DNA of 64,000 bases from an uncultured Saprospiraceae bacterium. Lineage in GTDB: Bacteria; Bacteroidota; Bacteroidia; Chitinophagales; Saprospiraceae. The notes under the pieces were generated by a model that saw only the letters and a list, made by a program, of their open reading frames with translations, was not told where the DNA came from and did not search any database. Numbering within the stretch: position 1 is the first letter of the stretch; every line of letters begins with the position of its first letter. The stretch is taken from positions 5 through 64,004 of the forward strand of contig CAZDSU010000040.1 in NCBI GenBank assembly GCA_964508135.1. Direction: 5' to 3'. A program made the position numbers and the translations under genes. Below are positions 1 through 64,000 of this stretch, piece by piece.

Positions 1-564
1 AAAATTGCTGGCCTCCAAGTACTGGAATACCGCATCGGGCAGCAGGTACTGTACCGATTTGCCCTCCCTGATGCACTGGCGGATGTAAGTGGCCGATATG
101 TCGAGCATTGGCGCTTCGAAGTGGCGGATGTTGGGGTAGTCGGCGAATTCGCCAAGTTCGACGTTGGGGCGCTTGTAGAGGTAAATCTCATAGTCCCGCA
201 ACAGGATTTCGTAGTTTTTCCATTTGTTGATGGTGGCGAGGTTGTCGCCTCCCATGATGAGCACAAACTGCTTGGTGGGATGTTTTTCCCTCAAAAATGC
301 AAGTGTGTCAATGGTGTAGGATGGCTTCGGAAGACCAAACTCGATATTGGAAGCCCGGAGCACGGGGTTGTCGCCAATGGCCAACTGCACGAGGTGCAGG
401 CGGTCGTGGTCTTTGGCCAGTGCGGCCTTGGGTTTGAGCGGGTTTTGGGGGCTTACGACCAGCCAAACCTGCTCAAGGTCGGTACGGGTGGCCATGTAGT
501 TGGCGATTATCATGTGGCCAACGTGAACTGGATTGAACGAACCGAAAAACAAGCCGATTTTCAT
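1..564 (-). CDS. nadD: Nicotinate-nucleotide adenylyltransferase (3' end runs off the window)
   Basis: Not in the ORF track because no stop lies in the window. Reverse translation from ATG (complement of 562-564) gives MKIGLFFGSFNPVHVGHMIIANY...PMLDISATYIRQCIREGKSVQYLLPDAVFQYLEASNF. It carries the GxFxPxHxGH and ISAT nucleotidyltransferase motifs. The listed + ORF 121..573 is its antisense shadow. Confidence 0.85.
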   Translation of the reverse strand, partial: MKIGLFFGSFNPVHVGHMIIANYMATRTDLEQVWLVVSPQNPLKPKAALAKDHDRLHLVQLAIGDNPVLRASNIEFGLPKPSYTIDTLAFLREKHPTKQFVLIMGGDNLATINKWKNYEILLRDYEIYLYKRPNVELGEFADYPNIRHFEAPMLDISATYIRQCIREGKSVQYLLPDAVFQYLEASNF

Positions 565-575
565 TGGCAATGAGC

Positions 576-599
576 GAATGAATGAATGGTGGAATGATT
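576..599. repeat. Short-word direct repeat (GAATGA/GAATGATT words)
   Basis: The sequence gaatgaatgaatggtggaatgatt lies immediately upstream of the nadD start. The same word (gaatgattgaa) recurs at 37205-37231. Confidence 0.5.
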
Positions 600-735
600 T
601 AAACTAAAGGGTGGAGAAGAAATTCAGAAAGCAAAAATCCGAATTATCCTTACCTTGCCCCGCTTTTCAGGCTGCAAGATAGCAGTTTCCTTCCCCCTCC
701 AAACACAACATAAAAATAACGAACCGTATTAAACT

Positions 736-1725
736 ATGACGAATACACGAGCAGCAATTACTGGAATCCACGCCTACGTGCCGGATTATGTGCTCACAAA
801 TGCTGAGTTGGAAAAAATGGTTGACACCAACGACGAGTGGGTCGTTTCTCGCACTGGCATCCGGGAGCGCCGGATTTTGAAGGGTGAGGGGCTTGCCACA
901 TCTTACCTTGGCATACAGGCCGTGAACGGCCTATTGGAGAAAACAGGCACCAAGCCCGAAGACGTGGAACTGCTAATTTGTGCCACCGTCACCCCGGACA
1001 TGATGTTCCCAGATACTGCCAACCTGATTGCACACCGAACAGGATTGAAAAATGCCTTCACTTTTGATGTGGGCGCTGCATGTTCAGGCTTCCTGTTCGC
1101 ATTGACCACGGGAGCACAGTACATCAATTCAGGCATGTGCAAGAAAGTCATCGTCGTCGGAGCCGACAAGATGTCCTCCATCGTTGACTACACCGACCGG
1201 GCCACTTGTATCCTTTTCGGCGATGCAGGCGGGGCGGTGCTGCTTGAACCATCCTCGGATGGCAACGGCATCATGGACTCGGTGCTGCACTCCGATGGCA
1301 GCGGCGCCGAAAACCTGTACCAGCGGGCAGGCGGCTCCCTCAAACCAGCCAGCCATGAAACTGTGGACGCCAAGGAGCATTATATTTACCAAAACGGGCG
1401 GCCAGTGTACAAGGCAGCCGTGTCGGGCATGGCCGGCGTGGTGAAGGAAGTGATGAAGAAAAACGGCCTTTCTGCCGACGACATCGCTTGGGTAGTGCCT
1501 CACCAAGCCAACCTGCGCATCATCGAGTCGGTGTCCAGCATGGCCGATTTTCCAATGGAAAAAGTCATGGTGAACATAAACAAATACGGCAACACGACTG
1601 CTGCCACTATCCCGCTTTGTCTTTGGGAATGGGAAAACCAGCTCAAAAAAGGCGACAACCTGATACTGACTGCATTCGGCGGGGGTTATACTTGGGGGGC
1701 TATTTGGGTGAAATGGGCGATTTGA
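736..1725 (+). CDS. fabH: 3-oxoacyl-ACP synthase III (KAS III)
   Basis: 329-aa ORF with the catalytic-triad contexts AACSGF (Cys), HQAN (His) and GNTTAATIP (Asn). The N-terminus is typical ([39 protein letters not shown]). Confidence 0.93.
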
Positions 1726-1729
1726 AATA

Positions 1730-1812
1730 TTGCTGGATTGTTATTATTGTTGAATTGTTTTGGAGCCATGGCCAGCAATCCCAACAATCAAACAATAATA
1801 ACAATCCAGCAA
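1730..1812. repeat. Imperfect 30-bp inverted repeat built from CAATC/CAACAAT-type words
   Basis: The left arm ttgctggattgttattattgttgaattgtt (1730-1759) is the reverse complement of the right arm aacaatcaaacaataataacaatccagcaa (1783-1812), apart from mismatches in a short central stretch. It starts 5 nt after the fabH stop and has no T-tract. Confidence 0.85.
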
Positions 1813-1817
1813 TTAAT

Positions 1818-1825
1818 TACCTTTG
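1818..1825 (+). promoter_or_regulatory. Candidate Bacteroidota -7 promoter box (TAnnTTTG)
   Basis: tacctttg lies 52 nt upstream of the efp ATG. This is a motif match only. Confidence 0.35.
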
Positions 1826-1877
1826 CGCCGTTTTTCAAAGCACCCATTTATTTTTCATCAATTAATTTAAAAACTCA

Positions 1878-2438
1878 ATGGCAACTACTTCCGATATACG
1901 AAACGGCTTGTGCATGGACATGGACAGTGATATTTGGACCGTAGTCGAATTCCAGCACGTTAAACCAGGCAAAGGCCCAGCCTTCGTGCGCACCAAGCTA
2001 AAGTCCTTGACCAAGGGCAAAGTGATTGACCGTACGTGGCCTTCTGGCCACGCCATCACCGAAATAAGGGTAGAAAGGCGTAAGTTCCAGTACCTCTATA
2101 AAGACGAAATGGGCTACAACTTCATGAACATGGACGATTATAACCAGGTTGCCCTTGAAGAAAGCCTTATCGTCAGCCCACAATTTTTGCAGGAAGGCAT
2201 GGTGGTGGATGTTCTGTTCAACTCCGCCAACGATGCGCCACTAACCCTTGAAATGCCGGCAATGGTCGTGGTGGAAATCACCTACACGGAACCTGGCATC
2301 AAAGGAGATACTGCCACCAACACCTACAAACCCGCCACAGTGGACACGGGTGCAGAGGTGAAAGTGCCGCTTTTTATCAATACTGGCGAAAAAATCAAAG
2401 TGGACACCACCACCGGTGAATACATGGGAAGAGCATAA
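1878..2438 (+). CDS. efp: Translation elongation factor P
   Basis: 186-aa ORF reading IRNGLCMDMDSDIWTVVEFQHVKPGKGPAFVRTKLKSLTKGKVIDRTW. This is a typical EF-P KOW/OB N-terminus with the conserved KPGKG loop. Confidence 0.95.
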   Translation: MATTSDIRNGLCMDMDSDIWTVVEFQHVKPGKGPAFVRTKLKSLTKGKVIDRTWPSGHAITEIRVERRKFQYLYKDEMGYNFMNMDDYNQVALEESLIVSPQFLQEGMVVDVLFNSANDAPLTLEMPAMVVVEITYTEPGIKGDTATNTYKPATVDTGAEVKVPLFINTGEKIKVDTTTGEYMGRA

Positions 2439-2533
2439 CAGCGGCAGGCCGCAAACGATTGACGATGGGCTTGCTTGCGCAATGGCCGCCCATCATCAAC
2501 CGTCCACCAGCTGCCGAACCTAAAACGAAAAAT

Positions 2534-3061
2534 ATGACTTTTCAGGAAATCCAGGAGCTTATCCGGCTCCTCAACAAGTCCAACCTGGCCGAGTTCAAGA
2601 TGGAGGAGGGCGATTTCAAACTCTCCATCCGAACGGCATTGTATCGCGACACAAAAACAGCGCACGTTGTCGCAGCGCCAATTCAAATGGCAGCACCTAC
2701 CATGGGCAGCCCTGCGCCAGCAAGCCTGGTTCCCGCTGCCTCTCCAGCCCCGGCAGCAGAAGCCGCCTCCGAGAAACCTTCCGAGGCCGTTGCCAAGCCA
2801 GCTCAACCTTCTGGCCAAGTTTACAAAGAAATAAAGTCGCCAATGGTAGGCACTTTTTACCGCTCCGCCACACCGGAGAAGCCATCCTATGTTGAAATTG
2901 GGCAGAAAGTCAAAAAAGGCGACGTCGTCTGCATCATCGAAGCCATGAAGCTTTTCAACGAAATTGAAAGCGAAATCAGTGGCACCATCGTCAAGGTAAT
3001 GGTTGACAACGCCCAACCTGTTGAATACGACCAAGTACTTTTCCTCGTAGAGCCGGATTAA
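2534..3061 (+). CDS. accB: Acetyl-CoA carboxylase biotin carboxyl carrier protein
   Basis: The ORF is 2459..3061, and I take the start at internal ATG 2534 (MTFQEIQELIRLLNKSNLAEFKMEEGDFKLSIR). It has an Ala/Pro-rich linker and the biotinylation motif CIIEAMKLFNEIES. Confidence 0.9.
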   Translation: MTFQEIQELIRLLNKSNLAEFKMEEGDFKLSIRTALYRDTKTAHVVAAPIQMAAPTMGSPAPASLVPAASPAPAAEAASEKPSEAVAKPAQPSGQVYKEIKSPMVGTFYRSATPEKPSYVEIGQKVKKGDVVCIIEAMKLFNEIESEISGTIVKVMVDNAQPVEYDQVLFLVEPD

Positions 3062-3065
3062 CTTA

Positions 3066-3159
3066 ATAGACATTAGACGTAGACATTAGACATTAGATGG
3101 GGTATAGTGCCTTACAATGTCCGCTGTCTAATGTCTAATGTCTATCGTCCAATGTCTAT
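3066..3159. repeat. Inverted array of GACATTA heptamer words between accB and accC
   Basis: The left arm is atagacattagacgtagacattagacattagat (3066-3098). The right arm is gtctaatgtctaatgtctatcgtccaatgtctat (3126-3159), its imperfect complement. The right arm ends 1 nt before the accC ATG at 3161. Confidence 0.85.
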
Positions 3160-3160
3160 T

Positions 3161-4507
3161 ATGTTCGATAAAGTTCTCATAGCCAATCGTGGCGAAATAG
3201 CGCTGCGAGTCATACGCACTTGCCGCGAGATGGGCATCAAAACGGTGGCCATCTACTCCACCGCCGATGCCGACAGCCTACATGTCCGCTTTGCCGACGA
3301 AGCCGTTTGCGTCGGACCTCCACAGTCCAAGGATTCGTACCTGAACATACCCCGCATCATGGCAGCCGCCGAAATAACCAACGCTGATGCCATCCACCCC
3401 GGCTATGGTTTTTTGGCAGAAAATGCCGATTTCGCTGAAATCTGCGGCGAGTACGGCATCAAGTTCATCGGCCCTACGCCCTCGCAGATCCGCTCCATGG
3501 GCGACAAAATCACTGCCAAAACCACCATGATTGCCGCAGGTGTGCCAGTCGTGCCCGGTTCCGGCGGCCTCATCTCCGATGTCAAAGAGGGCATTGGCCT
3601 TGCCAAGGAGATAGGCTACCCGGTCATCATCAAGGCAACTGCGGGCGGCGGCGGCAAGGGCATGCGCATCATTTGGGACGAAGCCTCTTTTGAATCCAAC
3701 TGGAACATGGCCCGCAACGAGGCTAAGGCTTCCTTCGGCAACGATGGCATCTACATGGAAAAATACATTGAAGAGCCACGTCACATAGAGTTCCAGATAG
3801 TGGGCGACCAGTACGGTACGGTCTGCCACCTCTCCGAGCGGGAGTGCAGCATCCAGCGCCGCCACCAGAAACTGGTGGAAGAAAGCCCCTCACCGTTCAT
3901 GACCCCAGAGCTTCGCCAAAAAATGGGCGATGCCGCCATCAAAGCAGGGCAGGCCATCAACTACGAGGGCGTCGGCACCATAGAGTTCTTGGTGGACAAG
4001 TACCGTAATTTTTACTTCATGGAAATGAACACCCGCATCCAGGTGGAGCATCCGGTGACGGAGGAGGTGATTGACCATGATTTGATAAAAGAACAATTGA
4101 AAGTGGCCATGGGCGAGCCAATTACCGGCAAGAATTACTACCCAGAAATGCACGCCATGGAGTGCCGCATCAACGCCGAAGACCCCTACCGGGACTTCCG
4201 CCCATCGCCCGGCAAAATCATTTCCCTGCACACCGCCAAGGGCCACGGCGTCCGGGTGGACACGCACGTGTACGCCGGATACGTCATCCCGCCCTACTAC
4301 GACTCCCTCATTGCAAAACTCATCTGCCGCGCCCGCACCCGCGACGAGTGCATCACGAAAATGGAACGGGCCCTCGAAGAATTCATCGTGGAAGGCGTCA
4401 AGACGACAATCCCTTTCCACAAAAAACTGATGAAAGACGAGAATTTTAGGTCTGGGAACTTCCACACTGGGTTCTTGAACGATTTTGATTTGGGAACGGA
4501 AGACTGA
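3161..4507 (+). CDS. accC: Acetyl-CoA carboxylase biotin carboxylase subunit
   Basis: The ORF is 3107..4507, and I take the start at ATG 3161 ([33 protein letters not shown]). It has the ATP-grasp glycine loop [12 protein letters not shown] and [14 protein letters not shown]. The upstream 18 codons of the ORF read through the repeat. Confidence 0.93.
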
Positions 4508-4512
4508 AAATA

Positions 4513-4582
4513 ACTGTGAACTATGAATTGTGAACTGTGAACGGGCGAACAGTTCACAATTCACCGTTCACCATTCACAGTT
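4513..4582. repeat. Inverted array of CTGTGAA heptamer words between accC and pcm
   Basis: The left arm actgtgaactatgaattgtgaactgtgaac (4513-4542) pairs imperfectly with the right arm gaacagttcacaattcaccgttcaccattcacagtt (4547-4582). The element starts 6 nt after the accC stop and ends 2 nt before the ATG at 4585. Confidence 0.85.
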
Positions 4583-4584
4583 CG

Positions 4585-5235
4585 ATGCAAGAGGACTCCT
4601 ACCGCCACAAAGGCCTACGCCGCAAGCTGGTTGATTCCCTTCGGAAAAAAGGCATTACTGACGAGCGGGTACTCGCCGCCATTGAGGCCGTGCCACGCCA
4701 TTTTTTCCTCGACAGCGCATTCGCCGACCTGGCATACGAAGACAAGGCCCTGCCCATCGAGCGGGAGCAGACCATTTCGCAGCCCTATACCGTTGCCTTC
4801 CAAACTCAACTTCTTGATTTGCAGAAACGGGACCGGGTGCTCGAAATCGGGACGGGTTCTGGCTACCAAGCAGCTATTTTAGGGCAAATGGGAGCAAGGG
4901 TCTTCACCGTGGAGCGGCAGGAGCAGCTTTTTCTCGAAGCAAAAAAACTACTTGCAACCTTGGGCTTCACCAACGTTCGTTGCTACTTTCGGGATGGCAC
5001 GAAGGGCTTACGGGAGTTTGCCCCATACGATAAAATCATCGTGACGGCGGGTGCCACAGAAGTGCCGCAGACCTTGCTCGACCAACTCAGCATCGGAGGT
5101 TTCATGATTATTCCTGTTGGTGTCCGCTTGCAAAAAATGCTTCGCATCACCAAAAAATCTGAAACCGATTACGTTGAAGAAGATTTTGGCGCCTTCCGCT
5201 TCGTTCCTTTCATCGGCGGCACAGAATCCAAGTGA
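4585..5235 (+). CDS. pcm: Protein-L-isoaspartate O-methyltransferase
   Basis: The ORF is 4537..5235, and I take the start at ATG 4585 (MQEDSYRHKGLRRKLVDSLRKKGI). It has VPRHFF, TISQPYTVA and the SAM motif VLEIGTGSGYQAA. Confidence 0.88.
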   Translation: MQEDSYRHKGLRRKLVDSLRKKGITDERVLAAIEAVPRHFFLDSAFADLAYEDKALPIEREQTISQPYTVAFQTQLLDLQKRDRVLEIGTGSGYQAAILGQMGARVFTVERQEQLFLEAKKLLATLGFTNVRCYFRDGTKGLREFAPYDKIIVTAGATEVPQTLLDQLSIGGFMIIPVGVRLQKMLRITKKSETDYVEEDFGAFRFVPFIGGTESK

Positions 5236-5265
5236 TTCAATTACAACTAGCCACCACAAATTCCC

Positions 5266-5273
5266 TAACTTTG
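5266..5273 (+). promoter_or_regulatory. Candidate -7 promoter box (TAnnTTTG)
   Basis: taactttg lies 78 nt upstream of the E2 gene ATG. This is a motif match only. Confidence 0.35.
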
Positions 5274-5351
5274 CAGCCGAATTTTTCCTAACCAAATATT
5301 TAAAAAACCGTTGAAAAGGTTTTCTAAACCGCAACGAACAACGACAACATC

Positions 5352-6701
5352 ATGGCGCAGTTAGAACTGATAATGCCCAAAATGGGCGAGAGCATCATGG
5401 AAGCCACCATACTGAAGTGGGCAAAAAAAGTGGGCGACCGAGTAGAAGCCGACGAAACCATCCTCGAAATTGCTACCGACAAGGTGGACTCCGAGGTGCC
5501 TTCCCCTACCGCAGGCGTCATCGCTGAAATCTTTTTCAAGGAAAACGACGTGGTACCCGTTGGCAAGGCCATTGCCATCATCGCCACCGACGGTGAGGCC
5601 GTTGCTCCCAAACCATCGCCAGCCTTGAAGGAGGAGCCAATTCCCGCAGCCGCTTCCAACGGCCATTCCAACCTCACTGTGGCAAACGGCGTGACCCATG
5701 CTGCGCAACCCGCAAACAGAGAAGCTGCTCCATCCGTTGCGCTTGAGGGCCCTGCAATACCTGGCCGCTTCTACTCACCTTTGGTAAAAAACATCGCCAA
5801 GGCAGAGAATATCAGCGCCGCGGAGCTGGAACGCATACCCGGCTCGGGCCAGCTGGGGAGGGTGACCAAGCAGGACATTCTGGCTTATGTTGAAACCCGA
5901 CATACTCCGGTAGCCGACCTCCAGCCAGTAGCCCAATCACCAATTCCCAATTCCCAATCCCCAACACCCAAGCCCGCCGTCAGCGTCTCCGGCAACGTGG
6001 AAATCGTGGAGATGGACCGGATGCGCAAGCTCATCGCCGACCACATGGTGATGTCGAAGCAAACATCGCCGCACGTGACCAGTTTCGTGGAAGTGGACGT
6101 GACGAACCTCGTCAACTGGCGGGAGCGCAACAAGGCAGTTTTTGAGAAAAAATATGGGGAAAAAATCACCTTCACGCCCATCTTCGTTGAGGCCGTAGCC
6201 AAAGCCATCAGCGACTTCCCGATGGTCAACGTCTCCGTGGACGGCAACCGCATCATCGTCAAGAAAGACATAAACGTCGGCATGGCCACTGCCCTGCCGA
6301 GCGGCAACCTCATTGTGCCCGTCATCAAAAATGCCAATACACTAAACCTCGTCGGCCTCACCAAGGCCGTGAACGACCTTGCTGGCCGTGCCCGCCAAGG
6401 CAAGCTCAAGCCCGAGGAAATACAGGACGGCACCTTCACGCTCACCAACGTTGGCACCTTCGGCAACGTGATGGGCACGCCAATCATTAACCAGCCGCAG
6501 GTGGCCATCATGGCTGTAGGTGCTATCCGCAAAAAGCCCGCTGTGGTGGAGACGGAGTACGGAGACCTGATTGCTATTCGCCAAATGATGTTCCTCTCCA
6601 TGAGCTACGACCACCGGGTAGTGGACGGTTCGCTTGGCGGTTCCTTCATCCGCCGGGTCGGGGATTATTTGGAACAGTTTGATGGGAAAAGAGAGGTTTG
6701 A
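5352..6701 (+). CDS. 2-oxoacid dehydrogenase complex E2 (dihydrolipoamide acyltransferase)
   Basis: 449 aa. It has an N-terminal lipoyl domain (EIATDKVDSEVPSP), a peripheral-subunit-binding domain (SPLVKNIAKAENISAAELERIPGSGQLGRVTKQDILAYV) and a catalytic domain (SMSYDHRVVDGSLGG). Substrate specificity cannot be told from sequence alone. Confidence 0.87.
   Translation: MAQLELIMPKMGESIMEATILKWAKKVGDRVEADETILEIATDKVDSEVPSPTAGVIAEIFFKENDVVPVGKAIAIIATDGEAVAPKPSPALKEEPIPAAASNGHSNLTVANGVTHAAQPANREAAPSVALEGPAIPGRFYSPLVKNIAKAENISAAELERIPGSGQLGRVTKQDILAYVETRHTPVADLQPVAQSPIPNSQSPTPKPAVSVSGNVEIVEMDRMRKLIADHMVMSKQTSPHVTSFVEVDVTNLVNWRERNKAVFEKKYGEKITFTPIFVEAVAKAISDFPMVNVSVDGNRIIVKKDINVGMATALPSGNLIVPVIKNANTLNLVGLTKAVNDLAGRARQGKLKPEEIQDGTFTLTNVGTFGNVMGTPIINQPQVAIMAVGAIRKKPAVVETEYGDLIAIRQMMFLSMSYDHRVVDGSLGGSFIRRVGDYLEQFDGKREV
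5932..5969. repeat. CCCAAT(T/C) word run inside the E2 interdomain linker
   Basis: cccaatcaccaattcccaattcccaatccccaacaccc encodes AQSPIPNSQSPTP. The same word (cccaattccc) builds the palindrome inside aroB at 9509-9565. Confidence 0.7.
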
Positions 6702-6730
6702 GAGGTATGAGGTGTAGAGGTATGAGGTAT
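6691..6730. repeat. Direct tandem GAGGT(A/G)T word repeat across the E2 stop codon
   Basis: The sequence is gagaggtttgagaggtatgaggtgtagaggtatgaggtat. The 15-mer gaggtatgaggtgta / gaggtatgaggtatt is duplicated. I see no complementary arm. Confidence 0.65.
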
Positions 6731-6740
6731 TAAACGCATT

Positions 6741-7250
6741 GTGAAGCTTATGAAAATTGATAAGATAAAACTGCTGCTGTTTGCTTTGCTCATCTTCTGT
6801 TCGGTCGGTTGCGACCGGGTGACGAAGGGCTTGGCCAAAGAGCATCTCGAAGGTTTGGGTGAGTTGTCGTACCTGAACGACACCTTCCGATTGGTGTACG
6901 TGGAGAACTCCGGCGCAGCCATGAGCTTGGGCGCCGATTGGCACCCCGATTTAAAGTTTTGGGTACTCAGCCTATTGCCAGTGGGCGTACTCGCATTGGT
7001 GCTTGGGTTCGTTTTGAAAAACATCAACAGGCTTGATTTCATCCACCTCACGGGGCTTGGGCTGATCATCGCAGGTGGGGCTGGCAATCTTTTCGACCGT
7101 TTTTTCAACAACAGCCTCGTGCCTGATTTTATGAACCTTGGCGTGAACAGCCTCCGCACTGGCATTTTTAACGTGGCGGATGTTTGTATTTCAATGGGGA
7201 TAATTATTACGTTGGTGTTTTATCGGAGTTTGGAGCGGGCGACTTCTTAG
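6741..7250 (+). CDS. lspA: Lipoprotein signal peptidase (signal peptidase II)
   Basis: 169 aa, four predicted TM segments. Conserved blocks are CDRVTKGLA, LVYVENSGAAMSLG, GGAGNLFDRF, VPDF and IFNVADVCISMG. The start may be GTG 6741 or ATG 6750. Confidence 0.85.
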   Translation: MKLMKIDKIKLLLFALLIFCSVGCDRVTKGLAKEHLEGLGELSYLNDTFRLVYVENSGAAMSLGADWHPDLKFWVLSLLPVGVLALVLGFVLKNINRLDFIHLTGLGLIIAGGAGNLFDRFFNNSLVPDFMNLGVNSLRTGIFNVADVCISMGIIITLVFYRSLERATS

Positions 7251-8620
7251 CACCCGGACAACCACTCCCGAAACACATCTTCCACTTCTGCCCCGTTCCA
7301 CTTCTCCTCCAAGCCCTTGATTTTCAGCATCTTATTGAACAACTGCTCATGTCGTGTCACCTCTGCCAGCGCCCGGCTGTACGGCACATGGCTGAAGCTC
7401 ACCATTGAATATACAGACTGGAACTCCTTCGGAAACCGTTCGTGCAGGTGCTTTTCGATTTTTTTCCAAAGCAAAAACTTGGGGTCTGCGACCTTGTCCC
7501 GCATTTCAATGAAGTTCAGGAGGGCCAGGTCGGCGATGGCGTTCGAGTCCTCGGGTCGGTTGGCGTTGAATTCCTCGATGATGGCGGGCCATTCTTCTTC
7601 GTACTTGTCCATCAGGCTGTCAAGGATGGTACAGTCCTCGAAGCCACAGTTCATGCCCTGCCCGAAGAACGGCACAATGGCATGGGCGGCATCACCGAGC
7701 AGCAAAATCTTGTGGCGGTAGTGCCAAGGATTGCAGCGCACCGTGACCAGCGCCGAGGTTGGATTCTCCGTAAAATCCTGCACCAATGTGGGCATGAGCG
7801 GGATGACATCCGGGAAGTATTTTTCGAAAAAGGCCATCACCTGCGCCTCCGATTTCAAGTTTTCAAACGAAGCCTCGCCCTCGAACGGAAGGAACAGCGT
7901 ACAGGTAAAACTGCCGTCCACGTTCGGTAGTGCGATGAGCATGAACTGGCCCCGTGGCCAAATATGCAGGCCGTTGATGTGCATCCGGTGGCCGCCGCCT
8001 GCCTGTCCGGTAGGCAGGTTTTCGGCTGGCGGAATGGAAAGCTCCTTGTACCCGTAATCAATATACTGCTGTGAATAATTGAACCGGGGCAGCTTTTGCA
8101 GGCTTTGCCGCACGGGCGAAAACGCACCGTCCGTCCCAAAAATCAGGTCGCTCTCGATGGCGTATTGGACGCCCGTGCGGGTGTCCTCGAAGCGCACCGA
8201 ACTGTTGTCGAGGTCAACGCCGAGGCAGGCCTGGTTGAAATGGAAGCGCACTTGGCTGAACTCGTCGGCGATGTTCACCAGTTCGATGTTCAGCCCACCA
8301 CGGGAGACCGAGTAGATGGCCTGCCCCTCTTCGCCGTAAGGTTGATAGGTGAGCGACCCGTCGGTGCCGTGCATCATGCGGCCCGGCATGGGAATGGCCA
8401 CGGCCTCGATTTTTTCACGAATGCCCGCAATCTCCACGGCCTTCCAGCCCCGCTCGCTCAGGGCTAGGTTTATCGAGCGCCCTCCCACGTAGCCCGCTTG
8501 CCGGAAGTCGGCCCGGCGTTCGTACACGTCCACTTGGTATCCCCGTTTTGCCAAAATGACCGCCCAGAGTGCGCCGACCAACCCTGCACCGACGATGACT
8601 GCTTTTTTTTCGTTTGCCAT
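7247..8620 (-). CDS. kmo: Kynurenine 3-monooxygenase (FAD-dependent)
   Basis: 457 aa. The Rossmann motif is VIVGAGLVGALWAVILAKRGYQVDVYERR. It also has RSINLALSERG, and GDAAHAIVPFFGQGMNCGFED, which is typical of KMO-type aromatic hydroxylases. Confidence 0.82.
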   Translation of the reverse strand: MANEKKAVIVGAGLVGALWAVILAKRGYQVDVYERRADFRQAGYVGGRSINLALSERGWKAVEIAGIREKIEAVAIPMPGRMMHGTDGSLTYQPYGEEGQAIYSVSRGGLNIELVNIADEFSQVRFHFNQACLGVDLDNSSVRFEDTRTGVQYAIESDLIFGTDGAFSPVRQSLQKLPRFNYSQQYIDYGYKELSIPPAENLPTGQAGGGHRMHINGLHIWPRGQFMLIALPNVDGSFTCTLFLPFEGEASFENLKSEAQVMAFFEKYFPDVIPLMPTLVQDFTENPTSALVTVRCNPWHYRHKILLLGDAAHAIVPFFGQGMNCGFEDCTILDSLMDKYEEEWPAIIEEFNANRPEDSNAIADLALLNFIEMRDKVADPKFLLWKKIEKHLHERFPKEFQSVYSMVSFSHVPYSRALAEVTRHEQLFNKMLKIKGLEEKWNGAEVEDVFREWLSGC

Positions 8621-8626
8621 TTATTT

Positions 8627-8705
8627 GGGTTAGGAGGTTTTGAGGGTTTTGAAGGTTTAGAGGGTCGTGATTAAACCTTCTAAACTTCCTAAACCTTCTC
8701 AACCC
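8627..8705. repeat. Inverted array of GGTTTnGA-type words in the kmo/aroB divergent spacer
   Basis: The left arm is gggttaggaggttttgagggttttgaaggtttagagggt (8627-8665). The right arm is aaaccttctaaacttcctaaaccttctcaaccc (8673-8705), an imperfect complement. Confidence 0.8.
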
Positions 8706-8746
8706 ATTCAAGTTTTGCCCCAAAACTAGGACGTTTTTGGTGAAAA

Positions 8747-9868
8747 ATGCCCGCCCAATTGCTAATCTTGCGCATGTTTATACTTCATCTAAACGAGTAC
8801 GAAATTTCCATCGGGGAAATGGGGCAGCCGCTCCGATCGCTGGTTGCCGGAAGCAACTACACGAAAATCGCCGTGCTGGTGGACGCCAACACCCGCCGTC
8901 ATTGCTTTCCCTATTTCTTACAAAGCATTGATTTTGAGGTAGTTGCCATCGAAATACCCACAGGGGAACGGTTCAAGAACCTCGACATTTGCAGCTTCAT
9001 CTGGTCTGAAATGATGCGCCACGGCCTCGACCGCCGCTCGCTGCTCATCAACCTCGGCGGTGGTGTCATTGGCGACATGGGCGGCTTTTGCGCTGCCACC
9101 TACCTGCGGGGCATTGACTTCGTGCAGGTGCCCACAACCCTCCTCTCGCAAGTGGACGCCTCGGTCGGCGGCAAGGTGGCCATTGATTTCAACGGCGTAA
9201 AAAACAGCATCGGCGTCTTCCAAAACCCCAAGGCCGTGTTGGTTGACCCCGTTTTTTTGAAAACCCTGCCCCTCACCGAAATCCGAAGTGGCTTCGCCGA
9301 GGTGTTCAAGCATGCGCTGATCGCCGATGCAGCGCAGTGGCAGGACTTGCAGCAAATCACCGACCTGATGGTGGTGGACTGGGCGAAGTTCCTCGCCCCC
9401 TCATTGTCCATCAAAAAACGCATCGTGGAGGAAGATCCGCTCGAAGGTGGCATCCGCAAGGCACTGAATTTTGGACATACCATCGGACATGCAGTGGAAA
9501 GCCATGTTTTGGGAATTGGGAATTCTAGCTCCCAATTCCCCATTTCCCCATTTCCCAATTCCCAACTATCGCATGGCGAAGCTGTTGCCTTGGGCATCGT
9601 CTGCGAGAGTTGGCTGTCGCACAAACTGTTGGGGCTTTCCTCAGCGGAACTGGGCGAGATAGTTGCGTTCGTGCGACGGTTTTACCCCCACCATCCGCTT
9701 GCAGAAAGGGACTTTCCAGCCATTTTTGATTTGATGAAAAAAGACAAGAAAAATGTGGGCGGTCGCATCAATTTCACGCTGTTGTCTGTCATTGGGCGGG
9801 CGAGGATTGACCAATATTGTGGGGTTGTGGTGATTGAGGAGAGTTTGCGGTTTTATAGGAGTTTGTAA
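8747..9868 (+). CDS. aroB: 3-dehydroquinate synthase
   Basis: 373-aa ORF with LINLGGGVIGDMGGFCAATYLRGIDFVQVPTTLLSQVDASVGGK and the metal-binding block LNFGHTIGHAVE...HGEAVALG. The start is uncertain (ATG 8747 or 8774). It contains an in-frame repeat insertion, listed as the next feature. Confidence 0.85.
   Translation: MPAQLLILRMFILHLNEYEISIGEMGQPLRSLVAGSNYTKIAVLVDANTRRHCFPYFLQSIDFEVVAIEIPTGERFKNLDICSFIWSEMMRHGLDRRSLLINLGGGVIGDMGGFCAATYLRGIDFVQVPTTLLSQVDASVGGKVAIDFNGVKNSIGVFQNPKAVLVDPVFLKTLPLTEIRSGFAEVFKHALIADAAQWQDLQQITDLMVVDWAKFLAPSLSIKKRIVEEDPLEGGIRKALNFGHTIGHAVESHVLGIGNSSSQFPISPFPNSQLSHGEAVALGIVCESWLSHKLLGLSSAELGEIVAFVRRFYPHHPLAERDFPAIFDLMKKDKKNVGGRINFTLLSVIGRARIDQYCGVVVIEESLRFYRSL
9509..9565. 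repeat. Palindromic CCCAATT-word element embedded in frame in aroB
   Basis: The sequence is ttgggaattgggaatt-ctagct-cccaattccccatttccccatttcccaattcccaa. The core gggaattggg (9511-9520) pairs perfectly with cccaattccc (9531-9540). It encodes GIGNSSSQFPISPFPNSQ between the two His-containing metal-site blocks. Confidence 0.8.
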
Positions 9869-9875
9869 ATAAGGC

Positions 9876-10298
9876 TTACAATACGGGCGGATGGCGATGA
9901 ATCTCTTGTAAATTAGCTCGCAGTTCAATCAACTTAGGGCGGTTCAGTTGCAATGCATCAATAGTCGCCCGTCCGGTGGGCGTGAGGCCGATTAGGTGGA
10001 GCGGATCGGTGTCCCAAGCAAAATGTTCCTGCCATTTTTGTTTGCGTGGGTTAAAGAGCGAAACGGTCAAGCCCGTGACTTCATCAATTGCCGTTGTTTT
10101 ATTGTACTTGTGGGAATTACAGCCCCTGCAGCAATTAGCAGCGTTTTCAAGTACCGTTAAGCCACCATGGCTCTCTGGTATGATATGGTCCAACTCAAAA
10201 GATTGGGTGGAAAAAGCCGCTGGGCTGAGGCAATACTCGCACCGAAAATGGGCGAGCTTGGCAAGTTCGGTTTTGAGGTCAGTTAGCAGCTTGCTCAT
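9876..10298 (-). CDS. HNH endonuclease (small stand-alone type)
   Basis: 140 aa. The HNH core is CEYCLSPAAFSTQSFELDHIIPESHGGLTVLENAANCCRGCNSHK, followed by LFNPRKQKWQEHFAW...GLTPTGRATIDALQLN. This is a layout I recall from small cyanobacterial/Bacteroidota HNH proteins. Confidence 0.85.
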   Translation of the reverse strand: MSKLLTDLKTELAKLAHFRCEYCLSPAAFSTQSFELDHIIPESHGGLTVLENAANCCRGCNSHKYNKTTAIDEVTGLTVSLFNPRKQKWQEHFAWDTDPLHLIGLTPTGRATIDALQLNRPKLIELRANLQEIHRHPPVL

Positions 10299-10702
10299 GC
10301 AGCTATTGATTGGTTCAAGCCCAATTGTTCCATCAAGTCCTCCACAGAAATACCCCTGAGTCGAGAGAGTTCAATCATGGATTTTAGCCAGTCGGCATTG
10401 TGCCCTTCAGCCGTTTCGACCAATGCCAGCAATTCTTGATGTTCCGCTGGAGTGAGGCTTTCATTTTTAAGTTTGGCATTTAGCAAGTCATATCTGCGCT
10501 GGATTTTTACTTTCAGCGGTTCGTAGATTTTCTTCAACAGTTCTAGTTCCCGCTCGGTGGGCTTTGGTGCTTTTCGGCGGGCCAGCAAATACCCAAGCCT
10601 GTCCATGAACTTCTCCAAGTCCTCCGTCCCCATTTGGGTAGCCCCCTTCAAAAGGTCTTCAAAGCCAACTTTTACGCCTTTTTTGATTTCTATCGTTTGC
10701 AT
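10295..10702 (-). CDS. Hypothetical helical protein, upstream partner of the HNH endonuclease
   Basis: The ORF is 10295..10846. I take the start at the ATG complementing 10700-10702 (MQTIEIKKGVKV...), because a -7 box lies 20 nt upstream and the longer N-terminus looks non-coding. Its stop overlaps the HNH start by 4 nt (ATGA). I recognise no catalytic motif. Confidence 0.6.
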   Translation of the reverse strand: MQTIEIKKGVKVGFEDLLKGATQMGTEDLEKFMDRLGYLLARRKAPKPTERELELLKKIYEPLKVKIQRRYDLLNAKLKNESLTPAEHQELLALVETAEGHNADWLKSMIELSRLRGISVEDLMEQLGLNQSIAA

Positions 10703-10721
10703 TGAAAAGTTATTTATAGGC

Positions 10722-10729
10722 CAAAAATA
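10722..10729 (-). promoter_or_regulatory. Candidate -7 promoter box for the partner/HNH cassette
   Basis: The minus strand reads TATTTTTG (TAnnTTTG), 19 nt upstream of the ATG at 10702. Confidence 0.4.
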
Positions 10730-10855
10730 GGTTTTTTTTAAAATAAAATCTGCGTTTACCCACCCATTCCGTTTCATCCGCATCCGCATCCTCCTCACTG
10801 GTTCATCATCAAAACCAATCCCGCCCCCACATGTTAAATATCCCATTCAAAATTC

Positions 10856-10863
10856 TACATTTG
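10856..10863 (+). promoter_or_regulatory. Candidate -7 promoter box for gcvP
   Basis: tacatttg lies 47 nt upstream of the gcvP ATG. Confidence 0.4.
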
Positions 10864-10910
10864 CGAGGCCAAAAACTCATCACCAAATATTTCCAAATCA
10901 AGGATTAAAA

Positions 10911-13796
<2,886 letters not shown>

Positions 13797-13816
13797 GCGT
13801 GGCCTTTTATTTGCAT

Positions 13817-13874
13817 GGGTTGACGGATTTCGCAGAATACATAGGCGAGTTTCGTCAACCCAATAGGTTTTTTT
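13817..13874 (+). terminator. Possible intrinsic terminator after gcvP
   Basis: The stem gggttgacggatttcgc (13817-13833) pairs with gcgagtttcgtcaaccc (13845-13861) with one bulge. A T7 run follows at 13868-13874 after a 6-nt spacer. Confidence 0.45.
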
Positions 13875-13951
13875 AGAAAAGGATTGGATTTATTGCCTTG
13901 AGGTGAAAGATTTTATGGATTAGGCATCAATTTTTGTAATTTCGAATTGTA

Positions 13952-15136
13952 ATGGCAGACAAAGCATACATAACACCAAACGTCCTAAAATGGGCAAGAG
14001 AATCGGCAAGAATTACCGAGGAGGTTGCTGCTGCCAAAGTTTCAATAAATATTGATAAGTTAAGGGAATGGGAAAATGGCACAAGTCAGCCAACGATAAG
14101 GCAAGCACAAACGCTTGCAAAAGCATATAAGCGCCCTTTTGCGCTGTTTTTTTTGCCGGATATCCCCAGGGACTTCCAACCATTGCAAGATTTTAGAAAG
14201 CCTCATTCGAAAGAATTAACAACGTCCTCTATTTTTATCATTCGTGAAATCCAACAAAAGCAGGCATGGATTAGTGAAGTATATTCTGATAACAATGAAG
14301 ATAAGCTGCCTTTTGTTGGAAGATTTTCTTTAAACGATAATCCAAAAATTGTTGCAGATGATATCTTATCTACTCTAAAAATAAATCCAGCAAACTACAA
14401 AGCTGAAAACCCAATAAGAGAGTGGATTGATGCGTCTGAATCTAATGGCATTTTTGTCTCTAGAACAAGTTTTATTCATTCTCGAATGAGACTAGATTCA
14501 GACGAAATACAAGGATTTGCCATCGCTGACCCATATGCACCATTTATTTTTATAAATTCTGACGATTGGAGTGCACCTCAGCTATTTACTTTAGTACACG
14601 AACTTGCCCACATTTGGATAGCAGCATCAGGTGTTTCAAATGAAATAGGGCCAGAACTAATCCAACGAGACAAGTTTAATCCAGTAGAGCTTTTTTGCAA
14701 CGAAGTTGCTGCTAACGCCCTCATTCCGAATGATATAATACTGAAAATTGACAGGTCTTTTTTTAAGGACTCTCAGGGAGTATTTAAGGCTGCTAAGAGT
14801 CTTAGTGTTAGCTCGTTTGCACTTTTAGTTAGAGCTTTAAATTTACATATTATTACACTTTCCTCTTATCAGGTTTTGAAAAAGCAAGCAGAAATTGATT
14901 ATGAAGCTTTCTTGAGCAGAGAGGCTGAAAAAAAAGAAAAACTCAAATTAAAGCAAAAAGAAAAACCAAGTGGCCCTAATTACTACTTGTTACGGCTCAA
15001 CAAAAATAGCAGGCTTTTTACACAAGTAGTTCTTGATGCATTAAGGAGCGGATTTGTTCAGCCTACTCAGGCCAGCTTATTACTAGGAACACCAGCTAAT
15101 AATTTTCATAAACTAGAAGCCCAGATTTACAAATGA
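13952..15136 (+). CDS. XRE-type HTH fused to an ImmA/IrrE (M78, DUF955) zinc metallopeptidase
   Basis: 394 aa. The N-terminal HTH is LKWARESARITEEVAAAKVSINIDKLREWENGTSQPTIRQAQTLAKAY. The HExxH motif is in FTLVHELAHIWI. The gene is visibly AT-rich compared with gcvP. Confidence 0.85.
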   Translation: MADKAYITPNVLKWARESARITEEVAAAKVSINIDKLREWENGTSQPTIRQAQTLAKAYKRPFALFFLPDIPRDFQPLQDFRKPHSKELTTSSIFIIREIQQKQAWISEVYSDNNEDKLPFVGRFSLNDNPKIVADDILSTLKINPANYKAENPIREWIDASESNGIFVSRTSFIHSRMRLDSDEIQGFAIADPYAPFIFINSDDWSAPQLFTLVHELAHIWIAASGVSNEIGPELIQRDKFNPVELFCNEVAANALIPNDIILKIDRSFFKDSQGVFKAAKSLSVSSFALLVRALNLHIITLSSYQVLKKQAEIDYEAFLSREAEKKEKLKLKQKEKPSGPNYYLLRLNKNSRLFTQVVLDALRSGFVQPTQASLLLGTPANNFHKLEAQIYK

Positions 15137-15654
15137 ACCAAGCAGTACATATCTATTGCATCGATGCCAACGTCCTTATTCAAGCTTGGCAAAAATATTA
15201 TGCTCCTGACATATGTCCTGATTACTGGGATATATTAAACGAGTTAGGAAGCCAAGGGCGGATTTTTATCCCTGAAGAGGTAAAAAATGAAATAGTTGTA
15301 CCAGACGATAAAGAAAAAACTGAAGACGACCTTTCCAAATGGTTAAAACGTAGCTCTATTCCTGTACATAAACCGACTGAGCAAGTCATAAAATGCTGGC
15401 AAAATATTCTTCAAGCGAATCCTTTACACCAACATTTGGTTGACAATATTAAGGGAAGGTCACTTGCAGACCCATGGGTTATTTCACATGCTTTAAGCGT
15501 AAAAGCTACTGTTGTAACCAAAGAAAATCTTGATATCGCTTTGAACACAAAAAGAATTAAAATCCCAAATGTTTGTAACAATATGGGCATTAGATGGATT
15601 GATGATTTTACTTTCGTAAAGGAGCTTGGTTTGAAGTTTTCATGTAGACTTTAA
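15133..15654 (+). CDS. DUF4411 family PIN-like nuclease-fold protein
   Basis: 173 aa with YCIDANVLIQAWQKYYAPDICPDYWD...ADPWVISHAL...ATVVTKE...IKIPNVCNNMGIRWIDDFTFVKELG, matching the DUF4411 pattern as I recall it. The start overlaps the upstream stop by 4 nt (ATGA). Confidence 0.75.
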   Translation: MNQAVHIYCIDANVLIQAWQKYYAPDICPDYWDILNELGSQGRIFIPEEVKNEIVVPDDKEKTEDDLSKWLKRSSIPVHKPTEQVIKCWQNILQANPLHQHLVDNIKGRSLADPWVISHALSVKATVVTKENLDIALNTKRIKIPNVCNNMGIRWIDDFTFVKELGLKFSCRL

Positions 15655-15900
15655 TCCATATTGCGCTAATACGGGTGTTTGCAGAAACCTAGTAACCCAG
15701 TTCCTGCAACTCTCACAGGCACTGCAACCCGCCCACTACAAAGTTCCATCAGCGGCCAATTAATCGCCCCCACTGGCGCAACATTTGTCACTTTCATTGA
15801 AAAACGGTACTGCTCGTTGATAGCTTTCCTATCATGCGGGCTTGGGTTTCGGCCTCTGGCCGCCGTGCGTAGGTCAGGTAGGTCAGCCGACATGGCCCAA

Positions 15901-16353
15901 TTATTTCAACGAAACCACTATAATCCCCTCGTCGTACCGCTTAAAATCAGCTTCGTTGTTGGTCAGAAGATTGGAAATGCCATTGATTTTCATGGCAGCG
16001 ACGATATTGCAGTCATGGACGGGTTTCCCTTGCACCTTGTATTTTTCTATCAACTGAAAGAGTTGCTTTGAAACCAAGTCGGTATCGTCGGCAATATTGA
16101 ATTGCGTAGTGAGTTTTTCCGTGTCAGCTACCAATTGTGCAGCATCGAAAGCACCTTGTTCGGCCAAAGCTCTTGACATTACCACCAAGTATTCCCGGAT
16201 GATTTGGCGGCTAATCCACAGTTCGAAACCTTGATGCAGGAAATCGTTCAGTTTGTTTTGAGCAGCAAGATGGAACGGGGAGTTCACCAAGCTGATGTAC
16301 GCCAGGATATTCGTGTCCACGAACAACCGTTTTTCACCTGCCGTCTTCGCCAT
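15901..16353 (-). CDS. vapC: PIN-domain ribonuclease toxin (VapC-like)
   Basis: 150 aa. The N-terminus is LFVDTNILAY (first acidic PIN residue). Later acidic positions are in IADDTD and VHDCNIVAAM...TNNEADF. The gene overlaps the upstream small gene by 20 nt. Confidence 0.82.
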   Translation of the reverse strand: MAKTAGEKRLFVDTNILAYISLVNSPFHLAAQNKLNDFLHQGFELWISRQIIREYLVVMSRALAEQGAFDAAQLVADTEKLTTQFNIADDTDLVSKQLFQLIEKYKVQGKPVHDCNIVAAMKINGISNLLTNNEADFKRYDEGIIVVSLK

Positions 16354-16579
16354 AAATCTCGGTTCTGCTAAAGGTTTGGGAAGGGTTCACGGGCACTTGA
16401 TAGGTAGGATGCCAGATAGTTTTTGGCTTGCTGCTGCGCTTCTTCGAACTTGTTTGTTGCGGTTTGGGCATCAATACCACCAGCACATCGTAGTCGCCAT
16501 TGGGCACGTTCTCGGCGACATGGATGCTCAACAGGCGGTCTTTCTTTGAAATTTGCGCTTTTGCGGCAATGGTTAACAT
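16334..16579 (-). CDS. Putative antitoxin of the PIN toxin (VapB-like)
   Basis: 81-aa ORF directly upstream of and overlapping vapC. The C-terminal tail SRTEIYGEDGR resembles tails I recall on small partners of PIN toxins. The assignment is mainly by position. Confidence 0.55.
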   Translation of the reverse strand: MLTIAAKAQISKKDRLLSIHVAENVPNGDYDVLVVLMPKPQQTSSKKRSSKPKTIWHPTYQVPVNPSQTFSRTEIYGEDGR

Positions 16580-16595
16580 GGATAGTTGTTTTTTA

Positions 16596-16603
16596 CAAAA
16601 ATA
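16596..16603 (-). promoter_or_regulatory. Candidate -7 promoter box for vapBC
   Basis: The minus strand reads TATTTTTG, 16 nt upstream of the ATG at 16579. Confidence 0.4.
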
Positions 16604-16625
16604 GCCGTTTTTCCTGATTTTGCAT

Positions 16626-16865
16626 TCAAAATGAGATATTGAGCGTTTTCATGTCCTCCTCCAGCTCTTCAATCCCGTAATGCACTGGGATTTTCCGCTT
16701 GGCGAGTTCTTCTTGAAACTGTACCCGGTGCAGCCCAGCCACTTTTGCTGCTTGGGCAAGCGTGAAGATTTCCATTTGGAAAAGCGAAATAGCAACACCC
16801 AGCCGAACCTGCGCTTCCGTGAGGCCCGAACTTTTTACAACAGAATCTGGCACTGTGATGACCAT
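16626..16865 (-). CDS. UPF0175 family antitoxin-like protein (orphan copy)
   Basis: The ORF is 16626..16952, and I take the start at the ATG complementing 16863-16865 (MVITVPDSVVKSSGLTEAQVRLGVAISLFQMEIFTLAQAAKVAGLHRVQFQEELAKRKIPVHYGIEELEEDMKTL). It is collinear with the UPF0175 protein at 60752..60994, sharing LGKAA-type, FQ.ELAKRKI and EE.E.DLKTL blocks. Confidence 0.75.
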   Translation of the reverse strand: MVITVPDSVVKSSGLTEAQVRLGVAISLFQMEIFTLAQAAKVAGLHRVQFQEELAKRKIPVHYGIEELEEDMKTLNISF

Positions 16866-17194
16866 GATGAGATTTGATTTTGGGTAAAAATAGGGGTTTT
16901 TGAGTAAATCCCAAAGGCTTGTCGAGCTAGAACACTCCATGCACCAAAGCATAAGCGCTTTTCGTTACGCTTGTGTTGCTTGTGAGGTATCGCATTTTGC
17001 GATTCCATGTCTCGACATTTTCTTAGCCTATGCAATTCCCCTCAAATCACCCCCTCCAGCACCTTCAAGTCCCCATTTTTCAGTCCGCCAGCCTTGGCTT
17101 TGGGTAAGAAGCGATCGGTGAGATTTTGAGGTCACGACACACATTATCCCTCGGCATTTATTGAACCTGCTCACAAGGAAGCGCCCTGTTTGCC

Positions 17195-17202
17195 TACTTT
17201 TG
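17195..17202 (+). promoter_or_regulatory. Candidate -7 promoter box for mvaD
   Basis: tacttttg lies 23 nt upstream of ATG 17226. Confidence 0.35.
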
Positions 17203-17225
17203 CCCCCGAACAAAATCAACAACGC

Positions 17226-18320
17226 ATGTCCACAACAGACTACAAAAACCCTCAACTCCTCCTCGAAACCGCCGACCTCGAACCTGGCGAAATCACTTGG
17301 CGCAGCCCAAGCAACCTCGCCATCGTGAAATATTGGGGCAAATACGGTGTGCAAATGCCGAAAAACCCCTCGCTGAGCCTGACCCTGAGCAGCTCGTTTA
17401 CGGAAACGCTGCTCGAATACCGCCCACGGGGGACCAGCGAGTCGGGCATTTCCCTCGAATTTTTCTTCCATGAAGAACCGAACGAGCCGTTCCGGGAGAA
17501 GCTGGTGAAGTACCTCGAAAGCGTGACGGACATCTTCCCATTCCTGCGCCAACTGGACTTGACCGTTTACAGCGGCAACTCGTTCCCGCACTCGGCGGGC
17601 ATCGCATCCTCGGCCTCGGCCATGAGCGCATTGGCACTATGCCTTTGCTCGCTGGAACACGAGCTGTTCGAGACGCTGGACGACGATGCGGCATTTGACC
17701 AAAAAGCATCTTACGTAGCAAGGTTGGGTTCTGGCAGCGCCTGCCGTTCCATTTTCCCAAAGGCAGCGCTTTGGGGCGAAACAGGCGACGTGAAAGGCTC
17801 GTCAGACCTGTTCGCCGTGCCGATGGGCGACGAGGTTCACACGGTTTTTGCCAATCTCCACGATGACATCCTGATTGCCAGCACGGCAGCCAAGAGCGTG
17901 AGCAGTCGGGCAGGGCATGGGCTGATGGAAAACCACCCCTTCGCCGAGGCCCGCTACGCCGATGCGAGGCGCAACCTGAGCCGCTTGATACCCGCCATGC
18001 GAAGCGGTGACTTGGAGGAGTTCGGGCGCATCGCCGAGAACGAGGCGCTGACCCTGCATGGGCTGATGATGAGCAGCAATCCATCGTTTATCCTGATGAA
18101 ACCGAACACGCTGGAAATGATTGAGCGGCTGCGCCAATACCGGGAGGAGACTAAGCATCCCGTTTATTTCAGCTTGGATGCTGGGCCGAATTTGCACTTG
18201 CTTTACCCGGGGGACATCATTCACGACGTTCGGGGTTTTATAGAGGAAGAATTGAAGCCGCTTTGCGAGAAGGGGACTTATTTACAGGATTGGGCGGGGG
18301 AAGGTCCGGCGCAAGTGTGA
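17226..18320 (+). CDS. mvaD: Diphosphomevalonate decarboxylase (mevalonate pathway)
   Basis: The ORF is 17190..18320, and I take the start at ATG 17226. It has the hallmark SPSNLAIVKYWGK block and the GHMP-kinase-fold motif NSFPHSAGIASSASAMSALA. Confidence 0.87.
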   Translation: MSTTDYKNPQLLLETADLEPGEITWRSPSNLAIVKYWGKYGVQMPKNPSLSLTLSSSFTETLLEYRPRGTSESGISLEFFFHEEPNEPFREKLVKYLESVTDIFPFLRQLDLTVYSGNSFPHSAGIASSASAMSALALCLCSLEHELFETLDDDAAFDQKASYVARLGSGSACRSIFPKAALWGETGDVKGSSDLFAVPMGDEVHTVFANLHDDILIASTAAKSVSSRAGHGLMENHPFAEARYADARRNLSRLIPAMRSGDLEEFGRIAENEALTLHGLMMSSNPSFILMKPNTLEMIERLRQYREETKHPVYFSLDAGPNLHLLYPGDIIHDVRGFIEEELKPLCEKGTYLQDWAGEGPAQV

Positions 18321-18444
18321 GGGGGGAACTTTGCAGTCAAAGTCTGCAAATGTGCAATTGTGTCCATTTTATGGTGTCACTTCAATATCGTGCAACGACC
18401 AACGTCACTGTTTTCGTTTCGGTACCTGCAAGTTGGCAAACTTA

Positions 18445-19260
18445 TCACGTGCGATCCTTCGAAAACAACTGCTTCACCGCAGAAACCACAAACCCCGACA
18501 AGTTCATGTACGGTGGTTTCATCAACAACTGCACCCCGGTCAGCCCGACCCAACCAGCCATGGCAGCAAACGACAGGTCACCGAAACGGGTGAAGCCTCG
18601 GAAGTCGTGCATGTTGAGCCGCATCAGTTCGTACATCACAAAATCGGTGACGATATAGGCGCTGTTCACCCAGAACAGCAGCAGCATGACTCGTAACATG
18701 CGCCGCAACACCAGCGCCTCGTAGAGCTGCTGGCCACCCTCCTGTTTTTTGCGGAGCGCCGAAACCTTAAACCGGATGTAACGGTACGCCGCAAACTGGT
18801 AAGTGTAAAAGGTGAAAATGTAAAGTGCCATCTCCAGCCCACCATAAAATGGCGAATAAAACCGCCGTATCAAAAGCCCATCCGTCAGCAGCCACGCACC
18901 GAGAAAATAGGCAAACTGCGTCAGCGGAAGCAGTGCATGTTTGGCGTCGCTGCCCACAAACTTGTAGGTAGGGAACAGCCGCAACTTCACCGAAATATAC
19001 AACAGCACCCCGAACGACAGGGTGAAATACAGTGGCAGCGAAGTCAGGTGCGGGTTGGCGTGGTAGATGCCCCGCAGGATGAAAATATGGTGCAGCGCCG
19101 TCAGGGCATAGGCCATCAACAGCCCGAAAAAAGCGAGGTCGGCCCGCTTGTTCTCGTTTTTGCGGAGCAAAAAAACGACGGCCACCGCCCCGTTCAGTGC
19201 GACCGTTGCGCAAAGAACCAGAAAGGACAAGGTGGTTAGCGTTCCGGTGAAGAAATTCAT
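18445..19260 (-). CDS. Hypothetical polytopic membrane protein
   Basis: 271 aa with about 7 hydrophobic segments and no recognisable soluble domain or catalytic motif. Confidence 0.55.
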   Translation of the reverse strand: MNFFTGTLTTLSFLVLCATVALNGAVAVVFLLRKNENKRADLAFFGLLMAYALTALHHIFILRGIYHANPHLTSLPLYFTLSFGVLLYISVKLRLFPTYKFVGSDAKHALLPLTQFAYFLGAWLLTDGLLIRRFYSPFYGGLEMALYIFTFYTYQFAAYRYIRFKVSALRKKQEGGQQLYEALVLRRMLRVMLLLFWVNSAYIVTDFVMYELMRLNMHDFRGFTRFGDLSFAAMAGWVGLTGVQLLMKPPYMNLSGFVVSAVKQLFSKDRT

Positions 19261-19341
19261 TGTTGAATTGCTATATTGTTGAATTGCTATATTGTTGAAT
19301 TGCTATAAAACAATACAACAATATAGCAATTCAATAATCAA
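19260..19341. repeat. Three perfect tandem 16-mers (TTGTTGAATTGCTATA) plus a complementary arm
   Basis: The copies are at 19260-19275, 19276-19291 and 19292-19307. The complementary arm is caatacaacaatatagcaattcaataatcaa (19311-19341). The element fills the spacer between the PBP4 stop and the membrane-protein start. Confidence 0.9.
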
Positions 19342-20690
19342 TTTCCCTCGTACACCCCCTTCAGCACCCGCTCCATTTCCTTGCGGAGTGCGCTCATGCT
19401 GCCGGTGTAGTTGTTGTGCATGAAGCTGAAAATCAGGAGCTTGCCTTTTTTTGAAATCAGGTAGCCGCTCAGGTTGTGGTTATTACGGAGCGTACCGGTT
19501 TTGGCGAAAATATAGGGAGTGCCGCCATTGCGATAGTAGTCCTTGATGGTGCCATTGACGCCCCCGGCTGGGAAGATGCCAAACAGCCTCTCCCTCGGCA
19601 CCATTTGCTGGATTTTGCTCAGCAATGCCACCAATGAGCGGGGCGTCACGAGGTTGTACCTCGACAGACCGGAGCCATCCACCCATTTTGGCTCGTCGGG
19701 CAGGTCGTTGAGCAGGTTTTTCTTCGCAAAATCAATGGCCTGCTCGGTGTTCATCGTCCCAGTTCGCTGCCAGGAGCAGAGCAGCAGCAGTTGCTCCGCA
19801 ATGAAATTGTCGCTCTCCTGCATCATCAACGTGTAGAGGCTGTCTGCCTTGAGGCTGTACAGCGTTTTGGCGTCGGGAGGTGGCAACATGTTTGATTCCA
19901 GTAGGCTCACTTGTCGCTTGAGTGTGTCGGCCAGCACTTCGGTAATAAAGTGGGGCGTGGCATGAAACGGTACGTGCATCTCGAACTTCTTCCCGGTTTT
20001 GGCCAAAGTGTTTAGGGTAAACTGGTTCTCGTATTCAACCCGCCCGACGAAATCGTCTTCGTGGAGGGTTGAGTCATAATCGAGCGTTTTTGCCAAAAAA
20101 GCGGGCTTAACCTGAATGCCTCCTGTCGTGTCATTTTGGATAAAATGAGCGACATTAGCGTAAATGGGCAGCGGCGTTTTTTCCGATTGATAGTCGTAAA
20201 AATTGTCGTCCCACATCCAGCCAGAGCCATAACGTTGATCCTTGTAATTGGCGGGGCAGAACAGCAGTTGCTCCCGGCTGTTTTTCAAAAAATCAAAGAC
20301 CTGCGGGTTCTGCGTCAAGTGCGGGTTCAGAAAGCTGGGGTCGCCCGTGCCCCAGAACACGAGCAGGTTGCCTTGGCGGCTGTACTGCAATGCGGGTATG
20401 GAGTCGCCAAGTGTGCGCAGACTGGTGTACAGCGTCAGGATTTTTGTGTTGGAAGCTGGCGTGAAATACTTGTCAGCGTTGAACTCGTAGAGTGTTTTGC
20501 CCTCGGCGGGATCGTAGAGCGAAAACCCCGTGAACGCCTTTTTGAAAACTTCGGAGTCTTCGAGGTGGAGGTCATAAACCTTGGCTTCGACAGTCTCTTT
20601 TTCGGCTTTTTTCTTTTTGTTTTTTTGGCAAAAAGCACTGAAGGGCAGCAGCAGCGCCGTGGCGAAAAGTAGGAGGGTGAGTTTTTTCAT
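19338..20690 (-). CDS. dacB: D-alanyl-D-alanine carboxypeptidase/endopeptidase (PBP4, peptidase S13)
   Basis: 450 aa with a signal peptide. It has the SxxK motif in TPASNTKILT and the KTG motif in FAKTGTLRNNHNLSGY. Confidence 0.82.
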   Translation of the reverse strand: MKKLTLLLFATALLLPFSAFCQKNKKKKAEKETVEAKVYDLHLEDSEVFKKAFTGFSLYDPAEGKTLYEFNADKYFTPASNTKILTLYTSLRTLGDSIPALQYSRQGNLLVFWGTGDPSFLNPHLTQNPQVFDFLKNSREQLLFCPANYKDQRYGSGWMWDDNFYDYQSEKTPLPIYANVAHFIQNDTTGGIQVKPAFLAKTLDYDSTLHEDDFVGRVEYENQFTLNTLAKTGKKFEMHVPFHATPHFITEVLADTLKRQVSLLESNMLPPPDAKTLYSLKADSLYTLMMQESDNFIAEQLLLLCSWQRTGTMNTEQAIDFAKKNLLNDLPDEPKWVDGSGLSRYNLVTPRSLVALLSKIQQMVPRERLFGIFPAGGVNGTIKDYYRNGGTPYIFAKTGTLRNNHNLSGYLISKKGKLLIFSFMHNNYTGSMSALRKEMERVLKGVYEGN

Positions 20691-20760
20691 GGATAAAAAT
20701 ACGGCCTAAGTTTTTGAAGGTGATGAGGCAAAGTTAAACGGAAGTTGCGGCTTTCGGAGT

Positions 20761-23700
20761 GTGGATACTTCCTACCTTTGCCCCGTGAGCAACCTCGACC
20801 GCATTCTTGCACTCTACCGAGACGACCAGCGCACCCAAAAACTCGTGGAAGCGCTTCGTTCAAAATCAACACCGACCGTCGTTCAACTCAACGGATTGGC
20901 TGGTGCGCAGGAAGCCTTTGTCCTCGCCGGAGCCTACCTCGCCGACCCAAGGCCGCAGCTTTTTATCGCCATTGACAAGGAGGAGGCAGCCTACATGCAA
21001 AACGACCTCTCCGGCTTGCTGGAAAAAAAGCCTGTGCGCTTCTTTCCCGACTCCTTCAAGCGGCCCATGTACTTCGAGGAACTGAACACGACGAACGTGC
21101 TGGAAAGGACGGAAGCGATTAACAAAATCAGCTCCCCGACGGGCAGTCCGGAGATTTTGGTCACTTACCCCGAAGCACTGTTTGAAAAAGTCGTTGCGCC
21201 AGCGGAACTCGAAAAGACCCGCATCGAAATACAGCCGGGGCAAAAATTGGACGTGGATTTTACCATCGAAATGCTCGTGGAGTATGGTTTTCGGCGAGAG
21301 GATTTCGTGTACGAACCCGGCCAGTTCAGCATCCGTGGCGCTATCGTGGACATTTTCAGCTACGGAAACGACTACCCCTACCGCATCGAGCTCTTCGACG
21401 AGGACGTGGAGAGCATCCGCACCTTCGACCCGCTCACGCAGCTATCCGTGCAGAACATCGGGCGGGTGAGCATCGTGCCGAACATCAACACCAAGTTCAA
21501 TCGCTCGCAAAAAGTCTCTCTGCTCAACGTGCTGGCGCCCAACACGGTCATTTGGGTCAAAGACTGGAATGCTTTGGAGGAAAAGCTCCAGCTCTGTTTT
21601 GAAAAAGCCGAGGAGTTTTCCAAAACGCTCCCCCTGATGGACGAGAGCGAGCTGGGGGAAATATTTAGGGACAGGGCATTTATTCGCCCCCATGAAGTCG
21701 TGGAAGATGTGGCAAAATTCTCTCAGGTTTTGCTTGGCCCTGGACTCAAATCCTCAAATCCTCAAATCCTCAAATTCTCTTCAAAGACCCAACCCTCCTT
21801 CAACAAAAACTTCCAGCTTCTTGGCAACAACCTGCGGAGCAACACCGAGGAGCGCATCGAGAACTTCATTTTCACCGACAACCCCAAGCAAATCGAGCGC
21901 TTCCACGCCATTTTCGAGGATATGGCCGAGGCAGTGGGCAGCGTCAAATTCGAGCCAGTCATCAAGGCCATCCACGAGGGGTTCATTGACCTCGACCTGA
22001 AAGTTGCTTTTTACACCGACCACCAGATTTTCCAGCGACACCACCACTACAAGTTGCGGCAGGGCTTCACGGCAGACAGGGCGCTGAACGTCAAACTGTT
22101 GCGGGAACTGCAACCGGGCGACTTCGTGGTGCATATTGACCACGGGGTAGGCAAATACAGCGGCCTTGAGAAAATCACCGTCAACGGCCACACGCAGGAG
22201 TCGGTGCGCATTTTTTACAAAAACAACGACGTGCTCTACGTGGGCATCAACTCGTTGCACAAAATATCGAAGTACAGCAGCAAGGACGGTACGCCGCCCA
22301 CGCTCAACAAGCTCGGATCCGACACTTGGCAGACGATGAAGAGCAAGGCCAAGAAGAAGGTCAAGGACATTGCGAAGGAGCTTATCAAGCTGTATGCGCT
22401 GCGCAAAGCCTCGCCGGGCCACGCCTTCCCGCCCGACAATTACCTGCAAGCCGAACTCGAAGCCTCGTTCATTTACGAAGACACGCCTGACCAAGAAAAG
22501 GCGACCATTGACGTGAAGGAGGACATGGAAAAGCCCTACCCTATGGACCGCCTCATCTGCGGCGACGTGGGTTTTGGGAAAACGGAAGTGGCCATCCGGG
22601 CGGCGTTCAAGGCGGTGACCGATGGCAAACAAGTGGCCATTCTCGTGCCGACGACCATCCTCGCCTTACAGCACTACAAGACGTTTAGCGACAGGCTTGC
22701 GCAATTCAAACTCAATATCGAGTACGTCAACCGCTTTAAGTCAGCGAAGGAGAAAAAGGAGATTTTTGAAAATACGAAGGCGGGCAAGGTGGACATTTTA
22801 ATTGGGACACACGCCCTGCTGAGTGCCGATTTGAAGTTCAAGGACCTGGGCTTGCTGGTCATTGACGAAGAGCAAAAATTCGGCGTGACGGCCAAGGAAA
22901 AGCTGCGCAACCTGAAGGTGAACGTGGACACACTGACGCTGACGGCCACGCCGATTCCCCGTACCCTCCAGTTCTCGCTGATGGCTGCCCGTGACCTGAG
23001 CATCATACGCACCCCGCCGCCCAACCGCCAGCCCATCCACACCGAAATCAGGGTGCTGCACGAGACGCTCATCAAGGACGCCATTTACAAAGAGGTACAT
23101 CGGGGCGGACAGGTGTTCTTTGTGCATAATCGGGTGAAAACGCTGGCCGATATGGCTGGCCTCATCAAGCGCCTCTGTCCCGATGTGGACGTGGCCACGG
23201 CGCACGGCCAGATGGAGAGCGACCATTTGGAAAGTACCCTGCTGGATTTTATTGACAAAAAATACGACGTGCTCGTCTGCACGAACATCATCGAAACGGG
23301 CCTCGACATCCCGAACGCCAACACGATGATCATCAACTCGGCCAACGAGTTTGGCCTCAGCGACCTGCACCAGTTGCGGGGCCGCATCGGTCGCTCGAAC
23401 AAAAAGGCATACTGTTACCTGTTTGCGCCGCCGATGTCCGTGCTCACGCACGACGCCCGCAAGCGCCTCAAGACCATCGAGGAGCACAACGACCTTGGTT
23501 CGGGTTTTGAAATCGCCATGCGTGACCTCGACATCCGGGGGGCGGGCAACCTGCTCGGCTCAGAGCAGAGCGGCTTCATCGCCGACATAGGTTACGAAAC
23601 CTTCCAGCGCATCCTCGAAGAGGCGGTGCAGGAGCTGAAGGAGACCGATTTCAAGGATGTTTTCAAAGAGGATTTGGAGAAAAAACAGGCTTTCGTGCGG

Positions 23701-24165
23701 GACGTGAACGTGGACACGGACGTGGAAATGCACATCCCCAGCGACTACGTGAGCAGCACCAGCGAGCGCCTGTTGCTGTACACGGCCATTGACGATATTC
23801 AGTCCGAGGATGAGCTACAGCTTTTCAGCGAAAACCTGAAAGACCGCTTCGGCCCTGTGCCAGAACCCGTGCTTGAGCTTTTCGACGGCCTGCGCCTCCG
23901 CTGGATTGCAAGGGAGCTTGGCTTCGAACGGGTCATTCTGAAAGACAGCAAGTTGCGCTGCTATTTCGTGGAGAACCCACAGTCTCCGTTTTACGATAGT
24001 GCCACCTTCCAGCAGGTGTTCCAATACCTTTCCAAGCATGGCGAGCAGATGCAGATTACTTTGAAGAAATCCGTTCGCAGCTTGATTATGGCGAGGGACG
24101 GGGTACGGACTTTGTCGGGGGCGAGGAAGTTGTTGGAAGGGGTAAGGGGGAAGGCGATTTCGTAG
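20761..24165 (+). CDS. mfd: Transcription-repair coupling factor
   Basis: 1134 aa. It has the RNAP-interaction region, the DEAD-box helicase motifs GDVGFGKTEVA and LLVIDEEQKFG, the later motifs LTLTATPIPRT and HQLRGRIGRS, and a TRG/C-terminal domain. The start is uncertain (GTG 20761 or GTG 20785). Confidence 0.95.
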   Translation: MDTSYLCPVSNLDRILALYRDDQRTQKLVEALRSKSTPTVVQLNGLAGAQEAFVLAGAYLADPRPQLFIAIDKEEAAYMQNDLSGLLEKKPVRFFPDSFKRPMYFEELNTTNVLERTEAINKISSPTGSPEILVTYPEALFEKVVAPAELEKTRIEIQPGQKLDVDFTIEMLVEYGFRREDFVYEPGQFSIRGAIVDIFSYGNDYPYRIELFDEDVESIRTFDPLTQLSVQNIGRVSIVPNINTKFNRSQKVSLLNVLAPNTVIWVKDWNALEEKLQLCFEKAEEFSKTLPLMDESELGEIFRDRAFIRPHEVVEDVAKFSQVLLGPGLKSSNPQILKFSSKTQPSFNKNFQLLGNNLRSNTEERIENFIFTDNPKQIERFHAIFEDMAEAVGSVKFEPVIKAIHEGFIDLDLKVAFYTDHQIFQRHHHYKLRQGFTADRALNVKLLRELQPGDFVVHIDHGVGKYSGLEKITVNGHTQESVRIFYKNNDVLYVGINSLHKISKYSSKDGTPPTLNKLGSDTWQTMKSKAKKKVKDIAKELIKLYALRKASPGHAFPPDNYLQAELEASFIYEDTPDQEKATIDVKEDMEKPYPMDRLICGDVGFGKTEVAIRAAFKAVTDGKQVAILVPTTILALQHYKTFSDRLAQFKLNIEYVNRFKSAKEKKEIFENTKAGKVDILIGTHALLSADLKFKDLGLLVIDEEQKFGVTAKEKLRNLKVNVDTLTLTATPIPRTLQFSLMAARDLSIIRTPPPNRQPIHTEIRVLHETLIKDAIYKEVHRGGQVFFVHNRVKTLADMAGLIKRLCPDVDVATAHGQMESDHLESTLLDFIDKKYDVLVCTNIIETGLDIPNANTMIINSANEFGLSDLHQLRGRIGRSNKKAYCYLFAPPMSVLTHDARKRLKTIEEHNDLGSGFEIAMRDLDIRGAGNLLGSEQSGFIADIGYETFQRILEEAVQELKETDFKDVFKEDLEKKQAFVRDVNVDTDVEMHIPSDYVSSTSERLLLYTAIDDIQSEDELQLFSENLKDRFGPVPEPVLELFDGLRLRWIARELGFERVILKDSKLRCYFVENPQSPFYDSATFQQVFQYLSKHGEQMQITLKKSVRSLIMARDGVRTLSGARKLLEGVRGKAIS
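20773..20780 (+). promoter_or_regulatory. Candidate -7 box (TACCTTTG) inside the longest mfd ORF
   Basis: tacctttg lies 4 nt upstream of in-frame GTG 20785. If it is functional, mfd starts at 20785 on a near-leaderless mRNA. Confidence 0.3.
21745..21776. repeat. Four tandem octamers CTCAAAT(C/T) in frame inside mfd
   Basis: ctcaaatc ctcaaatc ctcaaatc ctcaaatt encodes LKSSNPQILKF. Confidence 0.85.
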
Positions 24166-24262
24166 GGCGATACACTCGGGTATTCATAGGGTAGCGCGAT
24201 GTGTTCTCGTTCAAAACATCAATCCTGCCCATTCTTTTTACAACACATTTTTGCGATAATCT

Positions 24263-25432
24263 TTATTGGGCAACCAATTTTCCGGTCTTGCTGAAATTGA
24301 AAACCAGGAAGGTGCAAGACATTGCCAAAAGCAACCCTGCCGCCACCATAAATGTGGAAGAAAGTGACAAAACGCTCAATACCGGGAATATGATAATGGG
24401 CGAAAGGAATTGCCCAAGAAACCAGAATGTAGTCAATTTTCCTATTTCTTTTCCCCGGATTTCGGGCGGTGCGATTTTCATCACCCACATGTTTGTATTT
24501 GGTATCATCATGCCCATTCCCAGTCCGGAAAGCATCATCGCAATGACCACCAATGCGTAGCTGTTAGAAACAGAAATGCATATAAATCCAACCGCCATGA
24601 GCAGGTATCCGATGGAGAATATGGCGAGGAAACTAAAACGGCCTTTTAACTTGCTATAAGAAAAAGAGGAGATGGCAGAAAAAGCGGTACTCATGGCGAT
24701 AGCCGCTCCGATTAATGCATTCTTTTCAATGCCGATTGCCTTCAGGTGAAAAGGTATCTGAATCGGAATTAAAAAGAAAATAATCCACATCATCATGGTA
24801 TTGAAAAACAACATCCAGATAATAGATGGCGCTTTAATACTTGTAGCTTCGTTATTTCTTTTTTGAATAAGTTCAGGTTCTTCCAGAAACATAATACTGA
24901 GCGGAAGTACCAGCAGGGAAAACAAATAAATTAGGAAAGGATATCGCCAGCCAAAGTCGGCCAGTACTCCTCCCAGCCCAATAAATAATATTCCTCCCAA
25001 TGACATAAATGCAATCTGTATGCCCACGAATTTCTGCCGCTCCTGTCCATTAAAATAATCAGCAATTAATGTTATCACGATGGTCATGGACATGCCCACC
25101 GACATCCCCAGAATGGCCCTCGATATTAGTATGTGGTATAGGTTATTTAAAAAATATCCACTAGCACCTGCTATTGCATATACTAAAAGAGAAGCCCAAA
25201 GGATTTTCAAACGGCCGTACCTATCTATAAGGCGTCCGGTAATCGGAGAGAAAATGGCGATCATCAATGCAGGTATGGTCAATACCAATTTGACAAGCAA
25301 TGCTGCATTTTCAACATCCATGAATGCGACGGCCATCTGCGGCAATGCTGGGGAAATGGTGATGACCGACATAATGGTCAAACTGCTTACGAGCAATAGC
25401 GTAAGCTTCAGTTTCCAACTTTTATTTTCCAT
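24263..25432 (-). CDS. MFS transporter
   Basis: The ORF is 24263..25474, and I take the start at the ATG complementing 25430-25432 (MENKSWKLKLTLLL...). It has about 12 TM segments and the MFS loop 2-3 motif GRLIDRYGR. GC looks lower than in flanking genes. Confidence 0.8.
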   Translation of the reverse strand: MENKSWKLKLTLLLVSSLTIMSVITISPALPQMAVAFMDVENAALLVKLVLTIPALMIAIFSPITGRLIDRYGRLKILWASLLVYAIAGASGYFLNNLYHILISRAILGMSVGMSMTIVITLIADYFNGQERQKFVGIQIAFMSLGGILFIGLGGVLADFGWRYPFLIYLFSLLVLPLSIMFLEEPELIQKRNNEATSIKAPSIIWMLFFNTMMMWIIFFLIPIQIPFHLKAIGIEKNALIGAAIAMSTAFSAISSFSYSKLKGRFSFLAIFSIGYLLMAVGFICISVSNSYALVVIAMMLSGLGMGMMIPNTNMWVMKIAPPEIRGKEIGKLTTFWFLGQFLSPIIIFPVLSVLSLSSTFMVAAGLLLAMSCTFLVFNFSKTGKLVAQ

Positions 25433-25538
25433 GTTTTGCGACCTTGTGGCTTTTGTAATTAATGAACAAGTCAAGATAGGACATTACCCCTGGCCCCCTA
25501 ATTGGTAATTGGGACAGGGGTAAATGTCCAAAAGTCCA

Positions 25539-27119
25539 TCACTTCTTCTTTTCAGGTGGCGGCGGCGGCAATATAAATGGCTTGGGCTGCGGATCTATGG
25601 GTACCAGCTTGCGACCTGCGAGGCCCGGATGGTCGGCAGAAACAAATGTTGACCGAAACAGCGAATAGGCCATTGGCACAGCTGGCCGTGGGTCTCCATT
25701 TAGTTTGCGTATTTCGCCCCGGTAAGGATTTGCATATTCCCAAACAGTTTTGCCATCTGGTGTTACTTCAAAAAACCGACCCCTCGCACCTTCGTTAATA
25801 AGAGTGTTGCCATTTTTCATACGGTGCGCTCCCGAGATAAAGCTGCTGTAAAATGAAAGCTTGTCTGGCGCTGTGTACATCCATACCGGCTTGTCCGGGC
25901 CAAAAGGTTTGCCAGCTTCTATCACATAATTTCCTTTATCATCAATTGGTGGCACCAATTCATAAACAGCCGAATAATTAAGGCTATCGCTGCCTTTTTT
26001 ATCCCAATCAACAGCTTTGGGAGGAGCATTATTAAACACAGTTAAGTTTCCTGCTCCGGGCGTTCCTTCCTCAATCCACCGAACATCGTGTTGGCCGAAC
26101 AACTGTTGGGAAGTGGAGTCGGCCCTTGCATAGTTTTGTGCATTGCCCCAGCGCCACAACAAATCGCCTCCCTTCCCCCTACGACCACCCTTATGCCCGG
26201 CTGCTTCTTTGGTAGTAGTGCTGTGGTCAATGATATAGATTTCGTTCAAGTGTGGGGAGCTAAATGTAATCTGGTCAAGTGAGGCATTGTATTTAATCGC
26301 ATTAAAATGATAAAGGTCTGAGCCTAGGTTTTCAAGTGTTTGATTTCTCCATTGATGGCCCTGCGCAACAAGTATATCAAAGCTGTCCTGCGTGATGGCT
26401 GGTGGCAGTGGGACGCCCCTATTAATATCTATTAATTCGGGATGATCGGCTGGCTTTCCATAGTTGGCTTTTTTTGGGTCAAAGTCTTGTATCAAGTGGT
26501 CCCAAACATGCCATTCCCAAACAACCTTACCGCCATGTAGGCCCTGTGGTTCTATTTCCACAATTTTATCTGGCCAAATCCCTGCTTTAGGTATCAATTC
26601 CGGTTTGCGCCCAGCCGCCAAAGCTTGTTCGACCGTCTTAGCCTCCCAGGCAATGGCCAGAATATGGCCATTGGGCATCACGGTAAAATCATGGTGGGCA
26701 TGTTGGGTCTCATCGGCATATTCAAAATCCCAAAGTATTTTATTGTCCCAAGATATTTTCTGTATTCTTCCCGATTCACCGCCGCCTGCAAATACGGGGA
26801 AATCTGGGTCATACGCATTTTGGAAAAGGGAGCCATCTTCATTTAAATAGGCCCCCATCACGCCATAATTGCCTTTCCATTCTTTTACCACCTTCCCCTT
26901 TCGGTTGAGGAGGTAAGTGGTTGCGGAGTTGGGAACAACATACATGGCATAGCCATCGGTCAGGCCATCGGTGTTTGTTATCAAACCTCGTTTGATGCCT
27001 AAGCCAAACATGTCCCGGTCTTTTTTCGCATCGCCTTTTGGCCCCTGTTTGTTTTCGGAATTACAAGAGGCCATTAACAGGATTAAGAGGAGATAAGGGA
27101 AGAATTGGTTAGTTTTCAT
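25539..27119 (-). CDS. Arylsulfotransferase (ASST)-family beta-propeller lipoprotein
   Basis: 526 aa. The lipoprotein signal is LLLILLMASC. Blocks HAHHDFTVMPNGHILA, VWEWHVWDHLIQD and YHFNAIKY are as in ASST-type (PAPS-independent) sulfotransferase families. The family call is from memory. Confidence 0.7.
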   Translation of the reverse strand: MKTNQFFPYLLLILLMASCNSENKQGPKGDAKKDRDMFGLGIKRGLITNTDGLTDGYAMYVVPNSATTYLLNRKGKVVKEWKGNYGVMGAYLNEDGSLFQNAYDPDFPVFAGGGESGRIQKISWDNKILWDFEYADETQHAHHDFTVMPNGHILAIAWEAKTVEQALAAGRKPELIPKAGIWPDKIVEIEPQGLHGGKVVWEWHVWDHLIQDFDPKKANYGKPADHPELIDINRGVPLPPAITQDSFDILVAQGHQWRNQTLENLGSDLYHFNAIKYNASLDQITFSSPHLNEIYIIDHSTTTKEAAGHKGGRRGKGGDLLWRWGNAQNYARADSTSQQLFGQHDVRWIEEGTPGAGNLTVFNNAPPKAVDWDKKGSDSLNYSAVYELVPPIDDKGNYVIEAGKPFGPDKPVWMYTAPDKLSFYSSFISGAHRMKNGNTLINEGARGRFFEVTPDGKTVWEYANPYRGEIRKLNGDPRPAVPMAYSLFRSTFVSADHPGLAGRKLVPIDPQPKPFILPPPPPEKKK

Positions 27120-27295
27120 TTTGATTTAGTTAGTTGATTAACAATTAGTTGTGAAGATTTTTTGGAGAAAAAATTTTTAAAATTTGGTAAACCTAAATAA
27201 AAAACAAACCTGAAATCAAATATTTTTCAATTATCAATAAAATATTTGAAATGTCGCTACATTTACCAAATTAAGACCAACTAAACAATCTACCT

Positions 27296-27976
27296 ATGTC
27301 AATCAAAATCATTGGAGCCGGACTTCCACGTACCGGCACAAACACCCTAAAAGCCTCGCTGGAGATGCTGGGTTTTACGAAAACCTACCACATGAAGGAG
27401 CTTTTGGTGCATCCCGAAAACCTTCACTACTGGACTACATTGAGGGACACTGGAACCATGCAATGGGACAAGCTATACGATGGCTATCAGGCCACTGTGG
27501 ACTTCCCCTGTTGCCCTTGGTACAAGGAGCACATGGCACAGTATCCTGATGCGAAGGTCATTTTTACCACCCGGCCTTTCGAGGGCTGGTACACTAGCAT
27601 TTACAGCACCATCTGGAAAGCCGGGCCGCAGACCATCGGGCAAAAACTTGGGATGATGATTAAGCTGCTGCTCAATTCCCGCCTTCGTTCTGTCATCAAA
27701 TGCGTAAAATTTGCAAAATCATCCATCTTCGGAGGTTTGCTTCATGGCAAGTTTGAGGACAAAGCCGCTACCGAAAAGATTTTTGACCAGTGGATGGAAG
27801 ACGTAAAAGCGGCCGTTCCAGCAGATAAATTACTCATTTTCGATGTCAGGGATGGATGGAGCCCACTCTGCAAATTCTTGGGTGTGCCAGAGCCCACCGA
27901 ACCACTTCCGCACTTGAACAAGAAGGAGAATTTCAAGACGATGTTGGTGGAATTGATGAAGGGGAATATGGTGTAG
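27296..27976 (+). CDS. Sulfotransferase family protein (PAPS-dependent type)
   Basis: 226 aa with an N-terminal 5'-phosphosulfate-binding loop GAGLPRTGTNTL. Size is typical of small cytosolic sulfotransferases. Confidence 0.7.
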   Translation: MSIKIIGAGLPRTGTNTLKASLEMLGFTKTYHMKELLVHPENLHYWTTLRDTGTMQWDKLYDGYQATVDFPCCPWYKEHMAQYPDAKVIFTTRPFEGWYTSIYSTIWKAGPQTIGQKLGMMIKLLLNSRLRSVIKCVKFAKSSIFGGLLHGKFEDKAATEKIFDQWMEDVKAAVPADKLLIFDVRDGWSPLCKFLGVPEPTEPLPHLNKKENFKTMLVELMKGNMV

Positions 27977-27987
27977 TACGCTTGGAG

Positions 27988-28024
27988 TTGGCAAGGGGGA
28001 TTTTCAAAAGCAACCCCTTGCCAA
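27988..28024. terminator. Hairpin between convergent sulfotransferase and TPR genes
   Basis: An 11-bp perfect stem, ttggcaagggg (27988-27998) with ccccttgccaa (28014-28024), closes a 15-nt loop. It is followed by ttt. Confidence 0.45.
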
Positions 28025-28031
28025 TTTCGGT

Positions 28032-29054
28032 TTACTTCAACCGCTTCACCCCCTCCTTCGCCCCCGCAAAATCGGGGCTAAAGCGCAGCACGTTCTCATA
28101 ATCCGAGAGCGCTTGCGCCTTATCGCCCTTCATTTCGGCGGCCAGTCCCCGGTGGTAGTAGCCTTCGGCAAACTCCGGGGAGAACTTCACGGCCAAGTCG
28201 AAGCTCGTGTAGGCTTGCTGTACGGAGTCCATGTCGAGGTAAATCAATCCAAGGTTATAGTAGCCCTCGGCGTACTGCGGGTCAATCGTGTTGATTTTCT
28301 TGTAAAGCTGGATGGCACCTTTCAGGTCATTTTTCTTGTTGGAAAGGTAGTATGCTTTGGCGTGGAGCGCGTCCACGTTGGTCGAGTCGGCCTTGATGGC
28401 GTTGTCGAAATACTTGCCAGCCTGCGGCAAGCCCTTGTCGGCGAGCAGGTTGGCGAGCTTCACCCAAGCGTCCACAAGGCTGGGGTCGTTTTCCACGGCG
28501 CTCTGGTAGGCCGTGATGGCCTGGTCTGTCTTGCCCATGTCGGAGAAGACGTTGCCGAACATGAAGAACATCTCCGGGTTCAGCGGCTCCTTCACCTGGA
28601 TGCGTTGGAGCGTGACGAGCGCCGGGGTGTGTTGTTTCACGATGAGCTGAAACTCGGCAAGCTTGAGCTGTGTGGGAATGCGGTCTGGAAAGAACGCCCC
28701 CGCCTTTTCCATCACGGCCAGCCCCTGCCTCGACTTGTAGTAGTCCATGTACATATCGGCCAGCACGTGGAAATATTCCGGTTTGGTGGAGTCTATCTGG
28801 ATGGCCTTTTCCAAGTCGGCTATGCCCTCGTCGAAGTTCTCGTTTTCGTACCAGAGCGCCCCACGGGTAGCGTAGAGGCTGCCGTTGGTGGGGCTTTCGC
28901 CAATTTTTTTGGAAATGTCCTGGATTTGCGGTGTGCCGCCAGTAGCGGTTTCTGTGGCGTTGGCCACTTCATTGCTTGGTTTGTCATTGCAGGCCGAGAA
29001 GGCAAGCAGAAGGAGCATGGCCCCAAGGAGGAATGGATAGTTTTTAGATTTCAT
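28032..29054 (-). CDS. TPR-repeat lipoprotein
   Basis: The ORF is 28032..29132, and I take the start at the ATG complementing 29052-29054 (MKSKNYPFLLGAMLLLLAFSAC). There are multiple TPR units (e.g. AEGYYNLGLIYLDMDSVQQAYTSFDLAVKFSPEFAEGYYHRGLA). Confidence 0.8.
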   Translation of the reverse strand: MKSKNYPFLLGAMLLLLAFSACNDKPSNEVANATETATGGTPQIQDISKKIGESPTNGSLYATRGALWYENENFDEGIADLEKAIQIDSTKPEYFHVLADMYMDYYKSRQGLAVMEKAGAFFPDRIPTQLKLAEFQLIVKQHTPALVTLQRIQVKEPLNPEMFFMFGNVFSDMGKTDQAITAYQSAVENDPSLVDAWVKLANLLADKGLPQAGKYFDNAIKADSTNVDALHAKAYYLSNKKNDLKGAIQLYKKINTIDPQYAEGYYNLGLIYLDMDSVQQAYTSFDLAVKFSPEFAEGYYHRGLAAEMKGDKAQALSDYENVLRFSPDFAGAKEGVKRLK

Positions 29055-29125
29055 AGCCACAAAGGTAATTAAGGGGTTGAGAGTTTGAGTGCTTGGGATA
29101 GGGGCATTACTCGAAACTACTTCAC

Positions 29126-31312
29126 CTACCACTTCCCATCCAACGCCTGCACCTTCACCTCCAGCCGTTGGTTGACCAGATGCTCGTCCATGCTACAGGG
29201 AGTGCCATTTCGGCAGTGGTTGATAGGCATGGTTTCGCCACAACCCTTGGCCAGGACACGCTCCTTGGCAATGCCTTCCCGGAGTATATAGTCCACCACT
29301 GTGGCTGCCCGATTTTCAGAAATGTGCAGATTTTCTTTGTCCACGCCCAAGGCTTCGGTGTGCGAGCTGATTTCGATTTGCACGGAAGGGTATATTTTTA
29401 ACTGCGAAATGAGCTTGTCGAGTGGGCCGGTGATGCGTGGCGTGAGTTGCCAAACAGCGGGGTCGTAAACCGCACCATCTAGCCGAAACCGCTCCCCAAC
29501 GACTAAGTTTCCTTCATCCAACTTTCGGGAAAAATCAATAAAAAAACCAAGTTGTGCCATATCGGTAAGAGGGATTGACGTTGGAGCCTGATGCTGTGCC
29601 ACCGGCATTTCCACCCGGAGTGGTACAGGCGGTGTCGCTACGGCGGGTACCTGCGGCAGTTCTTCCTCCAATATTGGCGTTTCGACCGTTTCCACAGGCG
29701 TTTCTATTGTTTTTGCTGGGGGCAAAATGGACTCCGGTGTCGGTTCCACCTTCGGTGCTTCGATGGTTGCAGGTGGCACTGGTTCAGGTTCGGAGTTGGT
29801 AGCCACCTCCTTGAGTGGTAGCGCTGTGGCCTCCTCCTCAACGATGGGCAGTTCCGGTTCCTCAACAACTGGAGATGGCGGCAACACTTCTACCACTTCC
29901 TCCAAGACTGGGGAAGGCTCCGCTGCTTCTGGGTTTGCCACTTGGGTTTCAGCGATTGGCAACGGTTCGCTGATAGGGACTGGCGGTGCTTCATCCAGCA
30001 CGGTGAACAGGTAAATATCATCGTCACCGCCGCTGCGAGAGCTGGTGAAATAGCCACTGCGCTGGTCGTTGGCCAAATAAATCGAGATGTCGTCGAGTGG
30101 GCTGTTGATGGGTTTGCCGAGGTTGGTGGCAGGCTGCCAAGCGCCGTTTTCGTCCTTGTAGGTCACGAAGATGTCGAAGCCGCCGTAGCCGGGGTGGCCT
30201 TTTGAGCAAAAATAGAGCTTGCCGTCCAATGCCACGAACGGAAAGCCCTCGTTGGCCGTGGTGTTCACCGCTGGGCCGAGGTTTTCGGGCTTGCCCCATT
30301 CGCCGCCCTTGCGCTCCGATACCCAAAGGTCAGTGCCGCCGAAGCCGCCCGCCCGGTTGGTGGCAAAGAACAGCAGCTTGCCATCAGGTGACACTGCCGG
30401 GTGCATGAAGTTGAAATTGGAAGAGCAAAAAGGCAGCTTTTCCACGTCCTTCCAGCGTTCCGTTTCGCCCGACTTTGCGGAGAAAAGTTGCAGGCTGTAA
30501 GTGTTTTGCTTGTTCAGTAGGTTGTCGTTGCGGGTAAAAAATATCTCCGAACCTTCGGCGGTCAGTGAGGCATTGCCCGTGTTTTTATTGACCTCGCTCA
30601 ACTTCGATGAGTATTGGATGGGTTCGGCAAAGCTGCCGTCCGATTTTTTCTCGCTGATATAAAGGTTGAGGTAGTCTCGCCCGGTCCAGCCCGATTTTTC
30701 CTTCAACAACTTGACTCCCTGCTGGCGGTCTGAGGAAAAAATCAGGCCTTTTCGGCTGGCGATGGGGGCATTGTCGTCTGCCTCCGAATTGTGTGCAAAC
30801 TCCTGAATATCAAGGTATGGGAAATATGGCTCGATGAGTGGGGCGTAGTCGCAGGCACGTAGCATCAGCACGGCTTTTTCGTCGGTAGGCTCCATTTTTT
30901 GATAGTCGGCAAACCACTTTTTAGCTTCTTCGTACTTGCCGTTGCTCATCAGCGACTCGCCGTAATAGTAGTAGGAATCAGCCTTGGCGCCTTCGTCCTT
31001 CACCACCTCAGCGTAAAGTGCCTCGGCCTTGTCCATCTTGTTGTTCATGCGGTAGCAGTAGGCGAGCTTGCTCTTGAGCAGGATGGCGTTGCGGCCTTGC
31101 TTTCCCTCGTTTTCCATCTCCTGGAGGGCTTGGCGGTACAGTTCAGCGGCGTCGGAAAACTGGTTGTTTTTGTACAACTCGTTGGCCTTGTCCACCAGTT
31201 TAGACTGTGCCTGCAACGGGGAGGCGATGACCAAAGCTGCGAGGGTCAATGTTGCGATTGCTATTTTGCGCAGCACATTTTTTCGAAAAATGCCAGACGG
31301 TACGATTCTCAT
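29126..31312 (-). CDS. OmpA-family protein with N-terminal TPR, TolB-like beta-propeller repeats and a Pro/Glu-rich linker
   Basis: 728 aa with a signal peptide and TPR (NNQFSDAAELYRQAL). It has WD40-like TolB repeats (PAVSPDGKLLFFATNR; GYFTSSR), a low-complexity linker of roughly 130 aa (EPLPIAETQV...VPLRVE) and a C-terminal OmpA-like domain (IEISSHTEALG...NRAATVVDYI...NQRLEVKV). Confidence 0.85.
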   Translation of the reverse strand: MRIVPSGIFRKNVLRKIAIATLTLAALVIASPLQAQSKLVDKANELYKNNQFSDAAELYRQALQEMENEGKQGRNAILLKSKLAYCYRMNNKMDKAEALYAEVVKDEGAKADSYYYYGESLMSNGKYEEAKKWFADYQKMEPTDEKAVLMLRACDYAPLIEPYFPYLDIQEFAHNSEADDNAPIASRKGLIFSSDRQQGVKLLKEKSGWTGRDYLNLYISEKKSDGSFAEPIQYSSKLSEVNKNTGNASLTAEGSEIFFTRNDNLLNKQNTYSLQLFSAKSGETERWKDVEKLPFCSSNFNFMHPAVSPDGKLLFFATNRAGGFGGTDLWVSERKGGEWGKPENLGPAVNTTANEGFPFVALDGKLYFCSKGHPGYGGFDIFVTYKDENGAWQPATNLGKPINSPLDDISIYLANDQRSGYFTSSRSGGDDDIYLFTVLDEAPPVPISEPLPIAETQVANPEAAEPSPVLEEVVEVLPPSPVVEEPELPIVEEEATALPLKEVATNSEPEPVPPATIEAPKVEPTPESILPPAKTIETPVETVETPILEEELPQVPAVATPPVPLRVEMPVAQHQAPTSIPLTDMAQLGFFIDFSRKLDEGNLVVGERFRLDGAVYDPAVWQLTPRITGPLDKLISQLKIYPSVQIEISSHTEALGVDKENLHISENRAATVVDYILREGIAKERVLAKGCGETMPINHCRNGTPCSMDEHLVNQRLEVKVQALDGKW

Positions 31313-31432
31313 ACTTTAATTTTTTACGGATTTGGGTAGCGTGCATGTTCAAACTTTCTCTTCGTTCAAAAAGTGTGCGAGATAAGGTTTTGGCGGGTTA
31401 AAGAGTGGTTTTTAACGGTTTTGGAACAAGCC

Positions 31433-34411
31433 TCACTCCCGAATGATAGCATCGTACACCGCATCCTGCACCTTCACACGCGTGTTCAGCTTCGTCAATT
31501 TGTTGTTCTTCATGCTAGGAAAAGTGCGGTTGGAGAGGAAGACGTAAATCAGTTCCTCCTTCGGGTCAACCCAGACGGCAGTGCCGGTGAAACCGAGGTG
31601 GCCGAAAGTAGCCTCGCTGGCCTTCGTCGAGAGGTTGTTCTCAAAATGCGTATTGTGCTCGAACATGTCGAAACCGATGCCCCTGCGGGTGCAGCCTTTG
31701 CAGCGGGTGGTGTAGTAGTTGATGGTCTCTGGGCGCAGGTATTGCATCCCGGCGTAGCTGCCCTTGTTCAGGAGCATTTGCATGAGTACGGCCAAATCCT
31801 CGGCGTCGCTGAATAGCCCGGCGTGGCCTGTGGCTTGGTTGAGCATGGCAGCGCCCATGTCGTGCACATAGCCTTGGATGCGGCGATCCCGGAAATAATT
31901 GTCGTTTTCCGTGGGTGGTATGCGTTCCAGCGGGAACTTCTCGTAGGGGCGGTAGGTCATGGTCTGGAGGCCGAGCGGCTGGTAAAAATTTTGCTTAGCA
32001 AAATCTTCGATGGGCATTCCGCTTTGCCGCTCCACGATTTCCCCGGCGATGTAGAAACCGAGGTCGCTGTACCTGTATTCCTTCGATGGGTCCAGCGGGC
32101 TGTCCATGATTTCTTGCCAGATTTCCTTTTCGTAGCCCGCCTTCAGCCAGAGGTTTTTTGCCACGGGCATTGGGAAGGCATTGCTTTTTTTGGTTTGGTA
32201 AAAATTGGGCGAAGGCTTGGCGGAAATGGTGATGGTTTTTTCATAAAACTTAATCCACGGCATCAGCCGCCCCCGGTGGGTCATCATGTCCACGAGTGGT
32301 ATGCCCTTTTTGTTCGTATTGGCGAACTCCGGCAGGTACTTTTCCACGGGGTCTTTCGGGTCAAATTTGCCGTCTTCCTGCAACCGCATCAGCGAGATGG
32401 TGCTGGCCGCAATCTTCGTGATGCTCGCCAAGTCCCAGATGTCGTCCGGCTCGGTGGGGTGAGCGTTTTTGTCGTAGGTGTGATGGCCGTACGACTTCCT
32501 CCAAACGATTTTTCCCCGCCTCGCCACCAGCACCACACCGCCGGGCAATGCGCCTTCAGCAATTGCTTCGGCCATCAGTCCGTCCACTTTTTCCAGCTTG
32601 CTGCTGCTCACGCCCACCTCCTCGGGTACGCCGTAGCCGAGCCGTTCGACGGCCTCCGTGGCGATACCCGTGCCAGCGGGCAATTGCGCCGAAGCGGTCA
32701 CGGGCAGCTTTCCCCGCAGGGGAAACACGCCAAAAAGCGCTTGCGCAGCCAAGTCCTGCACCTCGTCATCTTCCTCGTAGCAAACCAGCAGGTTCGGCAC
32801 GTTTTCAAAAAACTTGGCGGCGTAGGGGTTGCCAAACATCACCAGCACCACACGGGTTTGCTTGCGCAATGCCTCAATAAAATCCTTCGTGCCCTGCGTC
32901 AGCCCGTAACCTTTCGAGGCGAACTGGCTCATGTCGTGCAGGCTTACAATTACAGCGTCCTTGTCTTTCAGCCTCGCAATCAGCGAACTGGAAATGTCCT
33001 TGCCGGAGGTGAACGTCTCTATTTTTCCGAAGGAACTTAGTCTTTTGTGAAACGAATTGCCGCTTCCTGCCCCAATTGCCAGCGCTGCCAATCTAGCAGG
33101 CCCTAACTGCACACTGCCAACTGTCGAACTGCCAACTGGAAGAAAACTGTCGTCATTCTTCGCCAAGGTCAGCGCATTCGCAATCAACTCCCGCTTGACA
33201 GCGAGGGCAGGTGCATCGTTCACGTCGGCTCGCACATTTTCGAGGGGCATTGGCTGGTAGCTGGTGATGCCCATTCGGTGCTTCCAAAGCAGCACTTTTT
33301 TCACGCTGGCATTCACGGCATTGGAGTCGAGCTTGCCATTGGTTAGCCACTGTTTCACGGTACGGAAGGCGGCGTCCACATCGCCGGGGAGGAGCAGCAC
33401 GTCGTTGCCAGCGGCAAGGGCACGGGCCTCCACCTCGCCCTTGCCGAAGTGCTTGGTCACGGCCTGCATTTCGAGGGCATCGGTGAGGATGAGGCCCTTG
33501 AAATTCAGCTTGTTGCGTAGCAAATCCGTCACCACCTTGGGCGAAAGCGACGATGCCAAATTGGGTGTGCTGTCGAGCGCAGGCACGTTCAAGTGGGCAA
33601 TCATCACGCTGCCCACGCCCTGTCGGATTAGGATTTTGAAGGGGAAAAGCTCTACGCTGTCGAGGCGCCCGATGGAGTGGTTGATTTGGGGCAGGTCGTA
33701 GTGGCTGTCGGTGCCTGTGTCGCCGTGGCCGGGGAAGTGCTTGGCGGAGGCCATCACGCCGTTGTCCTGCATCCCGAGCATGTACTGGTAGGCTTTTGCG
33801 GCCACGTTGTACGGGTCTTCGCCGAAGCTGCGAAATCCGATGACGGGATTGGCGGCGTTGTTGTTCACGTCAGCCACTGGTGCAAAGTTGACGTTGACGC
33901 CGACCCGCTTGCAGTGCTTCGCAATCTCGGCGCCCATGCGGTAAATTAGCGTGTTGTCTTGGATGGCACCGAGCATCATTTGGTGGGGAAAGCTCATGGC
34001 CGTGCCCCGCATCCTCATGCCGAGGCCCCACTCGCCGTCAATGGTGATGAACATGGGCAGTTTGGTGCTCAGGGCTTGGTAGCGGTTGGTGAGTTCGACC
34101 TGTTTTTCGGGTGTGCCTTTGGCCGTGGGGTTGAAGAAGCAAAGGCCGCCGGGCTGGTATTTTTTCACGAGGTTTTCCACGGCTGCTTCGTATTCCGAGT
34201 CCTTGTCGGTGTGCGCTCGCAGCCAGAAGAGCTGTCCGAGGCGCTCGTCGGTGGTGAGGGTGGCGTAGGCGCTGTCCACCCAAGCGGTCTCTTGCAGGTG
34301 CTTCTCGAAGCTGGGCATTGGCTGGGCTGCCTGCCGAGTGAAGGACGTGGCAGACACCAGTAGATAGGCCAACGCAATGAGGAGGAGTGAAAAGGTCTTT
34401 TTCAAAATCAA
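31433..34411 (-). CDS. GH3 beta-N-acetylhexosaminidase (NagZ-like) fused to a serine beta-lactamase/PBP-like hydrolase domain
   Basis: 992 aa. GH3 blocks are FITIDGEWGLGMR and AKHFPGHGDTGTDSH. The C-terminal half carries an SxxK motif (ASITKIAAST) of class C beta-lactamase-type esterases. The start looks like a TTG. Confidence 0.86.
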   Translation of the reverse strand: MILKKTFSLLLIALAYLLVSATSFTRQAAQPMPSFEKHLQETAWVDSAYATLTTDERLGQLFWLRAHTDKDSEYEAAVENLVKKYQPGGLCFFNPTAKGTPEKQVELTNRYQALSTKLPMFITIDGEWGLGMRMRGTAMSFPHQMMLGAIQDNTLIYRMGAEIAKHCKRVGVNVNFAPVADVNNNAANPVIGFRSFGEDPYNVAAKAYQYMLGMQDNGVMASAKHFPGHGDTGTDSHYDLPQINHSIGRLDSVELFPFKILIRQGVGSVMIAHLNVPALDSTPNLASSLSPKVVTDLLRNKLNFKGLILTDALEMQAVTKHFGKGEVEARALAAGNDVLLLPGDVDAAFRTVKQWLTNGKLDSNAVNASVKKVLLWKHRMGITSYQPMPLENVRADVNDAPALAVKRELIANALTLAKNDDSFLPVGSSTVGSVQLGPARLAALAIGAGSGNSFHKRLSSFGKIETFTSGKDISSSLIARLKDKDAVIVSLHDMSQFASKGYGLTQGTKDFIEALRKQTRVVLVMFGNPYAAKFFENVPNLLVCYEEDDEVQDLAAQALFGVFPLRGKLPVTASAQLPAGTGIATEAVERLGYGVPEEVGVSSSKLEKVDGLMAEAIAEGALPGGVVLVARRGKIVWRKSYGHHTYDKNAHPTEPDDIWDLASITKIAASTISLMRLQEDGKFDPKDPVEKYLPEFANTNKKGIPLVDMMTHRGRLMPWIKFYEKTITISAKPSPNFYQTKKSNAFPMPVAKNLWLKAGYEKEIWQEIMDSPLDPSKEYRYSDLGFYIAGEIVERQSGMPIEDFAKQNFYQPLGLQTMTYRPYEKFPLERIPPTENDNYFRDRRIQGYVHDMGAAMLNQATGHAGLFSDAEDLAVLMQMLLNKGSYAGMQYLRPETINYYTTRCKGCTRRGIGFDMFEHNTHFENNLSTKASEATFGHLGFTGTAVWVDPKEELIYVFLSNRTFPSMKNNKLTKLNTRVKVQDAVYDAIIRE

Positions 34412-34658
34412 GCCGTTGTATTGAAGGGGCTAAGTTAAGATGATTTGGCGATGGGACGGTTTTTTGACATTGTGAAACATGGCATTTCATCTTTGAAAAT
34501 CTAAAATTTGAATTTAAATTTTCAAGGATGAAATGCCTCAATGAAACCCCAAACATTGTCAACGGGGAGTGGACTCCCACGATTTTGGATGCAATGGTTG
34601 CCACGAATTTTATCAATTTTCACGGATAATTATGCCCATGTTTGCTCCGCAATAATTT

Positions 34659-35840
34659 ATGTTGTCCAAAACTATGGCCGGACTTTACCTTCATATCCCT
34701 TTTTGCAAACAGGCTTGTCACTACTGCAATTTCCATTTTTCGACTTCCCTCAAGTTGAAGGATGAAATGGTGGCCGCCATCCTGCGAGAGTTGGCACTGC
34801 AAAAAGACTACCTCGGAGGCGAGCCGCTGGAGACCATTTACTTTGGCGGTGGCACGCCCTCACTCCTCAACCAGCGTGATTTGGATTTGATTTTTGGTGA
34901 AATTTTCAAGCACTACCCACTTGCAAGTGACGGCGTGACTTTGAGTCACGCCGTCACTAAACCTAGCCTCGAAATCACATTGGAGGCTAATCCAGACGAC
35001 TTGAACCCATTGAAAATCAAGGAATTGCGACAAACGCCCGTGAACCGCCTGAGCATCGGCGTACAGTCTTTTTCGGAGGCAGACCTGCGCTTCATGAACC
35101 GGGCGAACAATGCCTCGGAGGCGCTTGCCAGCATCCAAAATACCCAAGCAGCGGGCTTTGATAACCTTTCGGTTGACCTTATTTACGGCTCTCCAACTAC
35201 CTCTCACGAACAATGGGCGGCGAACTTGGAGCAGGTTTTCAAGTTGAAAATCCCGCACCTCTCCTGCTACTGCCTGACCGTGGAGCCGAAAACTGCCCTC
35301 GCCCACCAGATAAAAAAGGGCACCGTTCAGCCTGTTGACGACGAACATGCCGCTCAACAGTTTGAGTTTTTGATGGAAAAAACGGCGCAGGCAGGCTACG
35401 AGCATTATGAAATCAGCAACTTGGCCTTGCCCGGCCACTATTCCCGCCACAACACGAGCTACTGGCTGGGCAAAAAATACCTCGGCATCGGCCCATCGGC
35501 GCACTCGTTCAATGGCGTGAGCCGCCAGTGGAACGTGGCGAACAATGCTGCCTACATCCGCTCCCTGCAAGTGGGCGAGCTGCCTTTTGAAATAGAAGTG
35601 CTGACGCCGACCCAGCGTTACAACGAGTACGTGATGACGGGGTTGCGCACCAAATGGGGCTGCAATCTATTGAAAATCAAGGAATTGGGATTTGAAGTGC
35701 ATTTCGACGAAGGCGCAAAATCATTTTTGGCGGATGGCACGATGGAGCGGGAGGGCGATGTGTTTAGGCTAACTCAAGCGGGTCGGTTCTTGGCAGATGG
35801 GATTGCGGCGGAGCTTTTTGCGGAGGAGGGAAATGGTTGA
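34659..35840 (+). CDS. hemW: Radical SAM heme chaperone HemW / oxygen-independent coproporphyrinogen oxidase-like protein
   Basis: The CxxxCxxC cluster motif is in LYLHIPFCKQACHYCNFHF. It also has GGGTPS, EITLEANP and a HemN_C-like C-terminus. The start is ATG 34659 or 34674. Confidence 0.85.
   Translation: MLSKTMAGLYLHIPFCKQACHYCNFHFSTSLKLKDEMVAAILRELALQKDYLGGEPLETIYFGGGTPSLLNQRDLDLIFGEIFKHYPLASDGVTLSHAVTKPSLEITLEANPDDLNPLKIKELRQTPVNRLSIGVQSFSEADLRFMNRANNASEALASIQNTQAAGFDNLSVDLIYGSPTTSHEQWAANLEQVFKLKIPHLSCYCLTVEPKTALAHQIKKGTVQPVDDEHAAQQFEFLMEKTAQAGYEHYEISNLALPGHYSRHNTSYWLGKKYLGIGPSAHSFNGVSRQWNVANNAAYIRSLQVGELPFEIEVLTPTQRYNEYVMTGLRTKWGCNLLKIKELGFEVHFDEGAKSFLADGTMEREGDVFRLTQAGRFLADGIAAELFAEEGNG
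34926..34958. repeat. Perfect 15-bp-stem palindrome in frame inside hemW
   Basis: The sequence is agtgacggcgtgact-ttg-agtcacgccgtcact. The arms are exact reverse complements. It encodes SDGVTLSHAVT just before the conserved EITLEANP block. Confidence 0.92.
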
Positions 35841-35910
35841 AATGGTTAAATTGGTTGAAGTAGTTGAATTAGGGTAGCGCCTAGCCAATTCAACAAGTTC
35901 AACTATTTCC
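35829..35910. repeat. Inverted array of GGTTGAA/AATGGTT words across the hemW stop
   Basis: The left arm is ggaaatggttgaaatggttaaattggttgaagtagttgaattaggg (35829-35874). The right arm is ctagccaattcaacaagttcaactatttcc (35881-35910). An A9 run follows. Confidence 0.8.
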
Positions 35911-36051
35911 CAAAAAAAAAGCAGCCGGAAGCTATCTGGGGGGCAGTGCTTCCGACCACTTTCCGGGAATAGGGGGCATCCGGTTTTTAGGATGCAATCG
36001 GCTTTCTTCTTTTTTCTTTCCCGGAGCAGGGTCTCTTTGCCCGGCTCGGGG

Positions 36052-36089
36052 AAAAAAGTGCAGGGCCACTTTTTGAAGAGTGCCTGCAC
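36052..36089 (-). terminator. Intrinsic-terminator-like hairpin on the minus strand inside a gene-free region
   Basis: The minus strand reads gtgcaggcactcttcaaaaagtggccctgcac followed by tttttt. The stem is gtgcagg/cctgcac. It lies about 420 nt downstream of the response-regulator stop. Confidence 0.4.
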
Positions 36090-36508
36090 CGAATTTGAAA
36101 CCGACTAAAGTCTTTAGTCTTGGGGTAAACTATTGCTAATCAATGCTTTGACACGATTGTTGCGCAGCAAAAACAGCCTGATCGTTCAGGGAAATACTGG
36201 CTTGACCGTTGCATTTTTTCTCGAAAACTAAATTGGGTGTGGATAACGACGGCTTGGTTGGCGGCATGGCCAATCAGCGGGTCTCAGGTGTGCGGTGTGT
36301 AAAAATGATACGTGATGCCTGTCGAAAACTGTGGAGTGAAAATATTGGGAAGTGTGTGGAGTGTCGGCCTGCTGTCGGCCCTTGTTGTTCACAGTTTCTC
36401 AAGTAGGTCTAATCACCTAAAAAAACGAAAATAAAAGTCCCTTCCGGGTTCTTCTTCCTTCGGATGTTCGGTTAAAATTTCGCAAGAACCGTGCCAAGAA
36501 TTTTAATT

Positions 36509-37192
36509 TTACATATTGAATCGAAATCCGACACCATGAATATTCTCCACCTTCAAGTTTTCGTCGTGGCGCAGGTATTTGCGCAGGCGGGAAATGAACA
36601 CGTCGAGGCTTCGCCCCATGAAGTAGTCGTCTTCGCCCCATAGCTTTTCCAGGATGTCGGAGCGTTTTACGACCTGGTTGGGGTTGTCGAGGAAGAACTT
36701 GAGCAGGTCAGCTTCCCGTTGGGTGAGGGTCTCGGTTTGGCCGTTGCAGGTTAGGCCAAGGTTTTTGTAGTCGAATTCGTAGCTGCCGAAGCGGTAGGTG
36801 GTTGGCTTGGGCGCATTGGCCGACATATTCTTGCGGCGCAAGAACACCTCCACTTTCAAAATCAGTTCTTCGATGCTGAACGGCTTGGTGATGTAGTCGT
36901 CGCCGCCGAGTCGCAAGCCCTTGATTTTGTCCTCCTTCAGCGACTTGGCAGAGAGGAAGATGATGGGTATTTCGGTGTTGAAGCGGCGTATTTCCTCGGC
37001 AAGGGTGAAGCCGTCCATTTCGGGCAGCATCACGTCGAGGATGCAAAGGTCGAAGCTACCTGACTTGGCGGTTTCGAGGGCGGACTTGCCGTCGGTGCAA
37101 TGCGTGATTTGGTAGCCTTGCATTTCGAGGTTGTCCTTGGTCACGAAGCCGAGGCTTTCATCGTCTTCAACGTAGAGCAGGTGTGGTTTCAT
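36509..37192 (-). CDS. OmpR-family response regulator
   Basis: 227 aa. The receiver domain has LYVEDDE, the phospho-acceptor context LCILDVMLPEMDG and YITKPF. The C-terminal winged-helix domain has LTQREADLLKFF...RLRKYL...IENIHGVGFRF. Confidence 0.9.
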   Translation of the reverse strand: MKPHLLYVEDDESLGFVTKDNLEMQGYQITHCTDGKSALETAKSGSFDLCILDVMLPEMDGFTLAEEIRRFNTEIPIIFLSAKSLKEDKIKGLRLGGDDYITKPFSIEELILKVEVFLRRKNMSANAPKPTTYRFGSYEFDYKNLGLTCNGQTETLTQREADLLKFFLDNPNQVVKRSDILEKLWGEDDYFMGRSLDVFISRLRKYLRHDENLKVENIHGVGFRFNM

Positions 37193-37204
37193 GTAAAAAT
37201 GAGT

Positions 37205-37231
37205 GAATGATTGAAGGTTGGAATGATTGAA
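37205..37231. repeat. Direct GAATGATTGAA word repeat
   Basis: gaatgattgaa occurs at 37205-37215 and 37221-37231, between the kinase stop and the regulator start. The word is related to the one at 576-599. Confidence 0.5.
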
Positions 37232-37252
37232 TGGGTTGACAGTGCATGATTT

Positions 37253-38524
37253 TCAAATGATAATGGTTACGGTCGTACCCTTTCCACGTTCACTTTCGAT
37301 GCCGATTTTCCAGCCGTGAGCATCGCAGATGTTTTTGGTGTAAAAAAGGCCGAGGCCAAATCCCTTGACGTTGTGGACGTCGCCGGTGGGTACACGGTAG
37401 AATTTTTCAAAGACTTTGCCCAAGTCTTCCTTCGAGATGCCAATCCCGTTGTCAACCACTTGCAACTGGATTTTGCCGGTGGCAATATTCTGGGTTTTGA
37501 GCAAGATATTGGGTGCGTCCGTGCAGTATTTCGTTGCATTGTCAACGAGGTTGTGCAGGATGTTGGTCAGGTGGAGCTTATCGGCCTTGATGGTCGGTGA
37601 CTTTGCCAGCAGTTCGCAGTACAGCGTGCCACCCTGTTTTTCTACTTGCACCCTGATGCTTTCGAGCACGCCCCGCACCAATTCGTGAAGGTCGGTTTCT
37701 TCGAGGTGCAGTTGGAAATTGTCACGTTCGATTTTGGCCAATTGCAGCACTTTTTCCACTTGGTTGTTCAGCCGGGAGTTTTGTTCTTGGATGATGTTGG
37801 CGTACTGCGCCAAGCGTGGGCTGGCCATGATTTCCGGGCTTTTCAGGAACACGTCGGTAGAGATGCGGATGGTTGAGATGGGCGTCTTGAACTCGTGGGT
37901 CATGTTGTTGATGAAGTCTTTTTGCATCTCCGATAGGCGTTTTTGGCGCAGGATGATGGAGATGGCGTAGAGGAAAAACAGGATAGTGACCAGCAGGATG
38001 CCCGAAAAGATGAGCGTCAGCCGCATATTGCTGAGTATCTGCGAGTTGCGGTTCGGGAAGCGTATTCCAAAATAGTGCTGGTACTCCTCGTGAACGGGCA
38101 TTTGGTCGCCCTTGATGGTCGAAGGCTTTGGGTTTTCAGTGACAACGTCGTAGTCAATGTACCTGCCGTAAACCATTTTCCGGGAGTCACAGTCGTAGAT
38201 GCCATATTCAAAGTCCTCCCGAAGCCCGATGCTCTCCAGTTCCAAGCGGAGGAAATGCTCCAAGTTTTTCGGGTTGATGTCGTCGTTGATGTTCACCACC
38301 CAATAATTGGAAGTCACTTGGTTGATGATGTTGTAGGCGGGCGGCGAGCTGCCCAGTTTTTCAAACTCCTTGGCCACCCCTTGCAGGGCTATCGTCACTT
38401 TTTCCTGATAGTCCTTTTCCTCCGCGTTCCAAGTGTTCATGAGCAGGTATGCCTGAATGGCTATGATGCCGATGATGGCCAAAGCGCCCAGAATTACCAC
38501 CCTGTTGATTGCCGTGTTTTTCAT
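37253..38524 (-). CDS. Sensor histidine kinase
   Basis: 423 aa with two TM segments. It has the H-box NMTHEFKTPISTI, the N-box LHNLVDNATKY and G-boxes VVDNGIGI / GFGLGL. Confidence 0.88.
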   Translation of the reverse strand: MKNTAINRVVILGALAIIGIIAIQAYLLMNTWNAEEKDYQEKVTIALQGVAKEFEKLGSSPPAYNIINQVTSNYWVVNINDDINPKNLEHFLRLELESIGLREDFEYGIYDCDSRKMVYGRYIDYDVVTENPKPSTIKGDQMPVHEEYQHYFGIRFPNRNSQILSNMRLTLIFSGILLVTILFFLYAISIILRQKRLSEMQKDFINNMTHEFKTPISTIRISTDVFLKSPEIMASPRLAQYANIIQEQNSRLNNQVEKVLQLAKIERDNFQLHLEETDLHELVRGVLESIRVQVEKQGGTLYCELLAKSPTIKADKLHLTNILHNLVDNATKYCTDAPNILLKTQNIATGKIQLQVVDNGIGISKEDLGKVFEKFYRVPTGDVHNVKGFGLGLFYTKNICDAHGWKIGIESERGKGTTVTIII

Positions 38525-38754
38525 TGAAAATTAGACCTTAAACGTTGAAAATCAAGTGGTTAAATTTCTTTCTTGCAAAGCAAAATATACTTTAAAAAAA
38601 CCTCGAAACAATACATGCAAAACAGGTTTTCGTTTTTCTTGCTGCGCAATTTAGGTGCTTGAGCAGTTTGTTGAAAAACGGTTAACACCTCTTTAACACC
38701 CACCTAACGTCAAACCCAAGTGTAAAGATTTTAAGAAAACGCCACGGGAACGTT

Positions 38755-38762
38755 TAATTTTG
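38755..38762 (+). promoter_or_regulatory. Candidate -7 promoter box for the DUF4271-hemD pair
   Basis: taattttg lies 17 nt upstream of ATG 38780. Confidence 0.4.
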
Positions 38763-38779
38763 CGCCTTTCAAAGATTTC

Positions 38780-39709
38780 ATGTCAAAATCCACCTTCATA
38801 ACAACAAGACTTATCGCAGCATCGCTGCTGGTTTTGTGCGGCGTTGGCGCAAACGGTCAAAGCACCGCCAGCCCTTTTGACCTAAATCCTAGGTTGCAGA
38901 CTGCTGCTGCTGAGGACAGCATTGAAGCCGTTCCCGTTTCCGCCAATCCCTTCGACATCGTAAAAGGGAGGTCAACGGGTCAGGCGACTAAGGGGCCAGG
39001 TTTTCAGATTCGGCCTGAAAAGAATGTCAAACCGCTCACGACCAAGGAAAAAGAGACCAACTATCGGCGCTTTCTGTTCGTGTCCATCCTGATAATGTTC
39101 ATCATCCTGACACTCATTGTCACCATTTTCAGGATTTTGATTGAAAAAATCTGGAAGGCTTTCCTAAACGACAACCTGCTCAACCAACTGCACCGAGAGC
39201 AAAGCTCCGGCCTCGCGTTGGCCTACGCGATGCTCTATCTATTGTTTTTCATCAATGGCGGGCTTTTCGCCTTTCTGACAGCCCGTCATTTTGGAATTTC
39301 AATTTCGTCGTCCAACCTATACTCGTTGCTGATGTGCATGGGTGGCCTTGCGGGGTTCTTTGTGGCAAAGCATTTTGTGCTTTGGCTGGCAGGGTTTATT
39401 TTTCCTATTGGCAAAGAGGTGGATTCCTACCAGTTCACCATCATGATATTCAATATCGTGGTTGGTTTATTCCTCGTGCCAGTGGTACTTTTTATTGCTT
39501 ATGCTCCGCAAAGTACCACCGGAATAGTCGTTTATGGTGCCTTGGGCCTGCTCGGGCTTATCTATTTGTTCTTGGCGTTACGTGGCCTCTTTATTGCCAA
39601 CCGCTTTATCGTGGGTAACAGATTTCACTTTTTGTTGTATCTTTGCGCCGTTGAAATCGCACCCTTGCTCGCCATTTATAAAATAGCTTTGACTTATGGA
39701 AGCAACTGA
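38780..39709 (+). CDS. DUF4271-like membrane protein
   Basis: 309 aa with a signal peptide followed by about 6 TM segments. Its position directly upstream of the HemD-like gene is a pairing I recall as conserved in Bacteroidota. The family name is from memory. Confidence 0.55.
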   Translation: MSKSTFITTRLIAASLLVLCGVGANGQSTASPFDLNPRLQTAAAEDSIEAVPVSANPFDIVKGRSTGQATKGPGFQIRPEKNVKPLTTKEKETNYRRFLFVSILIMFIILTLIVTIFRILIEKIWKAFLNDNLLNQLHREQSSGLALAYAMLYLLFFINGGLFAFLTARHFGISISSSNLYSLLMCMGGLAGFFVAKHFVLWLAGFIFPIGKEVDSYQFTIMIFNIVVGLFLVPVVLFIAYAPQSTTGIVVYGALGLLGLIYLFLALRGLFIANRFIVGNRFHFLLYLCAVEIAPLLAIYKIALTYGSN

Positions 39710-39742
39710 TTTCATTATTCTTGAAACAACTCAAATTCTATA

Positions 39743-40531
39743 TTGCGAATGGACGTTGTAAATGGTAAGACATACGTGGAGACTCACAAAAAGGTTAAAA
39801 CGATACTTGTATCGCAACCGAAACCTGAGCGTTCCCCCTACTACGAGCTTGAGAAGAAGTACGAACTCCATATAGACTGGATTCCCTTTATTCAAGTGGA
39901 AGTACTCTCCGCTAAAGAGTTTCGCAAGCAGCGAATTAGACCGGACGAATTTTCCTCCATCATTTTCATGAGCAAAAACTCTATTGACCATTTTTTCGCC
40001 CTTTGCGAAGAAATGCGGGTGAAAATGTCGCAGGAAACCAAGTACTTCTGTCTCACCGATGCCGTTGCCAACTATCTTCAAAAATTTATCATTTACCGCA
40101 AGCGCAAGGTATTCTCAGGTGAGCGCAGCATACAGGACCTGAAACCCTACCTGATGAAGCACAAGGACAAGGAAAAATTCCTGTTGCCCTGCTCCAACCT
40201 TGGCGCCAAACAGATTACATCGGTGCTCGATGAGTATGGTGTTCCGTACCAAGAGGCCATCATGTACAACGTGGTGAGCAGTGACCTGAGCAACTTAAAG
40301 GACATCTACTACGATATCATCGCCTTTTTCAGCCCACTTGAAATCGAGGCGCTTTACGAAAACTTCCCCGATTTCGAGCAAAGGGCCACCCGCATCGCCG
40401 TCTTCGGTCAAAGTGCACTCAAGGCCGTGCTCGACCGTGGCCTTCATCCGAACATCAAGGCACCTGAACCGGAAACACCGTCCATGACTATGGCTTTGGA
40501 AAAATACTTACAGGTCTCGAACAAAGAATAG
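39743..40531 (+). CDS. hemD: Uroporphyrinogen-III synthase (HemD-like)
   Basis: 262 aa. ILVSQPKPERSPYYELEKKY...IPFIQVE and the duplicated flavodoxin-like halves are typical of Bacteroidota HemD-family proteins. The exact start is uncertain. Confidence 0.7.
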   Translation: MRMDVVNGKTYVETHKKVKTILVSQPKPERSPYYELEKKYELHIDWIPFIQVEVLSAKEFRKQRIRPDEFSSIIFMSKNSIDHFFALCEEMRVKMSQETKYFCLTDAVANYLQKFIIYRKRKVFSGERSIQDLKPYLMKHKDKEKFLLPCSNLGAKQITSVLDEYGVPYQEAIMYNVVSSDLSNLKDIYYDIIAFFSPLEIEALYENFPDFEQRATRIAVFGQSALKAVLDRGLHPNIKAPEPETPSMTMALEKYLQVSNKE

Positions 40532-40603
40532 GAAATCAGTGTTATCGCTGGAATTCTAATATTAAGAAATCTTCTAGTTGTTTTCTCATAGTATGTTTGT
40601 TTG

Positions 40604-40633
40604 AAGCCCCGGTGCGTCGCATCGGGGCTTTTT
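40604..40633 (+). terminator. Intrinsic terminator after hemD
   Basis: aagccccg-gtgcgtcgcat-cggggctt is followed by ttt. The stem is 8 bp and GC-rich. Confidence 0.6.
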
Positions 40634-40712
40634 ACATTCACACTGTTGGGGGGCTATTAATTTAGTGGGGTCATTGCCAAATAGCACAACATCTCAATAA
40701 CGAAATATCCGG

Positions 40713-41912
40713 TTACACCTCGAAGAAACCAACGCCGCCGCCCACCCAGGTTTTTCCCATGTTGTAGCGAACACCGACCATCTCGCCCTTGCTCAACCGC
40801 ACGAGGTTGGTAATCACCTGTGGCCTCGCCGCCCCATCTTCCCAGACGAGCATCATTCTGATTTCCACTTTAGCGGGTTCATCCAGTGTCTTGATGACCG
40901 GGGCGTAGGCCACTTTTTTCTGAAGGATAAAATTTTTGCGGTCTGCATCCGGTATCGCCTCTATGTCAGCCGCCTTGGGATGGATGATGACGCCTTGGCC
41001 GGAAAAGGAATATAGCGGTTTCAAAACATAGCTTTCCAAATCGCCGGGAATGCCGTTCAGCTCGCTTAGGTAAATTGACTTTGGCACAAACTTGCTGTTG
41101 AAAAGTGGCAGCGTGTGCTTGCTGATGCGGGCAAACCAGTGCGGGTGGCCCACCCATTGGATATTGTACTCGTTTTCAAAAAAGAACTCCCGCTTCAAGT
41201 CCGTTCGCTTTTGCAACTCGTCAAAAATTACCCGGTTATAGATGCGCTCCACCGCCACTTTCCGCCCATTTTCATCCAGGTAAAAAACATCCTTCCCTTC
41301 CGTTTTTAGGTCGGTTAGGCATTTCACCTTGATGCCCAACGCCCGTTCTGTCGCCCAAAAATCCACTTGCGTATTCTGCTTGTGCGGTTCTACTTCCAGC
41401 AGCACCACGTTTTCAGGCTTCGAGTTGCCGACGATGATTTGGCGCATCCGCTCCACATACTCCTCGGTGGTTAAGACACCGAACAGGTGATGCAAATTGT
41501 CGGGGATGTCGAAATGCTTTCGGTAAGACCGGGCGCACAGGTCTTGGTAGAAAAACAGTGACGGAAACCCTTGTATTTCAATCAGTTGTGGGGAAATATG
41601 GCCGTCCGCATCTTGGCAAATGCCGAAGTCAATGACGAGGAACGTGGTGTGCGTCGTCTCGCCCGGCACGTAGCAGTCCGGCATGATAGTCTCCGCCGAT
41701 ATAGCCTTGAAATCAGGGCGGCATAGCGTGTCCACCAGTTCCTCGCAAGCTTGGAACAGTTGGTTAGACAGCGCCTTTGGCACGAAAATCGGCGTCTCAG
41801 CGATGTGAAACGGCACCTTGTGGTGGGTTTCCAAGTAGATTTCGTGGAGGAATGCCTGGTATTTTTCCTCCGTAAAGGCGGCGTTGTAGGCGCTGCGGAT
41901 GTGGGGAATCAT
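40713..41912 (-). CDS. Hypothetical protein, possibly a circularly permuted ATP-grasp-type ligase
   Basis: 399 aa. VERIYNRVIFDEL and YVLKPLYSFSGQGVII resemble blocks of ATP-grasp / glutathionylspermidine-synthase-like amidoligases. The assignment is tentative. It is the last gene of a three-gene minus-strand cluster. Confidence 0.45.
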   Translation of the reverse strand: MIPHIRSAYNAAFTEEKYQAFLHEIYLETHHKVPFHIAETPIFVPKALSNQLFQACEELVDTLCRPDFKAISAETIMPDCYVPGETTHTTFLVIDFGICQDADGHISPQLIEIQGFPSLFFYQDLCARSYRKHFDIPDNLHHLFGVLTTEEYVERMRQIIVGNSKPENVVLLEVEPHKQNTQVDFWATERALGIKVKCLTDLKTEGKDVFYLDENGRKVAVERIYNRVIFDELQKRTDLKREFFFENEYNIQWVGHPHWFARISKHTLPLFNSKFVPKSIYLSELNGIPGDLESYVLKPLYSFSGQGVIIHPKAADIEAIPDADRKNFILQKKVAYAPVIKTLDEPAKVEIRMMLVWEDGAARPQVITNLVRLSKGEMVGVRYNMGKTWVGGGVGFFEV

Positions 41913-41947
41913 AGTGCTTGGGTTTCGTTTTTTTTAAAGCAAACAGG

Positions 41948-42772
41948 TCATGCCAACTCCAGCACACCCCTCTTAACCCGCCGTATCGAGTCATGCAAGA
42001 ACAGCGGCAGGATGATGGCATGTGTACGGGCAATCTTGGCAGGGTCTTGCAGGTCCTTTACCATGCTCTCGTATTTTTCCTCGCCATACTCTTCGAGGAT
42101 AGCTGCGACCCTTTCTTCTTCCCCAAAATAGCTCCTCATGCCCACTGGGTCGGCCTCTGGGTGGAACTGTGTGCCAATCATTTCCGGCGAAAAACGCACG
42201 GCCATCATTGCCCGTTCCACTTCCAAGTGAGGGCGGTCTTTTTCAACGCAAAGCAAGGTGGCACCAATCTCCCTCATGCGCTCCAAGTTCGGCTTTACAA
42301 CTTGGTACTCCCGGAAGTCGGCTACCCAAAATGGCTCGTTCAACTCGTTGAGCAGCCATTCGTGTTCGCCGCCATCAGTCTTGTGTACGGGAAAGGTGCC
42401 GAACGACTTCTCCCGCCGACGGTTAATTTCCCCAATCTTGAAGTGGTGGCAAGCCATTTGGAAGGAGTGGCAAATGAAGAACACGAATTTTTTAGGCCCT
42501 TCTTCGTGTCGGTTGTAGTGCCACAGTTCGTCAATCAGCTCATGGAAAGGCGCCAGCCAGCTTTCGTCGCCCACCAGGGGGTTGCCGGGGCCACCGGAGA
42601 AGATGTAAATATCGTGGCTCAGGTCGGGCACTTTCACCGCACTGCGCACGTCGAAAATTTCAAAATCAATATCGGCGCCGAACTGCTTTACGATGTCTTG
42701 GATGTTCGTCATGCCGAGGTTGCGGGTGCCCTCGTACATGTCCAAAATTGCCAGCTTTAATTTACTTTCCAT
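41948..42772 (-). CDS. Class I glutamine amidotransferase-like protein (GATase1 fold)
   Basis: 274 aa. It starts LKLAILDMYEGTRNLG, has the nucleophile-elbow context FFICHSFQMA and a later His context in GTQFHPEADP. Confidence 0.72.
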   Translation of the reverse strand: MESKLKLAILDMYEGTRNLGMTNIQDIVKQFGADIDFEIFDVRSAVKVPDLSHDIYIFSGGPGNPLVGDESWLAPFHELIDELWHYNRHEEGPKKFVFFICHSFQMACHHFKIGEINRRREKSFGTFPVHKTDGGEHEWLLNELNEPFWVADFREYQVVKPNLERMREIGATLLCVEKDRPHLEVERAMMAVRFSPEMIGTQFHPEADPVGMRSYFGEEERVAAILEEYGEEKYESMVKDLQDPAKIARTHAIILPLFLHDSIRRVKRGVLELA

Positions 42773-42781
42773 GTTCTAAGT

Positions 42782-42854
42782 AATTGTTGGCTTGCAGGAT
42801 TGTTCAATTGACTTGTGTTGCTCAACAATCAAACAATCCAGCAATCCAACAATT
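42782..42854. repeat. Inverted array of CAATC/CAACAAT words between ATP-grasp and GATase1 genes
   Basis: The left arm is aattgttggcttgcaggattgttcaattgac (42782-42812). The right arm is ctcaacaatcaaacaatccagcaatccaacaatt (42821-42854), an imperfect complement. The word family matches 1730-1812 and 51870-52328. Confidence 0.8.
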
Positions 42855-42873
42855 TTATTCCAAAATCAAACCA

Positions 42874-43872
42874 TTATTTCTTCTTCTTGGCTGCAGCCTT
42901 TGCCGGAGCGCTTGGCGGTGTGAGGTGGTTGCCCAGCACGGCTTGCTGCACGAAAGTGCCCCAAGTCAGGTTGTGCTTGCCCTCCTCGTGCGCCTGTGCC
43001 CGCTCGATGGCGTAGTTGGCCATGGTCTCCACCACCCACTCGAAGTTTTCCTTGCCCACGGAGTTCACGTCGGCATCGGGTGCCGGGTTGCAGAAGTCAA
43101 TGGCGACGGGTACGCCGTTTTCCACGCCAAACTCAACGGTATTGAAGTCGTAGCCGAGGCCGTTGCAGAGACGGAGCACGTAGTCCTCCATCAGTTCCAG
43201 CAGTTCCTTCGATGCACCGTGGTCGGCCACGTAGCGCAGGTGGTGCGGGTTGCGTGGCTCATAGTCCATGATGCGGACGTATTTGCGACCGATGCAGTAG
43301 CAACGGTAATAGCTCTCAAAATTCACGGCTTTTTGGAAAAGCATGACCAGTTGGCCCGTTTCATGGTAGGCTTTGAACACCTCAGCCCAGGTGTCTACCG
43401 GGTAAACGCTCTTCCAGCCACCGCCAGCGTGGGGCTTCATGAAGGCCGGAAAACCGCCAAGGTAGTCGAGCATCGCCTCCCATTCCATCGGGAATTTTAG
43501 GTTGGAAAAACTCTCCGAGGAAGTGTCGTCTGGGTGGTCCTTGCTGGGCAACAGCACCGTCTTCGGCACGGGTACGCCCACCTGCTCGGCCAGTATGTTG
43601 TTGAAAAACTTCTCGTCGGCGCTCCACCAAAACGGGTTGTTGATGACGGCCGTGCCAGTGGCTGCGGCGTTTTTCAGGTAAGCCCGGTAGAACGGTACGT
43701 CCTGCGAGATACGGTCAATGATGACTGCATAGCCGCTTGGCTGGTTCTGCATCAGCTCTTCCACCTTCACAAATTCTGCCGTGATGCCTTTTACTTTTTT
43801 CGAGTTTACACGCTCCACGAAAGCCTGAGGGAATGTCCTTTCCTTGCCGAAAAGTATGCCTATCTTCTTCAT
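42874..43872 (-). CDS. ATP-grasp domain protein (RimK / glutathione-synthetase-like ligase)
   Basis: 332 aa. It has VIIDRIS, VINNPFW, the block FPAFMKPHAGGGWKSVY and VNFESYYRCYCIG...VEFGVENGVPVAIDFCNP, consistent with an ATP-grasp fold. It ends in a Lys/Ala-rich tail. Confidence 0.72.
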   Translation of the reverse strand: MKKIGILFGKERTFPQAFVERVNSKKVKGITAEFVKVEELMQNQPSGYAVIIDRISQDVPFYRAYLKNAAATGTAVINNPFWWSADEKFFNNILAEQVGVPVPKTVLLPSKDHPDDTSSESFSNLKFPMEWEAMLDYLGGFPAFMKPHAGGGWKSVYPVDTWAEVFKAYHETGQLVMLFQKAVNFESYYRCYCIGRKYVRIMDYEPRNPHHLRYVADHGASKELLELMEDYVLRLCNGLGYDFNTVEFGVENGVPVAIDFCNPAPDADVNSVGKENFEWVVETMANYAIERAQAHEEGKHNLTWGTFVQQAVLGNHLTPPSAPAKAAAKKKK

Positions 43873-43942
43873 TTACAGGTGTTTTAAAATGGTGTAAAAG
43901 ATTATGGTTGAATTTTCGAACTTAGTCAAAAAATGATTTCGC

Positions 43943-43950
43943 TAAATTTG
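43943..43950 (+). promoter_or_regulatory. Candidate -7 promoter box upstream of the esterase gene
   Basis: taaatttg lies 111 nt upstream of ATG 44062. This is a motif match only. Confidence 0.3.
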
Positions 43951-44061
43951 CCTTAAATGGATTTGCTTTGTCGCGCTGTTTTCAGGAAAAGGGGTGGGGT
44001 AGAATGGCCGACAAAGCTAAGGCGAAATCCTGACAGCAAGCGCAAACTGCTTTGATTTTCA

Positions 44062-44937
44062 ATGTCAAAACTGCACATGAGGCTTTTGGATAAACCGGCA
44101 ACGAACTACCAACGGTTCGATTTTTCGGAGGAACAGCGCCACTCGCTTCACCTTCATCGGCTTCGCAATTTCCGCTCGGAGTACCTCCCGACCCGCTTCA
44201 ACATTGACATTTTCCTGCCGCCCGATTACGACGCCAGCGGCTCTTGGCGCTTCCCCGTACTGTTCTTCAACGATGGGCAAGACATGGAGGCCGTGCGCCT
44301 CGCCGAGACCCTGACCGCACTCTACACCTCGCAGCGAATCCCATCCCTCATCGTCGTGGCCATCCATGCTGGGGAGAGGCTGCAGGAGTACGGCACTGCC
44401 CATCGTCCCGACTACCGCAACCGAGGCAGCAAGGCGCATTTGTACACAAAATTTATCATTACAGAACTGATACCGTACCTGAAAAAGACTTACCCGGTGC
44501 GGGAAGGTGCCGTGCACACAGCCTTTGCTGGCTTTTCGCTCGGCGGCCTCTCGGCAATGGACATCGTCTGGAACAACCCGAAGTTGTTTGGAAAGGCAGG
44601 CGTTTTCTCTGGCAGCTTTTGGTGGCGACACTGCGACTTCTGCGACGACGACCCCGATGGCGGCCGCATCATGCATGAGCTGGTGGACAAGGGCTACCAC
44701 AGTCCCGGCCTCAAATTCTGGTTCCAGACTGGCACGATGGATGAGACCGACGACCGCAACCGCAACGGTGTCATTGATTCCATTGACGACACCCTCGACC
44801 TTATTGAACTGCTTAAAAAAGTTGGCTATCGCCACAAGCAAGACCTGCACTACCGGGAAGTCAAAAACGGCATCCACCACCCGCACACTTGGGGAGCGGT
44901 CCTGCCGGAGTTCTTGGTGTGGGCGTTCGGGAAATAG
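44062..44937 (+). CDS. Alpha/beta-hydrolase esterase (esterase D / enterochelin-esterase-like family)
   Basis: 291 aa with FPVLFFNDGQD, the nucleophile elbow AFAGFSLGG and FSGSFWW. This is the pattern of the 'putative esterase' family. Confidence 0.72.
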   Translation: MSKLHMRLLDKPATNYQRFDFSEEQRHSLHLHRLRNFRSEYLPTRFNIDIFLPPDYDASGSWRFPVLFFNDGQDMEAVRLAETLTALYTSQRIPSLIVVAIHAGERLQEYGTAHRPDYRNRGSKAHLYTKFIITELIPYLKKTYPVREGAVHTAFAGFSLGGLSAMDIVWNNPKLFGKAGVFSGSFWWRHCDFCDDDPDGGRIMHELVDKGYHSPGLKFWFQTGTMDETDDRNRNGVIDSIDDTLDLIELLKKVGYRHKQDLHYREVKNGIHHPHTWGAVLPEFLVWAFGK

Positions 44938-45032
44938 TGGTCGCCCAATTTATTGGCAACCGTATGTGCCGGGTTTCAATCTCAAAAAAACCAATAATAT
45001 CCATCGGTCTGCCCAATAAATTGGGCGACCAC
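44937..45032. repeat. 96-bp unit bounded by perfect 20-bp terminal inverted repeats (MITE-like)
   Basis: gtggtcgcccaatttattgg (44937-44956) is the exact reverse complement of ccaataaattgggcgaccac (45013-45032). The core is 56 bp. The unit begins at the last base of the esterase stop codon and ends 11 nt before the SDR ATG. Confidence 0.85.
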
Positions 45033-45043
45033 AATGCCTCACC

Positions 45044-45742
45044 ATGAAAATCATCATCACGGGCGCCACCAAAGGCATTGGCAGGGCCATTGCGGAGAAG
45101 TTTGCTTCAGAGGGTTTTGACGTGGCAGTTTGTGCCCGCTCGGAAGCCGATTTGGCCACTTTAAAAAAGGGGTTTGAGGAAAAATATGGCGTGGAAGTTT
45201 TGGCCAAAGCCACCGACATGCGCCAAAAGGCGGACGTGATAGCCTTCGCCGATTTTGTGAAACAGCACTGGGGCGATGTGGACTGCCTCGTGAACAATGC
45301 GGGCGTTTACCTCTCCGGTGAAATCACTGACGAGCCAGACGGCCAACTCGAACAGCAAATCGAGATAAACCTGTACAGTGCCTATCACTTCACCCGTGCC
45401 ATGCTGCCAGCGATGCTTGCCAAGGGCAGTGGCCATATTTTCAACATGTGCAGCATTGCCAGCCTGATAGCCTACCCCGGCGGCGGCTCCTACACCATCT
45501 CCAAGTTTGCGCTGCTGGGTTTCTCCAAAGTGCTGCGGGAGGAGCTAAAAACCAAGGGAATAAAGGTGACGGCCATCCTGCCCGGTGCCACTTGGTCGAA
45601 CAGTTGGGCGGGCGTGGACCTCCCCGAAAGCCGCCTGATGCAGGCCAGCGACATCGCCCTCGCTGTGTGGTCGGCTTGGCAAATGAGTCCCGCCGCCGTG
45701 GTGGAAGAAATCGTGATTCGACCGCAGTTGGGAGATTTATAA
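45044..45742 (+). CDS. Short-chain dehydrogenase/reductase (SDR)
   Basis: 232 aa with the cofactor motif ITGATKGIGRAIA, NNAG, and the catalytic YxxxK in YTISKFAL. Confidence 0.88.
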   Translation: MKIIITGATKGIGRAIAEKFASEGFDVAVCARSEADLATLKKGFEEKYGVEVLAKATDMRQKADVIAFADFVKQHWGDVDCLVNNAGVYLSGEITDEPDGQLEQQIEINLYSAYHFTRAMLPAMLAKGSGHIFNMCSIASLIAYPGGGSYTISKFALLGFSKVLREELKTKGIKVTAILPGATWSNSWAGVDLPESRLMQASDIALAVWSAWQMSPAAVVEEIVIRPQLGDL

Positions 45743-45795
45743 TTGTGGATTTGTGGCACGGATTTCACTCATTTTGTATCAAAAATTTTACCAAC

Positions 45796-46344
45796 ATGAA
45801 AAGCTTCGCCACTTTACTCACCGCACTGATTTTGCCCATACTACTTTCTGCCCAATCAGAAGAAACCCTGAAAGTCCCCCGCCTTTCAAAAATGGACATC
45901 GGGCAATCCGGTTGCTCAGGCTATTTCCCGGAGGGCATGCCTAAGTTTGTGCTTGAAAAATCGGAGGATGGCGCCGATGTTTATACTTCGGAACTGGAAG
46001 TGGATGGCTATCTTTTTGGCTGTATCACCGTTCAGTTTACCGAGCCTTTTTCGGATTCATCGCCAGAGGAACTGGAGGAACTGCTCATAGGCTACCTGGA
46101 CTATCTGGAAGAAGCTTTTGATATTTATGATTCGGTCGGCGTGGGCAGGGGGCACACGCTCGAAAGCTGTCCCAGCGCAAGGGGCGTGATTGACTACTGG
46201 GATGACCTCGACGAAAATCATTTTGCCGTCAAAGGTTGGGTCAACCAAAAATACATCGGCGTTATGTTCATAGCTGGCGAAGCGGAGTACCCGCACTTCA
46301 ATTTGCAGCAGATGTACTTGGATGGGTTTAGGTTTGGGGAGTGA
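45796..46344 (+). CDS. Hypothetical secreted protein
   Basis: The ORF is 45448..46344 and overlaps the SDR gene out of frame. I take the start at ATG 45796, which gives the signal peptide MKSFATLLTALILPILLSAQ. I recognise no family. Confidence 0.5.
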   Translation: MKSFATLLTALILPILLSAQSEETLKVPRLSKMDIGQSGCSGYFPEGMPKFVLEKSEDGADVYTSELEVDGYLFGCITVQFTEPFSDSSPEELEELLIGYLDYLEEAFDIYDSVGVGRGHTLESCPSARGVIDYWDDLDENHFAVKGWVNQKYIGVMFIAGEAEYPHFNLQQMYLDGFRFGE

Positions 46345-46390
46345 GGGGCAGTAGGCTTTTTTCTCTATCTTCCCACCTTAAAACCCATCC

Positions 46391-47198
46391 ATGAATTTAC
46401 CTGGGAAAGAAACGGTTGAAACCAACCAACGATATTTGGACGAGGCAGGCGACACGACCTTTTACGGAAAAGGCAAGGTCAATATTATTGGGCAAAATGG
46501 AGTTTCTCTTTCCTTCATTCTTGGCATGGTAAAGTTCAAAGAACCTCTACCGTCAATACGGGAAAGGATATTGGCACTCCAACATCAAGTTTCAAACGAC
46601 CCGTATTTTGTCGAAATACCAAGCATTCAAAAGAAAATTGAGAGAGGCGGCTTTTTCTTTCATGCCACAGATGACTTGCCAGAAGTTCGAAAACTGTTCT
46701 ATGATTTTATCAAGACTATCGATTGCAGCTTTGAAGCGATGGTAGGCCGGAAAGTTCCTTCATTAATATGAAAATAGGCACAATGGCAAAGAAGCTGAGT
46801 TTTATGCTGACCTGCTTTCTCACTTATTGAAAAATAAGCTTCAAAAAGGCGGCAAGTTGACGCTGAACATTGCAGCAAGGGCAAATTCAACCAGAAACCA
46901 AAACCTCCAGCTTGCCCTTTCAAAAGCTATTGGTCGAAACCACAAAAAGGTTGGCAAGTCTGCCAAAACACATGTGGCTTTCAACGTTCAGAACCACTTG
47001 ACTGAGCCGCTTTTGAACATAGCTGATTACTTCTGCTGGTCAGTTCAAAGGATTTTCGAGCGAGGCGAAGTGCGCTATTACAATTTTTTAAAGGATAAAA
47101 TCTCGCTGGTGGTGGATTTGTACGATTCGGAAAGGTATCAAAATAGCCAAAACTACTACTCACCAAAACATCCACTATTGGCAAGCAACAAGCTATAA
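46391..47198 (+). pseudogene. DUF3800-family gene split by a frameshift
   Basis: ORF 46391..46771 carries the N-terminal YLDEAGDT block. ORF 46827..47198 carries the C-terminal LLNIADYFCWSV block. The second frame is already open from 46767 (YENRHNGKEAEFYADLLSHLL...), so the two ORFs overlap near 46766-46771. This is consistent with a single-base frameshift. The segment is AT-rich. Confidence 0.6.
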
Positions 47199-47253
47199 AA
47201 TAAAAAAGCCCGCCATTGCACTAAGAAGGATACCCTTCAACGACATGGAGTCG

Positions 47254-47297
47254 GAATTCATGCAACGCAGGATGTTGCAAAGTTATGAATTTTTTTT
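47254..47297 (+). terminator. Possible intrinsic terminator after the DUF3800 gene
   Basis: gaattcat-gcaac-gcaggat-gttgc-aaagtt-atgaatt forms a composite stem, followed by a T7 run. Confidence 0.4.
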
Positions 47298-47306
47298 AAG
47301 TTTTAC

Positions 47307-47340
47307 GACAACTTAGGACAACTTAGGACAATCGAGACTT
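47307..47340. repeat. Direct decamer repeat GACAACTTAG
   Basis: The sequence is gacaacttag gacaacttag gacaatcgag actt, upstream of polA. I see no complementary arm. Confidence 0.7.
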
Positions 47341-47412
47341 ACTCATCACGGCTTCTAGTCCAAAGAAATTGTTCAAATTCCCGCTATCTTTCCGCCCTAA
47401 AATTCACCCGCA

Positions 47413-50241
47413 ATGACAAACGACAAACGCCTTTTCCTCCTCGACGGCCACGCCCTCGTGTACCGGGCGCACTATGCATTCATCACCCGCCCACTCATCA
47501 ACTCCAAGGGCTGGGACACAAGCGCCATTACGGGCTTCGTACGCACCCTCACCGACCTCATCAACAACCAAAAGCCGACGCACTTAGCCGTGAGCTTCGA
47601 CCTGCCGGGCGGCACCTTCCGGGACGATATGTACCCCGCCTACAAGGCCAACCGGGACGCACAGCCGGAGGGCATCACCTTCGGGCTGCCGTGGATTGTG
47701 AAGATACTAAACGCTTGGAAAATCCCCATCCTCACGCTGCCACGTTTCGAGGCTGATGACGTGATAGGAACTATTGCGAAGAAAGCAGAAAAGGCTGGTT
47801 ATCAAGTATATATGGTGACGCCGGACAAAGACTACGGCCAGCTCGTGAGCCCCAACATCTTCATGTACAAGCCCGGCAAGGCGGGCGGCGAGGTAGAGAT
47901 TTGGGGCGAAAAAGAGGTCTGCGCCAACTGGGACATCCAGCACGTGGACCAAGTGGTGGACATCCTCGGTTTGCAAGGCGACGCCGTGGACAACATCCCC
48001 GGCGTGCCTGGCATCGGCCCGAAAACGGCTGCGACGCTACTCAAGGAATTCGGCTCGGTGGAAAACCTGCTCGAAAACGTGGACAAGGTGAAGGGCAAAA
48101 ACCAGGAGAAATTGCGGGATTTTGCGGAGCAAGCCATGCTCTCCAAAAAGCTCGCCCGCATTGATATTGACGCCCCCATCGCCTTCGACGAGGACGACTA
48201 CAACCTCGACCCCTTCGATCGGGAGGAACTGGCGGCATTGTTTAAAGAACTGGAATTCAGGACGCTGGGTGCACAAATACTCGGCGGCGATGGTACGCCG
48301 AATTCGGCACCGAAGCCTGCCGCAAAGCCCGCCGCCGCTGGTGCACAAGGCAATCTTTTCGGCGATACAGAGGAACCCGTTGAACGAAAAAGCGCCGCCC
48401 CGCCCATCCCCGTCCACTCGATGGCGGAGAAGAACGCCGAGAATACCCCGCACACCTACCACCTCACCGATACCCCGGAAAAGCGGGCGGAACTCGTCGG
48501 CATTTTATCCAAAGCAAAAACCATCTCGTTCGATACGGAGACGACGAGCGTGGACCAGATGCTGGCCGAACTGGTGGGCATGTCGTTCAGCGTGACGCCC
48601 TTCGAGGCGTGGTACGTGCCCGTGCCAGCCGACCGGGAGGAGGCTACGAAAATCGCCCAAGAATTCAAGCAAGTGCTTGAAAATGAGGCGATTGAAAAAA
48701 TTGGGCAAAACATCAAATACGACGCCGTGGTGTTCAAAAACTACGGCGTGGAGGTGGCTGGCTATTGGTTCGATACGATGATTGCGCACTACCTCATCGA
48801 GCCGGAACTGCGGCACAACATGAACTACCTCTCCGAAACCTACCTGAAATACCAGCCGATTTCCATCGAATCGCTGATTGGGAAAGGGGCGAAACAACTC
48901 AGCATGAGGGACATCCGGGTGGAGCGGGTGGCCGAGTACGCCGCCGAGGATGCCGACGTGACGCTGCAATTGGGCCATTATTTTCAACCAAAACTAAAGG
49001 AAGAGGGCCTGCAAAAACTCTACGACACGATGGAGCGCCCGCTCATCAAGGTCATCGTGGACATGGAGTACGAGGGCATCCGCATTGACGGTGACGTGCT
49101 GCGGGCGTACTCTGTGGAACTGGCAAAAAGCATCGCCGATTTAGAGTTGAAAATTTACGAAATGGCGGGCTTGCAGTTCAACATTGCCTCGCCCAAGCAG
49201 ATTGGCGAGGTGCTGTTCGACCGCATGAAATTGCCCTACCGCTGGGCAAAAACCAAGACCGGTGCCTACTCCACCGACGAGGCCATCCTAACGGAAATGG
49301 CGGTAGAGCACCCTTTCGTCGCCGAGATTTTGAAGCACCGTGGCCTGTCCAAACTCAAGTCCACCTACGTGGATGCGCTGCCCTTGCAGGTACACCCCCG
49401 CACGGGGCGGGTACACAGTTCGTTCAACCAGGCGCTGGCCGCCACGGGCCGCCTCGCCTCCAACAACCCCAACCTCCAGAACATCCCCATCAAGACGCCG
49501 GAGGGCCGCAAGGTGCGGGAGGCCTTCATCCCACGGGATGAAAACCACCAGCTGCTGAGTGCCGACTACTCGCAAATCGAGCTGCGCATCATCGCCGAAA
49601 TCAGCGGCGACGAGGCCATGATTGAGGCATTCCAGAAGAACCAGGACATACACCGGGCCACGGCAGCCAAGGTCTATGGCGTGCCCTACGAGGAGGTCAC
49701 CGGCGAGCAGCGCCGCAACGCCAAAACGGTCAATTTCAGCATTATTTATGGCGCTGGCGCAACGAACGTTTCACAACAACTCGGCATCAAGCGAGGCGAA
49801 GCTAAAGAACTGATAGACAACTACTTCCGGCAGTACAACGGCCTGAAAAACTACATGGAAAACACCGTGGAAAGCGCACGGGAAACGGGCTTCGTGAAGA
49901 CCCTGCTTGGCCGCCGCCGCTACATCCGTGACATTGACAGCCGCAACTCCCTCGCCCGCTCCAACGCCGAGCGGGTGGCCATCAACACGCCCATCCAAGG
50001 CACGGCTGCCGACCTCATCAAGGTGGCGATGATCAACATTCACCAAGCGCTGATTGACAAAAACCTAGGTACAAAGATGATTTTGCAGGTGCATGACGAA
50101 TTAGTTTTCGATGTGCCGACGGGCGAACTGGAGATAGTGAAGCCCATCATCCACGACCTGATGACGAATGCCATCCCGAACTTGAAGGTGCCGATTTTGG
50201 TGGAGATGGGGGTGGGGAAGAATTGGTTGGAGGCGCATTGA
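47413..50241 (+). CDS. polA: DNA polymerase I
   Basis: 942 aa. It has a 5'-3' exonuclease domain (LLDGHALVYRAHYA), a 3'-5' exonuclease domain (ISFDTETTS) and polymerase motifs A (LLSADYSQIELRI), B (RRNAKTVNFSIIYG) and C (QVHDELVF). Confidence 0.97.
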   Translation: MTNDKRLFLLDGHALVYRAHYAFITRPLINSKGWDTSAITGFVRTLTDLINNQKPTHLAVSFDLPGGTFRDDMYPAYKANRDAQPEGITFGLPWIVKILNAWKIPILTLPRFEADDVIGTIAKKAEKAGYQVYMVTPDKDYGQLVSPNIFMYKPGKAGGEVEIWGEKEVCANWDIQHVDQVVDILGLQGDAVDNIPGVPGIGPKTAATLLKEFGSVENLLENVDKVKGKNQEKLRDFAEQAMLSKKLARIDIDAPIAFDEDDYNLDPFDREELAALFKELEFRTLGAQILGGDGTPNSAPKPAAKPAAAGAQGNLFGDTEEPVERKSAAPPIPVHSMAEKNAENTPHTYHLTDTPEKRAELVGILSKAKTISFDTETTSVDQMLAELVGMSFSVTPFEAWYVPVPADREEATKIAQEFKQVLENEAIEKIGQNIKYDAVVFKNYGVEVAGYWFDTMIAHYLIEPELRHNMNYLSETYLKYQPISIESLIGKGAKQLSMRDIRVERVAEYAAEDADVTLQLGHYFQPKLKEEGLQKLYDTMERPLIKVIVDMEYEGIRIDGDVLRAYSVELAKSIADLELKIYEMAGLQFNIASPKQIGEVLFDRMKLPYRWAKTKTGAYSTDEAILTEMAVEHPFVAEILKHRGLSKLKSTYVDALPLQVHPRTGRVHSSFNQALAATGRLASNNPNLQNIPIKTPEGRKVREAFIPRDENHQLLSADYSQIELRIIAEISGDEAMIEAFQKNQDIHRATAAKVYGVPYEEVTGEQRRNAKTVNFSIIYGAGATNVSQQLGIKRGEAKELIDNYFRQYNGLKNYMENTVESARETGFVKTLLGRRRYIRDIDSRNSLARSNAERVAINTPIQGTAADLIKVAMINIHQALIDKNLGTKMILQVHDELVFDVPTGELEIVKPIIHDLMTNAIPNLKVPILVEMGVGKNWLEAH

Positions 50242-50252
50242 AAATGCCTACA

Positions 50253-50936
50253 TCACCTCGTAATTACCCGCATAAAATCCCACGCCACCAGCAAGGTCTC
50301 CCCCTCAAAATGCAGCCCCGGCGTCAGCCGCTTCTGATGCATCGCCAGTATTTCGGGGTCTTTTTTCAAAAAAGTAAAAATAGTGCGCATCACCTTGAAG
50401 TAACGGCCAAGCTCGTTCACCATTGGTACGTCACGGCTGCCGAGCAGCTCCATCAGCCGCCGGAAGCTGTCGAAATCGAAAGGTAGGTACTGCGTCGGAT
50501 AGCGGAAAGCGAGGTAGATGGACACCATCTGGTAGTTGTCGTGGTGGAAGTGGCTGTTGAGTTTGGAGCCGGGGTGGGCTTCCCGCCAGGCAGCCAGCAA
50601 CTCGTCGGAATGAAACACGAAGCGGCCAACCCGACCGTCCAAGTCCTTGGCCTCGTTGAAAAGGTCTTGAAAAGCATACCGCACGAACTCCCGGTCCATT
50701 TCGATGAACTTGAGCATCATCTCCTTCGGCTCGTAATGTTCCCGCTTCCAGAGGCGGCGAGAGCGGGAGTTTTCCAGACTGCGGTCGTACATCGTGCGGA
50801 AGTCCAGCGCCTCCACGTCCCAGTTTTCCTGAAAAATGCGCTGCGACTCCCACGGCAGGTAGGGGTCGTGCCGTGGGTTTTTGCGAAGAAAATTGGCGTA
50901 TTGCCCAATGGCATCGTTGAGTTTTTGCAGATTCAT
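50253..50936 (-). CDS. Hypothetical protein
   Basis: 227-aa soluble-looking ORF, convergent with polA with an 11-bp gap. I recognise no motif with confidence. Confidence 0.5.
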   Translation of the reverse strand: MNLQKLNDAIGQYANFLRKNPRHDPYLPWESQRIFQENWDVEALDFRTMYDRSLENSRSRRLWKREHYEPKEMMLKFIEMDREFVRYAFQDLFNEAKDLDGRVGRFVFHSDELLAAWREAHPGSKLNSHFHHDNYQMVSIYLAFRYPTQYLPFDFDSFRRLMELLGSRDVPMVNELGRYFKVMRTIFTFLKKDPEILAMHQKRLTPGLHFEGETLLVAWDFMRVITR

Positions 50937-51042
50937 ACCGGTAATTTCATGCAGTTTTTTCCCTCAAAACAAATGGAAGTACATTTGTCAGAAAAAATCA
51001 TCAAAAACTTGGCGGCGAAGCTACATATTTGCGGAAGTGGAC

Positions 51043-51103
51043 GGTTTGGTTTCAGGTTTAAAGTTTCAGGGTAGGCCCTGTCTGAAACCTGAAACCCAAA
51101 ACC
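51043..51103. repeat. Inverted array of GTTTCAGG words
   Basis: The left arm is ggtttggtttcaggtttaaagtttcaggg (51043-51071). The right arm is ccctgtctgaaacctgaaacccaaaacc (51076-51103). It lies in the divergent spacer upstream of the phosphoesterase gene. Confidence 0.8.
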
Positions 51104-51121
51104 TGGAACCGCTTAAACAGC

Positions 51122-51871
51122 ATGAAACTTATTCAAATCACTGACCTGCACGTTGCGAGCGAGGGCGAGTTCACCCATGGTGTGGACGTGCGGCAGAATT
51201 TTTTGGATATACTGCAAGCGGCCAAATCCTTCTCTCCAGACTACCTCATCCTCTCCGGCGACCTTGCCTACGAAACCGCCAACGAACAGGTTTATCGGTG
51301 GATGAAGTCGCAGCTTGATGACCTCGGCATCCCCTACGCCCCCATTGGTGGCAATCACGACAATTCTGCGCTGTTGGCGCGGGTTTTCGGGTTGGAACAC
51401 CTGCTCACCGACGGCAACCTTTACTACAAACTGCCCCTGCCTGAGCATACCCTGCTGCTGCTCGAAACATCCAATGGCACGATCACCGAGGCGCAACTGG
51501 TGTGGCTAGCCAATGAGTTGGCGCAACTAGACGCACCCGCCGTCATCTTCATGCACCACCCGCCGGTGGAAGGCGGTGTGCCCTACATGGACGTTAATTA
51601 TCCGCTTCGCAATATGGCCGATGTGCAGGAGGTATTGTACCAACACCCATTTCCTGTGTACATTTTCTGCGGGCATTACCATGTTGAAAAAATGCTTTGC
51701 GTAAAAAACCTTGTGGTGCACATCACACCAACCACCTACTTCCAGATGAAATGGCAACAACCAGGGTTCCTGCTCGACCACCTCAGAATCGGCCTGCGGG
51801 AAATCAACCTACGGCCCGATGGCGTAGTGGAAAGTGCGGTAGTTTACTACGATGGGAATAAAACGGAGTGA
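51122..51871 (+). CDS. Metallophosphoesterase (CpdA-like cyclic nucleotide phosphodiesterase family)
   Basis: 249 aa with the calcineurin-like motifs ITDLHV, SGDLA, GNHD, FMHHPP and GHYH. Confidence 0.8.
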   Translation: MKLIQITDLHVASEGEFTHGVDVRQNFLDILQAAKSFSPDYLILSGDLAYETANEQVYRWMKSQLDDLGIPYAPIGGNHDNSALLARVFGLEHLLTDGNLYYKLPLPEHTLLLLETSNGTITEAQLVWLANELAQLDAPAVIFMHHPPVEGGVPYMDVNYPLRNMADVQEVLYQHPFPVYIFCGHYHVEKMLCVKNLVVHITPTTYFQMKWQQPGFLLDHLRIGLREINLRPDGVVESAVVYYDGNKTE

Positions 51872-51902
51872 TTGTTTGATTGTTAAATTGCTTGATTGTT
51901 GG
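51870..51902. repeat. Left arm of the inverted repeat enclosing the four-helix-bundle gene
   Basis: The reverse complement of gattgtttgattgttaaattgcttgattgttgg matches 52298-52328 at about 29 of 31 positions. The arm overlaps the phosphoesterase stop codon. Confidence 0.8.
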
Positions 51903-51919
51903 ACTGCAAAACAACTACT

Positions 51920-52300
51920 ATGGGAGAGAAAAACTACCTCAAGCTCAACGATATTGATGCCTATAAAACAGCTTTTCACCTTTCGAATTATGTTTGGGAC
52001 CTGGTTGCACCGTGGGATTTTTTCGCAAAGAAGACAATAGGCGCTCAGTTTGTAGATGCTGCCGATTCCATTTCAGCAAATATTGCAGAGGGTTTTGGAA
52101 GGTGGAACAAGAAAGACAAGGTCAAATTTTACAGATACAGTCAAGGCTCTCGGAAGGAATGTTATGACTGGAACGAAAAGGCTCGTTACAGAAAATTGGT
52201 TACAGAAGAGCAATACGACCATATTTTTCAAGAACTGGAAAAGCTGGGCCCCGCCATTTCAAGGCTCATAAAATTTACCAATGAAAAACTGTCCCAATAA
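51920..52300 (+). CDS. Four-helix-bundle protein (23S rRNA intervening-sequence protein / Avd-like family)
   Basis: The ORF is 51896..52300, and I take the start at ATG 51920. AYKTAFHLSNYVWDLV...AADSISANIAEGFGR...KVKFYRYSQGSRKECYDW is the signature of the TIGR02436/PF05635-type family as I recall it. The gene is AT-rich compared with its neighbours. Confidence 0.8.
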   Translation: MGEKNYLKLNDIDAYKTAFHLSNYVWDLVAPWDFFAKKTIGAQFVDAADSISANIAEGFGRWNKKDKVKFYRYSQGSRKECYDWNEKARYRKLVTEEQYDHIFQELEKLGPAISRLIKFTNEKLSQ

Positions 52301-52328
52301 CAATCAAGCAATCTAACAATCAAGCAAT
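52294..52328. repeat. Right arm of the inverted repeat enclosing the four-helix-bundle gene
   Basis: The arm is ccaataacaatcaagcaatctaacaatcaagcaat. It overlaps the stop codon of the enclosed gene and ends 3 nt before the aminotransferase ATG. Confidence 0.8.
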
Positions 52329-52331
52329 AAA

Positions 52332-53474
52332 ATGCTTCTATCCTCCAAACTGCCGGGCGTCGGCGCCTCCATTTTCACCGTCATGTCGGCCATGGCCAAC
52401 GAGCACGGAGCCATCAACCTGGCGCAGGGCTTCCCTGATTTCGACTGCTCCGACCACCTCAAGGGGTTGGTGGACAAGTACATTCGACAGGGCTTCAACC
52501 AGTACGCACCCATGCCCGGTGTGCCTGCGCTCCGCAAAATCATGGCCGAAAAAATCAAGTCGCTATACGGCCTGACGGTGAACCCCGAAACGGAAATTAC
52601 CATCACCAGCGGGGCGACCCAAGCGCTCTACAGCGCCATTTCGACGTTCATCCGCCCAGATGACGAGGCGATTCTGGTCGAACCGGCCTACGACTGCTAC
52701 CGCCCCGCCATCCAGGTGAACGGAGGCAGGCCTGTCCTCTACGAGATGACCGCCCCCGACTACGCCGTTGACTGGCGGATGCTCGAACGCCTCATCACCT
52801 GGAAGACCCGCATGATTGTCATCAACACCCCGCACAACCCGACTGGCAGAACTTTGAAAGAAGCCGACTGGAAGGAACTGCAACACCTCGCCGTCAACCG
52901 GGATATCATCGTGCTTTGCGACGAAGCCTACGAGCACCTCGTCTTCGATGGCGAGCGGCACGAGAGCCTGCTTCGCTACCCGAAGATATTCGAGCGGGGC
53001 ATGGCGGTCTTTTCCTTCGGTAAAACGCTGCACACCACAGGCTGGAAGCTCGGCTGCATCGTGGCGCCGCCCGATCTTACGAAGGAGTTCCGAAAGGTGC
53101 ACCAGTTCAATGTCTTTGCCGTCAACACGCCGATGCAACACGCCGTGGCCGAGTACTTTGAACAGCCGAAGGAGTACTTGGCGCTAAACGATTTCTTTGA
53201 AAAAAAACGGGACTTCCTGCTCAATGCCATGTCGGGGTCGAGGTTCAAACCGTTGCACAGCGAAGGGTCGTACTTTCAGCTTTACGACTACTCGGCCATC
53301 AGCGACGAGCCGGACACGGATTTTGTGAAACGACTAATCCTGGAGCACGGGGTGGCGGCTATTCCAGTTTCCGTTTTTTACAGCAGCCACAAGCAGGAGC
53401 GGGTTATCCGGCTTTGCTTCGCAAAAAAAGAGGAAACATTGGCCAAGGCCGCTGCGCTTTTGAGCAAGATATAA
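52332..53474 (+). CDS. PLP-dependent aminotransferase, class I/II (YbdL/methionine-aminotransferase-like)
   Basis: 380 aa with INLAQGFPDF, QYAPMPG, INTPHNPTG and the PLP lysine context VFSFGKTLHTTGWKLG. Confidence 0.87.
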   Translation: MLLSSKLPGVGASIFTVMSAMANEHGAINLAQGFPDFDCSDHLKGLVDKYIRQGFNQYAPMPGVPALRKIMAEKIKSLYGLTVNPETEITITSGATQALYSAISTFIRPDDEAILVEPAYDCYRPAIQVNGGRPVLYEMTAPDYAVDWRMLERLITWKTRMIVINTPHNPTGRTLKEADWKELQHLAVNRDIIVLCDEAYEHLVFDGERHESLLRYPKIFERGMAVFSFGKTLHTTGWKLGCIVAPPDLTKEFRKVHQFNVFAVNTPMQHAVAEYFEQPKEYLALNDFFEKKRDFLLNAMSGSRFKPLHSEGSYFQLYDYSAISDEPDTDFVKRLILEHGVAAIPVSVFYSSHKQERVIRLCFAKKEETLAKAAALLSKI

Positions 53475-53491
53475 TCGGTACTTAAATTCAA

Positions 53492-53499
53492 TAGCTTTG
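53492..53499 (+). promoter_or_regulatory. Candidate -7 promoter box for fadD
   Basis: tagctttg lies 56 nt upstream of ATG 53556. Confidence 0.35.
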
Positions 53500-53555
53500 T
53501 GCAAAGACCAAACTTTGTAATTTTAGCCCAATCCAATTTTTAAATTTAAACAATT

Positions 53556-55214
53556 ATGACTGAGCAAAGACCTTGGCTGAAAAATTATCCGAAGGGAGTG
53601 CCCGCCAATATTGACGAAAGCGCCTACCCCTCGCTGGTGGCTCTTTTGGACGATACCTTCAAAAAATTCTCGGACAAAAAGGCTTTCGCCTGTATGGGAA
53701 AAGCAATGACCTATGCACAGGTTGACCGCTACTCCACCCAGTTTGGCGCATACCTGCACTCCCGGGGATTGGAGCCTGGTGACAAGATAGCCCTGATGAT
53801 GCCCAACCTCTTGCAGTATCCCATAGCCCTGTTCGGCTGTATGCGGGCCGGGCTGGTCATCGTCAACACCAACCCACTGTACACCCCTCGGGAGATGCGC
53901 CACCAGTTCACTGATTCTGGCGTGAAGGCCATCGTGATTTGCGAAAACTTTGCCGCCAACCTGCAGGAGGTGCTTCCCGACACGCAAATCAAAACTATCA
54001 TCGTCACCAGTATCGGCGAGATGCTGGGGTGCAAGGGCATCTTCGTGAACTTTGCGGTGCGCTACATCAAGCGCATGGTGCCAGACTTCTCTTTGCCCAA
54101 TACCGTCACCTTTACCAATGCTTTGGCGCAAGGCAAACAATTTACCATCAAGCAGTTCCAGCACAACCCAGAAGATGTGGTATGCCTGCAATACACGGGT
54201 GGCACCACTGGCGTGGCCAAGGGGGCCATGCTCACCAACCGCAACCTCGTGGCCAACATGATGCAGATCAGGGCTTGGATTGCGCCCTCCGGCATGGGAG
54301 AGAACGAGGTCGGCCTGTCACCGCTACCGCTGTACCACATCTTCGCCTTTTCGGTCAATTGCTTGGCGCTGTTCAGCCTTGGCGCACTCACGGTGCTGGT
54401 GGTCAATGCCCGTGACCTGCCCTCGGTGATGAAGGAGTTCAAGAACTACAAAGTGACCATCATGACAGGGGTTAACACCCTGTTCAATGCCTTGCTCAAC
54501 CACCCCGATTTTGCTTCGCTCGACTTCAGTGCCCTGCGGTTTGCACTTGGCGGTGGCATGGCCGTGCAAAAGGCGGTGGCCGAAAAATGGCGCAAGGTGA
54601 CTGGTGTCCCGCTCGTTGAGGGCTTCGGCATGACCGAGTCCTCGCCTGTTGCCAGTGTGAACCCACTCGATGGCGCTGGCCGTCTGGGCTGCATCGGTCT
54701 GCCCGTGCCCTCTACCGACATGCGCATCGTGGACGATGCCGGAAACCCATTGCCGCAAGGCGAAACTGGCGAAATACAAATCAAAGGCCCACAAGTGATG
54801 AAGGGCTACTACAACCGCCCGGACGCCACCGCCCAAACCATCAAGGACGGGTGGCTCTGCACCGGTGACATCGGACTGATGCACCCGGACGGCTACTTCC
54901 AAATCGTTGACCGCAAAAAGGACATGATACTCGTATCGGGCTTCAATGTTTATCCCAACGAAATCGAGGACGTGGTGATGGAGCACCCGAAGGTGCTGGA
55001 GTGTGCCGCCATCGGCGTTCCCGACGAGAAATCGGGCGAGGTGGTGAAGATTTTTGTGGTAAAAAAAGACCAATCACTGACCGAAAAGGAAGTGTTGGAG
55101 CATTGCCGAGAGGGGCTTACTGGCTATAAAATACCGAGATCGGTGGAGTTCAGAAAGGAGCTGCCGAAGACGAACGTGGGAAAGATTTTGAGGAGGAAGT
55201 TGCGGGAAGAGTAG
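53556..55214 (+). CDS. fadD: Long-chain fatty acid-CoA ligase
   Basis: 552 aa with the AMP-binding motif LQYTGGTTGVAKGAMLTNRNL, GFGMTE, TGDIG and the C-terminal lysine context PKTNVGKILRR. Confidence 0.9.
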   Translation: MTEQRPWLKNYPKGVPANIDESAYPSLVALLDDTFKKFSDKKAFACMGKAMTYAQVDRYSTQFGAYLHSRGLEPGDKIALMMPNLLQYPIALFGCMRAGLVIVNTNPLYTPREMRHQFTDSGVKAIVICENFAANLQEVLPDTQIKTIIVTSIGEMLGCKGIFVNFAVRYIKRMVPDFSLPNTVTFTNALAQGKQFTIKQFQHNPEDVVCLQYTGGTTGVAKGAMLTNRNLVANMMQIRAWIAPSGMGENEVGLSPLPLYHIFAFSVNCLALFSLGALTVLVVNARDLPSVMKEFKNYKVTIMTGVNTLFNALLNHPDFASLDFSALRFALGGGMAVQKAVAEKWRKVTGVPLVEGFGMTESSPVASVNPLDGAGRLGCIGLPVPSTDMRIVDDAGNPLPQGETGEIQIKGPQVMKGYYNRPDATAQTIKDGWLCTGDIGLMHPDGYFQIVDRKKDMILVSGFNVYPNEIEDVVMEHPKVLECAAIGVPDEKSGEVVKIFVVKKDQSLTEKEVLEHCREGLTGYKIPRSVEFRKELPKTNVGKILRRKLREE

Positions 55215-55258
55215 GGGTAAAAAGAAGTTTCGAGGGACAAGTTTTGAGTTAAAAAAAA

Positions 55259-55289
55259 GGCGGCTGGGCACATGCCCGCCGCCTTTTTT
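55259..55289. terminator. Bidirectional intrinsic terminator between fadD and rny
   Basis: An A8 run is followed by the stem ggcggctgggca-ca-tgcccgccgcc and then a T6 run. The genes on both sides converge on it. Confidence 0.72.
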
Positions 55290-55308
55290 ATGCTTATAAT
55301 TTCAGGAT

Positions 55309-56958
55309 TTAACGTGCGAACTGCACCGCCCGCTTCTCCCGGATCACGGTCACTTTGATTTGTCCTGGGTACTGCATTTCCCCTTGGATTTTCTGTGAAA
55401 TCATGAAGGCAAGGTCGTCGGCATAGGCATCGGTGACCTTCTCGGCTTCCACGATAACCCTTAGCTCACGGCCAGCCTGCATGGCATAAGCCTTGGAGAC
55501 GCCTTCGTGCGCCATGGCGATTTCTTCGAGTTCGCCGATGCGCTTGAGGTAGCTTTCGAGGATTTCACGGCGGGCACCTGGGCGGGCACCTGAGATGGCG
55601 TCGCAAGCCTGCACGAGTGGTGAGATGATGTTGTTCATCTCGATTTCGTCGTGGTGAGCACCCACGGCGTTGCAAATGGCCTCTATCTCGCCGTGTTTCT
55701 CACAAATATGCATACCGACAATGGCGTGGGAAAGCTCGGTTTCCTCCTCTGCCACCTTCCCGATGTCGTGCAACAGGCCGGCCCGTTTTGCCAATTTTGC
55801 CTGTTTTGGGTTGAGGCCAAGCTCGGCAGCCATGATGCCGCAAAGGTTAGCGGTCTCAATGGAGTGCTTGAGCAGGTTCTGACCATAGGAGGAGCGAAAG
55901 CGCATCCGACCGACCATTTTTATCAGGTAGGCGTTGAGGCCGTGAACACCAAGCTCGATGACCGTGCGCTCGCCGATTTCCACGATTTGCTCATCCAACT
56001 GCTTGCGGGTCTTGGCCACCACCTCCTCGATACGGGCAGGGTGGATACGGCCGTCGGTCACGAGTTTTTTAAGTGCAAGGCGAGCGACTTCCCGGCGAAT
56101 CGGGTCGAAGCTGGAAATGACGATGGCCTCTGGCGTATCGTCCACCACGATTTCAGCCCCGGTAGCTGCCTCGAGTGCTCGAATGTTCCGGCCTTCCCGA
56201 CCGATGATTTGCCCCTTCATGTCGTCGGAGTCGAGCGGGAACACCGATACGGTGTTCTCGATGGTGTACTCCGAGGCCATGCGCTGGATGGTGGCGATGA
56301 TGATTTTCTTGGATTCTTTGGCAGCGTCCAATTTGGCTTGGGTGATGGTATCTTTCACGAGAGCCATCGCTTCGGTCTCAGCCTTGCCCTTGATGGCCCG
56401 GAGGAGTTCTTCCTTGGCCTCGCCCTGGGTTAGCCTGGAGATACCTTCGAGTGCCTTGATGCGCTCTTCGTTGGCGGCTTCAAGTTCTTCCTTCCGTTTG
56501 GCCACGATTTTGAGCTGCTTGTCAAGATTTTCCCGGACAGTGGCTATTTCCGCTACTTTTTGGTCATAGTCGGCGTCCCGGGTGTCCAGTTCCTTGATGC
56601 GGTCTTTGAGCTTGTCTTCCTTCAATTGGAGGTCTTTCTCAAGGCCCCGGATTTCCAGTTCCCGCTCTTTGACGGAGACCATTTTTTCAGCTTTTTCCTT
56701 GTCAAAATCGGCCCGCATGGCGTTGAAGCGGTCTTTTGCCTCTTGCACTTTGCGTTGTTTGATGGTTTCGTTCTTCGATTCCGCCTCGTCGAGGATTCGC
56801 TTGGCGGTGTCCTGTGCTTTCTTGATTTCTTGGTCGGTCTTTGAATTTACTTCGTCAAGTAGCGTCTGCTTCTTGCTTTTCATGGTAGCCTGGATGATAA
56901 AATACCCAGCGACCAGCCCGACGACTAGCCCAATGGCCAGTCCGATTCCTATTTCCAT
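55309..56958 (-). CDS. rny: Ribonuclease Y
   Basis: 549 aa. It has an N-terminal TM helix, a long coiled coil, a KH domain (GQIIGREGRNIRALE) and an HD domain (LLHDIGK...GAHHD). Confidence 0.93.
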   Translation of the reverse strand: MEIGIGLAIGLVVGLVAGYFIIQATMKSKKQTLLDEVNSKTDQEIKKAQDTAKRILDEAESKNETIKQRKVQEAKDRFNAMRADFDKEKAEKMVSVKERELEIRGLEKDLQLKEDKLKDRIKELDTRDADYDQKVAEIATVRENLDKQLKIVAKRKEELEAANEERIKALEGISRLTQGEAKEELLRAIKGKAETEAMALVKDTITQAKLDAAKESKKIIIATIQRMASEYTIENTVSVFPLDSDDMKGQIIGREGRNIRALEAATGAEIVVDDTPEAIVISSFDPIRREVARLALKKLVTDGRIHPARIEEVVAKTRKQLDEQIVEIGERTVIELGVHGLNAYLIKMVGRMRFRSSYGQNLLKHSIETANLCGIMAAELGLNPKQAKLAKRAGLLHDIGKVAEEETELSHAIVGMHICEKHGEIEAICNAVGAHHDEIEMNNIISPLVQACDAISGARPGARREILESYLKRIGELEEIAMAHEGVSKAYAMQAGRELRVIVEAEKVTDAYADDLAFMISQKIQGEMQYPGQIKVTVIREKRAVQFAR

Positions 56959-57098
56959 GATGTCAAAAGGTTAAAATGGTAACATGGTTGCGTGGTTTTC
57001 CGGCCTAAACTTCCGTAGTGCTTTTCGCTGAAATGCGAGCGCCACGCAGCTATTTGGCCAGCCAGCCATTTAACCAAAAAATATAACAGCAGGAAAAC

Positions 57099-57395
57099 TC
57101 AGGTCGTCGCTTCGTCCAAAAGCGATTCAATGCGGGAAAGTTTGTCGGAAAGGTCTGGTGAAGAAGCAGTCGTCTGGCTTGTGGCTTTGTGCAAATCCAC
57201 CGCGTAGGCCAAGAGCGCCATGGCAAGGCAGTCCTGTTTTTCACGGTTGGCATAGGTCAACTGGAACTTGTTCACTTTTTCGTTGACCTCTTTCACTATC
57301 TGGCGGATGACAGGCTCGTCATTCGCCTTTATTTTCAAAGGATATGGTCGCCCCGCAATCGTCACGGTCAGTTGTTTGCTATCTTGTTCTTCCAT
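57099..57395 (-). CDS. zapA: Cell division protein ZapA
   Basis: 98 aa. LTVTIAGRPYPLKIKANDEPVIRQIVKEVNEKV...DCLAMALLAYAVDL fits the ZapA pattern. The position next to rny/pheT is common in Bacteroidota. Confidence 0.75.
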   Translation of the reverse strand: MEEQDSKQLTVTIAGRPYPLKIKANDEPVIRQIVKEVNEKVNKFQLTYANREKQDCLAMALLAYAVDLHKATSQTTASSPDLSDKLSRIESLLDEATT

Positions 57396-57398
57396 ATC

Positions 57399-57689
57399 CT
57401 AAGCGTTTTGAAGCCACTCAATACATTTATCTATCTCGTTGATGTATTGGTCAATTTGCTTTCTCAACTTTTGGTTGCTTTCCGAATCATCTCCCCGCTG
57501 CCCGGCCAGTGCCTGCTGCGAGTTAGTTAATCTTTCTGTCAATTCGCCGGTGCGCTCTTGCTGTGCTTCGAGGTCGGCCTTGAGCTTGTTATTTTCCTTC
57601 GAAAGAACAGCGTTTTGCTGGCGCAATGCGGTCATCGCCTCCACCAGTTGCCGTACTTTCTGTTCGATATTTTCGAGTTGTTGGGTCAT
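57399..57689 (-). CDS. Coiled-coil protein (ZapB-like, hypothetical)
   Basis: 96 aa, heptad-rich and Gln/Glu/Leu-rich. It lies immediately upstream of zapA with a 3-nt gap. Confidence 0.5.
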   Translation of the reverse strand: MTQQLENIEQKVRQLVEAMTALRQQNAVLSKENNKLKADLEAQQERTGELTERLTNSQQALAGQRGDDSESNQKLRKQIDQYINEIDKCIEWLQNA

Positions 57690-57697
57690 GTGTTCAA

Positions 57698-60208
57698 TTA
57701 ACGCCGAATCAGCGCTCCAAGTTTTCCCTCAAACGCCTCGATGAGTTCGCTCATCACGGCGTCCACCTCCTTGTCCTGCAAGGTGCGGGTCGGGTCTTCG
57801 AAGGTGAAGCTCACGGCGTAGGACTTTTTGCCCTCGCCGAGCTTGGTTTCGTCTTCAAAGACATCGAACAAATTTATATCTTTCAACAGCTTTTTACCAA
57901 CTTTTTTGGCAACGGCGGCAAGGTCGCTAAATTTTACGGATTTACCAATCACCACCGCAAGGTCTCTGCGCACGGTAGGGAATTTGTTCAGATCCGCAAA
58001 ACTGATGGACTGTTTTTTCGCTGCCGCCAGCAGGGCGTCCCAATTCAGGTCGGCGTAAAAAACCTCGCCCCGGATGCCCATTTTCTTGCAAACTTTCGGC
58101 TGCACCTTCCCGAATGTCACCAAATCCTGCGGCCCCCGGTGGTACTTTATGCCGTAGGCAAAAACGTCGTCTTTCACCGCCGTCTCCTGAAAACCGCCAC
58201 CGACGCCAAGGCGGGCGAGTACATTGCCCACAATGGACTTCAAAGTGAAGAAATCCGCCGAAACCTTCTCCTTGTTGCGCCAACTTTCTGGGTATCGTTG
58301 ACCGGTTAAGAACAAAGCAAGATGCTGTGGCTCGGCATAAGCCAATTTACCACCGCTCTTTTGCTCCCCCTCCTTGGGAGGGGGCTGGGGGGAGGCCGTG
58401 TACGTCTTGCCAAACTCGAACAACTTCAAGTCCATCTGCTGGCGGTTCTGGTTGTTCACCACCGCCTCTAAGCCGCTGAACAGCATCGTGGGGCGCATGA
58501 TGTCGAGCTGCACGTTGCTCGTGTTGTTCACGAAGACGAGTTCGCTTGCTTCCTTCGGCAAAATTTCCTTGTAAAACGTTGATTGCGAGAGCGATAGGCT
58601 CATCACCTCGTTGAAGCCGTTGGCCGCTAGGTAGTCGGCGACGGTATTGCGCACGGCGTTCGGGTCGGGCTTCTCGCTGCTCACCATGCTGCTGCGGATT
58701 TGCGCAGGGGCGGGCACGTTGTCGAGGCCGAAGACCCGCAGGATTTCCTCCACCACATCGGCGGGACGGGTCACGTCGGCCTTGTTCGTCGGTACGCTGA
58801 CGATGAACGAATCACCATCAAGCGACTCCCCCTTGAGGGGGTTGGGGGGCAACATTTCCAGCGCCGAGAGGATTTCCTTGATTTTTTCCTTCGGAATTTC
58901 CATCCCAATGAGGCGGTTCACGTAATCGTAAGTCACCGCAACCTGCTGGTTTTCAATAGGTTTTGGATAAACGTCCACCACTTCGGAAGCGATTTCACCG
59001 CCCGCCAATTCCACTATCATGGCCGCTGCCCGTTGCAGGGCATACACGCAAACGTTCGGGTCACTGCCCTTTTCAAAAACCTTGGCGGCGTCTGTGCGAA
59101 GGTCGTGGCGGGTACTGCTGCGGCGAATCCATTTAGCGTTGAAATGGGCGCTTTCGAGGAAGATGTTTCGGGTCGTGTCCTTCACGCCCGACTTCGCACC
59201 GCCGAAGACGCCGCCGATGCACATTGGCTTCGAGTCGCCGTCGCAAATCATCAAGTCATGGTCGCTGAGGCTGCGCTCCCGGTCGTCGAGGCTTTGAAAT
59301 TTGGTGCCTTCCGGCAATGTTTTCACGATGATTTTCTGCCCAGCGATTTCATCCAAATCGAAGGCGTGGAGCGGCTGGCCCAGTTCATGGAGGATGAAGT
59401 TCGTCACGTCCACGATATTGCTGATGGGCCGCACCCCGACGGAAAGCAGCCGTTTTTTCAGCCAGTCGGGCGACTCGCCGATGGTCACGCCCTTGATGCT
59501 CACACCTGCGTAGCGGGGACAAGCCTCGGCGTTTTCAACGGTCACTTCGACGGGCAACAGATATGTCATGTTTTCAAAACATGACATATCTAGCTCCGGC
59601 ACTTTCACGCCGCCCGTTTGCCCAAACTGTACTTGCAACGCAGCCGCCAAATCCCTTGCCACGCCGAGGTGGCAAGTGGCGTCAGAGCGGTTCGGCGTCA
59701 GGCCGATTTCATAGACAACGTCTTTTTCGAGCTTGAAATAGTCCCGCCCGGTGGTGCCGATGGGCGTATCGGCGGGCAGCACGAGGATGCCGCTGTGGTC
59801 TTCGCCCATGCCGAGTTCGTCGGCAGCGCATATCATGCCCTGCGATTCCTCGCCCCTGATTTTGCCGAGCTTCAGCGTGAGCGGTTCGCCGCCAGTGGGG
59901 TAGAGCGTGGTGCCGATGGTGGCCACGAGCACCCGTTGCCCGGCGGCCACATTGGGCGCTCCGCAAACGATTTGGAGCAGTTCGCCCGTACCGATATCCA
60001 CTTTGGTGAGGCTGAGTTTGTCGGCGTTCGGGTGCCGCCAGCATTCCTTCACCTCGCCCACGACGACGCCTTGCAGCCCGCCCTTGATGCTTTCCACTTC
60101 CTCCATGCCCTCCACTTCGAGGCCAAGGCTGGTGAGTAGGTTCGAGATTTCATCGGGCGATAGGTTGATGTCCAGGTATGTTTTGAGCCAGTTTAGCGAT
60201 ATGGTCAT
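57698..60208 (-). CDS. pheT: Phenylalanine-tRNA ligase beta subunit
   Basis: 836 aa. It has the N-terminal tRNA-binding OB domain (ISLNWLKTYLDI...VVVGEVKECWRHPNADKLSLTKVDIG), B3/4 and B5 domains and a C-terminal FDX-ACB domain (KSYAVSFTFEDPTRTLQDKEVD). Confidence 0.95.
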   Translation of the reverse strand: MTISLNWLKTYLDINLSPDEISNLLTSLGLEVEGMEEVESIKGGLQGVVVGEVKECWRHPNADKLSLTKVDIGTGELLQIVCGAPNVAAGQRVLVATIGTTLYPTGGEPLTLKLGKIRGEESQGMICAADELGMGEDHSGILVLPADTPIGTTGRDYFKLEKDVVYEIGLTPNRSDATCHLGVARDLAAALQVQFGQTGGVKVPELDMSCFENMTYLLPVEVTVENAEACPRYAGVSIKGVTIGESPDWLKKRLLSVGVRPISNIVDVTNFILHELGQPLHAFDLDEIAGQKIIVKTLPEGTKFQSLDDRERSLSDHDLMICDGDSKPMCIGGVFGGAKSGVKDTTRNIFLESAHFNAKWIRRSSTRHDLRTDAAKVFEKGSDPNVCVYALQRAAAMIVELAGGEIASEVVDVYPKPIENQQVAVTYDYVNRLIGMEIPKEKIKEILSALEMLPPNPLKGESLDGDSFIVSVPTNKADVTRPADVVEEILRVFGLDNVPAPAQIRSSMVSSEKPDPNAVRNTVADYLAANGFNEVMSLSLSQSTFYKEILPKEASELVFVNNTSNVQLDIMRPTMLFSGLEAVVNNQNRQQMDLKLFEFGKTYTASPQPPPKEGEQKSGGKLAYAEPQHLALFLTGQRYPESWRNKEKVSADFFTLKSIVGNVLARLGVGGGFQETAVKDDVFAYGIKYHRGPQDLVTFGKVQPKVCKKMGIRGEVFYADLNWDALLAAAKKQSISFADLNKFPTVRRDLAVVIGKSVKFSDLAAVAKKVGKKLLKDINLFDVFEDETKLGEGKKSYAVSFTFEDPTRTLQDKEVDAVMSELIEAFEGKLGALIRR
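58366..58384. repeat. GC-rich mini-palindrome in frame inside pheT (copy 1)
   Basis: ccccctcc-ttg-ggaggggg has a perfect 8-bp stem. On the coding strand it encodes part of SPQPPPKEGEQ. Confidence 0.8.
58828..58841. repeat. GC-rich mini-palindrome in frame inside pheT (copy 2)
   Basis: ccccc-ttga-ggggg encodes part of PPNPLKGES on the coding strand. The sequence is related to copy 1. Confidence 0.7.
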
Positions 60209-60269
60209 TTTTCTGAATTTGAAGGGGCGAAGATAGGAATATGATAATTACCCTCGCATGAATGTTGGC

Positions 60270-60755
60270 CTACTCCCCCGCCAATTGCACTATTTGCGAA
60301 AACAGTCTATCGCTCAGGAAAAAATTTGCTTCGTCCCTCAACCGCTCCAAAATAGGCTTGACAACTGGCAAGAAGCCATGTTGTTTGGCCTGCAAAAGTA
60401 CGCCTAACAGGCCCGTTATTTTCAGCCCCTGTTGCTCGGCAATAGCCCGCCCTTTCAATTCGTCAATCAGTAACAGGTCGGCCCCAATTTCTTTGGCAAG
60501 AACTATCGCCTGCGCTTCACCTTCGTCAATGTTCAATAAAAATTCACGAACAAGTGCTTGATTTTCAGGTGTTTGCACCTTTATATAAATGGCTCCGACG
60601 ATTGGTTGGACATCAACCCCGAACTGCCGAAGCTCCAGCAATTCGTTGTGTACTTTTTGAGGAATGATGATGGTCGTGAACAGTTTTTGCAAAAGGTCGA
60701 GGTGCCCGATGAGGTAGAGATTGCTGATGACCGAAGTATCGCTGACGACTATCAT
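60270..60755 (-). CDS. DUF3368 family PIN-like toxin
   Basis: 161 aa. VVSDTSVISNL...IIPQKVHNEL...IDEGEAQAIVLAKEIGADLLLIDELKGR matches the DUF3368 pattern as I recall it. The gene overlaps the upstream UPF0175 gene by 4 nt. Confidence 0.78.
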   Translation of the reverse strand: MIVVSDTSVISNLYLIGHLDLLQKLFTTIIIPQKVHNELLELRQFGVDVQPIVGAIYIKVQTPENQALVREFLLNIDEGEAQAIVLAKEIGADLLLIDELKGRAIAEQQGLKITGLLGVLLQAKQHGFLPVVKPILERLRDEANFFLSDRLFSQIVQLAGE

Positions 60756-60994
60756 ACACCCAAAGCAGTAAGTGTTTTCAGGTCTTTCTCGACTTCTTCA
60801 ATCGAAAAATGGATGGCAATCTTGCGCTTGGCAAGTTCTTTCTGGAAGGCGATGCGGTGCAGGTTCGCAACTAAAGCAGCTTTGCCCAAGGAGAGGATTT
60901 TCCTTTCGTACAATGAAAGAGCAATTTCCAACAGGAATTCCTGTTCGGAAAGGCCGGAAGACTCAATGATTTCTGGTCCGATGACAACTCCCAT
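60752..60994 (-). CDS. UPF0175 family antitoxin
   Basis: 80 aa. LLEIALSLYERKILSLGKAALVANLHRIAFQKELAKRKIAIHFSIEEVEKDLKTL is the canonical partner of DUF3368. Confidence 0.8.
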   Translation of the reverse strand: MGVVIGPEIIESSGLSEQEFLLEIALSLYERKILSLGKAALVANLHRIAFQKELAKRKIAIHFSIEEVEKDLKTLTALGV

Positions 60995-61010
60995 TTGCAG
61001 TAATTTTATA

Positions 61011-61018
61011 CAAAACTA
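61011..61018 (-). promoter_or_regulatory. Candidate -7 promoter box for the UPF0175-DUF3368 pair
   Basis: The minus strand reads TAGTTTTG, 16 nt upstream of the ATG at 60994. Confidence 0.4.
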
Positions 61019-61048
61019 AGGTTTTGGCCGTAAAATTCAAACGTTTCC

Positions 61049-62542
61049 TCACCCCCTTTCCCCTAATTCCTTCAACACCTTCTGCACCCGTTTCCGCCGT
61101 TCCTTCGCCTCCAGTACCGTTGGCGCAGCCGCCCGTTCCAAACAATTCGGGATGGGGCAGCGCTCGCAAGTCGTATTCACTTCCCGGCGGGCAATGGCAG
61201 GGTCGTCGAGAAATTTCACCCGTTTGCGCAGCGAGGGGTCAATCAGGATGCCCACGGTAATGCTCACGTTCTGGTCGGGCGAGGGGTAGGCCGGTCGGGC
61301 GAGCGTGAAGCAGAGGTACTCATCCTTGGTGTCGTGGTAGCGGCTGCGCTGCGCCCCGACGAGCGCCCCGGTGTACTTGCCGCCCTGCTGCATCTGCGAG
61401 AGGTCGTTGAGCAGCGAGGTGGCCAGCCAGCGGCGGCAGTAGTGCTCGCTGATGGCGTTGCCGTGCGGCTGGTGTCGGCGATTGAGGTGCAGTTCCTTGT
61501 CCATTTTGAACTGCCCGGTGGCGGGCGTTTGGATGAAACGGAGCAGGAACAGCTTCTCCAGCCCGAAGAATTGCGGCAACACGTTGGTCATGCGCTGGAA
61601 GAGCATCTCCGGCGATGCCTGGTATTTGCGCAGCAGGCCGAGGATGAACTCGCCGTCCCAGCGGGGCAGTTGGAAGAACGATTCCATGTCCCGGTTGAAC
61701 GCCTCCCGGTTCAGCAGCAGCGCCGCCGAGAAGTAGCCCGCCTTGAAGTGGCTGAGCACTTCCTCAAAGGAATTGACCCGCAGGAGGGCGGCGGTATTGG
61801 CTCGTTCTTTCAAGCCTAAATAATTGAATCCCAGCTCTTTACCGAACTGAAACGCCTTTTGCATATCGTTCAGCTTGCCGTTCAGCAGCAGTTTTTTCAC
61901 CTTCGGCAAATAGACGGAACGGATGTCGGCCAGCTCCGGGTAGGGCGTCAGGCCGTTCTCGACGATGGTATAGCCGTAGCGTTTTTCGAGCAGCCGGGCC
62001 AATGCCTCCACCGACACGAGGGCCGTGGTCGGCAGTTTGTTCCGCTCCGCAAAATCGGCGGCAGCCTGTTCTATTTCCTCGAAATAATTGTTGTTGAGTT
62101 CCAGGTACGAGCGCAGCGCCCCGAAGTAGAAGTTCTCCTCGGCCAGTGCGTAGTTGCGGGACAGCTCGACGAGCGTGCTGATGAACGCCCCGACCTTCAG
62201 CGGCGCATTGGCGATGATTTCCACCACCTTGGCCAGGTCAATGTCGAAGAGGTCGAGGGGGAGTTCGTTGAGGAAATTGGAGTTGAGGAGGTCGGCCACG
62301 GGGCCGAGGTTTTTGCCAAGGTCGAGCGAGGTAAGCTCCGCCGCCCCCACGCCGAGCGCCCCGGCCAGCAGGGCTATTTTGTCTTCCTTCGGGAATTTTT
62401 TGCCCTTCTCAATCTCGTTCAGGTAGGAGATGGACATGCCAGTTTGCTTCGCAAAATCAGCGAAATTATGTCCACGGGCTTGTCGCAACTGCTTGATTTT
62501 CAACCCGAATATGATGCGCTCGTTGGGCGATTTTTGGCTCAT
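61049..62542 (-). CDS. XRE-family HTH regulator with ImmA/IrrE-like and C-terminal Cys-containing domains (RamB/ScfR-like architecture)
   Basis: 497 aa. The N-terminal HTH is FGLKIKQLRQARGHNFADFAKQTGMSISYLNEIEKGKKFP. A long central domain follows, and the C-terminal end is CERCPIPNCLERAA. The architecture assignment is from memory. Confidence 0.65.
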   Translation of the reverse strand: MSQKSPNERIIFGLKIKQLRQARGHNFADFAKQTGMSISYLNEIEKGKKFPKEDKIALLAGALGVGAAELTSLDLGKNLGPVADLLNSNFLNELPLDLFDIDLAKVVEIIANAPLKVGAFISTLVELSRNYALAEENFYFGALRSYLELNNNYFEEIEQAAADFAERNKLPTTALVSVEALARLLEKRYGYTIVENGLTPYPELADIRSVYLPKVKKLLLNGKLNDMQKAFQFGKELGFNYLGLKERANTAALLRVNSFEEVLSHFKAGYFSAALLLNREAFNRDMESFFQLPRWDGEFILGLLRKYQASPEMLFQRMTNVLPQFFGLEKLFLLRFIQTPATGQFKMDKELHLNRRHQPHGNAISEHYCRRWLATSLLNDLSQMQQGGKYTGALVGAQRSRYHDTKDEYLCFTLARPAYPSPDQNVSITVGILIDPSLRKRVKFLDDPAIARREVNTTCERCPIPNCLERAAAPTVLEAKERRKRVQKVLKELGERG

Positions 62543-62547
62543 GCCAG

Positions 62548-62555
62548 CAAAGGTA
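62548..62555 (-). promoter_or_regulatory. Candidate -7 box (TACCTTTG) abutting the regulator start codon
   Basis: The minus strand reads TACCTTTG, 5 nt upstream of the ATG at 62542. The octamer and spacing match those in front of mfd GVG 20785 closely (octamer identical, spacing 4 versus 5 nt). This would imply a leaderless mRNA. Confidence 0.3.
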
Positions 62556-62590
62556 GGGGGAATGCTGCGAATTTTCGCAAGAAGAAAGGA

Positions 62591-62690
62591 GGATGGAACG
62601 AGCGATTACAAAGCATTTTGCGAACGGGATGAACACGCTAGGAGGATGGGAACACGGACTAAACGGATGGGACAGATTTGCACGGATTTT
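62591..62690. repeat. Dispersed direct GGATG(G)GAAC / ACGGA words upstream of the XRE regulator
   Basis: The words are ggatggaac (62591), gggatgaac (62626), ggatgggaac (62644), ggatgggac (62665) and cggatt (62683). Confidence 0.6.
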
Positions 62691-64000
62691 TACACCACTA
62701 GCTTTGCCCTCACTTCTTCCAAATATTCCCGAACAGCAGTAAATGACACCGTTTTACCCTCAAAATATTTCATCGCTTCCGATGCCTCGTCAGCGTTTGC
62801 ACCAAGGTGGTTCAGGATATTCGCCAAGTGCATTTTCATGTGCCCAGACTGTATGCCCGTGGTCACGAGCGAGCGCACGGCAGCAAAGTTCTGCGCCAAA
62901 CCTGTACTGGCGATTATCATCATCAGTTCCTCCGCCGTGGGGTTGCCGAGCATTTCCAGCGAAAGCTTTGCGATGGGATGCAGCTTGGTGAGGCCGCCCA
63001 CCGTGCCGAGCGCCAGCGGCAGGTCGAGCCAGAAGCGGAAGATGCCGCCCTCGATGGTGCAGTGGCTGAGGCTTCGGTATTGCCCGTCACGGGCAGCGAA
63101 AGTGTGGCAGCCCGCCTCCACCGCCCGGAAGTCGTTGGCGGTGGCCAGCACCACGGCGTCCACGCCGTTGAAGATGCCCTTGTTGTGGGTGGTGGCCCGG
63201 TGCGGGTCGAGGTAGGCGATGCGCACGGCCTTGCGGAATTTTTCGGCGAGGGCAGCGGCCTCCAACCCATTGTCGAAGGGGCCGAGCGCCTCCACGGGGC
63301 ATTCCACCCAGGCCCGCACGAGGCATTCCGGCGTATAATTGCTAAGAATGGACATGATGATGTTCATGTCCCGCTCGTCGCCCTCATCAAAAATAGGATG
63401 AGTCGAAATGAACCGGTCGAGCGTTTTTGCGAAGCACTCCAGCACCGAGTTGATGAAGTTGGCGCCCATGCTGTCGCAGGTCTCGAAAGAGACTTTCAGT
63501 TGGTAGTAGTCCGGTTCTTGGTCGGTGAAGTTGACGAGTTCGATGTCGGTGACGCCACCGCCCCGCTTTTCCATGTTGGCGGTGATGTGCGCTGCATCCT
63601 GCTGGAGTTCGGTTTTGAGGTCTTCAATAACGCCTTCCAGCTTGCGAACGTCACCGCCCCACGAGAAGTGGACTTGTCCCAACTTCTTGGTTCCCAGCAC
63701 TTTAGCATGAAAACCGCCCCGGTCAAGCCAGTACTTGGCGGCACTGCTCGCTGCGGCCACCACCGAGCTTTCCTCGATGACCATCGGCACGGCGTACACC
63801 TTGCCGTTTATCAAAAAATTGGGGGCCACGCCAAACGGCATGGGGAAGTTGCTGAGGGTGTTCTCGCTGAATCCATCGAGGAGGCGCTGCTGTTCTTCGT
63901 CGGGATTCCACCAGCGAATGAGTTCCTGCGTGGCCTCAGCGGGGTTTTGGAAAAAATGCTCGGCCACCCATTTGACCTTGTCGGGTTTGGAGAGTTTGGA
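62690..64000 (-). CDS. mvaA: Hydroxymethylglutaryl-CoA reductase, class II (5' end runs off the window)
   Basis: The ORF is open to the window edge (…SKLSKPDKVKWVAEHFFQ…). It has PMPFGVAPNFLINGKVYAVPMVIEESSVVAAAS, DSMGANFIN, HNKGIFNGVDAVVLATANDFRA and TVGG. These fit a class II HMGR. Confidence 0.87.
   Translation of the reverse strand, partial: SKLSKPDKVKWVAEHFFQNPAEATQELIRWWNPDEEQQRLLDGFSENTLSNFPMPFGVAPNFLINGKVYAVPMVIEESSVVAAASSAAKYWLDRGGFHAKVLGTKKLGQVHFSWGGDVRKLEGVIEDLKTELQQDAAHITANMEKRGGGVTDIELVNFTDQEPDYYQLKVSFETCDSMGANFINSVLECFAKTLDRFISTHPIFDEGDERDMNIIMSILSNYTPECLVRAWVECPVEALGPFDNGLEAAALAEKFRKAVRIAYLDPHRATTHNKGIFNGVDAVVLATANDFRAVEAGCHTFAARDGQYRSLSHCTIEGGIFRFWLDLPLALGTVGGLTKLHPIAKLSLEMLGNPTAEELMMIIASTGLAQNFAAVRSLVTTGIQSGHMKMHLANILNHLGANADEASEAMKYFEGKTVSFTAVREYLEEVRAKLVV

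What the first reader, a model, noticed from the sequence alone, without database searches (positions are those of the whole stretch)
34926..34958. Perfect 33-nt hairpin (15-bp stem, 3-nt loop) in frame inside hemW
agtgacggcgtgact-ttg-agtcacgccgtcact is an exact palindrome that encodes SDGVTLSHAVT, directly upstream of the conserved EITLEANP strand of the radical-SAM barrel. A 15-bp perfect stem is very unlikely to arise by chance in a coding region. Its length of 33 nt (11 codons) preserves the frame. It may be an in-frame insertion of a hairpin element, or a functional mRNA structure such as a pause, cleavage or protein-binding site.
Basis: partly seen in the sequence, partly recalled or inferred. 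Interest (0 to 1): 0.62.

Follow-up and report, generated by a model that had tools for sequence, protein, structure and literature searches.

The report
Mobile palindromic repeat inserted in hemW
The perfect 33-base hairpin inside hemW is real, but it is not a hemW signal: it is one copy of a short palindromic repeat family, apparently undescribed, that is scattered through Saprospiraceae genomes and repeatedly lands in-frame in surface loops of proteins.

Summary
Positions 34926-34958 form a perfect 15-bp stem with a 3-nt loop, in frame in a bona fide hemW. The gene is exactly 11 codons longer than nearly all orthologues. The hairpin is not local. The same stem, with different loops and unrelated flanks, occurs at 10 loci in 9 Saprospiraceae/Lewinellaceae species. 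A relaxed pattern finds over 100 more copies of a family A-GTGAC-NNN-GTGAC-T / loop / A-GTCAC-N'N'N'-GTCAC-T. The middle triplet varies but stays complementary. About three quarters of copies are intergenic, mostly just 3' of stop codons. About one fifth lie inside long ORFs, always in the only stop-free frame (SDxVTxSHxVT). There is no target-site duplication, and no Y1/RAYT gene was found near any copy. Loops flip to their reverse complement, and flanks are often converted into copy-specific palindrome extensions. In HemW the 11 residues model as a disordered loop between helix 72-85 and strand 105-110. An independent run and two other lineages confirm the insertion. Best reading: a REP/RPE-like mobile hairpin carried as a tolerated passenger. 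Its mobilising enzyme is unknown. Nucleotide-level conservation at some orthologous sites leaves a functional role open.

The parts
34926..34958 (.). 33-nt palindromic element (GGC/GCC subfamily of the AGTGAC-N3-GTGACT family). It is an in-frame intragenic copy encoding SDGVTLSHAVT.
   Evidence: perfect 15+3+15. (same stem at 10 other loci). (11-codon excess over orthologues). (confirmed in independent runs).
34926..34940 (+). Left arm AGTGACGGCGTGACT: two GTGAC pentamers 8 nt apart, plus the variable middle triplet GGC.
   Evidence: GTGAC positions are invariant in 46 distinct copies. The triplet covaries with its partner.
34941..34943 (+). Loop TTG. It reads CAA (the exact reverse complement) in the 94%-identical orthologue L081 and in run X4, and TTA in L082.
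34944..34958 (+). Right arm AGTCACGCCGTCACT.
34923..34925 (+). GCA flank. This one-sided flank (TGC/TGG read on the other strand) is shared by 7 of 11 GGC-subfamily copies. It may be a target preference or a tag.
34674..35840 (+). Host gene hemW (radical-SAM haem chaperone). The likely start is the ATG at 34674 (MAGLY...), as in orthologues. The mechanical ORF starts at 34659.
   Evidence: (TIGR00539 249 bits, cut-off 205).. (HemN 1OLT, NocN).

Best explanation
The hairpin is one copy of a dispersed family of short palindromic repeats found in Saprospiraceae, Lewinellaceae and some other Bacteroidota. I found no description of this family. The unit is A-GTGAC-NNN-GTGAC-T, a loop that is usually 3 nt, then A-GTCAC-N'N'N'-GTCAC-T. 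It behaves like a REP/RPE-type mobile hairpin.

Shown:
- The 33-nt unit appears at non-homologous sites without a target-site duplication.
- Most copies sit just downstream of genes.
- Copies survive inside genes only when they land in the single frame that has no TGA. There they add an 11-residue hydrophilic peptide, SDxVTxSHxVT.
- In hemW the unit sits in the loop between helix alpha2 and the EITLEANP strand. That loop is modelled as disordered.

From established knowledge of radical-SAM barrels, that loop is at the N-terminal end of the strand, on the side of the barrel away from the [4Fe-4S]/SAM site.

Inferred:
- The hemW copy is a tolerated passenger with no hemW-specific function.
- Insertion probably proceeds through a single-stranded hairpin intermediate, acted on in trans by a hairpin-specific enzyme of the HUH/Y1 (RAYT-like) kind or similar, encoded elsewhere in the genome.
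- After insertion the palindrome is kept perfect, its loop is inverted, and its flanks are sometimes converted into extra stem. The likely cause is intrastrand template switching at the extruded hairpin.
For: (1) Insertion. HemW is exactly 11 codons longer than orthologues at this loop. Only three lineages carry the insert (window, P0001/L081, P0003/L082). They are polyphyletic in the HemW tree: (P0002,(window,P0001)) has 100% bootstrap and (P0003,(P0004,P0007)) has 88%.

(2) Dispersal. The exact stem occurs at 10 loci in 9 species with unrelated flanks and varied loops. Two of these are in the same MAG as L081. A relaxed pattern hit 117 or more loci and was capped. Single MAGs hold at least 11-12 copies. 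Depth in run X1 is 9x in the flanks and about 350x in the hairpin, with many different loose ends.

(3) Family anatomy. In 71 of 78 copies the six triplet positions that the pattern left free are perfectly complementary. The three free pairs show compensatory changes in 17, 5 and 7 of 46 distinct sequences, and 0/500 shuffles reach the covariation score.

(4) Location. 20 of 95 copies lie in long ORFs, and all 20 are in phase 0. Hosts include a GT2 glycosyltransferase, hybrid sensor kinases and a STAND-like protein. Intergenic copies split into 40 co-directional, 8 convergent and 5 divergent spacers, and usually sit tens of nt after a stop codon.

(5) No target-site duplication. Direct 3-mers flank 3 of 103 copies, whereas inverted flank extension of 4 bp or more occurs in 29 of 103. 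Copy-specific stems are extended by up to 24 bp.

(6) Independent hits on one loop. GT2 orthologues carry a GGC-type copy (L095), a decayed GGC-type copy (L210) and a CGG-type copy (L211) in the same loop, while other orthologues have none.

(7) Loop flip. The loop is TTG in the window and CAA in L081 and X4, with 30/30 stem bases unchanged. Two neighbouring copies in L123 that share the same left flank carry CCC and GGG.

(8) Structure. The insert is residues 90-100. pLDDT is below 50 for residues 92-101, between helix 72-85 and strand 105-110, in a model with mean pLDDT 87.
Against: No mobilising gene was found. None of 4,647 ORFs around about 130 copies resembles a Y1 transposase (the queries were validated against 4ER8 and 2A6M). 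Whole genomes could not be searched.

No empty allele close enough to fix the insertion boundaries to the nucleotide was found. Protein alignments place the 11-codon gap in three equally good registers.

Some orthologous copies are conserved far beyond neutrality. The hemW hairpin is 31/33 identical between the window and L082, against 81% for the gene and 64% at third codon positions. Three sensor-kinase orthologues have 30/30 identical stem bases against 62-65% identical flanks. A pure passenger model does not predict this. It needs concerted evolution, repeated re-insertion at a hot spot, or selection.

The exact hairpin gave 0 hits in the JGI metagenome contig collection. This may be because palindromes break short-read assemblies.
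Confidence: 0.7

Rival explanations
1. The hairpin family is a host-functional motif, and the hemW copy is retained because the structure does something in cis. Candidate roles are an RNA 3'-end, terminator or stabiliser hairpin, a site for a sequence-specific RNA- or DNA-binding protein, or a nuclease site.
For: Nucleotide-level conservation at orthologous sites: kinase stems are 30/30 identical against 62-65% identical flanks, and the hemW stem is 29/30 against 81% gene identity. The GTGAC pentamers are invariant while the triplet covaries. There is a strong bias to positions just 3' of stop codons. In the decayed GT2 copy L210, the five stem changes comprise one compensatory A:T to G:C pair (two of the five), two changes that keep G.U pairing on the sense strand, and one mismatch at the end pair.
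Against: The insert is absent from most hemW orthologues, including one at 91% identity. Other copies decay freely: L210, P0245 SDGVAQNHPVT, P0250 GDALALAHPAN, and L082 with a U.C mismatch. The hemW copy has no U-tract after it. No Rfam family matches. No RNA data exist for this organism.
Confidence: 0.2
2. The element is a minimal DDE-transposase MITE: two 15-nt terminal inverted repeats abutted with a 3-nt spacer, like an IS circle junction, mobilised by cut-and-paste.
For: The arms are formally terminal inverted repeats. Many copies are flanked TA...TA (35/103), which could be read as a TA duplication.
Against: The inner A and T are nearly invariant (98/103 and 100/103), but the outer T and A occur in only about 54% of copies. 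TA is therefore not a uniform duplication. Direct repeats of 3 nt or more flank only 3/103 copies. The hemW copy is flanked AA...TA. No pairs of solitary arms enclosing a transposase were seen.
Confidence: 0.05
3. The palindrome arose de novo in hemW through a local template-switch or fold-back replication error that copied adjacent sequence in inverted orientation.
For: Template switching is a known source of perfect palindromes (established knowledge). One alignment register lets the outer GTCACT correspond to ancestral Val-Thr/Ser codons.
Against: The identical 30-nt stem occurs at 10 unrelated loci in 9 species and belongs to a family of more than 100 copies. A local accident cannot recreate the same sequence repeatedly.
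Confidence: 0.03
4. The hairpin is an assembly, chimera or adapter artefact.
For: Short-read unitigs break inside the hairpin.
Against: An X2 contig spans it with 0 differences. It is present in frame in three independently assembled lineages from different projects, with lineage-specific substitutions. It is restricted to related Bacteroidota.
Confidence: 0.01

Closest known systems
REP / REPIN elements with RAYT (TnpA-REP) transposases, including the symmetric 'double-foot' REPs of RAYT subclass 2.4 reported in Cyanobacteria and Bacteroidetes
   Same: Both are 20-40-nt palindromic units present in many dispersed copies. Both lie mostly extragenic and downstream of coding regions. Both lack a target-site duplication. 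Both show genome-specific sequence variants. Occasional in-frame copies inside genes are described for REPs in PMC3733652 and PMC6006769.
   Different: There is no GTAG, GTGG or CGTC tag; the foot is AGTGAC. The stem is perfect rather than bulged. Copies are mostly singletons rather than REPIN doublets. No RAYT was found near about 130 copies. About 20% of copies are intragenic. Loop flipping and copy-specific palindromic flank extension are prominent.
Rickettsia palindromic elements (RPE)
   Same: Both are palindromic repeats that insert in-frame into protein-coding genes, including housekeeping genes. The host protein stays intact and the extra peptide lies in a permissive surface region (background as summarised in PMC3733652).
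   Different: From my own recollection, not checked in a paper or with a tool here, RPEs are roughly 100-150 bp, encode tens of residues, and are confined to Rickettsiales. This unit is 33 nt (11 aa), occurs in free-living Bacteroidota, and I saw no sequence resemblance to RPEs.
MITEs such as Correia/NEMIS, RUP and Nezha
   Same: Both are non-coding, inverted-repeat-bearing miniature elements found near genes.
   Different: MITEs are 70-300 bp with an internal region and target-site duplications. This element has neither.
IS200/IS605-type single-strand transposition
   Same: Both lack a target-site duplication and depend on a DNA hairpin. The GGC subfamily has a one-sided short flank (GCA|element) that recalls a target or guide tetranucleotide.
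   Different: This element is a single symmetric hairpin rather than distinct left and right ends. No TnpA or TnpB was found. The resemblance is in how it might work, not in membership.

Membership tests
REP/REPIN-RAYT | Short (20-40 nt) palindromic unit able to form a stem-loop | tested here: met
   The unit is 33 nt with a 15-bp perfect stem.
REP/REPIN-RAYT | Many dispersed copies per genome, mainly extragenic and downstream of genes | tested here: met
   Single MAGs hold at least 11-12 copies. About 75% of copies are intergenic with a bias to gene 3' ends.
REP/REPIN-RAYT | Conserved GTAG (or CGTC) tetranucleotide at one foot | tested here: not met
   The foot is an invariant AGTGAC/GTCACT. 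Only a weak one-sided TGC/GCA flank is seen, in the GGC subfamily.
REP/REPIN-RAYT | Cognate single-copy Y1 HUH transposase (RAYT) flanked by the repeats | tested here: inconclusive
   No hit among 4,647 ORFs in the flanks of about 130 copies, by phmmer and by an HUH...Y regex. The queries were validated against 4ER8 and 2A6M. Whole genomes could not be searched.
REP/REPIN-RAYT | REPIN organisation (two inverted REPs around a short spacer) | tested here: not met
   Most copies are solitary. The two clusters inspected (L096, L139) are tandem 101-103-nt duplications.
Rickettsia palindromic elements (RPE) | In-frame insertion into protein-coding genes with the host ORF preserved | tested here: met
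   Seen in hemW, GT2, sensor kinases and a STAND-like protein. All 20 intragenic copies are in phase 0.
Rickettsia palindromic elements (RPE) | Element of about 100-150 bp belonging to the Rickettsiales RPE sequence families | tested here: not met
   The unit is 33 nt and occurs in Bacteroidota hosts. The RPE length and host range are from my own recollection. Sequence unrelatedness to RPEs was not tested with a tool here.
MITE (DDE-mobilised) | Target-site duplication flanking terminal inverted repeats | tested here: not met
   Direct 3-mer repeats flank 3/103 copies and 4-mers flank 1/103.
IS200/IS605-derived hairpin elements | Distinct left and right subterminal hairpins plus a specific 5' target tetra- or pentanucleotide | tested here: inconclusive
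   The element is a single symmetric hairpin. GCA/CCA lies immediately 5' in 7 of 11 GGC-type copies. No TnpA or TnpB was found.
CRISPR array | Regularly spaced repeats separated by unique spacers | tested here: not met
   Most copies are solitary. The spaced triplets in L096 and L139 are tandem duplications whose 'spacers' are 83% alike.
Intrinsic terminator | GC-rich hairpin followed directly by a U-tract | tested here: not met
   The hemW copy is followed by AAACCTAGCC. The GGG subfamily has T-runs before and A-runs after the stem, the reverse of a terminator.
HemW (host gene) | Radical-SAM CxxxCxxC motif and a score above the TIGR00539 cut-off | tested here: met
   The motif reads FCKQACHYC. 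TIGR00539 scores 249.1 bits against a cut-off of 205.4.

The most novel reading that the evidence does not exclude
The AGTGAC-N3-GTGACT hairpins are a new class of bacterial repeat that is not RAYT-driven and that an active sequence-specific system keeps identical at the nucleotide level even inside coding sequences. That system could be re-homing, templated repair of existing copies, or a hairpin-binding protein or RNase that uses the copies, including intragenic ones, as regulatory sites. The same system would also account for the loop flip-flop and the outward growth of the palindrome into its flanks. A second, unrelated perfect palindrome of 33 nt sits in frame in pheT in the same window. 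Together with the many hairpins in this window whose arms are built of tandem repeats, this would mean the lineage has a general hairpin-generating or hairpin-propagating process.
Probability: 0.25. Interest if true: 0.8.

Novelty: new variant of a known kind. Interest (0 to 1): 0.55.

Why it matters
- Annotation. An 11-residue 'insert' in a conserved enzyme turns out to be repeat DNA, not an adaptive feature of HemW. The peptide signature SDxVTxSHxVT flags such copies in any Saprospiraceae proteome.
- A second natural system. Palindromic repeats that colonise protein loops in-frame were best known from Rickettsia RPEs. This family does the same in free-living Bacteroidota. The unit is small enough (33 nt) to study the rules of tolerated insertion and the fate of perfect palindromes in bacterial chromosomes: loop flipping, arm correction and flank conversion.
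- REP biology. The family has no GTAG tag and no nearby RAYT, yet some copies are frozen at the nucleotide level across genera. It is therefore a good place to test whether REP-like elements are maintained by a dedicated enzyme, by host function, or by palindrome self-correction.
- Assembly. These hairpins break short-read assemblies, so they are probably under-counted in MAGs.

Tried and rejected
- Rfam scan of 34300-35600 at E<=10. Nothing matched the hairpin. The only hits were meaningless miRNA-like matches to a different hairpin at 34481-34537.
- Viral contigs, exact pattern: 0 hits.
- Metagenome contigs, predicted precise-excision (empty-site) junction TACCCACTTGCAAAACCTRGCCTCGA: 0 hits. 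Exact hairpin: 0 hits. Neither result is informative.
- RNA runs holding the locus: none.
- Search for a transposase. Regexes for HUH...Y motifs and phmmer with E. coli TnpA-REP and IS608 TnpA found nothing in any fetched locus or in the window. ORFs lying between paired copies (L110, L132) are ordinary genes.
- Recombination-tract test. Sliding-window identity between the two insert-bearing hemW lineages is not raised around the hairpin (0.72-0.81). A recent gene-conversion tract longer than the element is therefore not supported.
- TA target-duplication idea: rejected on flank statistics.
- CRISPR-like idea for the regularly spaced copies: rejected, because they are tandem duplications.
- Literature. 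No held paper contains the arm sequences. A first keyword search was unproductive.

Full report
**1. Observation**

Window 34926-34958 reads AGTGACGGCGTGACT-TTG-AGTCACGCCGTCACT. It is a perfect 15-bp inverted repeat with a 3-nt spacer, and the flanking bases do not extend it.

It lies in frame in an ORF (34659/34674..35840, +). That ORF scores above the curated cut-off for the HemW equivalog TIGR00539 (249 vs 205 bits) and has the radical-SAM motif CKQACHYC. Its nearest solved relatives are NocN and HemN 1OLT.

A stem this long is expected about 5e-4 times by chance in 64 kb (arithmetic). As RNA it folds at -28.9 kcal/mol (z -6.8) and as DNA at -18.8 kcal/mol (z -9.7).

The sequence is real:
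- A 251-nt contig of an independent run (X2) spans the hairpin and both flanks without a difference.
- Run X4 holds a diverged hemW with the same stem.
- Two other assemblies carry it at the same site.

**2. It is an insertion**

In the 22 HemW sequences from species genomes that I aligned (of 80 fetched), and in 22 of the 24 closest database relatives, the segment between the helix ending ...FKHYP and the strand LE(I/V)TLEANP is 11 residues shorter.

Only P0001/L081 (94% identical) and P0003/L082 (86%) share the insert. P0002 (91%) does not. In an NJ tree built without the loop, the carriers are polyphyletic:
- (P0002,(window,P0001)) has 100% bootstrap.
- (P0003,(P0004,P0007)) has 88% bootstrap.

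The pattern therefore needs at least two gains, a lateral transfer, or at least three length-restoring losses. Sliding-window identity between the two carrier lineages is not raised around the hairpin, so a recent conversion tract larger than the element is not supported.

The exact insertion boundaries cannot be fixed. The loop is variable, and three alignment registers are equally good. A search for the predicted empty junction found nothing.

**3. It is not unique**

Scanning one genome per species for the exact stem with any loop gave 10 loci in 9 Saprospiraceae/Lewinellaceae species. Their flanks are unrelated and their loops are TTA, TCG, TGG, TTG, CAA, CTA and CAG. Two of the loci are in the MAG that also holds L081: its hemW, and a GT2 glycosyltransferase.

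About 100 copies, nearly all from Saprospiraceae, Lewinellaceae and Saprospirales/Chitinophagales, with a few from other Bacteroidota MAGs, share one anatomy: A-GTGAC-NNN-GTGAC-T, a loop that is mostly 3 nt, then A-GTCAC-N'N'N'-GTCAC-T.

- The six triplet positions were free in the pattern, yet they are perfectly complementary in 71 of 78 copies.
- On 46 distinct sequences the three free pairs carry compensatory changes in 17, 5 and 7 sequences. No shuffle out of 500 reaches the covariation score.
- Triplet types are largely genome-specific. CTG occurs in 11 copies of one MAG, CGG in 12 or more copies of another, GGG is widespread, and GGC is the type seen here.
- In the source-like run X1 the hairpin words are about 40 times deeper than the hemW flanks, with many different loose ends.
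- The non-Bacteroidota hits (Planctomycetota, Chloroflexota and others) have a different build, with arms of (GTGACAAG)n. I do not count them as members.

**4. Where copies sit**

Using a crude longest-ORF gene call, 20 of 95 copies lie inside long ORFs and the rest are intergenic. The intergenic copies split into 40 co-directional, 8 convergent and only 5 divergent spacers. They usually sit tens of nucleotides after a stop codon.

All 20 intragenic copies are in phase 0. This follows from the sequence: the other two frames hit the TGA inside GTGAC on either strand. Every intragenic copy therefore encodes SD(G/R/L)VTxSH(A/P/Q)VT.

Hosts include:
- A GT2 glycosyltransferase (L095).
- A protein with an N-terminal hydrophobic, TM-like segment followed by a STAND/NTPase-like region (L094).
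- Three hybrid sensor kinases with the copy in the HisKA inter-helix loop (L102, L103, L181).

GT2 orthologues show a GGC-type copy (L095), a decayed GGC-type copy (L210), a CGG-type copy in the same loop (L211), and many orthologues with no copy. Permissive loops are therefore hit more than once.

**5. Signatures of mechanism**

- No target-site duplication. Direct 3-mers flank 3 of 103 copies. This argues against a DDE transposase.
- Inverted flanks. The flanks are often inverted copies of each other: 4 bp or more in 29 of 103 copies, and up to 24 bp. The extension is different in every copy.
- A one-sided flank. The GGC subfamily shows TGC/TGG on one side only, that is GCA|element, in 7 of 11 copies. 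The hemW and GT2 copies are among them.
- Loop inversion. The loop is TTG here and CAA (the exact reverse complement) in the sister lineage L081 and in X4, while all 30 stem bases are unchanged. Two neighbouring copies in L123 that share the same left flank carry CCC and GGG.
- No transposase. No Y1/HUH transposase-like ORF was found among 4,647 ORFs in all fetched loci and the window. The two query sequences were checked against PDB 4ER8 and 2A6M. ORFs between paired copies are ordinary genes.
- Spaced triplets of copies in one MAG are tandem 101-103-nt duplications, not CRISPR-like arrays.

**6. Constraint**

Results are mixed.

Some copies are conserved far more than their surroundings:
- The hemW copy differs at 2 of 33 positions between the window and L082. 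The genes are 81% identical overall and 64% identical at third codon positions.
- The three kinase orthologues have 30/30 identical stem bases against 62-65% identical flanks.

Other copies decay:
- L210 has five stem changes. Two of them form one compensatory A:T to G:C pair, two give G.T wobbles, and one is an end mismatch.
- The related kinases P0245 and P0250 encode degenerate versions.
- L082 has one disruptive G to T change.

Self-templated correction can keep a palindrome perfect, but it cannot by itself keep its sequence constant. Something more is implied at some sites: re-insertion at hot spots, concerted evolution with other copies, or selection.

**7. Effect on HemW**

The AlphaFold2 model was built on a 25-sequence alignment (mean pLDDT 87, pTM 0.86). 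It places the insert (residues 90-100 of the 393-aa ORF) in a low-confidence loop, with pLDDT below 50 for residues 92-101. That loop lies between helix 72-85 and strand 105-110.

From established knowledge of radical-SAM (beta/alpha) barrels, this is the N-terminal end of the strand, on the side of the barrel away from the cluster and SAM site. It is a plausible permissive position.

The same loop in other Saprospiraceae HemW proteins holds other in-frame simple-repeat insertions.

**8. Interpretation**

Shown:
- The hairpin is a copy of a dispersed palindromic repeat family.
- It is inserted in frame.
- It is confirmed by independent data.
- It lies in a disordered loop.

Inferred:
- It is a tolerated passenger.
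- The family spreads as a single-stranded hairpin through an enzyme acting in trans.
- Perfect stems, flipped loops and palindromic flank growth come from template switching at the extruded hairpin.

The functional rival, an RNA or DNA hairpin used by the cell, keeps about 0.2 because of the conservation described in section 6 and the bias to gene 3' ends.

**9. Comparison with known systems**

It works like REP elements and, for its intragenic copies, like Rickettsia RPEs. REPs inside genes, symmetric 'double-foot' REPs, and Bacteroidetes RAYT subclasses flanked by 'atypical secondary structures' are all on record (PMC3733652, PMC6006769).

Membership in REP-RAYT is not established. The GTAG/CGTC tag is absent, REPIN doublets are absent, and no RAYT was found nearby. 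MITE, CRISPR and intrinsic-terminator definitions each fail on a tested feature.

No held paper contains the arm sequences, and Rfam has no match.

I rate this a new variant of a known kind.

**Limits**

- Nearly all the genomes are MAGs.
- The scans cover one genome per species and are capped.
- My gene calls are heuristic.
- Palindromes break short-read assemblies, so copy numbers are lower bounds.

Noticed in passing
window 59559-59591: A second perfect 33-nt palindrome of unrelated sequence, AGATATGTCATGTTTT-C-AAAACATGACATATCT (16-bp stem, 1-nt loop). It lies in frame in pheT (57698-60208, minus strand) and encodes ..DMSCFENMTY.. in a variable surface loop. That loop is only about 2 residues longer than in relatives that are at most 68% identical. 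The same palindrome occurs at an unrelated locus in another Bacteroidota MAG (L216 4847-4879).
   Followed up: partly
window 1729-1813, 3067-3149, 4516-4583, 8620-8711, 9509-9565, 19252-19345, 51045-51099: Long hairpins whose arms are tandem repeats of 7-16-nt units followed by the inverted repeats, for example (TAGACAT)n...(ATGTCTA)n, TTGGGAATTGGGAA/TTCCCAATTCCCAA and (ATTGTTGAATTGCTAT)3. Each has a different unit. Whether they are intergenic was not checked. The hemW element shares the 'two 8-nt units per arm' build.
   Followed up: no
window 34481-34537: A 25-bp, 92% complementary hairpin in the divergent spacer between the GH3/beta-lactamase fusion gene (31433-34411, minus strand) and hemW. 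It drew only meaningless miRNA-like Rfam hits.
   Followed up: no
L212 1001-2185 and L213 1001-2131 (hemW of other Saprospiraceae): The same HemW loop carries in-frame heptamer tandem repeats, (CCCTCAT)n encoding SLIPPSSSLIPRPSSLIPPSS.. and (CCCCTCA)4 encoding PLTPHPSPLTP. The loop is therefore a general hot spot for simple-repeat insertions.
   Followed up: partly
L096 5492-5727; L139 7248-7490: Three hairpin copies spaced exactly 101 nt (L096) and 103 nt (L139) apart in one Saprospirales MAG. In L139 the 103-nt units are 83% alike, so these are tandem duplications rather than unique-spacer arrays.
   Followed up: partly
L130, L131, L136, L115, L162, L176 (Planctomycetota/Chloroflexota MAGs; one, L136, labelled Saprospiraceae): Hairpins whose arms are runs of the octamer GTGACAAG / CTTGTCAC. 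They were caught by the relaxed pattern. They may be a parallel 'tandem-octamer arm' hairpin class in other phyla.
   Followed up: no
P0346, P0262, P0260 (hybrid sensor kinases related to L102): The HisKA inter-helix loop, where the element sits in L102, L103 and L181, holds other repetitive inserts in paralogues, for example PISNFPISQFLISNF and PLSISQFLISKISIS.
   Followed up: no
L093 2684-2739: A solitary extra left arm plus 8 nt of flank (GTCAAGA-AGTGACGGCGTGACT-T) is duplicated in tandem immediately upstream of a full copy. This suggests slippage at the hairpin.
   Followed up: no

Follow-up and report, generated by a model that had tools for sequence, protein, structure and literature searches.

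Intervening sequences (IVS) that carry an ORF are known in the 23S and 16S rRNA genes of several bacteria, including those of Coxiella, Leptospira and the Xanthomonas type, as well as in CPR rRNA inserts, and their ORFs encode proteins of the PF05635 family. In these elements the ORF lies in the loop of a stem formed by complementary termini, and ORF-less versions exist as well. The best described case is the Coxiella IVS, which has a 28-bp terminal stem cut by RNase III and 2-3 tandem GACAGAT heptamers plus one degenerate copy directly upstream of the ATG of its ORF; the heptamer copy number varies between strains, and reductive evolution of the ORF was reported. A related four-helix-bundle protein, Avd, is part of an RNA-protein complex in diversity-generating retroelements (DGRs). 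Intergenic sets of 2-6 tandem 7-nt words, the TAACTGA repeats, were described in Beggiatoaceae, Cyanobacteria and Bacteroidetes (PMC4679880), lying mostly just upstream of start codons, with a patchy distribution that suggests horizontal transfer and with no known mechanism; the cyanobacterial STRR heptamers are probably of a similar kind. Finally, in the REPIN-RAYT systems (PMC3116915), a transposase gene appears to be flanked by inverted copies of a short repeat that is also dispersed through the genome as ORF-less palindromic doublets.

Here we describe a PF05635 gene that is bracketed by inverted arrays of a short word but lies between two protein-coding genes. It was found in a 64,000-nt stretch of DNA (the window) from an uncultured Saprospiraceae bacterium (assembly GCA_964508135.1, contig CAZDSU010000040.1). 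The locus and the related palindromes of the window comprise the following features:

51122..51871, plus strand, upstream host gene, a calcineurin-like (cpdA-like) metallophosphoesterase.
51869..51900, no strand assigned, left arm, four tandem 8-nt words NNATTGYT (TGATTGTT TGATTGTT AAATTGCT TGATTGTT), followed by a degenerate fifth word, GGACTGCA, at 51901-51908.
51920..52300, plus strand, gene for a 126-aa basic protein of the PF05635/TIGR02436 family, with a predicted four-helix-bundle fold.
52299..52330, no strand assigned, right arm, four tandem words ARCAATNN (AACAATCA AGCAATCT AACAATCA AGCAATAA), the reverse complement of the left-arm words.
51871..52328, plus strand, the whole unit of arm, ORF and arm.
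52332..53474, plus strand, downstream host gene, a methionine aminotransferase.
1729..1813, no strand assigned, ORF-less palindrome of the same ATTGYT words with a 23-nt loop.
19252..19345, no strand assigned, ORF-less ATTGYT palindrome that fills the spacer between two co-oriented minus-strand genes, a PBP4-type carboxypeptidase and a 271-aa gene.
42783..42853, no strand assigned, ORF-less ATTGYT palindrome between convergent genes.

The original prediction, that an Avd-like gene here sits in the loop of a palindrome built of repeated words, is confirmed. The arms 51871-51900 and 52299-52328 are 30 nt long, 93% (28/30) complementary and 398 nt apart, the right one ending with AGCAAT. The stop codon TGA of the phosphoesterase gene (51869-51871) forms the first three bases of the first left word, the TAA stop of the inserted ORF overlaps the first word of the right arm, and the aminotransferase ATG (52332) lies 3 nt after the complementary part of that arm. 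The GC content falls to 0.40-0.44 across the insert, against 0.52-0.6 around it. The arm score of 24 is reached by 0.66% of 4422 cross-locus arm pairs and by 2.1% of synthetic 4-word arrays built from the word composition of the family, thus exceeding random arrays of the same words. Moreover, the 481-nt transcript is predicted to fold with the long-range stem in both the MFE and the centroid structures (z = -3.5). The three ORF-less palindromes also fold into hairpins, of -40.6 kcal/mol (z = -8.3) at 1729..1813, where the inverted repeat is 31 nt long and 94% complementary, of -40.2 kcal/mol (z = -10.3) at 19252..19345, where it is 41 nt long and 88% complementary, and of -29.1 kcal/mol (z = -5.3) at 42783..42853.

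The start of the ORF was assigned to the ATG at 51920, because homologues begin M(G/A)EKNYLKLN. The product scores above the curated cut-offs of both family models (PF05635, 76 bits against 33.8; TIGR02436, 77.1 bits against 24), and PF05635 is its only Pfam match. The AlphaFold2 model has four helices (pLDDT 86, pTM 0.80), and in Foldseek it matches Xcc0516 (2GSC, TM 0.81/0.91), BT_0352 (2RLD, TM 0.74/0.82) and, at TM about 0.72, Avd chains in 4DWL and 8UB7, the sequence identity to Avd being about 9-10%. Xcc0516 was described as a homopentamer, and the 2GSC and 2RLD entries each list five chains; judging from the published descriptions of Xcc0516 and Avd, the protein encoded here is probably pentameric as well. 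The host genes were identified by PF00149 (E=1.8e-14) and weak PRK11148 similarity for the phosphoesterase, and by NF006569 (546 bits) and PF00155 for the aminotransferase. There is no second copy of the gene in the window, and no match to PADLOC or PHROGs models was found. Three scans of viral contigs (IMG/VR), with single proteins and a subfamily alignment, found no relative, so that a phage vector is not supported.

The unit recurs far beyond this genome. Among 67 loci with 60-94% identical proteins from Bacteroidota, Patescibacteria, Gammaproteobacteria, Ignavibacteria and others, ATTGYT occurs at 3.1 per 100 nt upstream of the ATG, against 0.12 in the background (about 26-fold enrichment), and RCAAT at 3.0 per 100 nt downstream of the stop, against 0.11, whereas the opposite orientation occurs at about 0.15 per 100 nt. 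Both sides carry at least two words in 54 of 67 loci. An unbiased hexamer count recovers ATTGTT as the top shared word, the spacing is 8 nt in 233 cases, the mode is 4 words per arm, and the stop codon overlaps the first downstream word in 22 loci. Non-orthologous copies at other genomic sites (loci L003, L004, L006 and L063) are similar in DNA sequence to the window from 51868-51871 to 52328. The gene occurs in several copies per genome, and its carriers include the cultured Pedobacter alluvionis DSM 19624, P. agri and P. jeongneungensis JCM 17626.

The words seem to belong to the gene and not to the host. Inverted arrays were found around 12 of 13 distant non-DGR members of the family. Four distant PF05635 genes lie within a few kb of an ATTGYT copy in the same contig, and each has its own word, GTATTT, CAAAT, ATGGAA or TTTCTAA. 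Eight of nine non-DGR plasmid genes have inverted arrays of other heptamers or octamers. One locus (L163) has direct rather than inverted arrays. Cyanobacterial PF05635 genes are also flanked by heptamer arrays; in contrast, the published TAACTGA repeats are described as direct arrays without an inverted partner, and that report does not mention this protein family. The Avd gene beside a reverse transcriptase (locus L169) has no word arrays. In addition, a Chitinophagaceae clade uses ATTATT and has clade-specific substitutions at residues 62, 72 and 75. However, this is a single clade, and the association of words with protein subfamilies could reflect shared ancestry rather than recognition.

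Comparison of the phosphoesterase-aminotransferase junction in relatives clarifies the history of this copy. The loci L001 and L002, which have the gene at this site, also have the arms, and the ATTGYT word is retained in both arms at a divergence where synonymous sites are near saturation (dS 0.86-1.16), while the two spacer positions between cores vary freely across the arrays of the family. A sister species (locus L082) has an ATTGYT palindrome with a 13-nt loop and no ORF at the same junction, and its right arm is nearly identical to those of the window, L001 and L002. Thus the empty site with a simple palindrome that had been predicted does exist. At that, the ORF appears to be ancestral and the bare palindrome derived by ORF loss, and not the reverse: the aminotransferase tree recovers the ORF-bearing taxa as a clade in only 15 of 200 bootstraps, which together with dS favors ancestral presence over a single insertion. 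At this site the gene has been inherited vertically, with dS similar to its neighbors and GC tracking the host at r = 0.88, and movement is therefore rare. More generally, ATTGYT clusters of at least 3 words occur 21 times outside the flanks of the primary ORF in 462 kb of carrier loci, about 15 of them being true ORF-less sites, and 0 times in 368 kb of control loci.

The ORF is under strong purifying selection, with dN/dS of 0.026-0.035 compared with 0.10-0.13 for the aminotransferase. The protein is basic (pI 8.87; the subfamily has a mean pI of 9.16 and a mean net charge of about +5 per monomer), and in the window protein the positive charge is concentrated in residues 59-95, which hold much of the conserved sequence. 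Both neighbors are co-oriented with the ORF in 48 of 54 loci, against a 37.5% baseline (p = 6e-15), with median gaps of 54 and 51 nt. A scan for sigma-70-type promoters and terminators found nothing above shuffled expectation, so the gene is probably read through from the host promoter.

Taken together, these data are best explained by a discrete, widespread genetic unit that is a non-ribosomal counterpart of the ORF-bearing rRNA IVS, with RNase III cutting, protein-word binding and mobility inferred rather than shown; we give this reading a probability of roughly 55%. The locus differs from the IVS in that its flanks are protein-coding genes, with no rRNA or other known RNA family detected by Rfam at 51000-53000 or in 20 related loci, and in the strong purifying selection on its ORF. 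In the transcript, the two arrays would pair and put the gene in the loop of a long stem whose base holds the upstream stop codon and the downstream start codon, a type of substrate that RNase III cuts in rRNA IVS. The 6-nt core of each word may be a sequence-specific recognition site, most probably for the basic protein that the unit encodes. If the protein is a ring-shaped oligomer, one word per subunit would fit the 7-8-nt period and the usual 4-5 words per array, perhaps in the manner of the TRAP-type ring proteins, although this is a mechanistic analogy only, without homology. Binding next to the ATG would give autogenous control of translation or processing. The ORF-less palindromes are, partly by inference, derivatives or satellites of the unit. 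However, across the family the conserved feature is the word core rather than exact arm-to-arm pairing: the mean within-locus score is 14.5, against 15.6 for synthetic arrays of perfect words, and covariation at the variable positions is weak (0.642 against 0.593 +/- 0.023, z about 2). Sense and antisense duplex energies and G-U counts do not differ, with RNAduplex on 100-nt flanks also poorly discriminating, so nothing points to RNA rather than DNA.

A less likely alternative is that the only functional feature of the insert is a long RNA stem for RNase III excision or mRNA insulation, whereas the words are a by-product of replication slippage and selection for pairing, since tandem words keep pairing in any register, and are not recognized by the protein. 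The predicted stem of the window, the near-perfect hairpins of the ORF-less palindromes, the variation of word copy number between close relatives and between Coxiella strains, and the demonstrated excision of the Coxiella IVS all agree with this view. However, selection for pairing alone explains neither the periodic pattern of a conserved 6-nt core and a free 2-nt spacer nor the retention of the same hexamer from Patescibacteria to Bacteroidota while synonymous sites saturate. Moreover, many loci have arms that would pair only as 6-bp helices broken by mismatches, and the direct arrays of L163 cannot pair.

Still more doubtful is a DNA transposon or MITE, in which the arrays would be terminal inverted repeats with multiple binding sites for a transposase encoded elsewhere, the four-helix-bundle gene would be cargo, and the ORF-less palindromes would be MITE-like derivatives. 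Indeed, the unit is discrete, has inverted ends, and occurs at different genomic sites, ORF-less copies are dispersed, and the same spacer holds palindromes of different word families in sister species. On the other hand, there is no target-site duplication signal (the longest shared direct k-mer outside the arms averages 3.91 in 54 loci, against 3.93 +/- 0.13 in permutations), no transposase travels with the unit, and no partner gene is conserved across loci. The cargo is always the same family, under very strong purifying selection, the words change with the cargo subfamily, which a trans-acting transposase would not require, and the strong co-orientation with host operons points to selection on expression of the gene. 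The locus resembles the REPIN-RAYT systems in its dispersed ORF-less palindromes, but it encodes a 126-aa helical bundle and not an HUH/Y1 (IS200/IS605-like) transposase, and its arms are tandem word arrays rather than single REP hairpins. Chance landing of the gene in an ordinary terminator-like or REP-like hairpin, although the window and its relatives carry many intergenic palindromes, some built from other words, is contradicted by the same words flanking the same protein subfamily in different phyla, by different words flanking different subfamilies within one contig, and by the lack of ATTGYT clusters in the control loci. A decayed DGR, suggested only by the Avd-like predicted fold, is contradicted by the purifying selection, by the lack of arrays at L169, by neighbors (PolA, phosphoesterase, aminotransferase, acyl-CoA ligase, RNase Y and PheT) that include no reverse transcriptase, and by the absence of a template and variable repeat pair, the only direct repeat of at least 35 nt in 42000-62000 being a 74% chance-level pair; the original prediction had likewise excluded a DGR.

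The PF05635/TIGR02436 family is very large, has no known function outside DGRs, and has members in rRNA inserts, cas operons and housekeeping operons. We found no prior description of word arrays around non-ribosomal PF05635 genes within the collection of full texts searched, and their recurrence across many phyla suggests that the inserts long known in rRNA genes are one case of a much wider genetic unit. A broader possibility, which we regard as tentative, is that PF05635 proteins are oligomeric, sequence-specific readers of tandem 7-8-nt words, each subfamily paired to its own word, and that gene and arrays form a self-contained module that regulates or processes the operon transcript it sits in and seeds ORF-less word palindromes around the genome; on this view ORF-bearing rRNA IVS, Bacteroidota word palindromes and at least part of the cyanobacterial and Beggiatoa heptamer repeats would be one phenomenon. 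If the gene always travels with inverted arrays of a cognate word, the family gains a concrete biochemical hypothesis, that of a protein that reads tandem words, the origin of rRNA intervening sequences gets a general frame, as one landing place of a wider element, and abundant unexplained intergenic repeats, such as word palindromes and heptamer arrays, gain a candidate protein partner.

The gene bracketed by inverted arms, which the original prediction placed in a spacer between protein-coding genes in the manner of a 23S rRNA intervening sequence, is confirmed as follows:
51871-51900, left arm, tandem 8-nt words reading TGATTGTT TGATTGTT AAATTGCT TGATTGTT;
51920-52300, ORF encoding 126 aa;
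52299-52328, right arm, the complement of the left.

The arms are 30 nt long, 28/30 complementary, and 398 nt apart, and the ORF between them matches PF05635 (76 bits against a cut-off of 33.8) and TIGR02436 (77.1 against 24). Upstream lies a calcineurin-like phosphoesterase whose TGA stop forms the first bases of the first word, whereas the ATG of a downstream methionine aminotransferase follows the right arm by 3 nt. GC content drops to 0.40-0.44 over the insert. The 481-nt transcript was predicted to fold with the long-range stem in both the MFE and centroid structures (z = -3.5), and the arm score of 24 is reached by 0.66% of cross-locus arm pairs and by 2.1% of synthetic arrays built from the same words. 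In agreement with the original prediction, no reverse transcriptase and no template/variable repeats were found nearby; the neighbors are PolA, an acyl-CoA ligase, RNase Y, and PheT. In addition, a 226-aa ORF between polA and the phosphoesterase gene (50253-50936, minus strand) has no match in Pfam, NCBIfam, or PADLOC.

The described locus is one copy of a recurring unit. The protein belongs to a tightly conserved subfamily, in which the best 120 database hits are 67-92% identical. A scan of one genome per species confirmed 169 stretches and returned 80 loci from Saprospiraceae, Bacteroidales, Chitinophagaceae, Pedobacter, Ignavibacteria, Gammaproteobacteria, Bdellovibrionales, Dadabacteria, Peregrinibacteria, and many Patescibacteria. 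In the 67 loci where the flanks could be measured, ATTGYT occurs upstream of the ATG at 3.1 per 100 nt, against 0.12 in the rest of the same loci, and RCAAT occurs downstream of the stop at 3.0 per 100 nt, against 0.11, whereas the reverse arrangement is found at only 0.20 and 0.13. Both sides carry at least two words in 54 of the 67 loci, and an unbiased count of hexamers shared by the two flanks recovers ATTGTT as the top word in most loci. Consecutive words are 8 nt apart in 233 cases, 16 nt in 31, and 9 nt in 13, and the modal array has 4 words. In 22 loci the stop codon is part of the first downstream word, and in 8 loci the last upstream word abuts the ATG. Copies at other genomic sites (loci L003, L004, L006, and L063) align to the window from 51868-51871 to 52328, and thus the unit ends at the outer edges of the arms.

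In locus L010 (about 2910-3470) the polarity is reversed, with a complete GATTGT/ACAATC palindrome preceding the ATG and GATTGT words following the stop, so that the ORF lies between palindromes rather than inside one. In locus L018 (4660-5293) the 574-nt loop of an ATTGYT/RCAAT word palindrome holds no four-helix-bundle ORF but about ten tandem copies of a roughly 21-nt unit containing GCAGTCGCGCA, so it may carry a different cargo. Two copies of the ATTGYT-type gene lie within 1.4-3.3 kb of each other on one contig in a Bacteroidales MAG and a Flavobacteriales MAG (L009 and L011, both on contig JBBAAT010000086.1; L072, 1174-1563 and 2974-3378).

The words belong to the gene rather than to the host. 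Four distant PF05635 genes, all scoring above the Pfam cut-off, turned up by chance within a few kb of an ATTGYT copy in the same contig, and each is bracketed by inverted arrays of a different word: GTATTTNN, CAAAT/ATTTG, ATGGAAN, and TTTCTAA/TTAGAAA. Moreover, among ten plasmid-borne family members, eight of the nine non-DGR genes have inverted arrays of yet other 7-8-nt words, namely AGGGTGT, GTCAGAA (twice), GGAGATA, AAGGGAA, GGTTYAAG, GGCAGAG, and GGTGACA. The ninth, from a Pseudanabaena plasmid (L163), is flanked by long direct heptamer arrays, (GCTAAAA)n upstream and (GCCAAAA)n downstream, with more than ten copies each. The Legionella gene that sits beside a reverse transcriptase, a true DGR Avd, has none. 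Within the ATTGYT subfamily, one Chitinophagaceae clade (L021, L023, L029, and L042) uses the core ATTATT instead of ATTGTT and carries clade-specific substitutions at residues 62 (to H), 72 (to S), and 75 (to K), inside a conserved basic segment; this is a single clade and therefore only a lead. Locus L074 uses ATGGTT. Finally, the published Coxiella IVS shows the same design, with a 28-bp terminal stem cut by RNase III and two or three GACAGAT heptamers plus one degenerate copy directly before the ATG of the ORF, the copy number differing between strains.

A metagenome scan with the aminotransferase found three relatives that keep the phosphoesterase-aminotransferase junction but lack the gene. 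The first (L082, aminotransferase 86% identical) has an ORF-less ATTGYT palindrome with a 13-nt loop and a right arm nearly identical to that of the window; the second (L081, 90% identical) has a palindrome built from different, TTGATA-type words; and the third (L083, 74% identical) has none. Two other relatives, L001 and L002, carry the filled site. The aminotransferase tree groups the five close taxa in 200 of 200 bootstraps, but recovers the three filled taxa as a clade in only 15 of 200, and the dS of the gene to L001 and L002 (0.86, 1.16) is at least that of the aminotransferase (0.73, 0.53). Therefore, the ORF was probably ancestral at this site and was lost in L082. The L082 loop, AATGGGCAATGCC, contains ATGGG followed by CAAT, matching the first and last bases of the ORF, which is suggestive only.

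Further palindromes were found in the window itself:
1729-1813, ORF-less ATTGYT palindrome;
19252-19345, ORF-less ATTGYT palindrome, in the spacer between the PBP4 gene and a 271-aa gene;
42783-42853, ORF-less ATTGYT palindrome;
4516-4571, palindrome of GTGAAC-type words with 23-nt arms (91% complementary) and a 10-nt loop, possibly belonging to another word family in the same genome.

The three ATTGYT palindromes were predicted to fold as strong hairpins (-29 to -41 kcal/mol, z from -5 to -10). Those at 1729-1813 and 19252-19345 have near-perfect stems, including the spacer positions, whereas the arms of ORF-bearing copies, such as 51871-52328, and of the L082 palindrome that lost its ORF (2413-2500) are less well matched, which hints at two origins or ages of ORF-less palindromes. 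ATTGYT clusters of at least three words occur 21 times outside the flanks of the primary ORF in 462 kb of carrier loci, about 15 of these being true ORF-less sites, and 0 times in 368 kb of unrelated loci. In the spacer between the PBP4 gene and the 271-aa gene, where the window has an ATTGYT palindrome, sister species instead have palindromes of TTTACGA words (L171, 1740-1800; L173, 2860-2925; L175, 2860-2925) or TTTCATGG words (L176, 2885-2955). Thus the same spacers hold palindromes of different word families.

The gene is functional and basic, and probably depends on host transcription. Its dN/dS against L001 and L002 is 0.035 and 0.026, lower than for the aminotransferase (0.10-0.13), and the protein is 93-94% identical, while the phosphoesterase is only 72-75% identical. 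The GC content of the ORF is about 10 points below that of the host and tracks it (r = 0.88), so residence is long-term. Both neighbors are co-oriented with the gene in 48 of 54 loci, against a 37.5% baseline (p = 6e-15), with median gaps of 54 and 51 nt, roughly the length of the arrays, and no sigma-70-type promoter-like or terminator-like site stands out. In plasmids, family genes are wedged inside functional operons, between cas6 and cas4 in two cyanobacteria (one being the Pseudanabaena plasmid), between cas10 and cmr3, and between sufA and sufB in Riemerella. The AlphaFold2 model is a four-helix bundle (pLDDT 86), closest to Xcc0516 (TM 0.81/0.91), described in the literature as a homopentamer, and BT_0352, then to Avd and the DGR RNA-protein complex. 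The subfamily proteins have a mean pI of 9.16 and a mean net charge of about +5, and in the window protein the positive charge is concentrated in residues 59-95.

Taken together, these data describe a discrete and conserved unit of array, ORF, and inverted array, with words specific to the gene subfamily, embedded co-directionally in operons, under strong purifying selection, and accompanied by ORF-less palindromes that appear to be its derivatives. As to its most likely mode of action, we infer that the arrays pair in the read-through transcript and form an RNase III-type stem, as in rRNA intervening sequences, and that the word core is a protein-recognition site. The latter inference rests on several observations. 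The ATTGYT core is kept across phyla and between the window and L001/L002, a divergence at which synonymous sites are near saturation, whereas the 2-nt spacer between cores varies freely across the family. Coexisting paralogs keep distinct words, and the only component that travels with the words is the basic protein. If that protein is a ring-shaped pentamer like Xcc0516, then by our own estimate of the geometry a 7-8-nt period and 4-5 words per array would fit one word per subunit.

On the other hand, several results speak against exact pairing being the selected feature. Within-locus arm scores average 14.5, no better than synthetic arrays of perfect words (15.6), covariation at the spacer positions is weak (0.642 against 0.593 +/- 0.023), and sense and antisense energies do not differ. 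Movement must be rare, as copies sit at fixed sites through speciation, no target-site duplication is seen, and no relative was found in viral contigs.

The unit most likely works like an ORF-bearing rRNA intervening sequence, but lacks the defining location of that family, since it is not in an rRNA gene. It resembles REPIN-RAYT systems in layout but encodes no transposase, and it is not a DGR. Tandem heptamers upstream of start codons, the TAACTGA repeats (PMC4679880), have been described without a protein partner or mechanism, and in the literature searched we found no report of word arrays around non-ribosomal PF05635 genes. The unit described here offers a testable function for a very large family of unknown function, and a common frame for several unexplained repeat classes.
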